A stretch of DNA of 47,069 nucleotides, taken from assembly GCA_011364905.1 (NCBI GenBank), contig RDNZ01000022.1:1-47069 (forward strand). Direction: 5' to 3'. A model generated the notes under the pieces. The model did no database searches, was not told where the DNA came from, and saw only the letters and a list, made by a program, of their open reading frames with translations. Source of the stretch: Candidatus Thorarchaeota archaeon (GTDB taxonomy: Archaea; Asgardarchaeota; Thorarchaeia; Thorarchaeales; Thorarchaeaceae). The position numbers were made by a program, and so were the translations under genes. Positions 1-47,069 of the stretch are shown piece after piece (positions within the stretch are counted from its first letter, which is position 1; each line of letters starts with the position of its first letter).

Positions 1-240
1 GAAAACAAGGACAACTATCACGATGGAAGAATCCCTGTCAACTGTGATGGTGGCTTAAAGAGCAAGGGCCATCCTCTAGGCGCAACTGGAGTTTCAATGA
101 CGTATGAAATCCTCAAGCAGATGCGTGGCGAAGCTGAGAACAAGTCAAGGCAGATTGACAATGTGCAATATGGTCTTGCGCACAATGTTGGGCAATCAGG
201 CCAATTCGTGAACGTGTTCATTTTTGAGAGAGGTTGGTAA
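1..240 (+). CDS. Thiolase (SCP2-type/archaeal acetyl-CoA acyltransferase), C-terminal fragment; gene starts before the window
   Basis: Frame 1 reads ...PVNCDGGLKSKGHPLGATG...GLAHNVGQSG...ERGW*. GHPxGATG is the thiolase motif, and a DUF35 gene follows directly. Not in the ORF track. Confidence 0.93.
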   Translation, partial: ENKDNYHDGRIPVNCDGGLKSKGHPLGATGVSMTYEILKQMRGEAENKSRQIDNVQYGLAHNVGQSGQFVNVFIFERGW

Positions 241-243
241 AGG

Positions 244-657
244 ATGGCCGAACATGAAGAAATCTACCTGGGTTACTCTACTGATAAGGCAGTGACTCCG
301 TTTTTGCAGAAGTTCCTTGAAGCACTTGAAGATGGGAAGCTTATGAAGAGTAAGTGTCCAAAATGCAGTTCAGAGTATCTCCCTCCAAGGCAGTACTGCC
401 AAAAAGACTTGACCGAATGTGAATTGGTCGAGGAAACCGAGAGAGAAGCAAAACTCTATTCATACGTCATTGTGGACTTTGCTCCTGCAAGTCTGTCTTC
501 AAAGCAGCCATACATCGTTGCTATAGGCGAGTTCCCCTCTGGTTTGAGATTGACAGCACACATCACCAATCCAATGGGCCCACCAACTGTGGGAATGCCC
601 CTCAAATTAGCTTTTGATCATCAAGACAAAATGGTCACATACAAGTGGCTGGTCTAA
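244..657 (+). CDS. DUF35 family Zn-ribbon/OB-fold protein (thiolase partner)
   Basis: CPKC...PPRQYC..D..EC rubredoxin-like ribbon, then LYSY and PYIVAIGE OB-fold; canonical position after a thiolase. Confidence 0.92.
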   Translation: MAEHEEIYLGYSTDKAVTPFLQKFLEALEDGKLMKSKCPKCSSEYLPPRQYCQKDLTECELVEETEREAKLYSYVIVDFAPASLSSKQPYIVAIGEFPSGLRLTAHITNPMGPPTVGMPLKLAFDHQDKMVTYKWLV

Positions 658-665
658 TCAAGGTT

Positions 666-697
666 GAGCCTTCGGGCTCTTCCTTCTATTTCTTTTT
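666..697 (+). terminator. Hairpin GAGCC-TTCG-GGCTC followed by a pyrimidine/T tract, between convergent genes
   Basis: Perfect 5-bp stem with a C(UUCG)G tetraloop at 666-679, then TTCCTTCTATTTCTTTTT. Confidence 0.55.
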
Positions 698-880
698 AGT
701 TACTTCTCGAAATGAGATGCACCCATTTGGGCACTCTTCGATGCAATTTCCGCAGTCCTTGCAATACTGAACATGCGCGACTTGCGGCTTTTCATCTAGC
801 TTCTCATAGACACCATACGTACACGTCTTCACACATGTACCGCATCCATCGCAACAATTCTCGTCCAGAATGGTAGGTAT
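686..880 (-). CDS. 2[4Fe-4S] ferredoxin, 64 aa, probable ATA start
   Basis: Manual translation IPTILDENCCDGCGTCVKTCTYGVY...YCKDCGNCIEECPNGCISFREVTKKK* has two CxxCxxCxxxC motifs; AGGTGA RBS 6 nt upstream of ATA. Not in the ORF track. Confidence 0.88.
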   Translation of the reverse strand: MPTILDENCCDGCGTCVKTCTYGVYEKLDEKPQVAHVQYCKDCGNCIEECPNGCISFREVTKKK

Positions 881-957
881 GGTTATTCACCTGTTTTGCT
901 TGGGGTTCAAAAACGACGATGCCATATGAATGATGGTTTATGGACATGGATGAATTG

Positions 958-1311
958 TCACGAGAAGTAGTGACCATAATGTGACAGAGTCTCTAAGATT
1001 GCTGCCCAGCGGGTTTGCAAGGTGACTGCCTTCAATGTTTCCAGATATATTTGCGAGGCCTCTCTTGAGTCACAATTGGCGATTCTCTCAAGCGCCGTAT
1101 CAATTACGGTCTTTATATCCTCCAATCTACGCTTACCGGTGTTTCTTCTATAATCGGAGAAAACAACGTAGTCTTTCTTTATGTCCTTGAGTCCTTTGAT
1201 GAGTCGTGCCTCTTCCTGAACCACTGTCTTGAATTCGTATGAACTCTCAAGAGATGCCTTCATTGCACTCAGACTCTTTCTCCAAATATCTCTGTTTTCT
1301 GAGCTGGCCAT
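958..1311 (-). CDS. Hypothetical helical protein
   Basis: 117-aa ORF with protein-like composition and a GGAG upstream; no family recognised. Confidence 0.65.
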   Translation of the reverse strand: MASSENRDIWRKSLSAMKASLESSYEFKTVVQEEARLIKGLKDIKKDYVVFSDYRRNTGKRRLEDIKTVIDTALERIANCDSREASQIYLETLKAVTLQTRWAAILETLSHYGHYFS

Positions 1312-1698
1312 CTAATCCATCTCCAGGCGATACTGGTCAATATCTAGCAAATGAGTAATTAAAGATTGAGTGATTTCTAGGTGTTACGCGCTATTGCACT
1401 GCAAACTGCTTAAAACCCACAACATCCTTCTCTTCTGAGTCATACGGATTTTCGTTTTATGGATAGTCACTCCTAACACGAGAATGGCAGTAGCTGATTC
1501 CTCAGACACATTCAATACTGTCACGCTCCTGAGAAAAACAGTCAGTAGTTCTTGATGTTATCCGGATCTAAACAGAAGCGTATGTAAAGTCCTTTCAAAG
1601 ACCACTGGTTCTTGGTGGATAATCACAGCGCATTCCCATTTTCCGAAGGCTTATTACTCACCCTAGTGCAAATTGTACAAAAACTAGGAGGACATGTT

Positions 1699-2484
1699 GT
1701 GTCTGAACAAGTAGTGCTCTACGAAGTATCTAATGGGATTGCGACCATCACAATTAATCGGCCTGCAAAATATAACGCTCTGAACACCAATGTACGAGCG
1801 GCTCTGAATGACTTCTTCGCACAAGCCGAAAAAGATGATTCTGTAAGGGTCATTATTCTGACTGGCGCTGGTGAGAAGGCATTTGCCGCGGGCGCAGATA
1901 TTACAGGCTTCCCAGGTCTGAATTCAAAAGAAGTTCGAGAACCTGCCAAACAGGGACAAGATCTTAGTGTATACATAGAGTCGATAGGCAAACCTGTGAT
2001 TGCAGCAGTGAATGGTATTGCACTTGGAGGTGGCTGCGAGCTCGCCATGGCTTGTGACATCAGATATGCCTCAGCAAACGCAAGATTCGGACAACCAGAA
2101 ATCCTTCTCGGCATAATCCCCGGTTACGGTGGAACAGTTAGGCTTCCTCGACTTGTAGGTCTTGGTAGAGCAAAAGAGATTGTTTTCACTGGAGACCAGA
2201 TCGGTGCCGATGAAGCTTTTCGGATTGGCCTTGTAAACAAAGTGTTTGAATCCATTGAAGCCCTTCACAAAGGTGTTGGCGAGCTGGCCGCAAAGCTGGC
2301 TGAAAGGCCAGGAGTTGCAATCAAGTTGGCAAAGCAATCATTGAACAGCGCGTGGCAGAAATCTCTTCGAGATAGTCTTGCATATGAGCTTGATGTCTTT
2401 TGCCAGACTTTCGATACAGAGGATAAAGAAGAAGGTGTTGCAGCTTTTCTGGAGAAACGCAAGGCGACGTTCAAGCACAAGTAA
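1699..2484 (+). CDS. Enoyl-CoA hydratase/crotonase
   Basis: AFAAGADI, ALGGGCELA and FGQPEI motifs (both catalytic Glu). Start moved to GTG 1699 after the GGAGG RBS. Confidence 0.95.
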   Translation: MSEQVVLYEVSNGIATITINRPAKYNALNTNVRAALNDFFAQAEKDDSVRVIILTGAGEKAFAAGADITGFPGLNSKEVREPAKQGQDLSVYIESIGKPVIAAVNGIALGGGCELAMACDIRYASANARFGQPEILLGIIPGYGGTVRLPRLVGLGRAKEIVFTGDQIGADEAFRIGLVNKVFESIEALHKGVGELAAKLAERPGVAIKLAKQSLNSAWQKSLRDSLAYELDVFCQTFDTEDKEEGVAAFLEKRKATFKHK

Positions 2485-2600
2485 CTAACCGATTGATTGC
2501 AGATTCATAATGATAGAAGACAGAAATTTATGAATTTGTGTAACCAGTCCTCCTTAGGTTTAAACCGAAGAGCTGCAAATGAAAAAATTGAGGCTGTAGA

Positions 2601-3365
2601 ATGACAATAGATGCCAACGAGCGTTTGGAATCAAGTAGTGAAGAAACGGAGGACACGATCGTTTCTTCAGGAATGCAAGTCTTGAAGCTTGTCAGATCCC
2701 GTCGTTCAATTCGTGAGTTCACTGGAGGAAAAATTCCCGATGAGCATATCGAATTGATACTGGAAGCTGCACGCCATGCCCCAAGCCCTGAGAACATGTT
2801 GATGATTCGACTGGTAGTCATTCGGGATGATCAGGACACAAAGGAATTCTTGGCAGATATTGCTCAGGAGAATGCTCAGACGGTTTTTGGTTCAGCACCA
2901 TTTGAGCTCACAAGCGGGAGAAATTGGTACATACAAGATGAGTTTAGGGCGGCAGTGTTCTCCCGGCTTCGAGAAGGCGAACTGTTCAGATATCCTGAGA
3001 AAAGCGACACGGTAATTGTTGTATGTGCCAGTCCTGCCTGGCACGACGCAACCAAATTGTATCCCAATGAGCTCTTTGGTTCTGTTGTTTCAGGAATGGC
3101 TATCCAGAACATGTGGATGGTGGCGAGCGCAATGGGCTATGGCTGCGGTTACGAAGCTCTGGTTTGCTCTGACTCCAGATATACACAGCAAATTCGTGAC
3201 AGATTGGGAATTCCGCCAATTTGGATCCCATTGACAGCATTTTGCATTGGTATTCCTATCTCGAAGAGACACTTAGGACCTAGTAGGCCACCACTTGAGG
3301 GACTATTGTATGATGAACGTTGGGGACACCCATACAAAAGATTAGCATTCAAGAAGAGGGATTGA
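2601..3365 (+). CDS. Nitroreductase-family flavoprotein
   Basis: RRSIREF, AARHAPS.EN, AIQNMW..A...GYG. Confidence 0.9.
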   Translation: MTIDANERLESSSEETEDTIVSSGMQVLKLVRSRRSIREFTGGKIPDEHIELILEAARHAPSPENMLMIRLVVIRDDQDTKEFLADIAQENAQTVFGSAPFELTSGRNWYIQDEFRAAVFSRLREGELFRYPEKSDTVIVVCASPAWHDATKLYPNELFGSVVSGMAIQNMWMVASAMGYGCGYEALVCSDSRYTQQIRDRLGIPPIWIPLTAFCIGIPISKRHLGPSRPPLEGLLYDERWGHPYKRLAFKKRD

Positions 3366-3371
3366 AAGAAG

Positions 3372-4496
3372 ATGAAAGTACGTAAAATAGCTGTTATTGG
3401 TTCTGGGCTTATGGGTTCAGGAATCTCGTATGTTTCTAGGGCATCAGGATACGAAGTGATCATGACAGATTTGGATGATAACGCAGTGAATCGAGGTCTG
3501 TCAAGGATTAAAGATTATGTTGAATCGGGAATCAGACGAGGAAAGTTGTCTTCTAGTGATGGTGAGAAAATAATCAATCAGTTGTTCACTACGACAAATC
3601 TGAATGATGCCGTCAGCGACGTTGATTTGGTCATAGAGGCTGTGTTTGAGAACATGGATGTAAAGAAGAAGCTGTTCAGAGAATTGGACAGCATTGTGAA
3701 ACCTCATACAATTCTCGCTTCGAACACATCCTCGCTCAGTATAACTGAGCTTGGTAAGGTCACGAATCGTCCAAACAAGGTGATTGGCATGCACTACTTT
3801 TCTCCAGTACCTGCAATGAAGCTCCTAGAGATTATCGTAGGAGAGAAAACAAGTGAAGATACTATTCAGACTGCTCTGGAAGTAGGAGCAAACCAAGGAA
3901 AAACCACTGTAAAAGCGATTGATAGCCCGGGCTTTATTGTCAACAGGCTGCGGATGCAGATATCGAGAGCAGCAATACAAGTCTACGAACAGGGCTTGGC
4001 AAGCGCAGAAGAAATCGATACGGCAATGAAGGAGCAGTTTGGTACACCAATGGGCTCTATGGAACTGAGTGATTTTGTTGGCTTGGATGTATCAATCGGC
4101 ACAATGAGCACATTAGAGAGAGAACTGGGGATTTGCTACTCAGTTCCTGAAACAGTCAAGAGGTTTGTGAAGGAAGGGAGAATAGGGAGAAAGGCCGGCA
4201 AGGGGTTCTATGCATATGATCCAGAGAAGCGTTCTCTCGAAGAACCCAAAGGTGCAGATCCGAAGTGGTTAGTGACTCGAATCATAATGCCATACCTTAG
4301 GGAAGCGATGATTGAGTTTGAAAATGGTATCGCAACAAAAGAAGATATTGACAAGGCTTTGAAACTGGGCTCGAACTATAAAGAAGGACCATTTGAAACC
4401 ATTGAACGAATGGGCCTCGATGTAGTTCGAGAGGAACTGAAAAAGCTCCAACAGCAATTTGGAGATTGTTACAGTCTTCCGAAAATGCTTCAATAA
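3372..4496 (+). CDS. 3-hydroxyacyl-CoA dehydrogenase with duplicated C-terminal domain
   Basis: GSGLMGSG Rossmann motif, EAVFE, SNTSS, GMHYFSP, PGFIVNR; second helical domain DIDKALKLG...GPFE. Confidence 0.95.
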   Translation: MKVRKIAVIGSGLMGSGISYVSRASGYEVIMTDLDDNAVNRGLSRIKDYVESGIRRGKLSSSDGEKIINQLFTTTNLNDAVSDVDLVIEAVFENMDVKKKLFRELDSIVKPHTILASNTSSLSITELGKVTNRPNKVIGMHYFSPVPAMKLLEIIVGEKTSEDTIQTALEVGANQGKTTVKAIDSPGFIVNRLRMQISRAAIQVYEQGLASAEEIDTAMKEQFGTPMGSMELSDFVGLDVSIGTMSTLERELGICYSVPETVKRFVKEGRIGRKAGKGFYAYDPEKRSLEEPKGADPKWLVTRIIMPYLREAMIEFENGIATKEDIDKALKLGSNYKEGPFETIERMGLDVVREELKKLQQQFGDCYSLPKMLQ

Positions 4497-4515
4497 TAAT
4501 TGATGTGAGAATTCC

Positions 4516-5301
4516 ATGGCAGAAGATTATGTCCTCTTTGAAGCAAGCGATGCGATAGCTACAATCACCATCAATAGACCGGACAAATACAATGCTCTCA
4601 ATATTAGCGTAAAGAAGAAGCTCCTGGAGATGTTCAGACAAGCTGACAAAGATACCTCAGTCAGAGTCGTGATTCTTACAGGTTTTGGAGAGAAAGCTTT
4701 CATTTCCGGGGCAGACGTAAATGAGTTCGTAGGTAGGAACTCAGATACTATCAAGCAGGTTGTCAATCCAAGTAGGGACATTGCTCAGTTCATTACAGCA
4801 ATGGATAAGCCTGTGATCACTGCCGTGAATGGGTATGCACTTGGGGGCGGGTGTGAATTGGCCCTTGCATGTGATATTCGCTATGCATCGAAAAATGCAC
4901 AGTTTGGTCTTCCAGAAATCCATCTCGGGACTCTACCCGGCAATGGAGGGACTGTGAGGCTGCCCAGACTTGTTGGTTTAGGCATAGCGAAAGAACTCAT
5001 TCTAACCGGTAGTCGAATAACAGCTGATGAGGCGTTTAGAATTGGACTTGTCAATAAAGTCTTCAACTCCGTGGAAGAACTTAGGGCTGGAGCAAATGAA
5101 CTTGCTAGGATATTATCTCGTATGCCAGGTGTTGCGCTTGGTCTTGCGAAAAAATCCATTCAGGAAAGCTGGGAACTACCATTGAATGAACACCTTGCGG
5201 TCGAACTCGACGCCTTTTGTAAGACATTCGACACTGAGGATAAGGAAGAAGGCGTTAACGCTTTTTTGGAAAAACGGACCCCGGAATTCAAACATAAGTG
5301 A
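4516..5301 (+). CDS. Enoyl-CoA hydratase/crotonase (paralogue of 1699..2484)
   Basis: AFISGADV, ALGGGCELALACD, FGLPEI; colinear with and very similar to the upstream crotonase. Confidence 0.95.
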   Translation: MAEDYVLFEASDAIATITINRPDKYNALNISVKKKLLEMFRQADKDTSVRVVILTGFGEKAFISGADVNEFVGRNSDTIKQVVNPSRDIAQFITAMDKPVITAVNGYALGGGCELALACDIRYASKNAQFGLPEIHLGTLPGNGGTVRLPRLVGLGIAKELILTGSRITADEAFRIGLVNKVFNSVEELRAGANELARILSRMPGVALGLAKKSIQESWELPLNEHLAVELDAFCKTFDTEDKEEGVNAFLEKRTPEFKHK

Positions 5302-5306
5302 CTGGC

Positions 5307-6242
5307 TCAGGTTCTAAGTAAAAGAAGTTGACCATTCTCTCGAATTATACGGTCCTCCTTGATCAAGTGCTCGATGTGTTTCTCAATCATGACTTCTTCA
5401 AATGCATAGTACACAGGATGTGGTATCCGAGGATAGATGATTGGGATATGAGCGAGCTTTTTCGCAGTGTCGTATCCCTCTGCAATGCGTTGGACAATAT
5501 CATCGTCTCGTCTTTGAAATAATGCCAGATAGCTCTTGAGCTGCTCCTGAAGTCCAACTGTCACAGGTTCTATGAGATGACTACTAATACCCATTTCTGG
5601 TTGTAAATCGATAATCCTCTGAATTGATTCTTTGAATCGTTCAAGGTCACTCACAACGTTTCCATACCATGGGCCAAAGTCTGTCAGATCGATATCCACC
5701 AATAGTATTTTTTCAAGACCATTGATGCCAAAACAAGTGTGATCATGCGTGTGTCCTGGGGAATGAAGGGGGATGAGTTCCACTTCGCCGCAACTAATCG
5801 CTTTTCCATCTTGAAAGTTGCCATCAACTATGTAATCTTCTTTGACATGAGGCAGTCTGGCATCGAGTAAATTCAACCAATGGTCTTTTACTACCTGACT
5901 ATGGATACCTATGAATTTCAGCATATTAGAAAATGACATGACTCCATCTTGAGCAAGTGGATGGCACAACACCTCGCAATCCGATATTTGTCGCAGCACG
6001 TTTGCATATCCCTTGTGGTCCGCATGGTAATGAGTCAGTACTATACGATCGAGGTCTTCTGGTTGATGTCCAAGATCCTTTAGTGTAGAAAACACCTGAT
6101 TGGGATTGGAACCAGCATCCACAAGAGTGAGAATTTCATCATCAATTAAGAGCGTATTCGCCTCTGGGAAGCGTGCTTCATTTTCGCCTCTGACAAGATG
6201 AACGTGAGGTTCGATTTCAATATGTGCTGGATAGTCAGACAT
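5307..6242 (-). CDS. Metallo-beta-lactamase-fold hydrolase
   Basis: LVDAG, THYHADH, PGHT motifs. Confidence 0.9.
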   Translation of the reverse strand: MSDYPAHIEIEPHVHLVRGENEARFPEANTLLIDDEILTLVDAGSNPNQVFSTLKDLGHQPEDLDRIVLTHYHADHKGYANVLRQISDCEVLCHPLAQDGVMSFSNMLKFIGIHSQVVKDHWLNLLDARLPHVKEDYIVDGNFQDGKAISCGEVELIPLHSPGHTHDHTCFGINGLEKILLVDIDLTDFGPWYGNVVSDLERFKESIQRIIDLQPEMGISSHLIEPVTVGLQEQLKSYLALFQRRDDDIVQRIAEGYDTAKKLAHIPIIYPRIPHPVYYAFEEVMIEKHIEHLIKEDRIIRENGQLLLLRT

Positions 6243-6331
6243 TATCTACTTGACCACCAATACACTACATAACTCTCTGGGTAGCACAATCTATATGCTG
6301 CCTTGCACTAAACTGATGGTTGGTGATAATA

Positions 6332-7789
6332 GTGAGTGACCGTCTCTTTGCAGTCTTTGATATTGGAACTACTGGGACACGTTCTATCATTGTGGATGAG
6401 GAAGGACGTGAGGTTAGCAAGGCCTATGAAGAGTACCCTCCCAAACCGGAAGGAGTCATGATTCACGAACAAGTTGCTGACACCTTCTGGCGAACATCTG
6501 CAAATACGATGCAGAGAGCACTTGCGGGATGCAAACATGGGCCCGATGCTATTGTTGGTGTGATTGTTTCAACAACCAGAGACTCGATGACACCCATAGA
6601 CAAGGATGGTAATGCACTGGCTCCAACTGTGACTTGGCTTGATAACCGATCGAGTTCGAAAAGCAAGGAGATGGCTGCTGAGATTGGTCCGCGAAAAAGC
6701 GTGAATAAATTGATGTGGTTTATTGATAATAAACCAGAACTCTTCAGGAAGGCTCACAAATGGTTGTCTCTTGACGCATTCATCAACAATCGACTCTGTA
6801 ATGCATGGATCACTTCTCCTGCTGATGCACGGTTTGGACCTATTGATCATGAAACGCTCCAGTGGTCTAATGAGCTGTGCGATGCTGCAGGAATACCAAT
6901 AGAAAAACTAGCAGAGATTAAGAACTCTGGTTCTTTGATTGGTGAAATCAATTCTGAAGCTTCAAAAGCCACATCATTGCGCAGAGGTACGCCTGTTATC
7001 CTTGGCAGCGGAGACCAACAATGTTCTGCTCTAGGCATGGGCATCATTGAGCCAGGACTGGTGGAGGCCACAACAGGTACGGGAACCTTCGTCATCACTC
7101 ACCTCGATGAATTCATAGAAGAATCATTTGTGATGTTCTGTAATCCATCAGCAATACCCGGTAAATGGATTCTTGAGGGTGTAACACCCGGGACCGGACT
7201 CACCTACAAATGGTACAGAGACCAATACTGCCAACCCGAGGTGGCGCTTGCCACAAAAACTGACCAGGACGCCTATGAGATCATCGAATCTTCAGCCGCA
7301 TCCATACCTGCAGGTAGTGATGGGCTTCTGATGTTCCCATTCATGGCCTATAAACTGGGGATTTTGTATCACCTGGGATTTGGTCACACGAAAGCTCACG
7401 TTGCTCGTGCAATTCTTGAGGCGAATGGATATGTCATCTCGTTTTACCTTGAGATGATGGAAGGTATGTTGGACCTCGAATTCAAAGAGCTTCGTATTGG
7501 TGGTGGTGGATCCAATTCCCCTTTGTGGCGTCAGATTCAAGCAGACTGCATAAACAGACCTGTTGTTCTTCCAAAGGTTCGGGACTCCACCGTCATTGGT
7601 GCTGCAATTTTGGGAGCAGTTGGGACAGGAGTCTATGGCGGATACAAGGAAGCGGTCGAAAATATGTTCCACATCGAGGAGCGTCGGGAGCCAATCCCTG
7701 AAAATGTAGAAGTTTACAAAAAACAATATCCCATTTTCAACAAACTCCTCACTTCAGAAATGGGAAACATCCTTGATGCAATATCATGA
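6332..7789 (+). CDS. FGGY-family carbohydrate kinase (glycerol/xylulose kinase-like)
   Basis: DIGTTGTR, WLDNR, GDQQ, TGTG, RAILE, GGGS motifs. Start set to GTG 6332 after GGTGA. Confidence 0.92.
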   Translation: MSDRLFAVFDIGTTGTRSIIVDEEGREVSKAYEEYPPKPEGVMIHEQVADTFWRTSANTMQRALAGCKHGPDAIVGVIVSTTRDSMTPIDKDGNALAPTVTWLDNRSSSKSKEMAAEIGPRKSVNKLMWFIDNKPELFRKAHKWLSLDAFINNRLCNAWITSPADARFGPIDHETLQWSNELCDAAGIPIEKLAEIKNSGSLIGEINSEASKATSLRRGTPVILGSGDQQCSALGMGIIEPGLVEATTGTGTFVITHLDEFIEESFVMFCNPSAIPGKWILEGVTPGTGLTYKWYRDQYCQPEVALATKTDQDAYEIIESSAASIPAGSDGLLMFPFMAYKLGILYHLGFGHTKAHVARAILEANGYVISFYLEMMEGMLDLEFKELRIGGGGSNSPLWRQIQADCINRPVVLPKVRDSTVIGAAILGAVGTGVYGGYKEAVENMFHIEERREPIPENVEVYKKQYPIFNKLLTSEMGNILDAIS

Positions 7790-7989
7790 GATCAATGTGC
7801 AAACAGAAAAACCTCAGAGTTTTGATTTTCCTCGTACTGACCATATTCTCAAGTTCGCATCCAAAACCCAAATTCTATGCAATCTTGCTATAGGACTCTG
7901 CCTTCTTGGTTCATCCGAAACCTTAGTATTGCACGCTCGTTCACTACCGACATCGAATCCTAGAATTATCATCTCAGGAATAGATGTAC

Positions 7990-9636
7990 ATGAGCGACTC
8001 CGAGTTCGATGTTGTTGTTATTGGTGGCGGAAGCACTGGCACAGCCGTCGCCCGCGATTGTGCAATGCGTGGTTTGAGAACACTACTGTTAGAACGTGAC
8101 GATATTGCATCCGCAACTGTGGGTACATGCGCGGGGATGATTTCTTCAGGTCTCAAATATAGAAACGAACCTGACATCATGGAGCTGTGTTCTGAAGAGG
8201 TTGTGCATTTCAACCATATTGCGCGTCATATTATGATGAAGATCCCAATTCTGGCTCCACTTCTTGACTTGAGCGATGCAGCAAGTGATAGTGGATACAT
8301 CGATGCGTATTCCGAACATGCAGAGGAACGAGAGGTGCCAGCGATGATGTTTCTCACTCCAGAAGCAACACTAGAGATTGAACCAATGGTTCATCCTGAT
8401 GTTATTGCGAGTGTGTATTATGAGGAGTTCTTTATTGACCCCTTCCGTCTATCTCTTCTCCAAGCTCTTGATGCAATAAACCATGGAGCTAAAGTCCATA
8501 CCTATTGCGAGGTCATAGGTTTCGAAAAGACGGGGGGCGAAATTCAAGGAGTTGTGTTCTATAACAGGATAACAGGCACGACAGAAACGGTTCGCACTAA
8601 ACTTGTGGTGAATGCGACTGGACCTTGGGCCCACAAACTAGCTCGGATGAATGACAGCAAACTCGACCTTCGACTCAACAAGGGAACACACGTGATTCTT
8701 GACAGGAGAGTTGTAAATGTAGGAATAACTGCAAGGGCACTTGATGGACGATGGGTCTACCTGTTTCCTCATGAGAATACTACACTTCTAGGCACTACTG
8801 CTTTGGATACTTGGGAAGACCCAGATAGGTTAGTGGCATCCTTTGACGAGATTGAGTATTTGTTACAGAGCATAGAGGCTGTTATCCCGTCAATTCGAGA
8901 GTCGCGGATAATTAGGACAATGGCTGGAATCCGTCCCCTTGTGCCAGATTGGAAAGTCTCTGAAGACAAGGTGACTCGAGGATACCAAATTGTGGACCAT
9001 GAGAATGGGATGATAAGCTTCACTGGCGGCAAACTAGTGATGTGCAGACACATGGCGCAAGATGTCACTGATCTTGTTTGCAAGAAACTTGGAGTTAAGG
9101 CCATATGTAAAACCCATGAAAAGCCTCTTCCTGGGAATGAAGACGATGTGGATGTTGAGTCTCTATCCGTCGAATATGGTATTAGTTTACATACTCTGGA
9201 GCGAATGCGGGCCCGTCGAGGCACAGATATTGTGAAGATACTTGAACTAACAAAGGAACATCCTGAGTGGAAGACTACAATCTGTACATGTGAGCCTGTT
9301 ATCGAAGCGGAGATACGATATGCCATTAGAGAAGAGTTCCCGCAAACGCTGAATGACCTTCGCAGAAGGCTGCGACTTGGAACTGGTCCTTGTCAAGGCA
9401 CCTCCTGCACCTACAAGGCTGCTGCCATACTCTCTGAGGAACTGGATTTAGAAGGAGATGATTTTCTTGTGGATATTCTGGACTTCAAAGCGGAGAGATG
9501 GAAAGGTATTCGTCCATCTATGAGAGGCGAACAGCTAGCCCAGGAAGAACTGGCTCAGGGTATCTACACTTGTGTTGGGAATCTCGACCAATCGGATGTG
9601 GACTATGATCTAAAACCATGGGAGGAGGGTGCCTAG
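7990..9636 (+). CDS. glpA: Anaerobic glycerol-3-phosphate dehydrogenase subunit A-like
   Basis: GGGSTG FAD motif, VVNATGPW, KGTH, GIRPL, GGK; C-terminal BFD-like CTCE...GPCQGTSC. Confidence 0.88.
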   Translation: MSDSEFDVVVIGGGSTGTAVARDCAMRGLRTLLLERDDIASATVGTCAGMISSGLKYRNEPDIMELCSEEVVHFNHIARHIMMKIPILAPLLDLSDAASDSGYIDAYSEHAEEREVPAMMFLTPEATLEIEPMVHPDVIASVYYEEFFIDPFRLSLLQALDAINHGAKVHTYCEVIGFEKTGGEIQGVVFYNRITGTTETVRTKLVVNATGPWAHKLARMNDSKLDLRLNKGTHVILDRRVVNVGITARALDGRWVYLFPHENTTLLGTTALDTWEDPDRLVASFDEIEYLLQSIEAVIPSIRESRIIRTMAGIRPLVPDWKVSEDKVTRGYQIVDHENGMISFTGGKLVMCRHMAQDVTDLVCKKLGVKAICKTHEKPLPGNEDDVDVESLSVEYGISLHTLERMRARRGTDIVKILELTKEHPEWKTTICTCEPVIEAEIRYAIREEFPQTLNDLRRRLRLGTGPCQGTSCTYKAAAILSEELDLEGDDFLVDILDFKAERWKGIRPSMRGEQLAQEELAQGIYTCVGNLDQSDVDYDLKPWEEGA

Positions 9637-11013
9637 ATGGATCTGGAATGCGATGTCTTGGTAATTGGTGCCGGGATGGCGGGTCTGGTAGCTGGAACCA
9701 TTTCTTCCAACGAGGGGGTATCAACGATTCTTCTCAGGAAAGGTCAGAGCGCGACTGCTTACTCTTCTGGTGCCATTGATGTCATGGGTTATCTTCCAGA
9801 TGCCTCTGAGCCTTTTTCAACTCCATCCGAGGGTCTGACAGCTGTCGCAGCTATGTTGCCTTTGCATCCGTACAGCATTGTTGGTTACAGTGAAAGCGTA
9901 CAACCTGACACAGTTGTAGATGAAATTGTGGGAAGCGCACGAGCTGCAATAAGCTGGCTAAAGAACAGTCTCAGGGACACAATTGCACCGCTAATCGGCT
10001 CTTTTGACTCAAACATTAGTGCTCTCACTGTGTTTGGCACTACCAAACCTACTTGTCTAGTTCAAGAAACGATGAATTCAGAATCGCTTCAAGACGAGGA
10101 TAGCACTCTTCTGTTTGCTGGATTTGCTGGATATCCTGACTTCAATCCATCAGCAGCCGCCAAAGTCTTTCTTGAGGACCGAATTGCGATTGGGTTACCA
10201 CCTCGAAAAGTTGGGCGATGTGTTTTGAAGCTAGCACCTTTTGGCAAATTATACAACCTGTCTTCCATAGAGATTGCCAGACACTTGGACCACGGGAATT
10301 CTATTGAGGAATTGGCCAAGCAGTTGAAGCCTCAAGCGGACAAACTGGGTGCGACTCATGTTGCTATTCCTCCAATCCTCGGTATTAGAAATGCCTTGGA
10401 GAACAAGAAGTTGCTCGAAGAACTAACCGGTGTTGAAGTTTTCGAGTTGCTTGGAGTTCCGCCTTCCGTACCCGGATTGCGACTTCAAATGGCTCTTGAG
10501 GGCCTATTTAGAAAAGGGGGAGGTAGACTGCTAGCAGGGCACGAAGCGATATCATACACAAAGAATGGCGAACTGCTGGATGCAGTCATGGTTCGGACAC
10601 CCCGCCGCAGGATGAAGATCAAATCTAAGGCAACTATCCTAGCAACAGGGAAATTCATAGGAGGCGGACTAGCTGGTGATGAAAACGGGATTCGCGAAAC
10701 TGTGTTTGACCTGATGACAGTCACAGGGACTTATCACTCAGCAGGAGATATTACTCCCTCTCGCTTTACAAATCGAGTATCAATTACTCCAAGTAGTCAG
10801 CCAGTCTATTCTTGCGGCTTGACAGTTGATCCTCATTTTAGACCTGTCCAAGAAGATGGAGTAGAGTGGTCATCCAACCTGTTCGCTGCAGGATCTATCC
10901 TAGCTGGTTATGATTACTCGTCTGAGAAGAGTGGATTAGGCGTGGCGACAACAACCGGATACATTGCGATAAGAAAAGCGATGGACTTTCTTAAGGGGGT
11001 GGATTTGAAATGA
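9637..11013 (+). CDS. glpB: Anaerobic glycerol-3-phosphate dehydrogenase subunit B
   Basis: GAGMAG, SSGAID, PPSVPGLRL, LATGKFIGGGL, NLFAAGS, SGLGVA; abuts glpA. Confidence 0.92.
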   Translation: MDLECDVLVIGAGMAGLVAGTISSNEGVSTILLRKGQSATAYSSGAIDVMGYLPDASEPFSTPSEGLTAVAAMLPLHPYSIVGYSESVQPDTVVDEIVGSARAAISWLKNSLRDTIAPLIGSFDSNISALTVFGTTKPTCLVQETMNSESLQDEDSTLLFAGFAGYPDFNPSAAAKVFLEDRIAIGLPPRKVGRCVLKLAPFGKLYNLSSIEIARHLDHGNSIEELAKQLKPQADKLGATHVAIPPILGIRNALENKKLLEELTGVEVFELLGVPPSVPGLRLQMALEGLFRKGGGRLLAGHEAISYTKNGELLDAVMVRTPRRRMKIKSKATILATGKFIGGGLAGDENGIRETVFDLMTVTGTYHSAGDITPSRFTNRVSITPSSQPVYSCGLTVDPHFRPVQEDGVEWSSNLFAAGSILAGYDYSSEKSGLGVATTTGYIAIRKAMDFLKGVDLK

Positions 11014-12248
11014 ATGAAGACGAAGCCTTTGAGTATGTGAAAGGCACTCTTAGGAGTGAACGAATCACTCCGTACCATCCGTATGAAATCGAAGTCGTAA
11101 GATCAATTGAGAAATGTATTAACTGCGGTCTCTGCATAAATCATTGTCCTGTTGTTGCTGCAGTGGGCATTGATAGATTCAGTGGCCCCCGAAGCATCGC
11201 AGTAGAACTAAGCCGTTCTCCTCCTGAATATTGGTCCACTGCTGATATCGTCTATCTCTGTACAGGGTGCGGTACATGTCGTGAAGTGTGCCCGAAGAAT
11301 GTTGACATCCCTGAAGTTGTGAATCTAATCCGTGCAAGGATCTTCAAGCATCGACCTGATCTAGTTCCCAAGGGATTCTACGTGGTTCAGGAACCGCTAA
11401 CAGAGTATAACCTGGCGTTCCAACCGTGGGAGGACAAGGAAGAGAAATCCGAGAGTAGGGACATGCGACTGGAGAAGCTCGGGCTTCCTTATGTACAAGA
11501 CCGAGTTCTCGATAAAGCCGAGATTCTTTTCTATCCTGGCTGTCAAGCTGAGGAGAGAGCTCAGGAGGTACGAGAAGCGGCAAAAGTAATTCTGGATTAT
11601 TTCGATGTTGACTATACACTCCTCGATGAGATGTCTTGTTGCGGACTGCCAGCCCGTCTAATGGGTGATGACCAAACTGCAAGATCACTGGCTGACAGAC
11701 TGAAAAAGAAAGTAAAGAAAATGGGAATCAAGAAAGTTGTAACTACCTGTGCAGGGTGTACTTCCAATCTGTCAGATCTTTCGTATTACTTTGATTGGGG
11801 TGTTCCAACCGTTCACATCCTTGAGTTCCTTGCAGAGGATATTGGACTGCAACGATTTGGAGAGGACATGGCGAATTCCTCTAGGTTGTCCCCCGTACAT
11901 GTCACTGTCCACGATCCCTGCCACCTCATAAGACACACTTCTCGCCAGATTATGGATTATGCTCTTGAGATACTTCGTGAAATACCAAATGTGCGAGTTA
12001 CTGAATCAGAGGCATATGACTCGTGTTGCGGAGGTGGTGGACTAGTTTCTTACCATTCGCGTGACGTGGCTGATGCTGTGGTAAAGGAGAACATCGAAGC
12101 GATACAGAAGACTGGTGCAGAGCGACTTGTGACTCCATGCCCCCTATGCACTGCACAGATTGAAAACAATCTTTTCAAGTCAGGGAGTTCTGTTGAGGTT
12201 GATGATCTAACAGTTTTCATCGCTCAAAGACTTCCAAAGAAAGGGTGA
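11010..12248 (+). CDS. glpC: GlpC-like Fe-S subunit (2x[4Fe-4S] plus two CCG domains)
   Basis: CINCGLCINHCP, CTGCGTCREVCP, CCG, HDPCH, CCGGGG; ATGA overlap with glpB. Confidence 0.8.
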   Translation: MNEDEAFEYVKGTLRSERITPYHPYEIEVVRSIEKCINCGLCINHCPVVAAVGIDRFSGPRSIAVELSRSPPEYWSTADIVYLCTGCGTCREVCPKNVDIPEVVNLIRARIFKHRPDLVPKGFYVVQEPLTEYNLAFQPWEDKEEKSESRDMRLEKLGLPYVQDRVLDKAEILFYPGCQAEERAQEVREAAKVILDYFDVDYTLLDEMSCCGLPARLMGDDQTARSLADRLKKKVKKMGIKKVVTTCAGCTSNLSDLSYYFDWGVPTVHILEFLAEDIGLQRFGEDMANSSRLSPVHVTVHDPCHLIRHTSRQIMDYALEILREIPNVRVTESEAYDSCCGGGGLVSYHSRDVADAVVKENIEAIQKTGAERLVTPCPLCTAQIENNLFKSGSSVEVDDLTVFIAQRLPKKG

Positions 12249-12255
12249 ACCGAAC

Positions 12256-13683
12256 TTGCTCGATTCCAACACACGGAAAAAGGCTTCTGATAAGCTAAGG
12301 AAAATTGTAGGTTCTGAGTACATCACTATGCATGAAACTGATAGAATTCTTAACGCTCATGATGCATGGCCTTTGAGTGAGGCAAAAATCAGAGCCGGTG
12401 AAATGCTGCCATTAGCTGACTTCGTTGTGTTTCCAGGGTCTGCTGAGGAAATTTCGAAAGTACTTGTCGTGGCAAATGAGCTTAAAATTCCGGTGACTCC
12501 TGTAGGTGGTGGAGCAGGGACGTGTGGCGGTACACTCCCTATCTATGGTGGAATTCAACTTGACCTCAAGCGGCTGAACAAGATAGGTGAGATTGACCAC
12601 GATTCGATGCTAATAAGAGCCCAAGCTGGTGTTGTAGGAATTGATTTGGAGGAAGAGGTGAACCGTCATGGGTACACAACGGGTCATACTCCCACATCTC
12701 TCCGTGCGTCCAATATTGGAGGGTTCATTGCTACACGATCTGGAGGATCCATGTCATCTCTCTATGGTAAGATTGAGGATTTGACATTGGGGCTCCAAGT
12801 TGTTCTCCCAAATGGCTCCATTGTTGAAACAAAAGCAGTCCCCCGACACTCTGTGGGTCCAGACCTTCGACAGCTCTTCATTGGTTCTGAGGGTACCCTA
12901 GGAGTCATCACTGAAGCTACCCTAAGGCTATTTCCGAAACCTGAAAAACGCCGTTTCAGAAGTTTCAGCTTTCCTGACGTGCATAGTGGGATCGAGGCGA
13001 TTCGAAAAATCTTCAGAGTAGGAATAATTCCATCTGTTGCCCGTTTATATGACCCTGAAGATGCCGCTCTAACTTTTTCCATGAACTTTGAGTTTGATGA
13101 GGGTCACTGCATGCTCCTTCTAGCATTTGATGGAGCAACAGAGAGAGTGGACTTAGATGATAACGAGTCAACAAGGATTTGCATAGAAGAAGGAGGAACT
13201 AATCAAGGAGAAGGCCCATCGAAGCGTTGGTGGGAACATCGATATGATATGTACTATCCTACTCGTCTTACTACTGCGGGCTATGCCATCGGTGACACAA
13301 TAGACATTGTAGCAACATATGACAAACTAGAGAATGTCTACCATTCGATGAAGAAAGACATGGAGGCTGAAGATGCTGTGGTTATGTCCCACTTTTCCCA
13401 CATGTATCAGAATGGTGGGAGTATCTACATGATTTTCTTTACATCGCAACCTGATGCTGAAACGGCATGGAATACTTACAAGAGAATTTGGGACGCGGGC
13501 ATAGCTGCTTGTCATCGAGAAGGTGGAACCATGAGTCACCAACATGGTGTCGGTCTCTCACGAAGCAGCTATACAGAGGATGAGCTGGGTTCTGGCTTTG
13601 GCGTTCTAAAGAAAATCAAAGATGCGCTAGATCCTAATGGTATTATGAATCCTGGCAAGCTGGGACTGGGGGTGCGTGGGTGA
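12256..13683 (+). CDS. FAD-linked oxidase (VAO family), alkyl-dihydroxyacetonephosphate synthase-like
   Basis: GYTTGHTPTS...IGGFIATRSGG..S..YGKIED, GSEGTLGVITE, SHMY..GGSIY, SHQHGVG, DPNGIMNPGK. Confidence 0.8.
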   Translation: MLDSNTRKKASDKLRKIVGSEYITMHETDRILNAHDAWPLSEAKIRAGEMLPLADFVVFPGSAEEISKVLVVANELKIPVTPVGGGAGTCGGTLPIYGGIQLDLKRLNKIGEIDHDSMLIRAQAGVVGIDLEEEVNRHGYTTGHTPTSLRASNIGGFIATRSGGSMSSLYGKIEDLTLGLQVVLPNGSIVETKAVPRHSVGPDLRQLFIGSEGTLGVITEATLRLFPKPEKRRFRSFSFPDVHSGIEAIRKIFRVGIIPSVARLYDPEDAALTFSMNFEFDEGHCMLLLAFDGATERVDLDDNESTRICIEEGGTNQGEGPSKRWWEHRYDMYYPTRLTTAGYAIGDTIDIVATYDKLENVYHSMKKDMEAEDAVVMSHFSHMYQNGGSIYMIFFTSQPDAETAWNTYKRIWDAGIAACHREGGTMSHQHGVGLSRSSYTEDELGSGFGVLKKIKDALDPNGIMNPGKLGLGVRG

Positions 13684-14804
13684 CAGAACAAGGCAAGATT
13701 GCTGAACAAGTGAGGATGTGCGCTGCATGTCCTAAGATGTGTAGGCATGTTTGTCCCACTTTTTTTGCATGGAGATCTGATGCTCCCACTCCTCATGGTC
13801 GGGCTTTATTATTACATCAAGAAATTACGGGATTACGCAATATCGATGAACGAGGCGTTGAGGTACTGTATCAGTGCCTTGAATGCAGTCATTGCCTTAC
13901 TTGGTGCAAACCAGAGATAGACATAGCTTCTCTTGTTGAGAACAAACGATGTGATCTGGTGAAATCAGGACGTCAGCCTTCTGGTGTAAATCGACTTGCG
14001 AATTTTGTAAAAGAAACACACAATCCGTTTGGTGAGAAGCACTCAAAAAGGAATGATTGGTTAAAGACCGGTAGTTTGAATGGCCCGAAAATAATCTACT
14101 TTTCTGGCTGCACAGCCGCATATCGAGAAAAGAGCATTGCTCAGGATACGATTTCGATTCTTGAGTATCTTGGATATTCAGTTGCAATTACGCCTGATGA
14201 ATGGTGTTGTGGAAGTCCATTATTCAGAACTGGGGATACGGCGACTGGACTAAAACAAGCATCCCATAATGTTGAAGTATTGAATGATATCAATGCAGAG
14301 GAAATTATAGTCACATGTCCAGGATGCTATCGTGCACTCACGAAAGATTATCCTGAGAACGGTTTCGAACTCGATAAACCTGTGCAGCACATAAGCGAAT
14401 TTTTGAATAGATTGGTAGACAAATTGCCTCAGGGAGATACCAATGGGTCGGTCACATTTCATGATCCATGTCATCTCGGACGACACTCTGGTGTCTATGA
14501 TGCACCGCGTGCAGTCATTGAACGAATTTCTGGCAATCCCATTGTCGAGATGGAGAGAAACAGAGAGAACGCAATGTGTTGCGGTAATGGAGCTGGTCTA
14601 AGAACCCTTTTTCCAGAGCATGCCAAAATGATAGGGTCTGAAAGAGTTCGTCAGGCGTTGAACATCAATGCAAATTGTATTGTGACATCATGCCCTTTTT
14701 GCAAAGAAATGCTGGAGGCGCAATCAGAGAGGAGAGTCGCTGTCTTTGACTTGCCTGAATTTGTCATGCAAGGGATTGAAAGCCGCAATGTGAAGACAGA
14801 TTAG
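13680..14804 (+). CDS. Fe-S oxidoreductase (GlcF/HdrD-like, CCG domains)
   Basis: CAACPKMCRHVCP, CLECSHCLTWC, CCG, CPGC, HDPCH, CCG, CPFC; GTGA overlap with the upstream gene. Confidence 0.88.
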   Translation: MTEQGKIAEQVRMCAACPKMCRHVCPTFFAWRSDAPTPHGRALLLHQEITGLRNIDERGVEVLYQCLECSHCLTWCKPEIDIASLVENKRCDLVKSGRQPSGVNRLANFVKETHNPFGEKHSKRNDWLKTGSLNGPKIIYFSGCTAAYREKSIAQDTISILEYLGYSVAITPDEWCCGSPLFRTGDTATGLKQASHNVEVLNDINAEEIIVTCPGCYRALTKDYPENGFELDKPVQHISEFLNRLVDKLPQGDTNGSVTFHDPCHLGRHSGVYDAPRAVIERISGNPIVEMERNRENAMCCGNGAGLRTLFPEHAKMIGSERVRQALNINANCIVTSCPFCKEMLEAQSERRVAVFDLPEFVMQGIESRNVKTD

Positions 14805-14832
14805 GATTAGAAAGCAAAACTTGGTGATTTGT

Positions 14833-15951
14833 ATGAACGCAGAGGAAGCCCTACAACTCAAGGTTCGACTCCTTACACAAGGTGCCCGTTTCTCAGACAA
14901 ACAGCTGAATCTCCGAAAAGGCGGTGCAGGTCCGGTAGGTGGTAAATACTTCATTCTTCCGAATGGTCTAACATGCGGGGTACCAATTCGACAAGGTGAA
15001 ATGGCAAAGCTATACAAATCCGCTCCTATTGAACAAACAGATGATCCCAGCGTCTGGATCTACGACAATGAGGTGGAGCTGAAAAATATCCCGCGTCCCA
15101 AGTTCCTAGACCAAAAGACTGCTGATGGTACTCCTTTTCAAAAGATTGCGTTGCTGCATAGTGTTGGTACTCTCGCAACCACTGTCTATCAAGCTTGCAG
15201 ATATTGGGATGCTGGAACACAGTGCAAATACTGCACCATCCCCACGTCATACATGTCCGGTGCCACTGTACTCAAGAAATCCCCTGAGCACTTCGCAGAG
15301 GTTCTACTTGCTGCAGAGCGAGAAGGTGTAGTGAAGAATGTACTTTTGACAACTGGTACTCCCGATACTCCCGATATGGGCTTAGAACTCCTCATTTCTA
15401 TCATTGAGGCCATTCGTGAAGTGAGTAAAATTCCGGTTGGTGTCCAATTTGAACCCCCTGTTGAGAAGGAATGGATTCGCGATGTGGCAAATGCGGGAGC
15501 CAATGCCATTGGGATGCATATCGAGAGTGCTGATGAATCCATTAGAGAAGAGATGTGTCCTGGCAAATTCGAGTATGGCCCATTGGATTTGTACCGCAAA
15601 AGTTGGCTGTATGCTCTTGATTATCTTGGCCGTGGTAATGTCAGCACATTCCTGCTCTATGGGCTTGGGGAAGATCTTGAGAAGACACTAATGCTTGTGA
15701 GGGAGCTTGCTGATGAAGGTGTACTTCCCGTTGTCACCCCTGTTCGACCTGGCCACGGAAGTCAACTATCTGATTTCATTCCTACGTACGTGAAAGACTT
15801 GGATGCCTCAGTGGCGTTCTACAAGAAAATTGGGACAATTCTCTATGAGAATAACCTTAATCCTGAGAAAACTGCTGCGGGATGTCACAAATGTGGTGGT
15901 TGCACACCCGGACAGGAAGCCTATGATTGGGCTGCAGAGAATCACGAATAG
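14833..15951 (+). CDS. Radical SAM protein, MSMEG_0568/NitD-like family
   Basis: RKGGAGP, IALLH...LATTV.Q.C, Cx7CxxC (CRYWDAGTQCKYC), C-terminal AGCHKCGGC. Confidence 0.8.
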   Translation: MNAEEALQLKVRLLTQGARFSDKQLNLRKGGAGPVGGKYFILPNGLTCGVPIRQGEMAKLYKSAPIEQTDDPSVWIYDNEVELKNIPRPKFLDQKTADGTPFQKIALLHSVGTLATTVYQACRYWDAGTQCKYCTIPTSYMSGATVLKKSPEHFAEVLLAAEREGVVKNVLLTTGTPDTPDMGLELLISIIEAIREVSKIPVGVQFEPPVEKEWIRDVANAGANAIGMHIESADESIREEMCPGKFEYGPLDLYRKSWLYALDYLGRGNVSTFLLYGLGEDLEKTLMLVRELADEGVLPVVTPVRPGHGSQLSDFIPTYVKDLDASVAFYKKIGTILYENNLNPEKTAAGCHKCGGCTPGQEAYDWAAENHE

Positions 15952-15994
15952 TCTATAAATCACGAAATATAACCTTGAACCCTCTTTTGGCGAG

Positions 15995-16489
15995 ATGAGA
16001 GAGATGAATGCGTTTCCTGCAGAAGAGATTCGAATAATCGAGTTTGGCGAAGAGGATGCAGAAGAGCTTTCAGAGCTATTCCGAGAGGTTTGGCCGTTAG
16101 CTGTTGAATATCCTGAACACTGGAGGAAAAAGAGGATGTACTCCCCTAAGCGGATTATTGAGGAGATGCGGGCTGGGTATCACTATTTCGGGAGTAGACT
16201 CGAGGGAAAAATAGTTGGGGTCTATAAGGCCATAATCACTGAAAAGGGTCTATACGGAGAGCAACAAAGCGTAAGACGTGATTGTAGAGCTACCGGACTT
16301 GCGTCTGCAATGTACATGCAATTTGCAGAGTATGGTAGAGCTCATGGCTGCAAACGCAATTATTGTAACATTCTTGTTGGACAAGAAGTTGGAGAGAAAC
16401 TTATGAAGAAGTTTGGTTTTCATCCTTGGGGAGAACCATATGAACAATCAGAGGGCATGCTGGTACAAATGTACGAGCGACTTCTTTGA
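15995..16489 (+). CDS. GNAT-family N-acetyltransferase
   Basis: V...CRATGLAS acetyl-CoA loop and KKFGF motif. Confidence 0.75.
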   Translation: MREMNAFPAEEIRIIEFGEEDAEELSELFREVWPLAVEYPEHWRKKRMYSPKRIIEEMRAGYHYFGSRLEGKIVGVYKAIITEKGLYGEQQSVRRDCRATGLASAMYMQFAEYGRAHGCKRNYCNILVGQEVGEKLMKKFGFHPWGEPYEQSEGMLVQMYERLL

Positions 16490-16511
16490 TTTACAAGCTT
16501 GTTGTCCATTT

Positions 16512-18170
16512 TTATTCGGGCAAATGCATGTATTTCAGATACGTTAGAATCTCATAGAAGTACTTGCCACCAAAGATTCCGCTTGTTTTCAACCCTCCCA
16601 GATGCGGATAGTAGTCATCAAAGTGGAGATGGTCCGTGTTTACAGCGATTCCGGGTGCCTCGATCTCATCGAAGAATCGTTGCCAAATTTCAGGGTCATC
16701 ACTATAGACAGATGTCCGAAGACCATAGGGCGTGTTGTTTGCCTGTCTGATGGCGTCCTCAAAGGATTTAATCCTCATTACCGGCAGAACTGGTCCAAAG
16801 GTTTCATGATACCACATCCTGCAGTCTAGCGGAACATCACTGAGGATTGTAGGCTTGTAGAATAAACCCGATTCATCACGTTCTTCGTAAGCATTGAGAC
16901 GATATCCTCCAGTTTCAAGCGTTGCGTCTCTGCTTAGAGCTTCGTGAATCATGTCAATATTCTGGTAGAGTGCTCGAGCACCAAGTATGGGGAGGTCCGT
17001 TTCAGGCTCAGCCGGAAGGCCGACCTTGAGTTTCTGGCTCTTTTCCACCAAGGCAGTAATGAAATCATCATAGATCGATTCGTGTAGAAACAGTCTCTTC
17101 GCTGCCAAGCATATCTGTCCTGAGCCGAAAAATCGAGCGCGAGTGACAAAATCTGCCGCTTTATCTATGTCCACATCTTTCCATACTAGACTTGCACCAC
17201 TACCAGCCAACTCTGGAATGAAGTGCAGGCCTCTTTGCACAGCTTGAGCCATCAGTTTTAGTCCAATGTCCGAATCACCATAGTAGACCATCGCATTCAA
17301 TGGTGAATCATTTACCATATACTGTGCAATGCTCCGTGCAGGTCCGATGACTGATTGAAATGCACTCAGCGGAAAATCGAGCTCAGCCATTGCCTCTGTT
17401 AGGACATATGCTAATTCCATGTTTGTGAGTGGCATCTTTGACGGAGTTCTAGTGACTGTTGCATTCCCTGCCCAGTAGCTGGAAATGATTGCCATCCCCC
17501 CTAAACCGATTGCTGCATTGTAGGGAGGAAAAATGCCGACAGCACCAAATGGATAGCGACTCAAGACGGTGCGTTCACCTTTCGTTGAACAAGGAATATC
17601 TCTAGCCTCCAATTTGGAACTAGCAAAATCAATGTGGTCTTTGTATAATGTGTTGAATACTCCTTTTGTCTGCCAGTCGAACAACTTTATTGGTGTGCCT
17701 TCTGCAACTCCAATCTCCTTGAAGTCATCATAGTGTTTCCAGAGAACTTGCCCCACTTTGATTAGGCTCTCGGCACGTTCTTTGAGCGTGAGACCCTTCG
17801 CTTTTTTATGGTACTCCTTGTGCATCAAATGTCTAATTGAGTGTGCCTCTTCACATGCCTCAGCTGCTTCTTTGACCCCACCCAGAGCATATTCTGCGAA
17901 CATCAGCTCCTGAATTTCATCCTTTGTTGCCTCTGGATATCCGTGAACCTTGATGTAGTCCTTCAGTAATCGAACTTCTGGAACTCTACCCGGTATTTGA
18001 TTCGGGAGATGACGTGCTACGAATCTGCTTAGCGATCCCTGTTCTCTGAGAGCCATTGCGAATAGAAGACGAGGATCCCCAATTGCCTTGTTCATATCTG
18101 GAAAGAAACTAGTTTTCCCTTGGGTCGGTTTTGATATCTCGCCCTTGATGAGGTGGCCAAAGAAACGCAT
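16512..18170 (-). CDS. Aldehyde dehydrogenase family protein (divergent)
   Basis: PFGAVGIFPPYN, PELAG, SGQIC (catalytic Cys), ETFGPV, ANNTPYGL, GGLKTSG. Confidence 0.88.
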   Translation of the reverse strand: MRFFGHLIKGEISKPTQGKTSFFPDMNKAIGDPRLLFAMALREQGSLSRFVARHLPNQIPGRVPEVRLLKDYIKVHGYPEATKDEIQELMFAEYALGGVKEAAEACEEAHSIRHLMHKEYHKKAKGLTLKERAESLIKVGQVLWKHYDDFKEIGVAEGTPIKLFDWQTKGVFNTLYKDHIDFASSKLEARDIPCSTKGERTVLSRYPFGAVGIFPPYNAAIGLGGMAIISSYWAGNATVTRTPSKMPLTNMELAYVLTEAMAELDFPLSAFQSVIGPARSIAQYMVNDSPLNAMVYYGDSDIGLKLMAQAVQRGLHFIPELAGSGASLVWKDVDIDKAADFVTRARFFGSGQICLAAKRLFLHESIYDDFITALVEKSQKLKVGLPAEPETDLPILGARALYQNIDMIHEALSRDATLETGGYRLNAYEERDESGLFYKPTILSDVPLDCRMWYHETFGPVLPVMRIKSFEDAIRQANNTPYGLRTSVYSDDPEIWQRFFDEIEAPGIAVNTDHLHFDDYYPHLGGLKTSGIFGGKYFYEILTYLKYMHLPE

Positions 18171-18304
18171 TTGACATTTGATTCTCCTTTTTGTGAATAT
18201 GAGAGTGATTGTAGCAACACTTGGTCGGCCATGAGAGGAGATTTAAGCGCTTCTAATCTGGGTTTGGCCATCCTAAGAATCGGCTTTCCCTTCAGGTGTT
18301 GTCA

Positions 18305-20335
18305 ATGACGAAGATGAACGATGAAGAACTGCTTTATACAAAGGACGAGCTCCAATTTCGCTCAAAGGTACGAGAATGGATCCAAAAAGAACTTGCATCT
18401 ATTGCTGATAATATTACAGATCCAGAATTTGATTACCGTGGCTATTTTAAGAAGCTTGGAGACTATGGTCTCTCCGGATTACTCATACCCAAGAAGTATG
18501 GAGGTTCTGAAAGACCCTTCATGTACCAACTCATTGCTGGAGAAGAGCTCTCAGCTGTCTGTCCATCCGCAACGATGATGTTTGGAGCGAGTTGCACGCT
18601 TTCTGCGATTCCCATCCTCCGTTTTGGAACTGAAGAACAAAAACAGAAGTATCTTGTTCCCCTTGCGAAAGGAGAAAAAATAGGGTCTCTTGCCATTACT
18701 GAACCAAAAGTGGGCAGTGACACAGCTGGCATGGTGACAAATGCAAAATGGGATGATAACGAGGAATGCTGGATTCTTAATGGAGAGAAGAGGTACATAT
18801 CAAATGGGAGTATTGCTGACCAGATTGTTGTCTTTGCAATCACCGATTCAACTGTTGACAGTAAGAGCGGCATGTCGGCATTCATTATTGAAACCAGTTG
18901 GGAGGGTTTCAAGGTCGAGAAAGACTTTGACTTGATGGGCCGAGAAGGAGTTCGAGTATCTCATATCTCTTTCAACAATTTGAAAGTACCAAAGGATAAT
19001 CTTCTTGGAAAGGAGAATCAGGGCTTTCTTATTCTCATGAATGAGTTGGATTCGGAACGCGTGGGAATAGCTGCAGAGGCACTTGGCTGTATGAGGACAC
19101 CTTTCGAGATTGCAGTTCAATACTCTCAGGAACGTGAGCAATTTGGGGTTCCCATTTCTCGTTTTGAGGGTGTTTCTTTCAAGATTGCTGATATGGCTAT
19201 GAAGATGCGAGCTGCCCGTTTGCTCTTGATTTCGGCTGCTAGAATGATTCAACACGATATTCCATGCACAAAGGAGGCCACAATAGCTAAACTGTATGCA
19301 AGTGAAGTTTCCGTAGAATGTTGCGACCTAGCAATCCAGATATGTGGTGGTGCGGGATATGTGAAGGACTACTATCCATTGGAGCGGTTTTATAGAGATG
19401 CTAGGTTGGGAACAATTGGCGGTGGTACGTCAGAGGTTCTTAGATATTTGATTCAAAGAGAGGTTTACATTGAGAGTCGGCGTGGTTCCGATTCTGAGAT
19501 TCTATCTGATGTTGAGAATTTGGATTTCAACTCAATGATGGCTGCTATTCCGAACGGATTTCGGCCCGATCGTGCAGAGGGTGTTTCTGCAGTAATCAGT
19601 TTCTCCTTCGATAACTCTGATTCATGGTCGCTCAGGATAGAGAATCAAACATGCACCATCGAAAAGGGGCGTACCGATGATCCGAACATGACAGTAAGGA
19701 CAGACTCATCGACATGGAGAGATATTCTTCTTGGTAAACTTGATGCAATGCAGGCTATGATGACAGAAAAAGTGGTAATCGATACCGACGATATGGAGCT
19801 TCTCATGAAATTCGCTAGAATGTTCAGATTCACTCCGGAAATGCTTCAAGGTATATCAAGCTCCAGCGAACATACCAAGGACAACCAAGAAGCATCAAAA
19901 CCAGCTAAATTCAAACTTGGTAAGAGTCTGGATGAGATAGAGATAGGGGAAAAAGCTGAATCAACAATGGTTGTTTCAGATGAACACATTAGGCTCTACG
20001 CTCAGATGTCCGGAGACTATAATGCACTTCATATGGATGACGAATATGCGGCCACTACGATTTTTGGTAGGCGAATAGCTCATGGTCCCATAGGCGGAGC
20101 ACTTGTTGCTCGTGTAATTGGGACACAACTACCAGGTCTCGGAACACTTGCTTTCAACATGAAAGTGAACTTCAAAGCTCCTGTCTATCCTGGCGATGAG
20201 ATTAGAGCAGTCGTTGAAGTGACTGAAAAAGAACCTGAGAATAACTTATGCCGCTTAAAGTTCGATGTTTACAATGAGGATGGAATCGTTGTAATGGATG
20301 GATACGCTAATGTCATGCCCCCTCTCAAGGATTGA
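18305..20335 (+). CDS. Acyl-CoA dehydrogenase - SCP2 - MaoC (R-hydratase) tri-domain fusion
   Basis: ITEP..GSD, LNGEKRYISNG, REQFG, GGAGY, GGGTSE; SCP2-like FRPDRAEG...LDAMQAMM; MaoC SGDYNALH.D...FGRRIAHG. Confidence 0.9.
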   Translation: MTKMNDEELLYTKDELQFRSKVREWIQKELASIADNITDPEFDYRGYFKKLGDYGLSGLLIPKKYGGSERPFMYQLIAGEELSAVCPSATMMFGASCTLSAIPILRFGTEEQKQKYLVPLAKGEKIGSLAITEPKVGSDTAGMVTNAKWDDNEECWILNGEKRYISNGSIADQIVVFAITDSTVDSKSGMSAFIIETSWEGFKVEKDFDLMGREGVRVSHISFNNLKVPKDNLLGKENQGFLILMNELDSERVGIAAEALGCMRTPFEIAVQYSQEREQFGVPISRFEGVSFKIADMAMKMRAARLLLISAARMIQHDIPCTKEATIAKLYASEVSVECCDLAIQICGGAGYVKDYYPLERFYRDARLGTIGGGTSEVLRYLIQREVYIESRRGSDSEILSDVENLDFNSMMAAIPNGFRPDRAEGVSAVISFSFDNSDSWSLRIENQTCTIEKGRTDDPNMTVRTDSSTWRDILLGKLDAMQAMMTEKVVIDTDDMELLMKFARMFRFTPEMLQGISSSSEHTKDNQEASKPAKFKLGKSLDEIEIGEKAESTMVVSDEHIRLYAQMSGDYNALHMDDEYAATTIFGRRIAHGPIGGALVARVIGTQLPGLGTLAFNMKVNFKAPVYPGDEIRAVVEVTEKEPENNLCRLKFDVYNEDGIVVMDGYANVMPPLKD

Positions 20336-20368
20336 ACAACAAGATTCAACAGGTTAGCGCCCACCAAC

Positions 20369-21691
20369 ATGTCTGTCATGAATCAAGAGAAATCTGCAAG
20401 AGATAATGCCCTTAAGGTCTTAAACAACTACGACAAAGCCTCGACCTCAATAAAGGCTGTTCTTCGCGATATGCAAACCGCATCTGCAGACTATTCCGAT
20501 TCGTTCCTCCATACACATGCTCTGGCAATGTCAGTTGTAAGATTCAGAAACACGATTGACTTTTTGATTTCCAAATCGTTGACAAAACAAGCTCTACAAA
20601 ACCTCAGTATTCGAGACCATAACTTACTCCGTCTTGCCATCTATGAGGCCAAGTTTCTCCATGCAGATGCAAATGACTTGCTTTCCTTCTATCCTGAAAT
20701 CGAGTCACAATTCCTAGACGAGTTTGTACAGGCTACTAATTTTGATTGGGAGTCAGCCATAGAAAAGATGCCTTTGGTTAATAGTCTGAGCCTGAAGTAT
20801 TCGTATCCCACCTTTCTTGTGAAAACTTTGCTTGACAATCTTGGTAGAGATGAAACCATAGAACTACTGACAACGGATACTCATACTCGAGCATACTACA
20901 TACGCCCCAATCGGCTCTACAAAGATTACGAAACAGTGCTAGACGAGCTCACCAATGTCAAGTTGATACAGGACCCTAATGTGCCAGATGTCTATAGAGT
21001 CATTGAGGGCATTGACTCAATATTTGGTACTCAGGCTTTCAAAGACGGGCGTCTAATTGTACAGGACAAAGCTAGTGTGCTCACCGTGAATGTTCTTGAT
21101 CCCCAGCCTGGTCAGAGGATTTGGGACGCATGCGCAGCCCCCGGTATGAAAACCCAGTTCATTGTTGAGAAAATGCAGGGTATAGGGCACATAACCGCTA
21201 GTGATGTCTATGAGGACCGAGTGAAAACAGCCGTTGGACTTTCAAAAAAGTTCGGAGCGACTCAGATAGAATGGGCTTGCTCGGATGCGACTAAACCTTC
21301 AGTGCATGATGCTGACAAAATTCTGATTGATGCACCGTGCACATCCACAGGTGTCTTGCAAGCCTATCCATCATTCAAATGGCGATTGAACAAGGAAACA
21401 CTCTTTGCGTTGATGACTGTACAGAACAAAATCCTTGATGCTGTTTTGTCTGACTATGCAGATAAACCAGGCACAGAGGTTGTATTCTCAACCTGTTCAA
21501 TTTTGCCTCATGAAGGTGAATCTCAAATCGATTCGGCATTGAAACGACACAATGTAGAGCTTCTGCAACCATCGGATTATGGGGACCAGGGCTATCCTGG
21601 ATTTGATTGCTCAGCAATGGTTACACGTCTTTTTCCACATAAACACGAATCAAGTGGTTTCTTTATAGCCCGGTTGAGAATCAAGCACTGA
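20369..21691 (+). CDS. RsmB/NOL1/NOP2 RNA m5C methyltransferase with NusB-like N-terminus
   Basis: QDKAS, DACAAPGMKT, LIDAPC, STCS, GFFIA; N-terminal LLRLAIYE. Confidence 0.92.
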   Translation: MSVMNQEKSARDNALKVLNNYDKASTSIKAVLRDMQTASADYSDSFLHTHALAMSVVRFRNTIDFLISKSLTKQALQNLSIRDHNLLRLAIYEAKFLHADANDLLSFYPEIESQFLDEFVQATNFDWESAIEKMPLVNSLSLKYSYPTFLVKTLLDNLGRDETIELLTTDTHTRAYYIRPNRLYKDYETVLDELTNVKLIQDPNVPDVYRVIEGIDSIFGTQAFKDGRLIVQDKASVLTVNVLDPQPGQRIWDACAAPGMKTQFIVEKMQGIGHITASDVYEDRVKTAVGLSKKFGATQIEWACSDATKPSVHDADKILIDAPCTSTGVLQAYPSFKWRLNKETLFALMTVQNKILDAVLSDYADKPGTEVVFSTCSILPHEGESQIDSALKRHNVELLQPSDYGDQGYPGFDCSAMVTRLFPHKHESSGFFIARLRIKH

Positions 21692-22685
21692 TATTTCTCT
21701 CAACTGATTCCATTACCCGGCGGGCGAATTCTCGGTCATCTTTGAAAGACCAGGGGATCTCTAGGAAAAGTTTGTTCGCAGTTATCATCAAATTCTGGTC
21801 CCGGTTGACTAACACCTTGAAAATCAGTTTTGTCCATCCAAAACATGGATGTTCTTGAAATGTCTGAGTTTCCCCCGATTGCGCAGCTGTTTTTGTTAAA
21901 TACGCAATCCCGTCTTTGGCATTTCCTAACATTAAATCTGCTAAGGCCGCCATGCAAGCTAGCGTGACTGCATTCTTGATCATGCCTGACTTGATATAGG
22001 ATGCGGCCCCGTCCTTATACTCTTGCGCTTTCTTTGTATAGAGCGACCTACCATGACTGATTATTAGGTCTCTTGACTCCTCTTTCGGATTTGCTTTTTT
22101 GAGCGTAACACCTCCGAGGACAGCAGCTTTAATCTCAGCCTGCATTTCGGTGGTAGGACTTTGCTTTGCCACCTCTTCAATCTTTGTGACTATTGCATCT
22201 CCTGCTTTCATGAGCGACTGTTTGATCTCACTATCATTCAATGCTGGGTCTTTGGTGGCAATGCCCTCTTCATAGACCTCTCGCGCAGCGCGAAACAAAT
22301 CGTATGCCTTCTCGTACAAGTCGTTCTTATTGGCAAAGTTAATCGCTTTGATGTACGCCTGCAGTGCATTGTCCGTTTCGCCAAGATTCTCAAATTGTGA
22401 TGCAGATTCGATCAACCAGGGGAATGCGTCAGTACTGTTCGAATCAAGGGCATCTTGCCCTCTCGCAAGAGAACTATATGCGTCGATACATATTGTAGAT
22501 CGTTCGGGCACTTCGCACTTTGCTTTCACTTCTTGTTCTGGTAGCTTCAAGCCTCTTAGCCTACAATAGAGTGTCTCGTCCTCCTTTGTTCCAAGCCAAG
22601 TGCATTTGCCTTCCGCTGCCAAGCAGTTTTCACGTCCAACTTGTCTATCTGATGATGTTACTTGAATGTTAAAAAACCAACCCAC
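21681..22685 (-). CDS. Hypothetical protein: Cys-rich N-terminus, TPR/SNAP-like helical repeats, central WH2-like motif
   Basis: 334-aa ORF; helical repeats such as ASQFENLGETDNALQAYIKA; EMQAEIKAAVLGGVTLKKA. Start uncertain. Confidence 0.7.
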   Translation of the reverse strand: MGWFFNIQVTSSDRQVGRENCLAAEGKCTWLGTKEDETLYCRLRGLKLPEQEVKAKCEVPERSTICIDAYSSLARGQDALDSNSTDAFPWLIESASQFENLGETDNALQAYIKAINFANKNDLYEKAYDLFRAAREVYEEGIATKDPALNDSEIKQSLMKAGDAIVTKIEEVAKQSPTTEMQAEIKAAVLGGVTLKKANPKEESRDLIISHGRSLYTKKAQEYKDGAASYIKSGMIKNAVTLACMAALADLMLGNAKDGIAYLTKTAAQSGETQTFQEHPCFGWTKLIFKVLVNRDQNLMITANKLFLEIPWSFKDDREFARRVMESVERNISA

Positions 22686-22741
22686 GCTGTATCGTTATCT
22701 TTAACTGCATCCAGAAAAGGCAAAACAACGAGGAGTTTACG

Positions 22742-23149
22742 CTGAATGATGACGACACAGAGCTCGCCATGATAAGACGAAAGAAAATGGCGGAGCTTGT
22801 GGCTCGAGAGAAAAAGATGCAAGAACAGAAGGAACAAATGGAGAAGAGTGAAGTTGAGCGGGCCAAGCTTCTTCAAAGATTCCTCGACTCTGAAGCTCAA
22901 AAATATCTCTCATCCCTCAAGCAGAAGGAATCACCTATTGGGAAACGTGTAGAGGATATCCTTCTCTATCTAATTGTTTACAGGGGATTGCGTCAAACGA
23001 TTACTCAACTTGATGTACGATATGTGGAGCGTCAGGTAAAGGGTGAAGGTCCTAAAATTCGTGTGCAACGTGATGGAGAAACTTCAGACTTCGGTTCATA
23101 TGTTAGGGAAGCCATTAAAGATAGTTCAGACGAATCTGGCAAAGATTAA
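22742..23149 (+). CDS. PDCD5-like dsDNA-binding protein, probable CTG start
   Basis: In-frame extension gives (M)NDDDTELAMIRRKKMAEL, the typical family N-terminus; LL...LDSEA...L..LK core; GAGGAG 6 nt before CTG 22742. Confidence 0.8.
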   Translation: MNDDDTELAMIRRKKMAELVAREKKMQEQKEQMEKSEVERAKLLQRFLDSEAQKYLSSLKQKESPIGKRVEDILLYLIVYRGLRQTITQLDVRYVERQVKGEGPKIRVQRDGETSDFGSYVREAIKDSSDESGKD

Positions 23150-23277
23150 ACCATTGTACCTTCCCCGGTGACGAAGTCCTTCATTGATATCGTCTGACAT
23201 GATGATCCATATTTGAGGTCCATATCCATCGATAATTAAATGGGAGTTGCTCGGAAGGCAATTAGGAGTTTCCAACC

Positions 23278-24033
23278 TTGATACTCTTCGACGCACATAC
23301 ACACATAGATATGAATCAGTTCAAGAACGACCGAGAACAGGTCATTCAACGTGCAAAGAATATTGGTCTTATTGGAATGGTGACCAGCTCAATTGGTACG
23401 GCCTCATTCCGCAGGACATTGGGGATTGTCAAGAAACACCGTGGTTTTATTCATCATTCAGCAGGTTGTGGAGTGTCACAGCTGACACCAGATGAAGCGG
23501 AAAAGATAGTGGTTCTGACGAGAAAGTATTCAGATGAAATTGTTGCTGTCGGAGAGGTGGGTTTGGATTACTACTGGGTAAAGGACTTACAAGCTCGCAA
23601 AAATCAAGAACCCCTTTTTCAAAGATTTATCGATCTCGCAAACGAGCTAAATCTGCCCATTGTTATTCATTCCCGAAAAGCTGAAGCAGAAGCAACTGAG
23701 TTACTTGAGAGGAGTTTCACGGGAGATGTTCTGATGCATTGTTTTGATGGACCTCCAGAGGTTGCAAAGAGAGTTGCTGACAATGGGTGGTGCATCACTC
23801 TTCCATCTAACTTCGGGAAGTATAGAAATCGACGAGCTGCTGCTAGTATTGTACCTTTGGGCCAGATCCTTCTGGAAACTGATGGTCCGTATCTTTCACC
23901 GACACCTGATAGAAACGAACCCGCAAACACTCTTTATGGTGCAGAAACTCTAAGCAAGCTGTTAGACCTTCCAGTTGATGATATCGGCGATGCCACAACC
24001 CGGAATGCTCTCCGTTTCTATAGGCTGCAATAG
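23278..24033 (+). CDS. tatD: TatD family nuclease
   Basis: DAHTH, VGEVGLDY, IHSRKA, MHCF, LETDGPY. Confidence 0.95.
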   Translation: MILFDAHTHIDMNQFKNDREQVIQRAKNIGLIGMVTSSIGTASFRRTLGIVKKHRGFIHHSAGCGVSQLTPDEAEKIVVLTRKYSDEIVAVGEVGLDYYWVKDLQARKNQEPLFQRFIDLANELNLPIVIHSRKAEAEATELLERSFTGDVLMHCFDGPPEVAKRVADNGWCITLPSNFGKYRNRRAAASIVPLGQILLETDGPYLSPTPDRNEPANTLYGAETLSKLLDLPVDDIGDATTRNALRFYRLQ

Positions 24034-24078
24034 TCCCTGACCCAAAGTACCAAATGGATTTATTGTCTAACACTAATT

Positions 24079-24870
24079 ATGTATACTCGCCGGTTCATGA
24101 ATGTCGAAGCGAAGTCTCTAAAATCCCCAATAGGCATAGTTGGTTTGCCTGGTATTGCCAATGTTGGCCGTATTGCCATTCAAACGCTAAATGCAGTTCT
24201 TGACGCTCGGCATGTAGTGGATTTCTACAGCAGCGATTTTCCGCCTCGAGTTTTGGTCAGTAAAGGGATATCCCATGTGCCAAAGTCATCAATTCATCTC
24301 TATCGTGCAGCACCAGATGAACCTCATGATCTCCTCATATTGACTGCAGATTTTCAACCGGCTTCTGGTAATGGTGTATTCGAGTATGCGGATTATGTTG
24401 CTGGCGAGTTTTCAAACCTAGGAGTAAAAGAAATGTTTTCATTGGCGGCTTACGAACAAGGCTATCAGGAGTATTTCGAATCGTTTCCCTCTCCTCCCAG
24501 AGTATACATCTCTGCAAGTTCTCAAGCACTCTTGGATAAACTCTCAAAAACTGATGGGATGGTCGTGACCGATGAAGGTGTTGTTGTCGGCGCAAACGGC
24601 GTAATCCCGAACTGGGCAGCTTCACTCTATAATATGGAAGGTGCATGTCTTTTAGGAGAAACCATAGGCGTTATCAAAGCTGACTATCGGGCCGCACGAA
24701 TACTTCTCGAGAAAATAGCAGACTTTGTAGGCATTAAGGCGCATTTCGATATAATTGACACAGAAATCGAAAAAGTTGTTGAATTCATAAAATGGGCTAT
24801 GGATGAAATTGCTCAGAAAGGACCTCCCCCGAACACTGAAGCAAGCCCGTCTGACCGTTACATTGGTTAA
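24079..24870 (+). CDS. Proteasome assembly chaperone PAC2 family protein
   Basis: GLPGIANVG, DFPP, DFQP, GACLLGET, D..AA. Confidence 0.88.
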   Translation: MYTRRFMNVEAKSLKSPIGIVGLPGIANVGRIAIQTLNAVLDARHVVDFYSSDFPPRVLVSKGISHVPKSSIHLYRAAPDEPHDLLILTADFQPASGNGVFEYADYVAGEFSNLGVKEMFSLAAYEQGYQEYFESFPSPPRVYISASSQALLDKLSKTDGMVVTDEGVVVGANGVIPNWAASLYNMEGACLLGETIGVIKADYRAARILLEKIADFVGIKAHFDIIDTEIEKVVEFIKWAMDEIAQKGPPPNTEASPSDRYIG

Positions 24871-24871
24871 A

Positions 24872-25063
24872 TCACTCAACAAGTTCAGGGTGCAAAATAT
24901 CAGTTATCCAAGCTTGGCTGTCGAGGTTTATGTAGAAGTAATGGTCTTCGTGTTTGACCTTCACAGTGAACGGAAATCTGTCCGCTTTGTCGATCACATC
25001 AGGAGGAACTATCAAAACTGTTCTTTTGGAACAGATCGGGCACTTGGCATATCTTTCGAACAT
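24872..25063 (-). CDS. Small putative Zn-binding protein (CxxC...HxxH)
   Basis: CPIC...FPFTVKVKHEDHYFYINLD; co-oriented with 25076..25480. Confidence 0.7.
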   Translation of the reverse strand: MFERYAKCPICSKRTVLIVPPDVIDKADRFPFTVKVKHEDHYFYINLDSQAWITDILHPELVE

Positions 25064-25075
25064 TTTTCGTCCATC

Positions 25076-25480
25076 CTATATTACTGAGGAGTCATCACTA
25101 AGGACAATTGAGGCATTATGCAACGCTGGACTCTCGAGAGATTCAGTGAAGATCTGAATAAGGCTCTCTGAACTTCTTTCAGCGAGTGTGTTTGAGTTAA
25201 CTGCAACAATGCGCAAGTTTTCATAGACTCCAGATTCAGCAAGAAACTTCGCTTGCATACCATCTATTGAGAGCTCAAGGATGAGAAACTTCGCAAAGTC
25301 TTTAAACTCATTCTTAGGGCCTCTAAGTTTGCCAGATATTCGTGTGATTTTGTCGCTCTCAGCAATGGTGTTAAGCAAGTATTTGCGTATAATTTGATTA
25401 CCAACTTTTCGACGGATATCTATGAATTCCTCTGCTTCTGAATCTGACCTCTGCAATGTCCAAGTTTGTCCAGACTGCAT
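25076..25480 (-). CDS. Hypothetical protein
   Basis: 134-aa ORF filling the gap between genes; no family recognised. Confidence 0.6.
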   Translation of the reverse strand: MQSGQTWTLQRSDSEAEEFIDIRRKVGNQIIRKYLLNTIAESDKITRISGKLRGPKNEFKDFAKFLILELSIDGMQAKFLAESGVYENLRIVAVNSNTLAERSSESLIQIFTESLESPALHNASIVLSDDSSVI

Positions 25481-25616
25481 CTAAAGCCAAGTGACTAGAG
25501 ATTTCTAGAGAATATAGACGTTATCTAGGTGTACTAAAGACATTTTACCCGCTCGGAATATCTTTATTTATTAGCGCGCAGTCCTTGGTTCAGAAGGATT
25601 AGGACGGAGTCAAAGA

Positions 25617-26321
25617 ATGCAAACAGTTGACATGGTTATTCGAGAAGTCCACGCTGGGCTATGGTTTCTAGTTGTAGGGTACTACTTCTTCCTTTTCATA
25701 TTCCTGCTTTTCTTCCGATGGAAGAAGACCCGAAATCCGTTCCAGTTTGCCATGGCATTGTTCTTCTTGTTGTTAGCTGTTGGTCGTGTCTTCTATTTCA
25801 TCGGAGACTTCTATGCGGCTCCTCAAACTCTGTCTGGCTACCCTCCATTTATTACTGACATTTCATACACATTCTTTCTGATGGCAGGAGCATTCTTCCA
25901 ATGGATGGCGTTAGCATTGTTATCCGCAACAGCCGGCTTCATGATATTCGGGAAGCGTTGGGCTGAAATTGGGTTTGCCGTTCCTGCAGTTGCCATAGGA
26001 CTAGTCCTTGGGTTTATTCCACTGACAGACACTACAAGGGTAATTCTTTCAGGTGGCGCTGGTGCAATATACGCCTTATTCATTCCAATCTTATTCTGGT
26101 ACTTGGCATATCAGTCAGGAGGAATGCTTCGAAGGTCTAACCTGTTCTTAGGACTTGGATTCTTTGTGCTATTTGCGGGACGGGTTGTTCATGCTGCACG
26201 TTATGAATTGGCTGAGATGTTCTTTGGAACGATAACCATCCCTGGTATTGTCGCACCGGGTTTGATCGTCATTGGTCTAATTCTGATTGCAGCGGGTAAC
26301 GAATGGGGTCAATCCTCCTAG
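25617..26321 (+). CDS. Seven-transmembrane membrane protein
   Basis: Seven hydrophobic segments countable by eye; short loops; no soluble domain. Confidence 0.8.
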   Translation: MQTVDMVIREVHAGLWFLVVGYYFFLFIFLLFFRWKKTRNPFQFAMALFFLLLAVGRVFYFIGDFYAAPQTLSGYPPFITDISYTFFLMAGAFFQWMALALLSATAGFMIFGKRWAEIGFAVPAVAIGLVLGFIPLTDTTRVILSGGAGAIYALFIPILFWYLAYQSGGMLRRSNLFLGLGFFVLFAGRVVHAARYELAEMFFGTITIPGIVAPGLIVIGLILIAAGNEWGQSS

Positions 26322-26366
26322 ATGAGGGAACTTGTCTCTCCAGTAAAAGATCCATGACAGAGAGAA

Positions 26367-26978
26367 TTAACCAATCTCTCTCCACTCTAGTATCTTCATA
26401 TCCTCTAGGCTGTTGAGTGATTTCTGGACCTCTTTGAGAGTCAGTCCAATCTGGTCTGCTATATCTCTAGTCGTAAGCTTGCCGTCGCATTTCTTGGCCA
26501 CATCAAAGGTCTCTTGAGTCATTTGACCAAGACGAACAAGCATTGGGTTCACTTTTCCTTTTAGAACTGGAACGACGATTTTTGTTTCTGAGGCGTGACC
26601 ATCCTTAGTGATTTCATCTAGGGTTTTGTAGAATACCTCAAAAGGTTCAAGATTGCCATCCCAATCTTGAAGCATGTTGTCATACTTCTTTGTGAATGTA
26701 TTATTGATATCAGCTAACACAGCCATAGCTGCGTTTCCATCATCCACCTTGTCAACAGTTGCTGCCACTATTACATTGTCCTTCAACGAGAGGCAGATAT
26801 CGAATGCACCAAAGTCAATCACGTGTACTCTGTTTCCATCACTAAGCTCGCGGCCAAATTGGATTAAAGCAGTAAGGAATCCACTAATGAGATTGGGATC
26901 CATGTCAGCTTCGCCATACTTCCTGTCAAGGACACATAGGCCGCTGTCGGCAATCAGGATGTACACGGCTTGTATCAA
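26367..26978 (-). CDS. Longin-domain protein with C-terminal winged helix
   Basis: VYILIADSGLC...DPNLISGFLTALIQFGREL...F.KKY...L..WDG....F is an Asgard longin pattern; CDGKLTTRDIADQIG...L..L wHTH. Confidence 0.85.
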   Translation of the reverse strand: MIQAVYILIADSGLCVLDRKYGEADMDPNLISGFLTALIQFGRELSDGNRVHVIDFGAFDICLSLKDNVIVAATVDKVDDGNAAMAVLADINNTFTKKYDNMLQDWDGNLEPFEVFYKTLDEITKDGHASETKIVVPVLKGKVNPMLVRLGQMTQETFDVAKKCDGKLTTRDIADQIGLTLKEVQKSLNSLEDMKILEWREIG

Positions 26979-27107
26979 TGTGCGATTCTCCCACTGCTGG
27001 AATCATTGTGGATTATAGCACCTGTCTTTATATCACTTCGTGTGGCCTCCTACTCTGTTGAGAGAGGTTTATCTAGGGCCTCTAAAGCACAACAAATGGT
27101 GAATGCC

Positions 27108-27806
27108 TTGGATACAGCGAAGGATGCCAGAATACTTGTGCTTGAGGATGCACTCAGGCGCTTGAATGAAGTGGTTGGCAACAGGAAGCTTAAGCTCCAT
27201 ATAGACTATACTCAACTAGGCACACTTCTTCAACAAGCCGGTTCTTTGATTTATGAAGTCAAATACTCATATGTTCCCGCTACCACCCTTGCAGACTTGG
27301 AGGCAACTCAGAAGATTGTTGCGAACATTGGAGAATTCCGAAGAACTCTAGAAGAAGCCATCAGAACTTCTGGATATAAGCCGTCATCAGTGAAAGAGAC
27401 CCTAACATTGGCTGATGTATTCTATTCGTTTCGAATTGTTGAAACGGTTGTTCAGAAACTTCGGGACTTTGATGATGAACCCGCATATGCGGTTGATATT
27501 CTTGCAGTAGAGATCAGTCAAACCCAAGCAGTTTCCGGCTCGAAGAACCTAGTTGAATGCCGATGCACTGATGGCTCTAGAATTTGGAAGATTGTGACCA
27601 ACATTCAAGGTGTGACGCCGGGAATGAAGCTTGCATGTGCAGTATTGCCTCCAGTTGAGATGATGGATATTGTGAGCGAGGCGATGTTCCTAGGCGGACA
27701 ACCACTCTCAGAAGACACAGAGCTTGGACCATTAAGCAATCCACCACTTGCCATACTAGATCAGGCTCGTGCTCAAGTCCTGCATATAATAAAGAGGATG
27801 ACTTAG
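27108..27806 (+). CDS. Archaeal tRNA-binding protein (helical N-domain plus Trbp/EMAP OB fold)
   Basis: MDTAKDARILV N-terminus, IVTN, AVLPP, VSEAMFLG. Start moved to TTG 27108 after GGTGA. Confidence 0.85.
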   Translation: MDTAKDARILVLEDALRRLNEVVGNRKLKLHIDYTQLGTLLQQAGSLIYEVKYSYVPATTLADLEATQKIVANIGEFRRTLEEAIRTSGYKPSSVKETLTLADVFYSFRIVETVVQKLRDFDDEPAYAVDILAVEISQTQAVSGSKNLVECRCTDGSRIWKIVTNIQGVTPGMKLACAVLPPVEMMDIVSEAMFLGGQPLSEDTELGPLSNPPLAILDQARAQVLHIIKRMT

Positions 27807-28142
27807 ATGCATCTCAGAGATATTCAAGATAAAATAGACAAGTTCGATAAGGATCGCGGATGGGAGAAGTTTCCTGCTTCGTTGGTATTCACTCACTTAA
27901 TAGAGGAGCTGGGCGAGATCTCAAGACATATCACGGTGAAAGAAGGATACAAGGTAGTAGGACTTGGTCATGATGCACCTGCGCATGAAGAGTTGTCCCG
28001 CGAGTTTGCTCAAGCTTTCAATCTATTCACTCAGATTGCAAACACATTTGGAATTGACTTGGAGTCAGCTGTCCTTTCCGAGCTTGAAATCATGGATAAG
28101 AGATTCTCTGCCAAAGATTGGTCTCGCTATATGAATAAGTAG
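27807..28142 (+). CDS. MazG-like nucleotide pyrophosphohydrolase
   Basis: LIEELGEI...EFA...IAN..GIDLE. Confidence 0.85.
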   Translation: MHLRDIQDKIDKFDKDRGWEKFPASLVFTHLIEELGEISRHITVKEGYKVVGLGHDAPAHEELSREFAQAFNLFTQIANTFGIDLESAVLSELEIMDKRFSAKDWSRYMNK

Positions 28143-28187
28143 ACTCCTGACCGAAGTGATTTCACCAACTAGCTCGTACGTTTAGCA

Positions 28188-28619
28188 CTAACTCATTCTT
28201 CGGCTTGCTTCTAGTGCTTTCTTTGCCATGTCTTCTAGGTCCTTGGTGGCTGCAAGGAGACCAAGTGCTTTGTTATGCACCACTTTGATATTCTTCTCCT
28301 TTGCCCACTGGGCAAGTCCTGTGACCAATGGTCCTAGAGCTGTTCTTGCGGCTTCAACCGTACCGACGGCTTTTCCTAGAAGTTCTACACTATGTTTCTT
28401 CTCTTTCCCGGCCTCAGCAACTCTGAGCCACACAAGTCCATGAATCATATAGAGTGCATCTAACATTAATGTCGGAGACTTCGGATTATCCTGCACTTTT
28501 TTGAGTAGTCTTTCCTGTCTCTCTTCAAAGACTTCTTTAAAGAGGCTGAATGCCTTCTTGTCATTTCCTTTGTCCAGTTCAATGATGCCTTTCTGCAGTT
28601 TTTCGTCAGCTTCTGACAA
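28188..28619 (-). CDS. Hypothetical helical (TPR-like) protein
   Basis: All-helical ORF; GGAGTG RBS before TTG 28619. Confidence 0.65.
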   Translation of the reverse strand: MSEADEKLQKGIIELDKGNDKKAFSLFKEVFEERQERLLKKVQDNPKSPTLMLDALYMIHGLVWLRVAEAGKEKKHSVELLGKAVGTVEAARTALGPLVTGLAQWAKEKNIKVVHNKALGLLAATKDLEDMAKKALEASRRMS

Positions 28620-28795
28620 TGAAATCACTCCTGACTGTTGGTCTAAGTTACTTGTTCACTGTAGCACTAGTCTATTATGGGTTTCTACTTTAAACCCTTA
28701 AAGGCGTGTATTTCATGAATCCTGACTACTCACAACTTTCTTATGCTGCGTTGCTTCGCGCTATTTCTGACCTACAAGAAGCTGGGGGCTGACAT

Positions 28796-30391
28796 ATGAC
28801 AAAGGACACTTTCTCCTTTCAGGAACTAAAACACACAAATCATCGAGAGATAAAAGAAATTCAAGATAGGAAGTTTAGAGCCTTCATTCGCTATCAAGTC
28901 TGGCCAAATCATCCATATTACCGACGACTGTTCAAAGACAATGATGTTGATCCATTCAACATTACGTGTGTCGAGGATTGGGCTAAGTACAACATCCCTT
29001 TAGTGAGAAAGGTCGATTACCGTGATAACCTTCAGCAATTCGTACTCAATCCCATGGAAGTCGATGGCAAGCCTCGTGAATCTGCAGAAGCAATAGGCAA
29101 TCTCATGAAGTACGCAAACGAAGCTGGTCACAAAGATCTTGCGAAGTTTATCAGAAACAAAGGTGCGAAGGTTAAGCTGGGTATTGGTAAATCGGCTGCA
29201 ACAGCCGAGTTGAAGGAACGAGCAACCTATCAGTTTTCGCCGCTGCAGTTCTGGTTGAGTTCAGGAAGAGCCTCTGGTTTGCCAGCCCCGGTTTTCTTGA
29301 CCCGTTATGATAATGACTTGCTCTACAAGAATTGTGTCAAAGTCGGACAAATGGCTATTGATCCTTTCGTCGATAGCGGATGGGAATTGACAAGTATGAA
29401 TCTCTTTCCTTATGCTCCGCATCTTGGTTGGCATGCTGTCAATTTAGGTCTCAAGCAGATGTCGAAGTTTTATGTTGCGACTAGTGCTGGCGGAGCTATT
29501 CCCAGCGAAAGACTTGTTGACATTGCAGGACTATTCAATGTGAATGGCTTTGCTGGAATGCCAAGCTATCTCCGTAATAGATTCTTTCGAGCCATGAAGG
29601 AGGCAAAGGACTACAAAGCACCAGAAAGGAACGTCCTCGTTCTAGCAGGTGAAAAAATATACGAGCCAGCTGTTGATGATATGGTTAATACATTGGAGGA
29701 GAAAGGCGCAAAGGAGGTCCGCGTAGTAGGGGGCTACGCATCCTCTGAAAGTAAAATCTCATTTGCAGTCCAATGTGACCGACACGGACCATATCATAAT
29801 GTTTCTCCCCTCATGCTCGCATTTGAACTCATTAAATTCAATGATGATGGATCCTATGATTTCGTGGGTGACGATGAACCTGGCCATATGTGTCTGTTCC
29901 ATCTTGATAGTACAGGCACGGTGTTTGAAGGTTTCTTGCTGGGTGATGTTGCATCTCATCAAGAGAAAGGCAAGTGTCCAATATGTGACTTCGATGGACC
30001 CTTCTTCTGGGATATAGGACGGACTAATGACGCGCAGGCTCAGTTGGATATTATGGGGCTTAGCGAGAAGAAAATAAAAGGAGCAACGGTTAACCTCACT
30101 GCTTTACGCGAGATGCTTCTTTCAATTAGCCAGATTGAGGAGATACAAATCGAGGTTGCCAAGGAAGACATGAATGATCCATATAGTATGGATGTGCTGA
30201 ATCTTTACGTAGCACCGCGCGGACCAGCAGCTGGAGACTATAACTCCTTAATTCTGGAAATTCAGAAAATGACAAAGACTAACGCTGAAGTGACTCCTAG
30301 CGTCACCATTATGGGTTTCGAAGAACTACTTGAAAGAGCTGGCGGAATGAAATTCATGGAGATCATTGATAACAGACCAAAACCAGCATAG
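28796..30391 (+). CDS. PaaK-like (phenylacetate-CoA ligase family) adenylate-forming enzyme
   Basis: PYYRRLF, P.VRK, SSGRASG.P loop variant, AGE, YASSE, GD, IGR, IKG. Confidence 0.75.
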   Translation: MTKDTFSFQELKHTNHREIKEIQDRKFRAFIRYQVWPNHPYYRRLFKDNDVDPFNITCVEDWAKYNIPLVRKVDYRDNLQQFVLNPMEVDGKPRESAEAIGNLMKYANEAGHKDLAKFIRNKGAKVKLGIGKSAATAELKERATYQFSPLQFWLSSGRASGLPAPVFLTRYDNDLLYKNCVKVGQMAIDPFVDSGWELTSMNLFPYAPHLGWHAVNLGLKQMSKFYVATSAGGAIPSERLVDIAGLFNVNGFAGMPSYLRNRFFRAMKEAKDYKAPERNVLVLAGEKIYEPAVDDMVNTLEEKGAKEVRVVGGYASSESKISFAVQCDRHGPYHNVSPLMLAFELIKFNDDGSYDFVGDDEPGHMCLFHLDSTGTVFEGFLLGDVASHQEKGKCPICDFDGPFFWDIGRTNDAQAQLDIMGLSEKKIKGATVNLTALREMLLSISQIEEIQIEVAKEDMNDPYSMDVLNLYVAPRGPAAGDYNSLILEIQKMTKTNAEVTPSVTIMGFEELLERAGGMKFMEIIDNRPKPA

Positions 30392-30467
30392 ATCCAGTCT
30401 TGCAGCGTTAGAATGATGCGGAGAGATTATAACCAAAGCGTGAGAGGTATTTGTAGGAGGAATTAGA

Positions 30468-31412
30468 TTGGCTTTTGAAGGAGATTTGGGAATAGATGCT
30501 TCTCAAGCGCACGATGAAACTTATGCAGTAAGTGCTACGGGACTGGTATCGAGAACTTTCAACCAATGGTTTCACAAATTGGGACAGTACATCATCATTG
30601 TAGGCTTGGTAGGTACGATACTTGCCTTGGTCTCATTCTTTGTTCTCGTGGCATTCTTTTCATTGATTGGTACTATGGCAATGAATCCTATTGCATATAT
30701 CTTCAACAACTTATTGTTGCCACCCTTACCCGGAACAACTCTGATAGTTGTTTCATTGGTGTTTGCAACTCTTGCTTTTATCATAAATGCAGTAATAACC
30801 GGAGCCGCAACTAAATTCGCCCTTGATGACTATGGTGGAGGACGGAACGCAGAAGTTGGTGCAAGTTTCTCTTTTGCTCTTGGAAAAACTGGTACTATCA
30901 TTATTGTCCAAATCATTCAGACAATCCTAGTAACAGGTGCTATGGCACCAGGACTTGCATTATCACTCCTTGCTCTGTCAGGGATTGACATAACTGATCC
31001 ATTCAACCCGATTATTGCACCTGGGACCATGGAACTGATGATGGGTTCACTAGTACTTCTTCTCATCGGCGTCGTCGTTGCAGTGTATTTCTCTATTAGG
31101 TTCGCTCCTGTCATGCCAGTTGTGGTTGATAGCAACTTGTCAGCTATTGATTCTTTGAAGAAATCCTGGAGTATGACCGGTGGAAATATGTTACATGTCT
31201 TTGGAGGACTGTTTTTGGTCGGAATCATTGTTGCTATCCTAGACCTGATGGCTAGCATGGTTCTCTTCTTTACTCCGTACTACGCTACGGTATCAGCCGT
31301 CATTTCAGCCTTGTTGTTCAGTGCGATAAGTTATGTCTTCTCGGTTGTCCTGTACAGGGACCTAAGTGCTCGAAGAGGAGAATCTAGTCTGGATTCACTG
31401 ATGGTAGGTTAG
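30468..31412 (+). CDS. Multi-pass membrane protein
   Basis: About 6 TM segments; SAIDSLKKSWSMT.GN and LYRDL, as in GDPD-membrane-anchor-like families. Confidence 0.75.
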   Translation: MAFEGDLGIDASQAHDETYAVSATGLVSRTFNQWFHKLGQYIIIVGLVGTILALVSFFVLVAFFSLIGTMAMNPIAYIFNNLLLPPLPGTTLIVVSLVFATLAFIINAVITGAATKFALDDYGGGRNAEVGASFSFALGKTGTIIIVQIIQTILVTGAMAPGLALSLLALSGIDITDPFNPIIAPGTMELMMGSLVLLLIGVVVAVYFSIRFAPVMPVVVDSNLSAIDSLKKSWSMTGGNMLHVFGGLFLVGIIVAILDLMASMVLFFTPYYATVSAVISALLFSAISYVFSVVLYRDLSARRGESSLDSLMVG

Positions 31413-31419
31413 GATATTG

Positions 31420-31441
31420 TTGGGAGCGACAATGCTCCCAA
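31420..31441. terminator. Inverted repeat between convergent genes
   Basis: TTGGGAGC-GACAAT-GCTCCCAA, perfect 8-bp stem. Confidence 0.45.
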
Positions 31442-31476
31442 TCCTCTTCCATCACCCACGAAGGTTTCAGTTAGTT

Positions 31477-32808
31477 TCATTTCAGTTTGTGCTTCTTGAC
31501 AAACTCTGTTAGAACGTCCTCTAGATTCGGTCTGCCTATCTCCTGAAGATCATATCGAACTCTGACATTTGGTTTGTCAATCTTTATGACGCGATTGAGG
31601 TCAATCGGAGTTCCGATGACTATTGCTTCGGCATCTGATTCATTAATTGTCTTCTGAAGTTCTGTCATCTGTTTCTTCCCATACCCCATCGCTGGTAAGA
31701 CGTTCTCCAAATGCGAATACTTTTCGAAAGTGGCTTTGATGCTTCCCACCGCAAATGGTCTTGGGTCAATAATTATCGCTCCAGCTTTTCGCGCTGCAAT
31801 GTAACCTGCCCCATATCGCATTCCGCCATGAGTGACAGTAGGTCCATCCTCTATGACAATCACGCGTTTGCCTTTGATCTTCTCAATATCTGATATTGTG
31901 AGTGGAGATGCTGCATCGATGATTGTGGCTTGTGGATTCACAGACATGATGTCCTCTCTGACTTTTTCTATATTCTCATAATCAGCTGTGTCTTCTTTGT
32001 TGATAACAACGACATCAGCCATTCTCAAATTGGTTTCACCGGGGTAATATGAAATTTCATGGCCCGGTCTGTGAGGGTCTGTAATAACAATAAGTAGGTC
32101 TGGTTTGTAGAAAGGAAAGTCGTTATTGCCTCCATCCCACGTGATGACATCTGCTTCTTTTTCAGCTTGCTCTAGGATTTTGCCATAGTCCACTCCAGCA
32201 TAGAGGATGACTCCCATGTTTATCATAGGTTCGTACTCTTCACGTTCCTCAATCGTGCAGTGATACTTGTCCATGTCTTCTAGCTTCTCGTACCTCTGGG
32301 CAATCTGCGTGGTTAGGTCAGGATCATATGGCATTGGATGTCTGATATTCACTGGTTTAAGTCCCAAATGCACGAGAATCTGATTTACCCTTCTTGAGGT
32401 CTGACTCTTTCCACAACCAGTCCGGACAGCACAGACTGCTATGACCGGCTTTTTACTCTTAATCATGGTGTTTTTGGGTCCCATAAGTCGCATATCGGGC
32501 CCTAGACTATTCACCCATGCAATCTTATGACCCACAGTCTGGTAAGGTAAGTCAGAGTATGCTAGAATGCACTGCTCAACATCTAACTCCTTAATGAGCT
32601 CAGGTAGGTTCTTCTCTGGATAGATTTTAATTCCCTTTGGATAAAGAGGTCCCGCGAGCTCCGGCGGATACATCCTGTCCCCTATTCCTGGTATCTGTTC
32701 TGCTGTGAACGCAACGACATCGTAGTCTTCGTTGTTTCTGAAGAAGACGTTGAAGTTATGGAAATCGCGACCGGCTGCGCCCATAATAATGACTTTCTTT
32801 TTACTCAT
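31477..32808 (-). CDS. Cyclic 2,3-diphosphoglycerate synthetase-like P-loop NTPase (possible arginine synthetase)
   Basis: IIMGAAGRDFHNFN, AVRTGCGKSQT, RHPMPY, EEREEYE, WDGGNND, EDGPT.THGGM. Confidence 0.85.
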   Translation of the reverse strand: MSKKKVIIMGAAGRDFHNFNVFFRNNEDYDVVAFTAEQIPGIGDRMYPPELAGPLYPKGIKIYPEKNLPELIKELDVEQCILAYSDLPYQTVGHKIAWVNSLGPDMRLMGPKNTMIKSKKPVIAVCAVRTGCGKSQTSRRVNQILVHLGLKPVNIRHPMPYDPDLTTQIAQRYEKLEDMDKYHCTIEEREEYEPMINMGVILYAGVDYGKILEQAEKEADVITWDGGNNDFPFYKPDLLIVITDPHRPGHEISYYPGETNLRMADVVVINKEDTADYENIEKVREDIMSVNPQATIIDAASPLTISDIEKIKGKRVIVIEDGPTVTHGGMRYGAGYIAARKAGAIIIDPRPFAVGSIKATFEKYSHLENVLPAMGYGKKQMTELQKTINESDAEAIVIGTPIDLNRVIKIDKPNVRVRYDLQEIGRPNLEDVLTEFVKKHKLK

Positions 32809-32919
32809 CTCTAGCTTCACTCCGGGTCTTGAGAGGTTTCTATGGCTTTGGATTTTGAGTCAAGTTAAAAAATGTCTGGTCTAACCAAACGCAGATGCAA
32901 TGTAACGGTAGTTGTTAGC

Positions 32920-33016
32920 GTCTCCAAAATATTGGAGACCACACCGAATAATGCAGTCTCTCATTTTTCGAAAGAATACTCGGAGAGTTTTTCTAGATTC
33001 TTTAAATTCTAGATTC
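32920..33016. promoter_or_regulatory. Candidate operator elements in the divergent promoter upstream of the E2F-like gene
   Basis: Inverted repeat GTCTCCAA-N4-TTGGAGAC (32920-32939); direct repeat TTCTAGATTC at 32991 and 33007, flanking TTTAAA. Confidence 0.35.
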
Positions 33017-33159
33017 ATGTGTTATGTCAGTAATACCTTCGATAAATCGCAGTGTCTTGTATAATATGGGAATTACAAACCCATAAATACAGGATTGGAC
33101 AAATAAACTGGAAGTGTGCTCATTTGAGCAAGCCGCCGGATTTCACGTGGGGTGCATAG

Positions 33160-33711
33160 TTGAAGCTAGTTGATCTGGCCAAGGAGTCAGTTAGGGTCTT
33201 AAAGGAATGCGGGGATGCAGGAATCAGAAGTGACATTTTGGCTGAACGGCTGGATACCCCAAAGCGGCGTGTCTATGATATTATTGCTGTTCTAAAAGCT
33301 CTAGGCCAAGTAAGCACAACTCGAAAGTTTGATGGAACTATCGTTCGATGGATTGACAAGAGCAAAGACTTCGTTCCTCGTGAGTACTATTCTGAGCTAA
33401 AGATCCAACTTGACCAAGAGAGCAGCGAACGGAAGCATCTCCAAGTTCAGGTGGCTGAACTCAAAGAACAGGTTCGTATTTCTAAAATCAAACTACGCAG
33501 AGAATCGACAGCTGTTGAAATATCAAACAAGACCGAGTTCAATACAACTCAGCTTCGTGTCCGTGCTCTTTCAAGTAATGGAATAAAGAGTGTGAAACAC
33601 TCTGGCGTAGAAGTGAAGATTGAGACTCATGAAGCTGGAATGGTTGTAGATCCGTCAGAAATTGAAGTGGACGAAAAGAAAGCCTTAATCACCAAGCTTC
33701 AGCGTCTTTAG
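33160..33711 (+). CDS. E2F/DP-family winged-helix transcription factor homologue
   Basis: LAERL...KRRVYDIIAVL.ALG.V......IVRW carries the RRxYD signature; followed by a coiled coil and a beta-rich segment. Confidence 0.85.
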   Translation: MKLVDLAKESVRVLKECGDAGIRSDILAERLDTPKRRVYDIIAVLKALGQVSTTRKFDGTIVRWIDKSKDFVPREYYSELKIQLDQESSERKHLQVQVAELKEQVRISKIKLRRESTAVEISNKTEFNTTQLRVRALSSNGIKSVKHSGVEVKIETHEAGMVVDPSEIEVDEKKALITKLQRL

Positions 33712-33716
33712 ATAAT

Positions 33717-34106
33717 TCAATCTGTTAGCCGAATAGCAACCTGACTTCCTCGACGAACTGTGGCTAAGGCTTCAAGCTGTTTTTCATCAGATGTTATCTT
33801 CCCTATGATGTTCACCTGACTAAATGTCAGTTTATCTTTTAGATAGATATCCAGCGAATCACCAAGAGGCTGATAGGCTATATCGCCTTTTTTAACCTCA
33901 TTAGTTGGTTTCGCATTGCCCTTTGATATACCTAATGTGATTTTCATCTCATCACGCATGAAAGCAGTTCTACCTTCTAAGGGCAGGCGAAACTTGATCT
34001 CTTCAACAATGAGCGGTGCATAGATACGATTCAGAGTTCCTCTCAGTACCAAGTTTCCATCGAATACAAATTCTATCCGAAGATCAGTGTCGCTTAAATC
34101 GTCCAT
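33717..34106 (-). CDS. Cyclophilin-like fold protein
   Basis: LPLEG, VKKGDIAYQP.G..L.IY, VNIIGKI. Confidence 0.8.
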   Translation of the reverse strand: MDDLSDTDLRIEFVFDGNLVLRGTLNRIYAPLIVEEIKFRLPLEGRTAFMRDEMKITLGISKGNAKPTNEVKKGDIAYQPLGDSLDIYLKDKLTFSQVNIIGKITSDEKQLEALATVRRGSQVAIRLTD

Positions 34107-34189
34107 GCCATCGCCTGAACAAGGGGTCCTAAAATCTCCTATGTTATGCCCAGCAGCAAAGGCTTAATTGGGCATAGACCAAACTGGAC

Positions 34190-35332
34190 TTGGAGTGGTT
34201 TCGGCTGGCCTCCACCAAACTTGATGTAGCATTTGTTGTTGACACGACAGGTTCAATGAAGGACGATATCAAAGCAGTCAAGGACAGTCTCTTTGAGATT
34301 GTGGACCGTATTACCACAAGGACTGAGAATCTGGAGATACGATTCGGAGTAGTGTCCTACAGAGACCATCCTCCACAAGACAGGACATACGTGACACGAG
34401 TGTTTGATTTTGATGCAAAAGTAAAACGTGTTCACAAATTAATTTCCGATTTGAATCCCTCCGAAGGCGGTGATACTCCTGAAGCAGTGGCTGACGGTCT
34501 CTATGATGCTCGAACCAAGCTTTCATGGGAGCGAGATGCATACAAAGTTCTACTTCTTGTTGGAGACGCTCCGCCTCATGGAAGGACATACAATACCATT
34601 GGCGATGATTATTTCCCGGAAGGTTGTCCAAAAGGACATGATGCAATTACAGAAGTTCAACAAATGAGGACAGACTTCGGTAGCACAGTTTTCGTTTTTG
34701 TATGCGGATGCAATCCACTCGTTGAAGACTCATTTAGGCGAATTGCGGCATCAGTGGATGATGGACAATATTACTCTCTTCTCGATGCTCATGAACTTCC
34801 TGAGGCCATACTACGGATACTTGAAGGAGTGAGCGACTTAATCGAATCAGATAGGAAAGTGCTCACTTACTATGAGGCCAACGACGGTACTTTTGATATG
34901 GGTGACGCTGCATCCAACTTAAACTTGGAGCTAAGGGAGCTAAAAACATCCCTCTCACGCTTGCTCGAATTGGGCCGGATTGCCAGGTGGCCAAAAGGGA
35001 GACCGTTATCGACATCTCAGAAGGACCTGACAGTTGTTTTGGGAGAAATACCAAACAACATCGTTGCTGGAAAGGCTTTCAATTATACAATCAGAGTGAA
35101 GAATCCAAGCTCCACGGTTGTTGGTATTCGAGTAATTGCATCCATAGCTACTCCGGATGGCGTTTCCGAGGTCACAAATGAGCACCATGATATTAGCCCT
35201 AATGCAGACAAAAAACTTGAACTGAAGCTTGTGGCAATGACTGATGCCAAAGGAAAAGCATCTTTCAAAGTTGAAGTGTTTTATGGTTCGAGATCTGTTG
35301 CCGCAAAGATTTACAATACTCGAATATATTGA
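34190..35332 (+). CDS. vWA domain - wHTH - Ig-like domain protein
   Basis: DVAFVVDTTGSM, YRDHPPQD, GGDTPEAV, GDAPPHG; wHTH-like AASNLNLELRELKTSLSRLLELGRI; beta-rich C-terminus. Real start may be CTG 34205. Confidence 0.85.
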   Translation: MEWFRLASTKLDVAFVVDTTGSMKDDIKAVKDSLFEIVDRITTRTENLEIRFGVVSYRDHPPQDRTYVTRVFDFDAKVKRVHKLISDLNPSEGGDTPEAVADGLYDARTKLSWERDAYKVLLLVGDAPPHGRTYNTIGDDYFPEGCPKGHDAITEVQQMRTDFGSTVFVFVCGCNPLVEDSFRRIAASVDDGQYYSLLDAHELPEAILRILEGVSDLIESDRKVLTYYEANDGTFDMGDAASNLNLELRELKTSLSRLLELGRIARWPKGRPLSTSQKDLTVVLGEIPNNIVAGKAFNYTIRVKNPSSTVVGIRVIASIATPDGVSEVTNEHHDISPNADKKLELKLVAMTDAKGKASFKVEVFYGSRSVAAKIYNTRIY

Positions 35333-35345
35333 AGGAGGGATCTCA

Positions 35346-36488
35346 TTGAAACTACGTCCAAAACGCGGACGAAATCAACAAGGTCTTTGTTTTGTTTCAA
35401 CTAATCTATTTGATTCAACCACCAATGCATTCCAACTATCCTGTAAATCAAACTCCGTGATTTCGGATGTCAGGGCTTCTCCCAAGGTGCCAAAGGATGT
35501 TATCATTCTTGATGCACGTGTTTTCGATCAGCTTGCATGTTGCGAAGAAGACGAAGTTGAGTTGATTCCTGAAAAGAGCGAAATTCCAGTCTGCACTGAG
35601 ATTCATCTCGGCGTTGTGTCAAGAAGAGGTCTTGATAATCATACAGTCGCGCAAGCAATTTCCAAAAGAATTGATGACTTTCAAGAACACTTTGATGGGC
35701 TCATTCTCGGAGTTGGTCAGGAGATATCTTTGCCTGAATTGGGTGTCAGTTTAGTAATCAAGTCAATGAGTCCCGTTGAACCTAAGAGGAACGCGGCTAG
35801 AATCGACTGGAAAAGACTCATCAAGATTCATCTCAAAGCCATTGAATCAAAACCAAGTAATCTTTGTTTTATCGTGGAAGTGTCCGCAGCCACACAGATC
35901 AAAGATGTCCAGGTAGATGCAGCAGAAGACGCCCATATCACACGTCATCAAGGAATCCTAGAATCTCTTGAATCCCTTGAGGAACGACTGCAGCCTAAAC
36001 AGATTGAGAAATTCGCTGGATTCATCTTCTCTGATAAACTAGTTCCCTTCATTACCTTTGACTCACAGACCGGGGAGGAAACTCAAATCACTAACTTGCA
36101 TTCTGCATCTCTGATTGGATCTTTCAGAGTTTTCCTCGAAGGCACAATTAACGAATTCTCGCAAAAACCTTCTAATCCGGGTCTGGCTCTGAATCAAGGA
36201 TTAGACACAGCCAGTTTGCTGAATGAAGCCAATGGTCTAGTCACAATAGTTGTGTTCTTTTCAAGCGGCGTTTATTCCGCAGGCCAGAATCCCGTGAAAA
36301 TCACCCGTCAAGCCATGACCAATAAATCCGTCAAAATACTTTGTATTTCAGTCGGCGAGAATTCCGCAACAGACATTATGGAAGCTGTAGCTAAGGAAGG
36401 TAATGGATTTGTAATTCAATTGGATAGTGTTCAGAAGACCAGTTCAATTGCAGATGCCATAACTGAAATCGCTAACAATTCAGGGTGA
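35346..36488 (+). CDS. CDC48-N-like domain plus degenerate vWA protein
   Basis: VPKDVIILD..VF..L...E.DEVEL barrel pattern; vWA strands LCFIVEVS, VVFFSSG, ILCISVG, AVAKEGNG. Start moved to TTG after GGAGG. Confidence 0.75.
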   Translation: MKLRPKRGRNQQGLCFVSTNLFDSTTNAFQLSCKSNSVISDVRASPKVPKDVIILDARVFDQLACCEEDEVELIPEKSEIPVCTEIHLGVVSRRGLDNHTVAQAISKRIDDFQEHFDGLILGVGQEISLPELGVSLVIKSMSPVEPKRNAARIDWKRLIKIHLKAIESKPSNLCFIVEVSAATQIKDVQVDAAEDAHITRHQGILESLESLEERLQPKQIEKFAGFIFSDKLVPFITFDSQTGEETQITNLHSASLIGSFRVFLEGTINEFSQKPSNPGLALNQGLDTASLLNEANGLVTIVVFFSSGVYSAGQNPVKITRQAMTNKSVKILCISVGENSATDIMEAVAKEGNGFVIQLDSVQKTSSIADAITEIANNSG

Positions 36489-37603
36489 CTCTCTTGAGTA
36501 ATGACATCTCTACACACCTTCAGGCTCTTTTCCACACTGGTTTAATCACCGGATATATTCAATCAAGACTTGCTGAGGGTTCCCTTAAGACTGGTTGGAT
36601 CGAGCAGGGTCTTCTTTCAAAAGGAATGAAAGGGAATCTTCGTGATAAACACAATCAGGAGTTTCTCACAATTCCTGCTGATAGATTTGCCAGATTAGCA
36701 CGGGACTGTGGCGACGCAGAAGGTGTTTCATTAGCAGTACTCGGACCTAAGGGAATATCTTCAGCCAAATTTGTAGCTATGGTTTTCGGGACATCTGGAT
36801 CTCAAACTCTCATTGCTTTCCAAATTCAAAAGAGCCTGCTTGGAGACATAGTCCAACTTTTGCTGAAGGCTCTCGGAAAGAAAGCGACTCGAAACTCGGA
36901 GGATGCAAATTTGGATTATATTGAGCAGCTCAGACTTGACGCTACTGAGGGTGCCGTGAAAGAAGCAGTTGTTTTGTCACTCCCCAAGAAACAAGAGAAA
37001 ATATCGGGATGGATGAAAGATGCGTTACTGGGTCCTTCTTCTGACAGTATTGAATTCCAGCATGGCGATACCAATAAAATCACGAAATTTGCTGCTTTAG
37101 TCACTCGGTGGCTATCAGGTCTTGAACTCTTCAAGACTACAAACAATGCGATAGCTGCTCTTCTATTCATTGGCCGAGAAAACACTGAGGCATGCTTTTG
37201 GGACCAACCTCAGAGAATCGCCGCATTCACCTCATTTCATGACTTGAGTTTGCAATCGATTTCTCTCAAATATCTGAATCCACTCTGGATTGTCCCTGGG
37301 GAGAGTCTAGTGCCTTCTCGACCGGCTCGAGAAGTTACGGTTGAACCGATGAGACCCAGCGTTCGTTCCGAGGAATCATCACCAACATCCCAGCAGGAGC
37401 AGGTTCTAGATGCTCTCGCAAGAAGACTCGACTCATTAGAAACACGTTTGTCTTCATCTGTTGGGGATGTTGATACCGGTGGAAAAGACAGAGGCAAAAT
37501 GGACCTTCTGCAAACAAAATTATCTGAGAACATTGAGAGAATTGAATCTCTGTCTAAAAGGCTAAACGAGATTGAAGCGAGATTGAAGAAGATTCGTACC
37601 TGA
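36485..37603 (+). CDS. Hypothetical protein with Pro/Ser linker and C-terminal coiled coil
   Basis: GTGA overlap with the upstream gene; heptad repeats at the C-terminus. Confidence 0.75.
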   Translation: MTLLSNDISTHLQALFHTGLITGYIQSRLAEGSLKTGWIEQGLLSKGMKGNLRDKHNQEFLTIPADRFARLARDCGDAEGVSLAVLGPKGISSAKFVAMVFGTSGSQTLIAFQIQKSLLGDIVQLLLKALGKKATRNSEDANLDYIEQLRLDATEGAVKEAVVLSLPKKQEKISGWMKDALLGPSSDSIEFQHGDTNKITKFAALVTRWLSGLELFKTTNNAIAALLFIGRENTEACFWDQPQRIAAFTSFHDLSLQSISLKYLNPLWIVPGESLVPSRPAREVTVEPMRPSVRSEESSPTSQQEQVLDALARRLDSLETRLSSSVGDVDTGGKDRGKMDLLQTKLSENIERIESLSKRLNEIEARLKKIRT

Positions 37604-37621
37604 GTTGGATGTGCCTTACAT

Positions 37622-37873
37622 ATGAACCCTAATGATGAACTCGCACAGGAAATTCGTAAGCTTGAGAAAAAAATCCAAACTCTTGAACGAATAGCAAACA
37701 GCGGAAGCAACATTACTGCCTTGACTGATTCTGAACGTGTTTCACAAATTCTCATGCGAATAAACGCAATTCAAAACCTTGTTGATCAAGTGGAGATAGA
37801 GATTGATAAGCTTGAGATGAGGGTGTCAGCAATAGAACACATGGGATTCAGATTCAGAACTAGTGGTCAGTAA
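37622..37873 (+). CDS. Small coiled-coil protein
   Basis: Two heptad-repeat helices; last gene of the + strand run. Confidence 0.7.
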   Translation: MNPNDELAQEIRKLEKKIQTLERIANSGSNITALTDSERVSQILMRINAIQNLVDQVEIEIDKLEMRVSAIEHMGFRFRTSGQ

Positions 37874-40511
37874 CACCTTTTGTCAAGTTGTCTATAAGAC
37901 TCATGAAATAAGCTGAAAAAGACTGTGAGGAAAATGACTCAATTGGAATCACTCGGGCCTGCAATCCTTTCAGTACTCTCAGACTACTCTTCATGTCTCC
38001 ATTTTTTCCAAGAGTGAGAATATCTAGCTGATATCTATCGAATTCGGAAACTGCTCTGAGAAATGACAGATGCTCCTCATCATATACCCCAACCTCACTA
38101 CCGAGGACAAGAGCAATTGTTGGTCTATCTTCTCCAAAGTCCTCCAGATATTCAGCTACGGATCTGTATGCACCTGATATATTCTCGTGACCATCCGATT
38201 CTTCAATTGCATCAAGTATTGAATATATCAGAGAGATGAGAACCTCTTCAGATTGCATATCTTCAAAGAATTCAACATAGGATTGAACCTCATTCCCTCT
38301 TTGAATCGAGAATTTCTCAGGCGTGTTTCCAAACGTAACCAATGCAAAGCGCCCGTCACTTCGATTATGTATTAAGGTGTTTACAACTGACAGTGCAATT
38401 AATGCTGCAATCTGTGACCGTGAAGTTGTCTTTCGCAGCCCTTTGAGGAACTGGTCTAACTCCGGTACTTTTTCGGTTAATGAACTGAGTTGGGTTCTTA
38501 CCGTATGCATTGTCTTCAGAGTCACATCTTTCGTCTTCATCTTCATTCCTTTTGAAACGCAAAGAATCATGTTGAACTCCCTGAAAGCTTGTTGAGGCCT
38601 CAGTTGAGCTGACACCTCTTTGATTCTTCCAATTTGTCCCGACTTTAATTGCGGTTCAGTGCTTTCCAATAAGAGATTGACTTCGTTCTTTTCGCTGCCT
38701 ACACTAAGTTGTGAGTCTAATCCAATAAGAGTTCCATCAATTGCACGCCGAATGTCACTTTCATGTAGATGAATAAAGGATGCAAGTTCTCCATTGTCAT
38801 AGTTCTGCGGCGCACTATATGACAGAATGGCCTTTGAAATGTTCACGACTTCATCTTCATATTTTACTAGATTGACCACTGATGCGTCTTGAAATCCAAA
38901 AAGTGCAGAATCAGATTCAGACACAACAATAGATCTCTCACGGCATCTGGAGTGGTGCTTAGCTTCTCCAGCGGCCCACTTTCCAGTACTTGAATCTAGG
39001 GCTAGGACATAGTCCCCCGACGAAACTGCAAGCGCGGTCATGTCATTTTCACACATTAGAAATACACCCGGCTTGGATTTTGCAATCTCAACTCCAAAAT
39101 GAAGTGCAGATAGTATTTCTTTAGGATTATCCAACTGAAGACAGGTTAGAAGTGCTTGGTCAAAGTGTGTCAGCTGAGCTGGAGAGCTATAGACCGGACC
39201 CTCAAGCTTGGCATTCGCGCGGACCAATGTGTCCAGCAGCACTCCATCTCTTGTAACAAGGCTTTCTGAGAATGCATCTCTCCAACCAGACACCATTATG
39301 GAGCCATTCTTTTCAAGCAATAGTGCCAGGCTCGTCGCCTTGGGATTTGTTGGATGTTTCAATGTCAAAACCGCACTATCTAGATGAACTAGTCCCCCGT
39401 CATTGTCAACCATGTAATCAAGTGAAACAACACTAAGAACTTTGCGAGCATCCAAGATCTGTAAAATTCTAGCAAGCTCATTCATGGCTGCTTTTCCAAG
39501 GCCCTCCTCTGCTGCCACTGAAGTAGCGTTTTTCTCGTAAACAAGAAAGGTTGGGCGAGGTGGAAGAATTGACAACATGTTGCCACCCAAAACACGCTGT
39601 ATCTCTTCTGGTTCCGCTGCAAGGTTCCTACTTAGAAGGTAGCTAAAGACTTCAGATATGCTGTCACCGAATTGGGTTTCAGGATATGCTGACGCAAACA
39701 TTAGTCTCCTTGACCAATTGATATCACTCTGGTTCTTTCGCATGTGGCGAATGAGTGTTGATAGTGAAGATATTGTTGCACCTGATGTCAGGACCCTACT
39801 ACCGGGAACTTCAAGAAGACGCGTTATCTCTTTGCCCCATTGCTTGTGGCTTGTGGTTGAAAGAACAAGGTTTGGCGTTTTGAGACCTGCTTGCTTGAGG
39901 AGAACAAGCCATTCTAGCAATTGGTTCAATTCTGATGGAGGCCCAAGCTGAATAAAGATCGGTTTAGCAGCCTTCAAACCTTCTATGAGGTCTTTCCTGT
40001 TTGCTCCTTTTAGAATATGCGGAAGATCCCTCGCTCCTAATACACATCCCCAGCCCTTCTCTGTTCTCCTATCCTGTCGCATATCCTGAAGGTGCAGTAC
40101 CCGAGGACTGAAAGGGGGGACGGTTGCCCATCTATAGATTGACTCTGCATTTGCATTCTGTTGGAGCTGTGGAAGCATGGTATTTCCCAGACCTATAAGA
40201 GGGCTTACCACTAAATAATCCACAATCCAGCTTGTTTGGGACGGCGTTCCAGAACCATGATAGAATTCACTGAGTAATTTTGGCATTCGAAGATAGTCGT
40301 AGGCTCTTCTTGGTATGTACTTGAAGGCGCCTGGATATTGCGATGAAAAATCATGAAGCTGGTTTTCAACCATGTTATAATATGAAAAGGCTCTGTCCGG
40401 ATCAAAAGTGCGTATATTGGCGCCTGCACGGACTATTCCCAAGTGAGCGGCACCGTCGACGACAACAAAGCGGTGTATCTCATTTGCTTCACTGTCTTCG
40501 ACAACTATCAT
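37860..40511 (-). CDS. Fusion: inactive amidohydrolase-like region + CDC48-N-like + degenerate vWA
   Basis: Colinear similarity first to 40649..42163 (QRVLGGN, SLD.M) and then to 42234..43532 (FN..LC...MKT.DV, PE...FL, SR...AA). Confidence 0.82.
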   Translation of the reverse strand: MIVVEDSEANEIHRFVVVDGAAHLGIVRAGANIRTFDPDRAFSYYNMVENQLHDFSSQYPGAFKYIPRRAYDYLRMPKLLSEFYHGSGTPSQTSWIVDYLVVSPLIGLGNTMLPQLQQNANAESIYRWATVPPFSPRVLHLQDMRQDRRTEKGWGCVLGARDLPHILKGANRKDLIEGLKAAKPIFIQLGPPSELNQLLEWLVLLKQAGLKTPNLVLSTTSHKQWGKEITRLLEVPGSRVLTSGATISSLSTLIRHMRKNQSDINWSRRLMFASAYPETQFGDSISEVFSYLLSRNLAAEPEEIQRVLGGNMLSILPPRPTFLVYEKNATSVAAEEGLGKAAMNELARILQILDARKVLSVVSLDYMVDNDGGLVHLDSAVLTLKHPTNPKATSLALLLEKNGSIMVSGWRDAFSESLVTRDGVLLDTLVRANAKLEGPVYSSPAQLTHFDQALLTCLQLDNPKEILSALHFGVEIAKSKPGVFLMCENDMTALAVSSGDYVLALDSSTGKWAAGEAKHHSRCRERSIVVSESDSALFGFQDASVVNLVKYEDEVVNISKAILSYSAPQNYDNGELASFIHLHESDIRRAIDGTLIGLDSQLSVGSEKNEVNLLLESTEPQLKSGQIGRIKEVSAQLRPQQAFREFNMILCVSKGMKMKTKDVTLKTMHTVRTQLSSLTEKVPELDQFLKGLRKTTSRSQIAALIALSVVNTLIHNRSDGRFALVTFGNTPEKFSIQRGNEVQSYVEFFEDMQSEEVLISLIYSILDAIEESDGHENISGAYRSVAEYLEDFGEDRPTIALVLGSEVGVYDEEHLSFLRAVSEFDRYQLDILTLGKNGDMKSSLRVLKGLQARVIPIESFSSQSFSAYFMSLIDNLTKGVTDH

Positions 40512-40648
40512 TCCATGAGTCTCCAGAATTACCTATACCAACGTCAACGGAAGTCGATATATGCATAGTGCCTATTTCTATGCAAATTGCATCAACGAAA
40601 GAATACTTTATCACTTATGTGGGACAAACACCATTTTGGAGGAACTGA

Positions 40649-42163
40649 GTGTTTATGCTCATTGTGCGAGCTGTTGAAGACCAACCCAATCGCGGCATAA
40701 AGAAAGGAGATGAGTTTTCAATCTATATAGTGGATGCTCACCACCATATGGGTCGTGAGAAAGGGCATAAGAACACGCCAGCTGGAGCATACGAATTCTA
40801 TGCTCAGCTCTGGTTCGAAATTCAAAAAAGAGTTAAGGGGCTTTTAGAAGAAGACCGTCTTCTATTTGAACCAGTTGGCATTGAAGCGCCAGAATTAGCT
40901 GTTCACCTTTTTCGAAGCAAAGCCAGTTGGTCAAGACTTGATCATGGTTGGCTCGTTGACCGCACAATCGTCTTTCCTTACTCAGATGACTATTCAACTC
41001 CCTCAGAAAAAGGTAAACCATCTTTTGAAGTGTCGAATGATAAAATATCATCCTGGACCGCAAGAGCACCTCATTCCTCACGATTGATTGGTTTTGCACG
41101 TGTCAATCCACTTGATGGGTATCATGACGGTTCTCTCGTTGCAGTCAAGGAGCTTGAAAGAGCTGTGTTATCTCTTGGACTTCGTGGTCTCAAGCTCCAT
41201 CCTCTCGCGCAGCTTTTCGTTGATTCCATAGATAAGAGTGAGCCTCGTGAGGTGGTGAAACGAGCTGGAGAGCTGGGAATCCCAGTTATCTTTGACACGC
41301 GAAATATGCGCACAGTGGTACGAATCAAACGTCTTGTTGATTCGATGAGAAATGATCCTGATTGTGGATCAGCAATGAAAGGGCTCAAAGTGATAATGGC
41401 GCATTGCGGTATGGCTCCAGGTGATTCTCGTCTTTATGAAGCAATGAAAGACCCTGCGATTTTTGCAGAAACATCAACACTTCACGATAGGGATGTTCCT
41501 GTCCTTTTTGAAACCGCAATTGACCGGCTTAGCGCACCAAACATGGAATGGTCAGAGAAGATTCTCTTTGGGACCGATTTCAGTTTTCTCTCCGTTCAAG
41601 CTTTGGATGTCATACTCTTCTTGCTTTCTCGAGACTTCAGGGGGACTTTGACTGATGCACAAAGAGTACTTGGCGGCAATGCCCTCTCTATAATTAATAG
41701 GCCATTTCGAACCTCAACTGGTAGTTCTGGAGCACCAACAGAGTTTGTATGTAAGGATAGTTCATTTGCAGTCCAACATGAGCTCGAGAATAAGGTCGTT
41801 TCTCTCATATCAGAAGGTATGTGGGACTTGTGCTCGCTCGATTTCATGATTCCTCCAATTGGGACGTGGCCTGCAATCGATAGTAAAGCTAGCGGAGGAT
41901 TCAACGGCATTGATATGAATTCCTATGTTCTTACATTGTCGTCAAAGGAAAAGCCTAAGGAACTTCATTTCTGGGTGAGAAGGCGTCCAAATGATTACTT
42001 AAGTTGCGCATTACTACCGACACAAGGCATGACTCGATTAGATACACTGGAAAACGCTTCTCAAAAAATGGATCAGGTTTTGTTGAGATCGATTTCAGAC
42101 TATTCGGAAACACTTCAGTCTTCTTCAGATTTTCAGGTTCGTGTAATGGACATTCTCAGGTGA
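40649..42163 (+). CDS. Amidohydrolase-2 family metallo-enzyme with C-terminal extension
   Basis: VDAHHHMG, RLIGFARVNP, GLKLHP, MAHCG, ILFGTDF, LGGNA. Confidence 0.88.
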   Translation: MFMLIVRAVEDQPNRGIKKGDEFSIYIVDAHHHMGREKGHKNTPAGAYEFYAQLWFEIQKRVKGLLEEDRLLFEPVGIEAPELAVHLFRSKASWSRLDHGWLVDRTIVFPYSDDYSTPSEKGKPSFEVSNDKISSWTARAPHSSRLIGFARVNPLDGYHDGSLVAVKELERAVLSLGLRGLKLHPLAQLFVDSIDKSEPREVVKRAGELGIPVIFDTRNMRTVVRIKRLVDSMRNDPDCGSAMKGLKVIMAHCGMAPGDSRLYEAMKDPAIFAETSTLHDRDVPVLFETAIDRLSAPNMEWSEKILFGTDFSFLSVQALDVILFLLSRDFRGTLTDAQRVLGGNALSIINRPFRTSTGSSGAPTEFVCKDSSFAVQHELENKVVSLISEGMWDLCSLDFMIPPIGTWPAIDSKASGGFNGIDMNSYVLTLSSKEKPKELHFWVRRRPNDYLSCALLPTQGMTRLDTLENASQKMDQVLLRSISDYSETLQSSSDFQVRVMDILR

Positions 42164-42233
42164 CGCCAACTCACAATTCTTTATAACAATAAAGTTGGAG
42201 ACTCTTGATAAAGGACTAGAGGAGGCAAAAACC

Positions 42234-43532
42234 ATCACCAAAAAATTAGCCTTGGAAATAATAGATGGAGGCGACCTAAGAGGTTTTGCTAACATTAATC
42301 CCAAGATTGCCAAGAAACTTGATGCTGACATTGGCTCTATTGTCATTTTTGAAGATCCACAGAGTAGTTTTTGGGGTGCCGCTGAAATTAGAAAAAGCGA
42401 CGATACGCCAGAAAACGCTATTGTCATTGATACGCTAGTCCTTGAAGCTTCACTATTAATGGAAGGCGATCAAGTAGAGGTCACGCTTTATGATGAAGAT
42501 ATGCTTGCATTGGAATATGTGGAGTTTGGATTGAAACCCTTGACTGAAGACGCAAACACAGAAGATCTTGTTACCAGGGCAGCTGAGAGAGTCAAAGGAT
42601 TGGAGAACATTATTGGTGGTCGGTTAGTATATCCTGGCATGTCCTTCAATTGGCCAGAACTCGATGTAAAGGTCGAAATAATCAGTACAAAGCCTGAATT
42701 GGCAGGGAAGAGTTTTGCGAAGTTGGCATTTGAGGCTCTTCGTGAACGAACTGGTTACCAGTTCAAAACAGTGGGAATTGCAACTCCCTTCAATGCAGTG
42801 CTCTGCATTGATACAAGTGGATCCATGAAGACAACTGATGTTCCTGTTCAGGACATTGCACACGCTCGCGAGGGTCTGAAAGACCTTGCTGGAGATAGCC
42901 CAGAAGTCCAAGCCTTTCTCAACAGATTCGAGGAGGGTAAGAATGTCAGTCGCGCCGAGGCGGCAGCAATGGCTGTGTTGCTTTACTTGGCAGAGAAAGT
43001 GGGTCGTGGTTACGGCGAAAAGGTCGGAGTAATCACCTTTGAAAAGGAAGTCAGCGAAATGACATTTCTAAACTCTGACACAGGTGAAGTTCAGCCTTTT
43101 GTAGAGTGTACAGGCAGAGAGAAAGCCTTGGGCCTGCAAATCATAAGTACTCATGTCGTCGATAAGGTCGAAGAGGGAGGTACACTCACAGATATGGGCA
43201 CAGCTCTCTCCAAGGCACACGAAATAATGGACGAATTTGGGGACCCTGACAAACCCACTATGCTCATCATGCTAACAGACGGAATGACCACTTCTGGACC
43301 TCCGCCGCTCAAGATACTAAGAGAAAAATTCACTGAGCGAAATAAACTGGTTATTTATTCAATCGGACTGGGCGAGCGAAGTGAGATAGATGAAGAGCTG
43401 ATGCTGGCCATAGCTCAATATGGAAATGGTAGTTATCGTCACGTTGACAATATGAGGGATCTCCTTGAATGGTACGGAAAACTTGCCGGGGAGTTTGCTG
43501 TGGTTATTCGAGGCTCTGAGCACCCGGTTTAG
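42234..43532 (+). CDS. CDC48-N-like domain plus vWA protein with intact MIDAS
   Basis: A.INP.IA.KL...G..V and IVID.......L.EGDQVEV double-psi barrel pattern; DTSGS, TDMG.AL, LTDG, SIGLG. Start is ATC 42234 (after GGAGG) or TTG 42195. Confidence 0.85.
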   Translation: MTKKLALEIIDGGDLRGFANINPKIAKKLDADIGSIVIFEDPQSSFWGAAEIRKSDDTPENAIVIDTLVLEASLLMEGDQVEVTLYDEDMLALEYVEFGLKPLTEDANTEDLVTRAAERVKGLENIIGGRLVYPGMSFNWPELDVKVEIISTKPELAGKSFAKLAFEALRERTGYQFKTVGIATPFNAVLCIDTSGSMKTTDVPVQDIAHAREGLKDLAGDSPEVQAFLNRFEEGKNVSRAEAAAMAVLLYLAEKVGRGYGEKVGVITFEKEVSEMTFLNSDTGEVQPFVECTGREKALGLQIISTHVVDKVEEGGTLTDMGTALSKAHEIMDEFGDPDKPTMLIMLTDGMTTSGPPPLKILREKFTERNKLVIYSIGLGERSEIDEELMLAIAQYGNGSYRHVDNMRDLLEWYGKLAGEFAVVIRGSEHPV

Positions 43533-44674
43533 TCACGAGGTTCAAGAGCTTGAGTGAGGCCTTTCAAGGTTTCTAGGTCCATTTCCTGTATTTGATCCTC
43601 TGGGATTCCCTCAAGCATTACTTCTGGTATGCTAATTAAAAGCTCAGCCTTTTCTTGCCCGTACTTGTCGATGAAGGTCTGCATTCTTGTATCAGCTTCT
43701 TCCTCTACAGGTTCAGGCTCAACCTCTTCTGGTTCGCTCTCAGAAGTTGATGACAGAAGGGCTTCAAGTTCTTCAACGCTTAAGGTGGCTAGTGTTTCGT
43801 CACCAACCTCCTTACGAACTTCTGCTGGGAGTTTCTCAATCAACTCTTCTTGAGCCGTTAGCGATTTCTTCCTCTTTACTTTCTTTACCTTACGAACCTT
43901 GACCTTCTTCTTTTTCTTGGGTGCCTCAGATGGAATTGCGACCTTAAGTTTCTGCACGAGTTCTCTGGCCGATGAAGGTGTTAGACGTCTGAGATCTTCT
44001 GGAGGCAATGTGCTTAGTATTTCATCTGGCAACTCACTGAGAATTTCATCTATTTCGTCGGAAGATCCTCCCGCTTTAGAAGTCTCAACACTAGCTGCAG
44101 CTCCTTCTGAAAGGAGAATTGGGGTCCCTTCTAATTCTTCCTCAAGTGAGGCGGTGTCAATCTCAATATCAAAGTCTTTTCCGCGCCAGTTGTTATAATG
44201 ATCAATTGCAGATGGCTTCATTTTAATTCCTGTAAGGAACTTGTTAATGTCTTCGTCTATCATATCCGGAAAGTTATCAATGAGCTTCTCGATTTCATCA
44301 TCGGAAATACGCGCCCAAATCGGACCATTCAACAATTTTGATAGACCAGCGGCACAATGTGACCGCACCCATGGGCTGGAATCTTTTAAACCTTGGATCA
44401 TAACAGGAATTGTCCTCGGTTGATGATAAAATGCAAGTGCTTGTGCTGCGGCAATCCGTACATCCTGCACGTCATCTGAGAGGGATTTGACAATATCAGT
44501 TACTACAGTGGGATCCGCCAAGTCGATTGCCGCAATTAAGGCTCTTTCCCTGACGATATCTGATGGATCTGAGAAAGCTTTGATTAGTGCAGCTCTTTCT
44601 GCTTTACTCTCTCTGGCAAGTCGCCCTACCTCCTCTGTTTCGAATTCCAACAAAAGACTCCTTGTCTTTGCCAA
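43529..44674 (-). CDS. HEAT/PBS-lyase repeat protein with acidic repeats and a polybasic tract
   Basis: D....VR..A repeats (DPSDIVRERA, DDVQDVRIAAAQAL, DSSPWVRSHCAAGL); PKKKKKVKVRKVKKVKRKK. Confidence 0.85.
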   Translation of the reverse strand: MAKTRSLLLEFETEEVGRLARESKAERAALIKAFSDPSDIVRERALIAAIDLADPTVVTDIVKSLSDDVQDVRIAAAQALAFYHQPRTIPVMIQGLKDSSPWVRSHCAAGLSKLLNGPIWARISDDEIEKLIDNFPDMIDEDINKFLTGIKMKPSAIDHYNNWRGKDFDIEIDTASLEEELEGTPILLSEGAAASVETSKAGGSSDEIDEILSELPDEILSTLPPEDLRRLTPSSARELVQKLKVAIPSEAPKKKKKVKVRKVKKVKRKKSLTAQEELIEKLPAEVRKEVGDETLATLSVEELEALLSSTSESEPEEVEPEPVEEEADTRMQTFIDKYGQEKAELLISIPEVMLEGIPEDQIQEMDLETLKGLTQALEPRD

Positions 44675-44873
44675 GAGTACTCCTCCATGACGAGCTCAGT
44701 TTAGTCTACTTTTTTGCTGTAGTAACGTATAGCTTACTATCTTAATAGCATTAGGTGGGCGAATGTTGTCGCCTACTTATATCAGTTGGCACTACATATA
44801 CACTATTCTCCGATGAATTGTATACCGGAGTAGATTTAGGTCAGAAAATATGCAGGTTGATTGGGCGCCATAA

Positions 44874-45632
44874 ATGACAGACGACCAACAAACACAGTGG
44901 CTCAGACTAATTCTTTTCATGGCTGCAATGTTCCTACTTACATTGTCAGCTGAACTCTTGAACATCTTCTACTTCTTTCTCATGTTCATAGTCACTTGGG
45001 TCTTTGTGGAATGGGAGGGTAGCGGTTCCATAGTAAAATTGGGACTTGATGTTGACAATCGATCTGGTTTTCGTTTTATCATAGGCGTGTTGGTAGCAGT
45101 CTTGTCAGTAGGCTTGGTCACAGCGATAGCATTCTTCTTTGGTGGTCAGCTTCGTCCGATGAGTGAGATAACGCCCGATTGGATGACTGTGGTGATTACT
45201 AACGCTGTGTTGTTTTCATTCATTGAGGAATTGACTCATCGCGGTTACATCTTAACAAGGGCGGAGAAGTTGGTTGGACGTGGATTGGCCATCGTTCTTA
45301 GTTCGCTGTTCTTCTCTGTTCTTCATTTCAGCTGGTGGGGGCTGGCTGGTTTCAACATACTACTAATTTTTCTATTCTCACTAAACATGTTCCTAGGTGG
45401 AGTTGTTTTGTCGTTTAGCTACTATTGGGCTGGTCGCTCACTCTGGGCGCCAATCGGATTTCACTTCATGTGGAACGTGCTTGCATACACACTGTTTCCT
45501 TCGTTCCCTGAAACACCAGTGATTCGACCTGAGATCTTCCAGATAGAATGGGGACTCACTACCGTCATTGGATTTCTGTTTGCATTGTCGATTCTTTGGG
45601 GAATCCTTGCCACCAGAGAAAATAAGGAATAG
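44874..45632 (+). CDS. CPBP (CAAX/Abi) intramembrane glutamic metalloprotease
   Basis: EELTHRG, FSVLH, SLWAPIGFHFMWN; multi-TM. Confidence 0.92.
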   Translation: MTDDQQTQWLRLILFMAAMFLLTLSAELLNIFYFFLMFIVTWVFVEWEGSGSIVKLGLDVDNRSGFRFIIGVLVAVLSVGLVTAIAFFFGGQLRPMSEITPDWMTVVITNAVLFSFIEELTHRGYILTRAEKLVGRGLAIVLSSLFFSVLHFSWWGLAGFNILLIFLFSLNMFLGGVVLSFSYYWAGRSLWAPIGFHFMWNVLAYTLFPSFPETPVIRPEIFQIEWGLTTVIGFLFALSILWGILATRENKE

Positions 45633-45666
45633 AAGGGCACGGATCGTTCCGGTCCCTTCTTTTATT
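45631..45666. terminator. Hairpin with T-tract between convergent genes
   Basis: AGAAGGG..CGGA-TCGT-TCCG..CCCTTCT followed by TTTATT. Confidence 0.45.
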
Positions 45667-45673
45667 GTGCATC

Positions 45674-46366
45674 TTATTGGTCCGAAATCACGATGTCATC
45701 GGGTCTTCTGACAATCATAGTGATTCCAGTGATGTGATCAATGACAACTTTCTCACCTGACCTGATTGGTGGACCATCAGTTCTCGCCCACCAGATCTCA
45801 GCGCCAGTCTTCACCTTTCCCTTGGGATTGAGGTCAGTTACTGCATGAATGTCTGCATACTTGAATTGTGAATAGGTTGGCCACTTCTCATAGTTCCTGA
45901 GAAATGCGAAGTACAGAAGCATCAGACAGACCACTGTCCCTGCCATAATGTAGACTGTCAACTGTCGAGTTGGATCAACTAGGATTGAGAGAAAGATCGC
46001 CACGCCATAAATCGGGAAGAGCTTCAAAGAAACCTTGGCATCTATGAAGCCTCCTTCGACAAAACCGCTCCCGCCTGTGAACATGGTGAACATTAGATAC
46101 ATTATAGCAAAGATTACTATAAGCATCCAGTCGCTGAATGTAAAATCTGAATACCAAACCTGAAATACGAATAGTATTATCACAAGAGGCACAGTGACTT
46201 GCGCCATGGCTTTTCCTGTTGCAGGTTCAAGGGTCAGTACTAGCAATGTTAGAAGTACACCCATAATTATCAGACCAATGAACGGATCGGCCACAAAAAC
46301 TGTCATGGCCATGCCTAATGCTGAAAACATCATCATGACCACCAAGATTTTTATCCACGCATCCAT
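45674..46366 (-). CDS. NfeD-family membrane protein
   Basis: Multi-TM N-terminus plus OB fold (DLNPKGKVK.GAEIWWA...I..GEKV.I..I.G); adjacent to the SPFH gene. Confidence 0.88.
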   Translation of the reverse strand: MDAWIKILVVMMMFSALGMAMTVFVADPFIGLIIMGVLLTLLVLTLEPATGKAMAQVTVPLVIILFVFQVWYSDFTFSDWMLIVIFAIMYLMFTMFTGGSGFVEGGFIDAKVSLKLFPIYGVAIFLSILVDPTRQLTVYIMAGTVVCLMLLYFAFLRNYEKWPTYSQFKYADIHAVTDLNPKGKVKTGAEIWWARTDGPPIRSGEKVVIDHITGITMIVRRPDDIVISDQ

Positions 46367-46397
46367 ATTCTCTCCTCCTCCTCATAGTTTCGAGAAA

Positions 46398-47069
46398 CTA
46401 CTCCTCTTCCTTCCCCTTGTTCTTTGGTACTCTTAATCCTCCGGTTCCAGCTGACAGAGCTACGGATGTTCCTGCAGCCATTCCAACTTCTGGAAGGTTC
46501 GTAGGAATCATGATAATCAAATTAGCATTCTTTGAGATCTCTTGCATGATGTTCCACTGACGAAGCTGGAAACCAACAGCGGATTCCTCATAGATACGTG
46601 CTGCCTTGAGCATGTTCTCTGAAGCTTCTAGCTCAGCTGTGGCTAGTGTTATCCTGGCTCTGCGTTCCCTCTCTGCCTGTGCTTCTCGGCTCATGGCATC
46701 CTGAAGGGCTGATGGAATAACAACGTCACGAATCTCAACGCTTGACACCTTGACACCCCAATGCTCAGTCTTCTCATCGATGAGCTCTTGAAGGTGACCG
46801 GCAATCTGATCTCTCTCAGATAGGAGTTGATCAAGAGTCACCTTACCAGTGGTTTCTCTCAGAGTCGTTTGAGCAGCCAACTCCACTGCGACTGTGTAGC
46901 GCTCAACACTCAAAATAGCTTTCTCAACATCGATGACTCGGAAATACATTACTGCGTCAACAACGACGGGTACGTTATCCTTCGTCAATGATCTCTCAGT
47001 CTTGAAAGCATATGTCAGAAGTCTGAGTGAAACTTTCATGGCAACTTTATCAAGGAGTGGTGTGACCCA
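46398..47069 (-). CDS. SPFH/stomatin (band 7) protein, 5' part outside the window
   Basis: LTKDNVPV.VDAV.YFRV.D, AQTTLR, WGVKV..VEIRD, EAQAERERRA; frame stays open to the window end. Confidence 0.93.
   Translation of the reverse strand, partial: WVTPLLDKVAMKVSLRLLTYAFKTERSLTKDNVPVVVDAVMYFRVIDVEKAILSVERYTVAVELAAQTTLRETTGKVTLDQLLSERDQIAGHLQELIDEKTEHWGVKVSSVEIRDVVIPSALQDAMSREAQAERERRARITLATAELEASENMLKAARIYEESAVGFQLRQWNIMQEISKNANLIIMIPTNLPEVGMAAGTSVALSAGTGGLRVPKNKGKEEE

Follow-up and report, generated by a model that had tools for sequence, protein, structure and literature searches.

The control of S-phase genes by E2F, DP and Rb is a hallmark of eukaryotes, and an E2F/DP-like gene on a Thorarchaeota contig raises the question of how much of this system, beyond its DNA-binding domain (DBD), exists in Asgard archaea. 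The gene is located in a window of 47,069 nucleotides (contig RDNZ01000022.1), the whole stretch of DNA that was analysed. In the preliminary description of this sequence, an E2F/DP-type winged helix was seen to be followed by a heptad helix and a beta-rich segment placed like the coiled coil-marked box (CC-MB) dimerisation module, the retention of which would imply a homodimeric ancestor of E2F-DP.

Identity and distribution of the gene

Asgard homologues of E2F/DP have been described by Eme et al. (2023, Nature 618:992, PMC10307638; Supplementary Information 4.1.5), where the group is labelled arCOG02749 (file 6). The ESP table of that study (PMC10307638) holds a 183-aa sequence identical to ours (Thorarchaeia_DZG_bin1_115, RDNZ01000022.1, gene 34), with the same coordinates, 33160-33711, and the same TTG start. 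A review mentions earlier reports of Asgard E2F homologues. Hence, the guess that such DBDs might already be reported from Asgards proved right for this very ORF, and the identical sequence and coordinates mean that the gene, which is single-copy, is already catalogued as a Thorarchaeia representative of arCOG02749, the published Asgard E2F/DP family, and by itself adds nothing new. In the published picture, the Asgard homologues consist of the DBD only, are devoid of a dimerisation domain and have a different function (Eme et al. 2023, PMC10307638). The conserved tail, the conserved partner gene and the candidate E2F-type sites reported here go beyond the literature as refinements of this family.

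Close homologues share 62-100% identity, are almost all 183 aa long and come from Thorarchaeota MAGs. The family is narrow, because only 35 of 1.84 billion cluster representatives were matched at E<=0.001 in an exhaustive scan. A family profile matches 127 of 301 Asgard genomes; E2F-like matches occur in 69 of the 76 genomes of the window's family and in several other Asgard families, and the profile finds none in three large families (0/68, 0/28 and 0/21 genomes). A search for longer or fused archaeal forms gave only two vertebrate E2Fs. The source genome (3.08 Mb, 80.8% complete) contains one E2F_TDP match, so that the gene appears to be single-copy without a DP-like second paralogue, and most Thorarchaeaceae genomes have one family profile match each. 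With one gene copy there is no E2F/DP pair, unlike in typical E2F/DP systems, which makes homodimerisation more plausible than heterodimerisation.

DNA-binding domain

The coordinates of the gene, its domains and the conserved elements around it are given in Table 1. The proposed E2F/DP-type winged helix with KRRVYD...VL..LG...W is borne out by a Pfam E2F_TDP match (PF02319, E 3.7e-8, 33.4 bits versus a cut-off of 25.7) that spans positions 9-63 of the 65-position profile. E2F_TDP is matched by each of the 28 family members, and no other Pfam family exceeds its cut-off for the 183-aa protein. KRRVYD corresponds to residues 35-40, followed by V44 L45, L48 G49 and W64; R36, R37, Y39 and D40 are invariant among the 28 members down to 21% identity, and RRVYD aligns with RRIYD of E2F8 and E2F4. 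In the AF2 model, which was built on a 28-row alignment and has a mean pLDDT of 83.5, helices at residues 3-20, 24-31 and 35-47 and strands at 51-56 and 59-64 form the winged-helix fold of three helices and a beta hairpin.

Table 1. Features of the E2F-like gene, its upstream region and its convergent neighbour (window positions).
Feature	Position	Strand	Details
Promoter and 5' leader blocks	33038..33143	+	Kept in Thorarchaeaceae; 28 orthologous loci compared
Promoter block TTCGATAAATCG	33038-33049	+	
TATA-like block ACAAACCCATAAATA	33075-33089	+	
Leader hairpin GTGCTC-ATTT-GAGCA	33116-33130	+	
Leader block GCCGCCGGATTT	33132-33143	+	
GGGGTG, Shine-Dalgarno-like	33149-33154	+	5 nt upstream of TTG start
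In-frame TAG	33157-33159	+	Directly 5' of TTG start
E2F/DP-family gene	33160..33711	+	183-aa ORF, TTG start
Winged helix-turn-helix DBD, E2F_TDP (PF02319)	33178..33351	+	Residues 7-64; Pfam 33.4 bits
RRVYD recognition motif	33265..33279	+	Residues 36-40
Coiled-coil helix, six heptads	33379..33516	+	Residues 74-119; single helix in AF2, pLDDT 83-95
Small beta domain, four main strands	33532..33663	+	Residues 125-168; AF2 and conservation
C-terminal amphipathic helix	33673..33705	+	Residues 172-182; AF2, pLDDT ~70-80
Cyclophilin-like gene (PF04126), convergent	33717..34106	-	129 aa; Pfam 1e-10

When the profile of the 28 members was compared with PDB sequences, E2F8 (4yo2, E 2.2e-12) was the best match among solved structures, followed by E2F4 (3.7e-7) and DP2 (6e-3); at E<=10 no other wHTH was listed, and the remaining matches were generic coiled coils. 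The alignment of the archaeal family with fish E2F1 by hhalign reached 92-95% probability, and the TrmB HTH scored only 14.3 bits on the window protein. Judged by these comparisons, the winged helix at the N-terminus is specifically related to the E2F/DP DBD and has kept the base-contacting motif RRxYD. E2F7 and E2F8 contain two tandem E2F_TDP domains and no CC-MB, and their reading of a palindrome without a DP partner would also apply to the archaeal protein; unlike them, it has one DBD per chain and would need to dimerise.

Architecture and possible origin of the tail

The heptad helix of ~40 aa that had been proposed to follow the DBD was recovered as well. It keeps a single heptad register in 32 orthologues, with 66% hydrophobic residues at the a/d positions versus 12% elsewhere, and its core LQVQVAELKEQ is nearly invariant. 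In family members, this region gives weak matches to HALZ, bZIP_1, DivIC and ZapB. The beta-rich segment indeed has the position of a marked box, and helix and strands together have a CC-MB-like length of ~95 aa. The strands of the AF2 model comprise residues 131-136, 142-147, 152-156 and 161-166. Invariant in the 32 orthologues are T125, E126, F127, R135, L137, S138, G141, E151, V152, T156, G160, V163, D164 and P165, and the conservation of this module is second only to that of the recognition helix. Read against the AF2 model, hydrophobic and charged residues alternate along the strands, which would result in a sheet with one hydrophobic face.

The whole layout of DBD, helix, strands and helix is kept down to ~27% identity across Asgard families, and both the heptad coiled coil and the beta module thus belong to arCOG02749 family-wide, as opposed to the published DBD-only picture of the same protein. 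Shorter homologues (123 and 136 aa), from two other Asgard families, have no coiled coil; in them, a short linker joins the DBD to the beta module, and a Sifarchaeia sequence in the table of Eme et al. 2023 (PMC10307638) is built likewise. Since these homologues keep the beta module, it is this module that always accompanies the DBD, and the coiled coil is optional.

Shared with E2F1-6 and DP1/2 (PF02319 plus PF16421 or PF08781) are an RRxYD winged helix and, directly after it, a coiled coil and then a strand-rich region, at about the same total length. It might be possible that helix and strands are a true homologue of the CC-MB and that the protein represents a homodimeric ancestor of the E2F-DP heterodimer. 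The CC-MB of E2F1 has 96 profile positions and begins 13 residues after the DBD (fish E2F1: DBD 129-192, CC-MB 206-299), and the archaeal helix and strands, residues 74-168, follow in the same order and begin 9 residues after the DBD end at residue 64. Moreover, a full-length hhalign alignment of Q9-95 with E2F1 138-221 extends past the DBD into the first ~20 coiled-coil residues and has no large gaps. The single gene copy and the isolated beta module without a closed-fold match, as expected for one half of an intermolecular sandwich, also agree with common ancestry. The sequence comparisons, however, argue against it. E2F_CC-MB (PF16421) and DP (PF08781) were listed neither among the Pfam matches of the window protein (E<=10) nor among the 25 families matched most often by the 28 members, and no E2F/DP CC-MB chain occurred in the PDB profile matches at E<=10. 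The tail reached 0.5% probability against the E2F1 CC-MB profile in hhalign, where the beta domain matched the marked box no better than a reversed control did, and our own profile-profile alignment (Smith-Waterman) gave a local score of 10.7 versus 12.1 +/- 2.2 for column shuffles. These marked-box tests are weak, because the E2F profile is shallow (fish E2F1 only, 78-100% identity). The by-eye resemblance of segments of the QLRVRA/LVMVIRA type to the marked box was no better than chance in profile alignments with shuffles, rotations and reversal.

The structure searches (Foldseek and VIA-align) list no E2F/DP chain either. With the isolated C-terminal model they gave no match to a solved fold, with the whole model only wHTH proteins were among the matches listed, and an ESM Atlas search with residues 70-183 gave no usable match. 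In addition, the forms without coiled coil retain the beta domain, unlike E2F/DP, where CC and MB go together. Taking both sides together, we regard common ancestry of the tail with the CC-MB as rather unlikely. Of the preliminary claim that the CC-MB was retained, the coiled coil directly after the DBD stands, whereas the homology of the beta tail to the marked box found no support in the sequence and fold searches. A C-terminal fold unrelated to the marked box had been named as its refutation; as no solved fold was matched, the outcome speaks neither for nor against the homology. The tail corresponds to the CC-MB in position and probably also in dimerisation function, as a putative member of that domain family. 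The archaeal protein differs from typical E2F/DP proteins by this marked-box region without detectable sequence or fold similarity and by the existence of relatives without coiled coil. Furthermore, it ends at residue 183, 15 residues past the beta module, and consequently has no transactivation or pocket-protein-binding region, unlike E2F1-5.

Alternatively, the protein could be a generic archaeal one-component regulator, comparable to BusR or TrmB-type proteins, in which the coiled coil alone dimerises and the beta module either senses a small molecule or binds the cyclophilin-like neighbour as a partner. Streptococcus BusR (GntR-type wHTH, coiled coil and RCK_C; PDB 7b5t, 7oz3) has the same order of a wHTH, a long coiled coil and a small C-terminal domain, and BusR chains were the best Foldseek matches of the whole model (E 1.4e-3, TM 0.26, rmsd ~16 A), with TrmBL2 also among the matches. 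Weak TrmB HTH matches in 22 of the 28 family members, the persistence of the beta domain without the coiled coil and the partner gene conserved next door point in the same direction. However, the BusR match is architectural only, since the wHTH belongs to a different family, the archaeal C-terminal domain is not RCK_C and the global superposition is poor. Residues 120-183 match no Pfam or NCBIfam family, no sensor domain (RCK_C, ACT, RAM, sugar-binding) was recognised there by family or fold, and an open sheet of 45 residues is small for a ligand pocket. A role as sensor-type regulator therefore appears quite unlikely to us.

Gene start, promoter and neighbouring genes

The orthologues start at the same place as the TTG-initiated ORF, and when the upstream sequences of 28 orthologous loci were placed side by side, GGGGTGCA was found to be kept 5' of the start. 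The 'WGA' N-terminal extensions of some database entries represent the translated Shine-Dalgarno block. Common to the Thorarchaeaceae orthologues are TTCG(A/G)(A/T)AAATCG ~25 bp 5' of the TATA-like block and a leader hairpin GTGCTC-NNNN-GAGCA that is followed by GCCGCCGGATTT. No GCGC or other E2F-type site is present among the conserved promoter and leader blocks of these 28 loci.

The cyclophilin-like gene is adjacent and tail-to-tail to the E2F-like gene in 16/16 loci from nine Asgard families. Seven of these families lie outside the Thorarchaeaceae; their E2F-like proteins are 27-34% identical to ours (full-length tblastn matches), and no other neighbour is common to their loci. Further genomes that were compared by coordinates showed the same adjacency; the one exception, G297, has the pair in tandem. 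Where two PF04126 copies are present and their coordinates could be compared (four genomes: G041, G058, G020, G007), the neighbour is the divergent, low-scoring copy. Across the phylum, the presence of PF04126 does not track the E2F-like gene, as it occurs in 51 of the 68 genomes of the E2F-negative family f9. Because PF04126 is common in E2F-negative families, gene order alone links the two genes, and it makes the convergent cyclophilin-like gene a candidate functional partner. The two stops, TAG of the E2F-like gene (33709-33711, +) and TGA of the cyclophilin-like gene (33717-33719, -), are 5 bp apart. Hence, the convergent transcripts must overlap or terminate inside each other's gene, and an antisense interplay could take place.

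The preliminary description also placed the ORF one small gene upstream of a vWA cluster. This is true for the window, where the cyclophilin-like gene separates it from the first vWA gene at 34190; however, the linkage is not general, since the vWA gene is absent from 2/8 Thorarchaeaceae loci checked. The vWA cluster and a divergent cobW-like gene are neighbours within Thorarchaeaceae only. The latter, the divergent upstream neighbour (31477-32820, -), encodes 447 aa and matches CobW/HypB-type GTPases weakly; its product is 78-85% identical in 8/8 Thorarchaeaceae loci checked, and the gene is missing from the loci of the other families.

Candidate binding sites and proposed function

The classic targets of E2F include genes for thymidylate synthase, ribonucleotide reductase and MCM. 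In Thorarchaeaceae, the E2F-type sites are concentrated at the divergent promoter of ThyA and a thioredoxin-like gene, behind which the anaerobic ribonucleotide reductase NrdD is encoded, as well as at MCM and at an Alg14/Alg13 paralogue. An exact TTTSGCGC is located within -300..+30 of the ThyA start in 16 of 30 Thorarchaeaceae genomes and the core SGCGCS in 26 of 30; the 9.8 kb of the ThyA region contain 18 TTTSGCGC sites, versus a single one in the remaining 89 kb of these loci. MCM is preceded by a site at -80..-170 in 15 of the 30 genomes (1.72 per kb vs 0.02 per kb). These 30 genomes are relatives and do not represent independent observations. The Alg14-like paralogue has a site at -88..-124 in 8/9 true orthologues vs 0/20 paralogue loci, and this orthologue search was seeded with Alg14 and not with the site. 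In 25 genomes of the genus, exact 12-mer palindromes were found 32 times vs 6 times for the reversed control pattern. Thus, typical E2F/DP and the archaeal family are alike in having TTTSGCGC-type sites at thymidylate synthase, ribonucleotide reductase and MCM genes, in the latter case in the Thorarchaeaceae relatives.

The assembly of the source genome lacks the ThyA 5' end, NrdD and MCM, so the promoters of these genes fall in gaps. The background amounts to 19 TTTSGCGC sites in ~337 kb of intergenic DNA, and the flanks of these sites show no replication theme. Exact TTTSGCGCSAAA palindromes occur three times; the one at C5:1194 was dismissed as a promoter site, being inside an ORF. The palindrome on contig 47 lies 87 bp upstream of the Alg14/Alg13 operon and ~200 bp before a 284-aa gene. 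The class I/II-type ribonucleotide reductase on contig 53 has no TTTSGCGC site.

Collectively, these observations make it fairly probable, in our view, that a single-copy Asgard E2F/DP member pairs via its tail, reads an E2F-type palindrome and regulates DNA-precursor and replication genes. Coiled coil and beta modules would pair two identical chains. For the beta modules, this is suggested by a single sheet with one hydrophobic face and no self-sufficient fold matched. The two RRxYD recognition helices would then read the palindromic site TTTSGCGCSAAA with its GCGC core, and the homodimer might regulate the DNA-precursor and replication genes of Thorarchaeaceae. The link between sites and factor is correlative, and we infer dimerisation, binding and regulation from the conserved layout together with the distribution of the sites.

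Several observations do not fit easily. Since coiled-coil-less forms exist, the family can do without the coiled coil. Counting against the proposed regulon are the absence of a textbook site near the divergent ThyA-like matches of the E2F-positive family f19 (8 loci from 6 genomes) and at MCM in four other E2F-positive families outside Thorarchaeaceae (0/4), and also the promoter of the E2F-like gene itself, which is devoid of a GCGC site. Asgard family f5 is without ThyA, and many MCM genes appear to carry inteins, so that their starts are beyond the fetched loci. In line with the proposed link, 0/29 ThyA loci have a site in the E2F-negative family f9 (0/68 genomes), but this contrast is confounded by a G+C content of 29%.

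It is also conceivable that the protein uses its winged helix without sequence specificity, as a chromatin, nucleoid or unusual-DNA (Z-DNA-type) binder. The matches behind such a role reflect the common wHTH fold, whereas the DBD sequence matches E2F/DP only, RRxYD is invariant, and relatives keep specific palindromes at defined promoters. Hence, we consider non-specific binding highly improbable.

If confirmed experimentally, a pairing-type tail, a partner gene and sites at dNTP-synthesis and MCM genes, all of them conserved or recurrent in relatives, would sharpen the published view of a DBD with a different function. Together they amount to a specific hypothesis, in which a homodimeric proto-E2F regulates DNA-precursor and replication genes. 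In its most far-reaching form, the tail would be the direct ancestor of the E2F-DP CC-MB, and the Thorarchaeial homodimer would already have controlled thymidylate synthase, ribonucleotide reductase and MCM via TTTSGCGC, with the cyclophilin-like neighbour as regulator. We judge this extended version to be decidedly doubtful; if true, the G1/S E2F regulon of eukaryotes would in its core logic be older than the eukaryotes themselves.

Some further features were noticed at the loci analysed. The intergenic perfect palindromes TTTGGCGCCAAA of the source genome are situated at contig 47:96424-96435 (L015:1425-1436) and, between two genes without known function, at contig 32:25025-25036 (L014); a conserved inverted repeat CATACCC...GGGTAT is found to the right of the former. 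The thymidylate synthase gene of the source genome is cut by the contig end (contig 57:1-285), and the sole ribonucleotide reductase found in this MAG, a PF02867-type enzyme encoded on contig 53, follows a 264-aa gene of the same orientation. The MCM frames of other Asgard families (L197, L198, L203, L204, L208, L209) comprise 1095-1875 aa with a split Pfam MCM match, which hints at intein-containing MCM genes in several Asgard lineages. Finally, 3' of ThyA, the same strand encodes an HTH protein of the AsnC type (~210 aa) and then a hexapeptide-repeat transferase (L031:1981-3246 and equivalents), and this AsnC-type protein represents a second candidate regulator of the ThyA promoter.

Follow-up and report, generated by a model that had tools for sequence, protein, structure and literature searches.

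vWA proteins and MoxR ATPases work in pairs, such as CbbO/CbbQ, NorD/NorQ, and CoxE/CoxD; CbbO, NorD, and CoxE are among the vWA partners. Pupylation relies on the PafA ligase, the Dop deamidase/depupylase, and the Pup tag. To our knowledge, neither the Amidohydro_2 family nor the YbdK/GCS2 family works with a vWA adaptor. The N-terminal domain (NTD) of DEPDC5 resembles the Sec18/NSF N domain, while its SABA domain resembles a Sec23 domain, a combination that has been called unique (PMC8534245).

Here, we analyze DNA from Candidatus Thorarchaeota archaeon (GCA_011364905.1 RDNZ01000022.1:1-47069; the window, which is the whole stretch of 47,069 nucleotides), focusing on the region 34190-44674. 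An initial annotation had described this region as a candidate multi-protein system that matches no named one. Our literature search agrees, returning no described counterpart of such composition and no paper on a hydrolase/Cdc48N-vWA/ligase module. We propose, with a probability of about 0.5, that the cluster represents an expansion, in Thorarchaeia, of an Asgard-wide module of ligase, hydrolase, and docking protein, and that this module would carry out adaptor-guided making and breaking of amide bonds.

Core and accessory genes of the locus

The region is filled by eight open reading frames (ORFs; strand pattern ++++ / - / ++ / -), which correspond to the eight annotated genes. The translations contain the MIDAS strings that had been quoted for P0006 (DTSGS), P0002 (EVSAA), P0004 (SKGMK), and P0001 (DTTGS), as well as the blocks common to the paralogues (KTTDV/IKDV/KTKDV, F.S.TGE, G..P.K, and A..GNG). 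As had been stated, AAA/MoxR genes are absent in and beside the region (Pfam; genes 26970 to 47039), and neither MoxR nor any other AAA+ family is among the conserved neighbor families in 17 loci.

The first core gene, P0005 (40649..42163, + strand; 504 aa), encodes a metal-dependent hydrolase of the Amidohydro_2 family (PF04909; Pfam, 5e-13; 49.9 bits against a cut-off of 26.4). A TIM-barrel hydrolase domain (approximately residues 25-352) is accompanied by a family-specific C-terminal alpha/beta domain. Seven residues do not vary among 16 orthologues (D29, H31, H33, H184, D216, H252, and D310), and the predicted metal ligands are the HxH motif, His184, His252, and Asp310. The AlphaFold2 model (pLDDT 85.6) has Z 20-22 to solved Amidohydro_2 enzymes, including 4dlf, LigW, and ACMSD. 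These solved relatives are decarboxylases, hydratases, and lactonases that act on small carboxylated molecules, rather than amidases. Thus, the chemistry of P0005 could belong to small-molecule metabolism.

The second core gene, P0006 (42195..43532, + strand; 445 aa), encodes what we term the docking protein. Its Cdc48-N-like part, a double-psi barrel and beta-clam (approximately residues 17-195), is directly followed by a vWA domain with an intact MIDAS (residues 197-435), and the protein ends at residue 445. The CDC48-N-like domain, previously suggested from sequence, is supported by an AlphaFold2 model (pLDDT 90.9), by the match of the N half to the p97 N domain 5epp_A (Foldseek; TM 0.74 by target, 190 columns), and by Pfam CDC48_N matches in 22 of 48 family members (best 4e-7). 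The family profile matches Cdc48 N at 4e-4, and no AAA Pfam match is found in P0006. The vWA half (Pfam VWA_2, 2e-10) compares with canonical vWA domains at Z 20-24. Among PDB sequences, the family profile matches ArnB best (8s05_A, 1.3e-15), and in structure the vWA domain scores Z 20.7 against ArnB and the same against the Sec24 trunk. Of the MIDAS residues, D206, S208, and D362 are invariant in 48 relatives, and S210 and T332 nearly so. P0006 is the most constrained gene of the cluster, with 90-95% amino acid identity within the genus, compared with 65-77% for P0005. Longer relatives carry an extra N-domain, a second vWA domain, or a ubiquitin-like domain, which is C-terminal in two family members. 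Every named member of the family is from Asgard archaea, and the only ESM Atlas cluster to resemble it over its full length is archaeal, mostly Promethearchaeota.

Two further genes are paralogues of this pair. P0004 (37860..40511, - strand; 883 aa) is a natural fusion of copies of P0005 and P0006, with BLASTP matches to P0005 at residues 258-437 (6e-9) and to P0006 at residues 610-835 (1e-12). Both of its metal sites are lost, the replaced positions being HxH, His184, His252, Asp310, and the MIDAS. P0002 (35244..36488, + strand; up to 414 aa) is a Cdc48N-vWA paralogue that matches P0006 over about 330 residues (BLASTP, 6e-11; P0002 residues 74-397) and has a weak VWA match (Pfam, 1e-3). These similarities are well beyond chance, as expected for the paralogous modules that had been annotated. 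The P0002 MIDAS positions read E/S/A/S/S, with the acidic and Thr ligands replaced in 6/6 orthologues. The gene is fast-evolving (36-53% amino acid identity within the genus), and its true start is probably downstream of the annotated one; orthologues are 380-409 aa long.

The initial annotation had proposed an active and an inactive amidohydrolase, together with one intact and two degenerate MIDAS among the Cdc48N-vWA proteins, and both proposals hold across relatives. The eight active-site positions that we checked are invariant in stand-alone hydrolases, whereas each of the 12 fused copies has at least 6 of these 8 replaced, the first Asp being spared, along with at least 4 of 5 MIDAS positions. 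The 445-aa proteins retain an intact MIDAS, which neither the fused nor the 414-aa paralogues have kept. The N half of P0004 has no metal ligands and is thus a pseudo-enzyme. Its frame is intact, with 56-77% amino acid identity within the genus, and the pseudo-enzyme copies keep open frames with dN well below a saturated dS.

The remaining four genes are accessory. P0001 (34190..35332, + strand; 380 aa) is a lineage-specific gene for a stand-alone vWA protein with an intact MIDAS and a C-terminal extension (Pfam VWA, 4e-11; VWA_4, 1e-12). In 10/10 same-genus loci it opens the operon, and it occurs in 71 of 76 genomes of the window's own, Thorarchaeia-type family, but in only 6 of 224 sampled genomes outside it (four families). 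P0003 (36485..37603, + strand; 372 aa) has a conserved globular region of ~290 aa and then a C-terminal coiled coil, to which its only Pfam matches, all of coiled-coil type, are confined. Ten same-genus loci and one further genus (G100, L029) have orthologues, and a profile-profile comparison with Roadblock showed no similarity (probability 0.1%). P0008 (37622..37873, + strand; 83 aa) is a small coiled-coil protein, also with Pfam matches of coiled-coil type only. Orthologues of 82-103 aa are found in 7 same-genus loci, and in three relatives (L040-L042) the P0003 orthologue carries P0008 as a C-terminal fusion. The orthologue tails (SGQ, GAQ, GGQ, GGL, DGL, and, twice, TQE) are not conserved. 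P0007 (43529..44674, - strand; 381 aa), which is convergent with P0006, has N-terminal HEAT repeats (Pfam HEAT_2, 4.9e-21) and an acidic/lysine-rich low-complexity tail. Its position is kept in same-genus loci as well as in G247, G100, G171, and G025; no such gene was seen near the core genes in the other families sampled.

Distribution of the core genes among Asgard archaea

We find a third core gene that the initial annotation had missed. It encodes a GCS2/YbdK-type ATP-dependent carboxylate-amine ligase of ~1150 aa and, in this genome, lies outside the window on another contig (C52:8726-12205), after oligopeptide ABC-transporter genes. This copy scores 26.4 bits against a PF04107 cut-off of 21 (Pfam), and relatives reach 39.1 bits. 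The ligase matches YbdK 1r8g at 1.5e-7 and is three times the size of YbdK, with ~700 extra residues that carry beta-sandwich-type signals.

In loci of five Asgard families, the Cdc48N-vWA gene comes directly after the amidohydrolase gene on the same strand. Three families have the ligase gene immediately beyond the vWA gene, in convergent orientation; in a fourth, it separates the amidohydrolase and vWA genes. In family f9, which is of Loki type, the ligase gene adjoins the amidohydrolase gene, with the vWA gene 13-105 kb from this pair; a Roadblock/LC7 gene abuts the vWA gene in Loki-type loci. In Thorarchaeia relatives of the window, the ligase is ~9 kb away.

We surveyed the same 301 Asgard genomes for all three genes, and detected the docking protein in 185, the hydrolase in 170, and the ligase in 172. 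Counts run in parallel within families (docking protein/hydrolase/ligase: f1, 70/66/64 of 76 genomes; f9, 61/62/62 of 68; f22, 16/15/16 of 21; f27, 11/10/11 of 11; f7, 5/5/5; f19, 6/6/6). The three genes are found in the same ten families, none of them in 17 families (including 0/28 genomes in f5), and in three more, nothing beyond weak vWA-family matches is seen. The core genes are co-inherited and co-duplicated, and at some loci they are neighbors.

The eight genes had been put forward as one system. They do form a conserved unit, with identical order in 10/10 same-genus loci, but not one ancient system. Of the proposed extent, only the amidohydrolase/Cdc48N-vWA pair is widespread. Among the loci sampled, P0003 and the HEAT gene occur only in Thorarchaeia-type loci, and P0008 and the P0002-type 414-aa gene only in the window's own genus. 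The genes outside the core are additions of Thorarchaeia and their closest relatives. Furthermore, the whole region is syntenic within the window's family, including unrelated E2F-like, cyclophilin-like, and Rce1-like genes; synteny inside the family is thus weak evidence.

A predicted complex and its possible roles

The hetero-oligomeric complex that had been suggested finds support in at least one pair, the amidohydrolase and the 445-aa protein. P0005 and P0006 are predicted to bind, with ipSAE values of 0.72, 0.69, and 0.76 in three runs against 0.00 for the best of 3 controls; these values are the model's own confidence, obtained with custom alignments outside the calibration of the tool. 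For reference, of 80 solved complexes, 58 reach the ipSAE mark, as against 2 of 110 mismatched pairs. The three runs have at least 67% of contacts in common, with a partner pLDDT of at least 77. On the hydrolase, the predicted interface comprises the loops directly after the catalytic residues, where loops of the Cdc48-N domain and a vWA insert specific to the family rest on the active-site rim. P0006 is predicted to cap the active-site mouth of P0005. The MIDAS residues are outside the predicted interface and do not face the hydrolase.

These data bear on whether there is a system at all. The eight genes might be unrelated neighbors, with the repeated vWA and amidohydrolase domains reflecting local duplication without a common function. 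That half of the genes are Thorarchaeia-restricted, and that synteny within the family extends to unrelated genes, would fit this reading. However, the two genes of the core pair are neighbors in distantly related Asgard families, one presence/absence pattern is common to the three core genes, the pair occurs as a fusion and passes a controlled complex prediction, and the pseudo-enzyme copies retain open frames (dN well below saturated dS). We therefore regard unrelated neighbors as a very improbable explanation, and as already largely refuted for the core pair.

Gene adjacency, common presence and absence, the natural fusion, the complex prediction, and residue conservation all favor a joint role of the core genes, as do the C-terminal ubiquitin-like domains of two docking-protein relatives and the Asgard origin of every named family member. 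In the module that we favor, the ligase would make an amide bond, of gamma-glutamyl or isopeptide type, on a putative substrate, and the hydrolase would process or remove this bond. The docking protein would deliver this substrate, which is most likely a protein, to the hydrolase; its free MIDAS might bind a carboxylate, and its Cdc48-N cleft a peptide or ubiquitin-like fold. Less in line with this module, the solved relatives of the hydrolase are not amidases, and the f9 vWA gene is 13-105 kb from the ligase-hydrolase pair. In Thorarchaeia, a second set from which catalysis has been lost would consist of the fused 883-aa protein, a double pseudo-enzyme, and the 414-aa paralogue without a MIDAS. 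By synteny alone, this second set and the vWA protein P0001, the 372-aa and 83-aa proteins, and the HEAT protein probably form a non-catalytic regulatory or scaffold sub-complex.

Alternatively, the vWA protein might behave like the vWA partners of MoxR systems and dock to insert or retain the hydrolase metal, or to open and close the active site, within a small-molecule pathway of which ligase and hydrolase would be two steps. The predicted interface does cover the active-site rim of a metal enzyme, structural relatives of the hydrolase act on small carboxylated compounds, and GCS2/YbdK enzymes, to which the ligase is related (1r8g, 1.5e-7), ligate small molecules. The position of the ligase gene after oligopeptide transporter genes points the same way. 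Yet no MoxR/AAA+ gene occurs in the window region or among conserved neighbors in 17 loci, the MIDAS does not face the hydrolase in the prediction, and the hydrolase that the vWA protein would serve is much less conserved than the vWA protein itself. In addition, the ~700 extra residues of the ligase and the ubiquitin-like domains of some vWA family members fit macromolecular targets better than small ones. We thus consider such maturation or gating rather unlikely.

Comparison with known systems

The hydrolase shares its fold and metal ligands with Amidohydro_2 enzymes (ACMSD, LigW, LigI, LigJ, and IDCase) and differs in its extra C-terminal domain, which the fused copy also has. Similarly, the ligase core matches YbdK/GCS2 (PF04107), although the whole protein is three times larger. 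The N half of P0006 has the double-psi barrel and beta-clam of Cdc48/p97/VAT/NSF N domains; where Cdc48/p97 has D1/D2 AAA+ rings, P0006 has a vWA domain, with no ATPase gene nearby. Likeness to ArnB and the Sec23/24 trunk is confined to the vWA domain, as P0006 has no zinc-finger, beta-sandwich, helical, or gelsolin modules and its N half is Cdc48-N-like. As in vWA-MoxR systems, a MIDAS-bearing vWA protein is predicted to dock on a partner enzyme. In contrast to those systems, there is no MoxR/AAA+ gene here, and CbbO/NorD/CoxE-type proteins are not known to have an N-terminal Cdc48-N domain.

The module recalls pupylation in its logic, with an ATP-dependent carboxylate-amine ligase, a second enzyme that might undo or prepare the bond, and a recognition protein. 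The tag of pupylation is a small protein with a GGQ or GGE end; in some genomes, P0008 ends in GGQ, SGQ, or GAQ, and in others in GGL, DGL, or TQE. However, the deamidase of pupylation is homologous to its ligase, whereas the hydrolase here is a TIM barrel, a fold unrelated to that of the ligase, and the ligase matches GCS2/YbdK. An unlikely extension of the module is that the trio is an Asgard-specific form of reversible protein tagging, whose docking-protein build was later reused as the front half of DEPDC5/Iml1. If so, target proteins would receive a carboxylate-bearing group or peptide from the ligase and lose it through the hydrolase, and the docking protein would read this mark via the MIDAS and Cdc48-N cleft. 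This two-domain build would later have become part of the eukaryotic nutrient-signalling scaffold DEPDC5/Iml1.

A more direct link, in which the Cdc48N-vWA proteins would be a proto-GATOR1, that is, archaeal counterparts of DEPDC5/Iml1 that regulate GTPases together with an NPRL2-like longin and with Roadblock or Rag-type GTPases, appears quite improbable. Over both domains of P0006, Foldseek ranks DEPDC5 (9v0j_C, 3.8e-14) and Iml1 (8ae6_W, 7e-13) first, ahead of p97/NSF N-D1, in line with the reported likenesses of the DEPDC5 NTD and SABA domains (PMC8534245). Moreover, an NPRL2-like longin-wHTH gene (26367-26978) lies 7 kb upstream in a position kept in Thorarchaeia, and the Roadblock/LC7 gene of Loki-type loci abuts the vWA gene. 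However, these alignments of 420-530 columns have TM-scores of only 0.36-0.41 and an rmsd of ~10 A; the vWA half fits ordinary MIDAS vWA domains far better, and DEPDC5 is not in the top 50 structural matches of this half. The longin family is present in families without the module (f5, 24/28; f12, 19/19) and nearly absent where the module is present (f22, 1/21; f27, 1/11). Pfam IML1 (PF12257) has no match in this genome (E up to 10) and is not among the 25 Pfam families listed for 48 P0006 relatives (E up to 1).

DEPDC5/Iml1 (Sea1) continues with SHEN, DEP, and C-terminal domains after SABA, whereas P0006 stops after the vWA domain, has an intact, conserved MIDAS, and has a hydrolase and a ligase, which are enzymes, as its putative conserved partners, rather than longins and Rag GTPases. 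Sequence signature, remaining domains, and partner pattern thus do not fit membership in the DEPDC5/Iml1 family. What P0006 does have in common with DEPDC5/Iml1 of GATOR1/SEACIT, in its predicted structure, is a Cdc48/NSF-N-type domain followed directly by a vWA/Sec23-trunk-type domain, without an ATPase.

Eight genes and a wider three-gene core

The cluster occupies window positions 34190-44674 and comprises eight open reading frames (ORFs), with the strand pattern ++++ / - / ++ / -. P0001 (380 aa), a vWA protein, carries the metal-binding (MIDAS) motif DTTGS (Pfam VWA, 4e-11). P0005 (504 aa) is an Amidohydro_2 enzyme, here called the hydrolase (Pfam, 49.9 bits; cut-off 26.4). The Cdc48N-vWA docking protein, P0006 (445 aa), has paralogues in P0002 (up to 414 aa; 6e-11 against P0006) and in the C-terminal half of P0004 (883 aa; 1e-12). 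The N-terminal half of P0004 is a paralogue of P0005 (6e-9), and the protein is thus a natural fusion of copies of the hydrolase and the docking protein. P0007 (381 aa) has HEAT repeats (5e-21), and P0003 (372 aa) and P0008 (83 aa; window 37622-37873, forward strand) have coiled-coil matches only. An NCBIfam search with all eight proteins returned nothing specific. Every motif string quoted in the initial annotation is found in the translations and, as it had stated, an AAA+ ATPase is missing: Pfam detects no such gene in the region or its flanks. Close homologues bear names that assign the organism to Thorarchaeota.

Taken at its full length, the P0002 ORF shares 89 bases (window 35244-35332) with the end of P0001. 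Since P0002 orthologues are 380-409 aa, the true start is probably further downstream. For P0003, a feature-based protein atlas gave no usable match, and a profile-profile comparison gave no sequence support for kinship with Roadblock/LC7 proteins (probability 0.1%). P0008 orthologues (loci L034-L043) are conserved near the C-terminus (...IEHMGFRLRT), after which the last three residues vary (SGQ, GAQ, GGQ, GGL, DGL or TQE). The GGQ-type tail recalls Pup, but the pattern is inconsistent among orthologues, and the claim of a Pup-like tag was dropped because the C-terminal residues vary. Beside the cluster lies a gene whose 183-aa product has an E2F/DP winged-helix domain (window 33160-33711, forward strand; Pfam E2F_TDP, 3.7e-8); it holds this place in five Thorarchaeia-type loci. 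Between the cluster and a longin gene upstream lies a gene for a 447-aa protein (window 31477-32820, reverse strand) with only a weak match to CobW/HypB/UreG-type GTPases (4e-5).

The proposal that the eight genes form one conserved system holds at close range: the full gene order is kept in all ten same-genus loci, with P0008 fused to the P0003 orthologue in three of them. P0002 is absent from other Thorarchaeia genera, as is P0003 from genome G247, and no orthologue of P0008 was detected in these genera. Beyond Thorarchaeia the proposal fails, as only the hydrolase/vWA pair recurs of the eight. This pair is adjoining and co-directional in loci of four Asgard families (f2, f6, f7, and f19), and P0001 is essentially confined to Thorarchaeia.

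Clustering of ORFs from 17 loci added a third member to this conserved neighbourhood: a protein about 1150-1400 aa long, with a GCS2 carboxylate-amine ligase as its N-terminal part (up to 39 bits against PF04107, cut-off 21; 1.5e-7 against YbdK, 1r8g). In f6, f7, and f19 the ligase gene directly follows the vWA gene and is convergent with it; in f22 it sits between the hydrolase and vWA genes, in the Loki-type family f9 it adjoins the hydrolase gene, and in Thorarchaeia it is about 9 kb off. In the window's own genome it lies on another contig (C52:8726-12205). There, four genes precede it on the same strand (locus L044, genome G000, C52 3140-12205), two of them for oligopeptide-type ABC ATPases and two small and unknown, with an oligopeptide permease gene just upstream on the opposite strand.

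A survey of one common set of 301 Asgard genomes found the vWA family in 185, the hydrolase in 170, and the ligase in 172 of them, with nearly identical counts family by family. Seventeen families of this sample, one of them with 28 genomes, yielded none of the three, and three further families have weak vWA-family matches only. In f7 and f19 there is a second set of the ligase and hydrolase genes, plus extra vWA copies.

Active and inactive copies

The hydrolase residues D29, H31, H33, K182, H184, D216, H252, and D310 are kept in all 16 stand-alone orthologues. In the 12 fused copies examined, drawn from four Asgard families, all of these active-site residues except the first Asp are replaced in every case. 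The MIDAS is likewise intact in the 445-aa orthologues and lost in the fused copies and the 414-aa paralogues. All genes of the cluster retain open reading frames. The Thorarchaeia locus is a clean natural example of a "double pseudo-enzyme" retained beside its active parents.

As dS was saturated (above 2.3 or not computable), the genes were ranked by dN alone rather than by a dN/dS ratio. P0006 is by far the most constrained, with 90-95% amino acid identity among same-genus copies; the hydrolase and the fused copy take a middle position (56-77%), and P0002, P0003, and P0008 evolve fastest. At one locus (L030, genome G171, 8125-16156), the HEAT, fused pseudo-enzyme, and vWA1 genes are each broken into two to four ORFs, and the hydrolase and 445-aa vWA genes between them are intact. 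The split ORFs reflect either accessory-gene decay or assembly error.

The docking protein and its predicted complex

P0006 was modelled with AlphaFold2 from an alignment with 48 relatives (mean pLDDT 90.9). Residues about 17-195 form a Cdc48-N-type domain that matches the p97 N domain (5epp_A, TM 0.74), and Pfam CDC48_N matches 22 of the 48 relatives. Residues 197-435 form a canonical vWA domain (Z 20-24 to 4fx5, TFIIH p44, ITIH1, BatB, the Sec24 trunk, and ArnB). Among the 48 relatives, MIDAS residues D206, S208, and D362 are invariant, and S210 and T332 nearly so. All named members are Asgard, and in the ESM Atlas full-length resemblance is confined to one archaeal cluster, mostly Promethearchaeota (TM 0.81). 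A word-index search for longer, fused relatives of P0006, a weak form of evidence, found none. In Loki-type loci (L025, 9461-13106 in genome G213; also L024, L026, and L031) the Cdc48N-vWA protein reaches 720-764 aa, its front showing a long Pro/Thr/Gln-rich linker and, by eye, a possible extra small beta-barrel. Downstream of its gene lie a Roadblock/LC7 gene (Pfam, 1.7e-6) and one for a 282-aa protein without a Pfam match, whose sequence appears gelsolin-like by eye.

When both P0006 domains were searched against the PDB with Foldseek, the best matches were DEPDC5 (3.8e-14) and Iml1, followed by p97/NSF N-D1. This could indicate that the family is a DEPDC5/Iml1-type scaffold, as in GATOR1, a reading also favoured by the Roadblock gene adjoining the vWA gene in Loki-type loci and by a conserved gene 7 kb upstream of the cluster that encodes an NPRL2-like longin and winged-helix protein (window 26367-26978, reverse strand; weak Longin and HTH matches). 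We nevertheless judge it very improbable. Pfam IML1 has no match in the window's genome at E up to 10, the docking protein lacks the SHEN, DEP, and C-terminal domains, and its vWA half is closer to ordinary MIDAS vWA domains than to SABA. Nor does the longin family track the module: it occurs in 224 of the 301 Asgard genomes, which makes it far commoner than the vWA module, and two of the module-bearing families have almost no copies of it. The literature found reports NPRL2-like longins in Asgard and no DEPDC5 counterpart.

A profile match of the docking-protein family to DEPDC5 (PDB 9xzy_H, 4.6e-5) was discounted, as this chain is a tandem construct that aligns in two separate stretches and the match to Cdc48 N is about as good. 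According to a review (PMC8534245), the DEPDC5 NTD is Sec18/NSF-N-like and SABA is Sec23-like, a combination called unique to DEPDC5/Iml1. Given the evidence against the GATOR1 reading, we reject membership of the DEPDC5/Iml1 family and retain "same layout as." The docking-protein family is the only prokaryotic family found with the N-terminal domain layout of DEPDC5/Iml1, and this shared layout makes the origin of the GATOR1 scaffold testable.

The P0005 model (pLDDT 85.6) resembles Amidohydro_2 structures at Z 20-22 (a COG3618 enzyme, LigW, ACMSD, LigI, and LigJ); a sequence search of the PDB with P0005 gave no match. The enzymes in these structures are decarboxylases, hydratases, and lactonases whose substrates are small carboxylated molecules, and the name "amidohydrolase" therefore leaves the chemistry unfixed.

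The hetero-oligomeric complex suggested in the initial annotation gains support for one pair, P0005 with P0006, from a controlled complex prediction: ipSAE was 0.72, 0.69, and 0.76, and the best of three controls 0.00. The pair passes a mark that 58 of 80 solved complexes and 2 of 110 mismatched pairs attain, a calibration that holds only roughly because custom alignments were used. The runs share at least 67% of contacts, with partner pLDDT of at least 77. As no similar solved complex is known to us, recall by the prediction model is unlikely to explain the pass. On P0005, the predicted contacts are the loops after each catalytic residue (35-60, 186-191, 218-222, 255-258, and 313-317), which form the active-site mouth. 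On P0006, they are Cdc48-N loops (23-26, 56-59, 80-92, and 114-121) and the insert that follows the MIDAS loop and is specific to the family (222-234). The predicted interface leaves out the MIDAS residues, which would thus stay free for a third partner.

Proposed function and comparison with known systems

From the observed module, its co-inheritance, fusion, and residue patterns, and from the computed interface, we propose that the ligase and hydrolase work on one amide bond in opposing directions. In this scheme, the docking protein would deliver to the hydrolase a target that bears a carboxylate and is probably a protein. A protein target is favoured by the ubiquitin-like domains carried by two members of the docking-protein family, the long extra region of the ligase, and the extreme conservation of the docking protein. 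Alternatively, the docking protein could be a maturation or gating factor in a small-molecule pathway; the substrates of the hydrolase's structural relatives are small molecules, and given the leads to a protein target we consider this unlikely.

In agreement with the initial annotation, which knew no named system of this kind, a literature search found no paper on the module. No counterpart has been described for a three-gene module of this build, in which an amide ligase and a metal hydrolase accompany an ATPase-less Cdc48N-vWA adaptor and which many Asgard lineages have retained, duplicated, and fused. If the module modifies proteins, it would represent a further prokaryotic tagging chemistry beside the ubiquitin-like and Pup systems.

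Follow-up and report, generated by a model that had tools for sequence, protein, structure and literature searches.

The gene for F lies in a stretch of 47,069 nucleotides (referred to as the window) of a Candidatus Thorarchaeota contig (RDNZ01000022.1). Its product of 883 aa, which has been selectively maintained, corresponds over its whole length to a fusion of copies of the two genes facing away from it, an amidohydrolase (A) and a Cdc48N-vWA protein (V) (Table 1). Pseudoenzymes are common; F goes back to the duplication of a complete functional unit of two genes, one for an enzyme and one for its metal-site docking protein, which became joined and lost their sites on both sides. Purifying selection of the strength seen for enzymes has acted on F from a time that precedes the divergence of two Asgard classes. 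F is a putative non-catalytic binding protein that probably modulates or complements a module of A, V, and a GCS2-type ligase and is no obligate subunit of it, because F survives the loss of the module. In a literature search, a description of the F locus or of the ligase–hydrolase–vWA set was found in no paper.

Table 1. Positions of F, its domains, and neighbouring features in the window
Feature	Position	Strand or direction	Basis or remark
Fused double pseudo-domain protein F, 883 aa	37860..40511	-	ORF call, orthologues, dN/dS, AF2
F residues 1-325, amidohydrolase-type TIM barrel without metal ligands	39537..40511	-	
F residues 326-460, alpha/beta extension	39132..39536	-	BLASTP and hhalign alignment; predicted secondary structure
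F residues 461-640, Cdc48/NSF N-domain-like module	38592..39131	-	hhalign to V N-domain; Foldseek
F residues 641-883, vWA fold, MIDAS lost	37863..38591	-	
Divergent intergenic region F/A, 137 nt	40512..40648	.	Two TATA-like motifs back to back
TATA-like motif GATATATGCATAGTGCC	40556-40572	toward F	
TATA-like motif AATACTTTATCAC	40602-40614	toward A	
Active Amidohydro_2 hydrolase A, 504 aa	40649..42163	+	PF04909 E 5e-13; invariant ligands
Cdc48N-vWA protein V, 445 aa, MIDAS intact	42195..43532	+	Pfam VWA_2 E 2e-10; start codon provisional
HEAT-repeat protein, conserved neighbour	43529..44674	-	Pfam HEAT_2 E 5e-21; convergent with V

A preliminary description of the window had aligned the two halves of F with A and V, and this relationship proved to be collinear from end to end. 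By hhalign, F 1-456 corresponded to A 2-504 (probability 99.8, E 3.1e-29, 438 columns) and F 464-860 to V 12-420 (probability 99.9, E 5.7e-34, 391 columns). BLASTP aligned F 258-437 with A 293-475 (E 6e-9, 27% identity) and F 610-835 with V 157-391 (E 1e-12, 25%). The motif pairs VVDGAAHLG/IVDAHHHMG, WSRRLMFASAY/WSEKILFGTDF, SLDYM/SLDFM, WAAGE/WGAAE, and LCVSKGMKM/LCIDTSGSM all fell in aligned columns, and the extension of F had a counterpart behind the barrel of A (residues about 350-504). The only paralogues of F detectable in its own genome were A and V, both adjacent. The Amidohydro_2 homology of the F barrel was visible only by hhalign through the neighbouring A, and its tie to the Cdc48 N-domain by sequence ran only through hhalign to the V family. 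A Pfam search with F gave no match at E ≤ 0.1, no NCBIfam model matched it, and a Jordarchaeia orthologue scored 20.3 bits against PF04909, below the gathering cut-off of 26.4. In the AF2 model (pLDDT 90, pTM 0.85), the N-half adopted the (beta/alpha)8 amidohydrolase barrel fold and the C-terminal domain the vWA alpha/beta fold, and Foldseek matched the model to p97/NSF N domains. An ESM Atlas search returned the cluster of F itself and generic vWA clusters only, with no usable match for the C-half.

For the active genes, orthologues place the true start of A probably at ATG 40655. Pfam CDC48_N matched six of 12 active V-family members, with a best E of 5e-4, below the cut-off; by Foldseek, the p97 N domain alone aligned with the V model over 184 columns (rmsd about 4 Å). 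A word-indexed homologue search with V retrieved only close Thorarchaeia relatives and no functional names.

The active A paralogues had invariant D29, H31, H33, H184, H252, and D310, and the active V paralogues had an invariant MIDAS (D206, S208, S210, T332, and D362). None of 61 F orthologues had more than two of four metal-ligand positions, the aligned residues being variable non-ligands, and none had three or more of the five MIDAS positions. H31 was replaced by S, A, F, and others, H33 by Q (28 orthologues, with H in 12), H252 by V, A, or T, and D310 by A or S, and the H184 equivalent lay inside a deleted segment. The MIDAS-aligned residues of F in the window (S/G/K/E/S) were variable across the 61 orthologues, with D changed to S, S to G, S to K or D, T to E, and D to N, S, or G. 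As judged from the alignments, every F orthologue examined has lost the MIDAS as well as the metal-binding and catalytic residues of the amidohydrolase, so that the loss first described for a single protein is family-wide. Since both metal sites are lost, F most likely acts by binding and has no enzymatic activity.

The barrel was nevertheless the most conserved domain of F, with 60 positions at ≥90%. Its top motifs, YPETQxGDS (276-290), RVLGGN..LPPRP (306-320), and LTSGATISSLS (241-255), occupy the region at and beyond the position equivalent to the lost beta-8 Asp, and the top one sits at the former beta-8 catalytic loop. The old active-site face is the best-conserved part of F, which suggests a pseudoenzyme that binds a ligand or a partner. 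The same stretch could point to a cryptic enzyme, in which the barrel re-evolved another, possibly metal-independent, site from its invariant D19, D98, R137, Y276, and N311 and its conserved E278, D283, and E287. Some Amidohydro_2 members, e.g., LigI, are metal-free, and the acidic E278, D283, and E287 near the old site leave room for a new activity. However, no conserved His or Cys was found anywhere in the barrel, the four canonical positions are all variable, and the lack of a matching Pfam or NCBIfam model also argues against an enzyme; we consider this explanation very improbable.

Selection on the three genes was estimated from loci of same-genus genomes, with 96% and 89% identical orthologues left out. 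The dN/dS of F was 0.07-0.14 in both halves (14 genome pairs, dS < 1.6), close to the 0.08-0.12 of A; that of V was 0.005-0.027, with V identity of 89-95% within a genus. The F family comprised 112 full-length orthologues with identity down to 33%, and full-length ORFs were present in about 78 Thorarchaeia and 11 Jordarchaeia genomes. The preliminary description had regarded the duplication as old and the ORF as intact, naming neutral decay as a refuting case; at an omega of about 0.1, F is under purifying selection, and neutral decay is therefore excluded. The reading of F as a decaying pseudogene or annotation artefact, for which the loss of catalytic residues and nothing else speaks, is refuted by these ORFs, by the omega, and by the confident fold prediction. 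On the evidence of its sequence, F fits the definition of a pseudoenzyme, i.e., a homologue of an active enzyme that lacks the catalytic residues and is under selection.

In phylogenetic trees, the fused N-halves formed one clade (support 100/100) and the fused C-halves stood apart from every vWA protein on a branch with 100/99 support. The F clade was monophyletic over Thorarchaeia and Jordarchaeia, its distant members being labelled Jordarchaeia/Freyarchaeota, and long, fully supported branches separated it from the active copies. F arose once, before the Thorarchaeia/Jordarchaeia split, and is no recent local copy. The earlier proposal, that the local two-gene unit was duplicated in inverted orientation, is not supported by this result: the clade spans two classes, and in Jordarchaeia F lies ~14 kb from an A–V pair and adjoins neither of the two pairs present. 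The head-to-head layout in the window is therefore an arrangement of the Thorarchaeia lineage and no proof of the mode of origin.

Among 400 Asgard genomes, the hydrolase was present in 254, the vWA gene in 252, and the GCS2-type ligase in 251, with the same families occupied and the same families empty. In family f1, the hydrolase and vWA genes were absent from the same nine genomes. The two were adjacent in Thorarchaeia, f2, f3, and Jordarchaeia, and both Jordarchaeia pairs were ligase-adjacent. A, V, and the GCS2-type ATP-dependent carboxylate–amine ligase form one set that was gained, duplicated, and lost together across Asgards. The functional link between hydrolase and vWA protein, first read from the fusion, thereby gained evidence independent of it: they share a phyletic profile, together with the ligase, and therefore work together. 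Fusion, adjacency, and phyletic profiles link the hydrolase, the extremely conserved V (omega about 0.01), and the large ligase into what looks like a system to add, remove, and dock an amide-linked group.

F could be an obligate structural subunit of this system, which as an inert paralogue would pair with A and V and serve as their scaffold or allosteric regulator. About 75 of the 85 family genomes carry all three of F, A, and V, the head-to-head layout and promoter motifs are conserved across family f1, and paralogues of self-associating proteins often retain the interface. However, three genomes of 95-98% completeness (G315, G321, and G323) have an intact full-length F and have lost the hydrolase and vWA genes, two of them (G321 and G323) the ligase as well; in Jordarchaeia, F adjoins neither pair, and most Asgard families have the A–V pair without any fused copy. 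As F was kept without the pair in three genomes and the pair without F in most families, dependence is not obligate either way, and because F persists in these three genomes it has at least some module-independent function. These dead-copy-only genomes provide a natural comparison for the role of F alone.

In G321, which had lost the module, F had 182-185 lineage-specific changes compared with 80-85 in its genus-mates (p about 1e-9). The HEAT (44 vs 40-42) and cobW controls were not accelerated, and the E2F control was. In G315, HEAT was also accelerated, so the rate shift was specific to F in only one of the two testable lineages. The acceleration in G321, which also speaks for an obligate subunit, suggests that part of the constraint on F came from the module. 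The scaffold or regulator role proposed in the preliminary description is only partly supported, since F outlives the pair and the pair is widespread without F. We regard an obligate subunit as unlikely. In the favoured reading, F would be a non-catalytic reader, decoy, or adaptor that may still recognise a ligand or partner akin to those handled by the ligase–hydrolase–vWA set, through the conserved face of the dead barrel and the Cdc48N and vWA modules.

In Thorarchaeia, F may be co-expressed with the A–V pair from a conserved region of back-to-back promoters. GGAG/GGAGG preceded the start of both F and A, and both TATA-like motifs, which are putative promoter elements, were kept in most of the 24 Thorarchaeia loci compared. 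An f2 locus (L020) had a 732-nt spacer in place of the 137-nt layout.

Other neighbours were considered as partners of F. The HEAT gene was present in 81 of the 85 family genomes, including a genus (g15) without F, A, and V, and was rejected as a specific partner on this ground. It adjoins F co-directionally in genomes without A–V (loci L065-L067), because deletion of the intervening pair leaves this adjacency. A coiled-coil gene (36485-37603) was not a strict co-occurrer, as a search with the copy in the window missed it in five genera, among them four with F, A, and V. In nearly all genera, a longin-wHTH gene lies at ~11 kb; this linkage, considered as NPRL2-like, reflected general synteny, because in g15 the gene is about as far from HEAT. 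Frames of 950-970 aa around the vWA match in 11 genomes were rejected as a fused active pair, a TGA, TAG, or TAA separating the genes at every locus inspected. An in-frame TAG in the g12 hydrolase, considered as pyrrolysine or a broken gene, was a stop just upstream of the real ATG, and the genes were intact. An AF2 model of a read-through A–V pair (L016, with TAG read as Q as a modelling device only) gave a pLDDT of 87.7 and a pTM of 0.59; at this pTM, physical pairing of A and V was not confidently modelled.

By Foldseek, DEPDC5 and Iml1 chains ranked highest for both models, with DEPDC5 reaching E 6.9e-12 for F and taking the first five places for V (E 1e-12 to 2e-10, rmsd about 10 Å over about 430 columns). 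In DEPDC5/Iml1, the NTD resembles the N domain of NSF/Sec18, and SABA resembles a Sec23 domain (PMC8534245). As modelled, F and V appear to have the same two folds in the same order as this N-terminus of GATOR1/SEACIT (Iml1 being Sea1), i.e., the NTD–SABA architecture, whereas the SHEN, DEP, and C-terminal domains of DEPDC5/Iml1 are absent from both, which end at the vWA. Pfam IML1 (PF12257) matched neither 12 V-family members at E ≤ 10 nor F, and a PDB profile search at E ≤ 10 returned no DEPDC5. That the Cdc48N-vWA family is the archaeal stock of the eukaryotic DEPDC5/Iml1 NTD–SABA core, a proposal based on fold and architecture with no sequence signal, seems doubtful. If it were true, the MIDAS-less F would illustrate how a metal-site adaptor of a ligase–hydrolase system turns into a pure scaffold. 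With its Asgard-wide distribution, and with V matching the front of DEPDC5/Iml1 best by fold, the set is a testable candidate in the search for archaeal forerunners of signalling scaffolds in eukaryotes.

These matches, together with the MIDAS-less vWA and Cdc48N layout, also bear on the explanation that F is a fully neo-functionalised adaptor, e.g., a DEPDC5-like scaffold, with a role unrelated to ligase–hydrolase–vWA chemistry and an adjacency that is historical. Its survival without the module, its long stem branches relative to the active copies, and its family-specific conserved motifs agree with such a role. However, the divergent promoter architecture is retained over the whole family, the G321 rate shift suggests partial constraint from the module, and no alternative partner co-varies with F: HEAT and longin-wHTH persist in g15 without F, and the coiled-coil gene was not found in four genera having F. 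We consider complete neo-functionalisation rather improbable and retain the modulating role.

Compared with solved Amidohydro_2 enzymes of PF04909 (3cjp CAC3332, 4dlf COG3618 hydrolase, and LigW2 4qs5), F has all metal and catalytic positions replaced, and its barrel is fused to Cdc48N and vWA modules and falls below the Pfam threshold. The nearest solved relative of the V vWA domain by profile was an archaeal vWA named 'VWA2' by its depositor (5a8j, E 1e-7), the match covering about 90 residues of this domain only; for 5a8j, neither a Cdc48N module nor a hydrolase partner nor a dead fused copy is known to us. Dead protomers with a scaffolding or regulatory role occur in MPN-/MPN+ pairs and, as inactive dihydroorotase-like subunits, in some bacterial aspartate transcarbamoylases. 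Like these, F is a dead paralogue under purifying selection, encoded beside its active relative. In contrast to them, F combines in one polypeptide the inactivation of two different modules, one an enzyme and the other a metal-site adhesion domain; it mirrors a whole two-gene unit and outlives the active genes in some lineages.

F, the 883-aa protein whose halves resemble a dead amidohydrolase barrel and a dead Cdc48N-vWA protein, is encoded divergently from the active hydrolase (A) and the Cdc48N-vWA protein with an intact MIDAS (V), across a 137-nt spacer. By the source names of its orthologs, the genome belongs to the Asgard lineage Thorarchaeota. It matched no Pfam or NCBIfam model, and its neighbors A and V were its only detectable paralogs in the window's genome. 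Pairwise BLASTP alignments were significant (E 6e-9 for A and E 1e-12 for V), and the similarity covered the full length when family profiles built from 61 F, 13 A, and 12 V sequences were compared: F 1–456 matched A 2–504 (probability 99.8, E 3.1e-29), and F 464–860 matched V 12–420 (probability 99.9, E 5.7e-34). As the profiles match end to end, F runs collinear with A and then V, and the post-barrel α/β extension of A is part of the match. The proposal of the preliminary description that F is a fused copy of the two genes facing away from it was borne out by both searches.

Features of the F locus in the window
Feature	Position	Strand	Description
Longin-plus-winged-helix protein	26367–26978		70–92% identical across the family
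cobW-like GTPase gene	31477–32820		flanks the locus in all genomes examined
E2F/DP-type winged-helix protein	33160–33711		flanks the locus in all genomes examined
Upstream trio	34190–37603	co-directional	380-aa vWA, 414-aa weak vWA match, 372-aa coiled-coil
F	37860–40511	minus	883-aa ORF
A	40649–42163	plus	504-aa ORF; Pfam Amidohydro_2 (PF04909), E 5e-13
TTTATAAC, TATA-like	42180–42187		in the 31-nt A/V spacer
V	42195–43532	plus	445-aa ORF; Pfam VWA_2, E 2e-10

The loss of the metal ligands and the MIDAS, noted earlier for the single protein, was observed family-wide. D29, H31, H33, H184, H252, and D310 are invariant across the A family, as are D206, S208, S210, T332, and D362 of the MIDAS across the V family. 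In 61 F orthologs, the A ligand columns were occupied by variable non-ligand residues: S, A, F, and others for H31, Q in 28 orthologs for H33 (H was retained in 12), V/A/T for H252, and A/S for D310, while the segment carrying H184 in A is deleted. The MIDAS columns changed to S, G, K/D, E, and N/S/G. None of the 61 orthologs kept more than two of four ligand positions or at least three of five MIDAS positions, and no conserved His or Cys was found in their barrel.

The F orthologs are full length (872–923 aa) down to 33% identity. For 14 same-genus genome pairs (Nei–Gojobori, dS < 1.6), dN/dS was 0.07–0.14 for F (0.03–0.12 in the N-half and 0.08–0.18 in the C-half), 0.08–0.12 for A, and 0.005–0.027 for V. 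The full-length orthologs and the F ratios exclude neutral decay, and the ORF has stayed intact as described. Within the genus, identity to the window was 56–77% for F, 63–79% for A, and 89–95% for V, which is still ~80% identical across the family; V evolves ~10 times more slowly than its neighbors, a sign that many of its contacts are under constraint. Within F, the dead barrel is the most conserved domain, with 60 of 325 positions conserved at 90% or more. Its top stretch, YPETQxGDS (276–290), lies at and past the column of the lost β8 Asp, and it is followed by RVLGGN..LPPRP; LTSGATISSLS after β7 is also among the top stretches. From the alignment and secondary structure rather than from coordinates, we infer that selection protects the old active-site face of the barrel, which fits F still binding something there.

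Among the 85 genomes of the window's family, ~78 carried F; it also occurred in the only f2 genome and in all 11 of the two Jordarchaeia families (f15 and f16), and it was absent from the 135 genomes of f22, the largest Asgard family. The distant members bear Jordarchaeia/Freyarchaeota names in the source records. In a maximum-likelihood barrel tree, the F N-halves of Thorarchaeia, f2, and Jordarchaeia formed a single clade (100/100), nested in the Asgard A-type family when plain amidohydrolases served as outgroups, with its place among the A clades not fixed; in the Cdc48N-vWA tree, a 100/99 branch parted all F C-halves from all V proteins, and both trees include long branches. By these trees, F has a single old origin and is not a recent copy of the facing pair: it arose once, before the Thorarchaeia/Jordarchaeia split, or passed early between the two. 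In the complete Jordarchaeia genome G117, F lies ~14 kb from one of two A–V pairs, and the head-to-head layout is an arrangement of the Thorarchaeia lineage. The suggested inverted duplication of the local two-gene unit was therefore not upheld. No lineage examined has A and V joined in one gene, which makes fusion in the F lineage more likely than fission of the active pair; apparent A–V fusions from 950–970-aa frames proved to be read-throughs of genuine stop codons. The neighborhood of F in Jordarchaeia differs from that in Thorarchaeia: at two loci (L017, G117:C1:2358000-2377000, and L019 of G115), a conserved 344–384-aa protein with no Pfam match is encoded 3' of F; in G117 the two genes are separated by one for a protein that combines an AN1 zinc finger with an M50 peptidase.

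That the hydrolase and the vWA protein work together gained independent support from adjacency and a near-identical phyletic profile. A and V adjoin in Thorarchaeia, families f2 and f3, and both Jordarchaeia pairs, and are ~3.5 kb apart in f11. A was found in 254 and V in 252 of 400 Asgard genomes; ~14 families have both genes, families lacking one also lack the other, and an identical nine genomes of the window's family had neither. A GCS2-type (PF04107) ligase of ~1170 aa, present in 251 of the 400 genomes and in the same families, sits directly beside each Jordarchaeia pair, having been copied along with it, and ~9 kb beyond V in Thorarchaeia relatives. In the window's genome, its ~1172-aa version lies on another contig (C52:8801-~12317, L078/L079) because the window's contig stops ~3.5 kb past V. 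Together, the three suggest a system in which the ligase would add a group by making an amide bond, A, from an amide-breaking hydrolase family, would remove it, and V, a metal-site docking protein, would dock it. In f22, A is 22 kb from a V homolog of ~700–730 aa with an N-terminal extension; in L046 (G147:C36:248912-253135), this extension contains a second weak Cdc48N-like match (residues 226–301, E 4e-4) and may be a tandem N domain.

The further claim, that F is a scaffold or regulator of the pair, was supported in part. In the 137-nt spacer, the putative promoter motifs GATATATGC toward F and (A/T)TTTATCAC toward A, both TATA-like, are kept across the family at the consensus level, and a GGAG-type site precedes both starts. 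Against an obligate link, in most Asgards the A–V–ligase set occurs with no F, and three genomes of three genera (G315, G321, and G323; 95–98% complete) have F without A and V, the synteny otherwise matching that of the window (SPFH, NfeD, CAAX protease, HEAT-repeat protein, F, E2F/DP, and cobW-like). The ligase is also absent from G321 and G323, and a diverged ligase-like frame is left in G315. As genus-mates of G315 and G321 hold the full set, at least two independent module losses spared F. The upstream trio, whose 380-aa protein gave intact-looking vWA matches, is gone along with A–V in all three; its coiled-coil gene is fast-evolving (26–63% identity), and five genera yielded no match to it.

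In a relative-rate test, F of G321 had 182–185 lineage-specific changes versus 80–85 in G320 and G322 (p 1e-9 to 1e-10). Among the controls, the HEAT-repeat protein (44 versus 40–42) and the cobW-like protein showed no acceleration, but the E2F/DP-like protein did (27–30 versus 8–13). In G315, the acceleration of F was equaled by that of the HEAT-repeat protein and is not specific. Drawn from one or two lineages, this test gives partial support to a coupling of F to the module.

The paralogy, dead sites, constraint, and age of F are secure. Our tentative reading, with slightly less than an even chance of being correct, is that F binds without catalysis, as a reader, decoy, or adaptor related to the ligand or partners of the module, and that F and the module would each be of use to the other while neither is indispensable. 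Pseudoenzyme paralogs are a known kind, and F resembles them as a dead paralog of active relatives; what is new is a double-dead fusion that echoes a whole two-gene unit, has been maintained since before two Asgard classes parted, and outlives its active relatives in some lineages. A literature search on Asgard vWA and amidohydrolase proteins retrieved no published description of the family, and the source annotations read hypothetical or 'VWA domain-containing'.

A confident AF2 model of F from the 61-sequence alignment (pLDDT 90, pTM 0.85) resembled Cdc48/NSF N domains at ~470–640. Using Foldseek, DEPDC5 (E 6.9e-12) and Iml1 ranked above p97 and NSF N-D1. AF2 applied to a read-through A–V pair, purely a modeling device, gave pTM 0.59, too low to model the pairing with confidence. 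For a model that includes the active V, the top five matches were all DEPDC5 (E 1.3e-12 to 2.3e-10), with ~430 columns spanning both domains at an rmsd of ~10 Å, and p97 fitted well over its N domain only. According to a review, the DEPDC5 NTD and SABA resemble domains of Sec18/NSF and Sec23, respectively (PMC8534245); therefore, the N-domain-like and vWA-like layout is common to DEPDC5/Iml1 and F/V, although the latter have no DEP, SHEN, or C-terminal domains. Profile searches gave no sequence-level DEPDC5 signal for the F/V family, and classical vWA domains were a better match than DEPDC5 for the vWA domain alone. Derivation of the DEPDC5 front half from the Cdc48N-vWA family is given a low probability. 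NPRL2-like longins but no DEPDC5 homolog have been reported in Thorarchaeia (10.1101/2020.10.19.343400). The longin-plus-winged-helix gene lies ~10–12 kb from F in nearly every genus; its placement reflects general synteny, and it is retained in genus g15, which has no F, A, or V.

The TTTATAAC motif was kept in five of six loci inspected and was missing from the f2 locus L020. As it lies only 8–15 nt 5' of the annotated TTG, either V would start further downstream or the motif would have another role. For A, ATG 40655 is a more probable start than GTG 40649, because the orthologs open with MLVVRA and a stop codon stands immediately 5'; this stop accounts for the 'one in-frame TAG' assigned to A in a whole-genome search.
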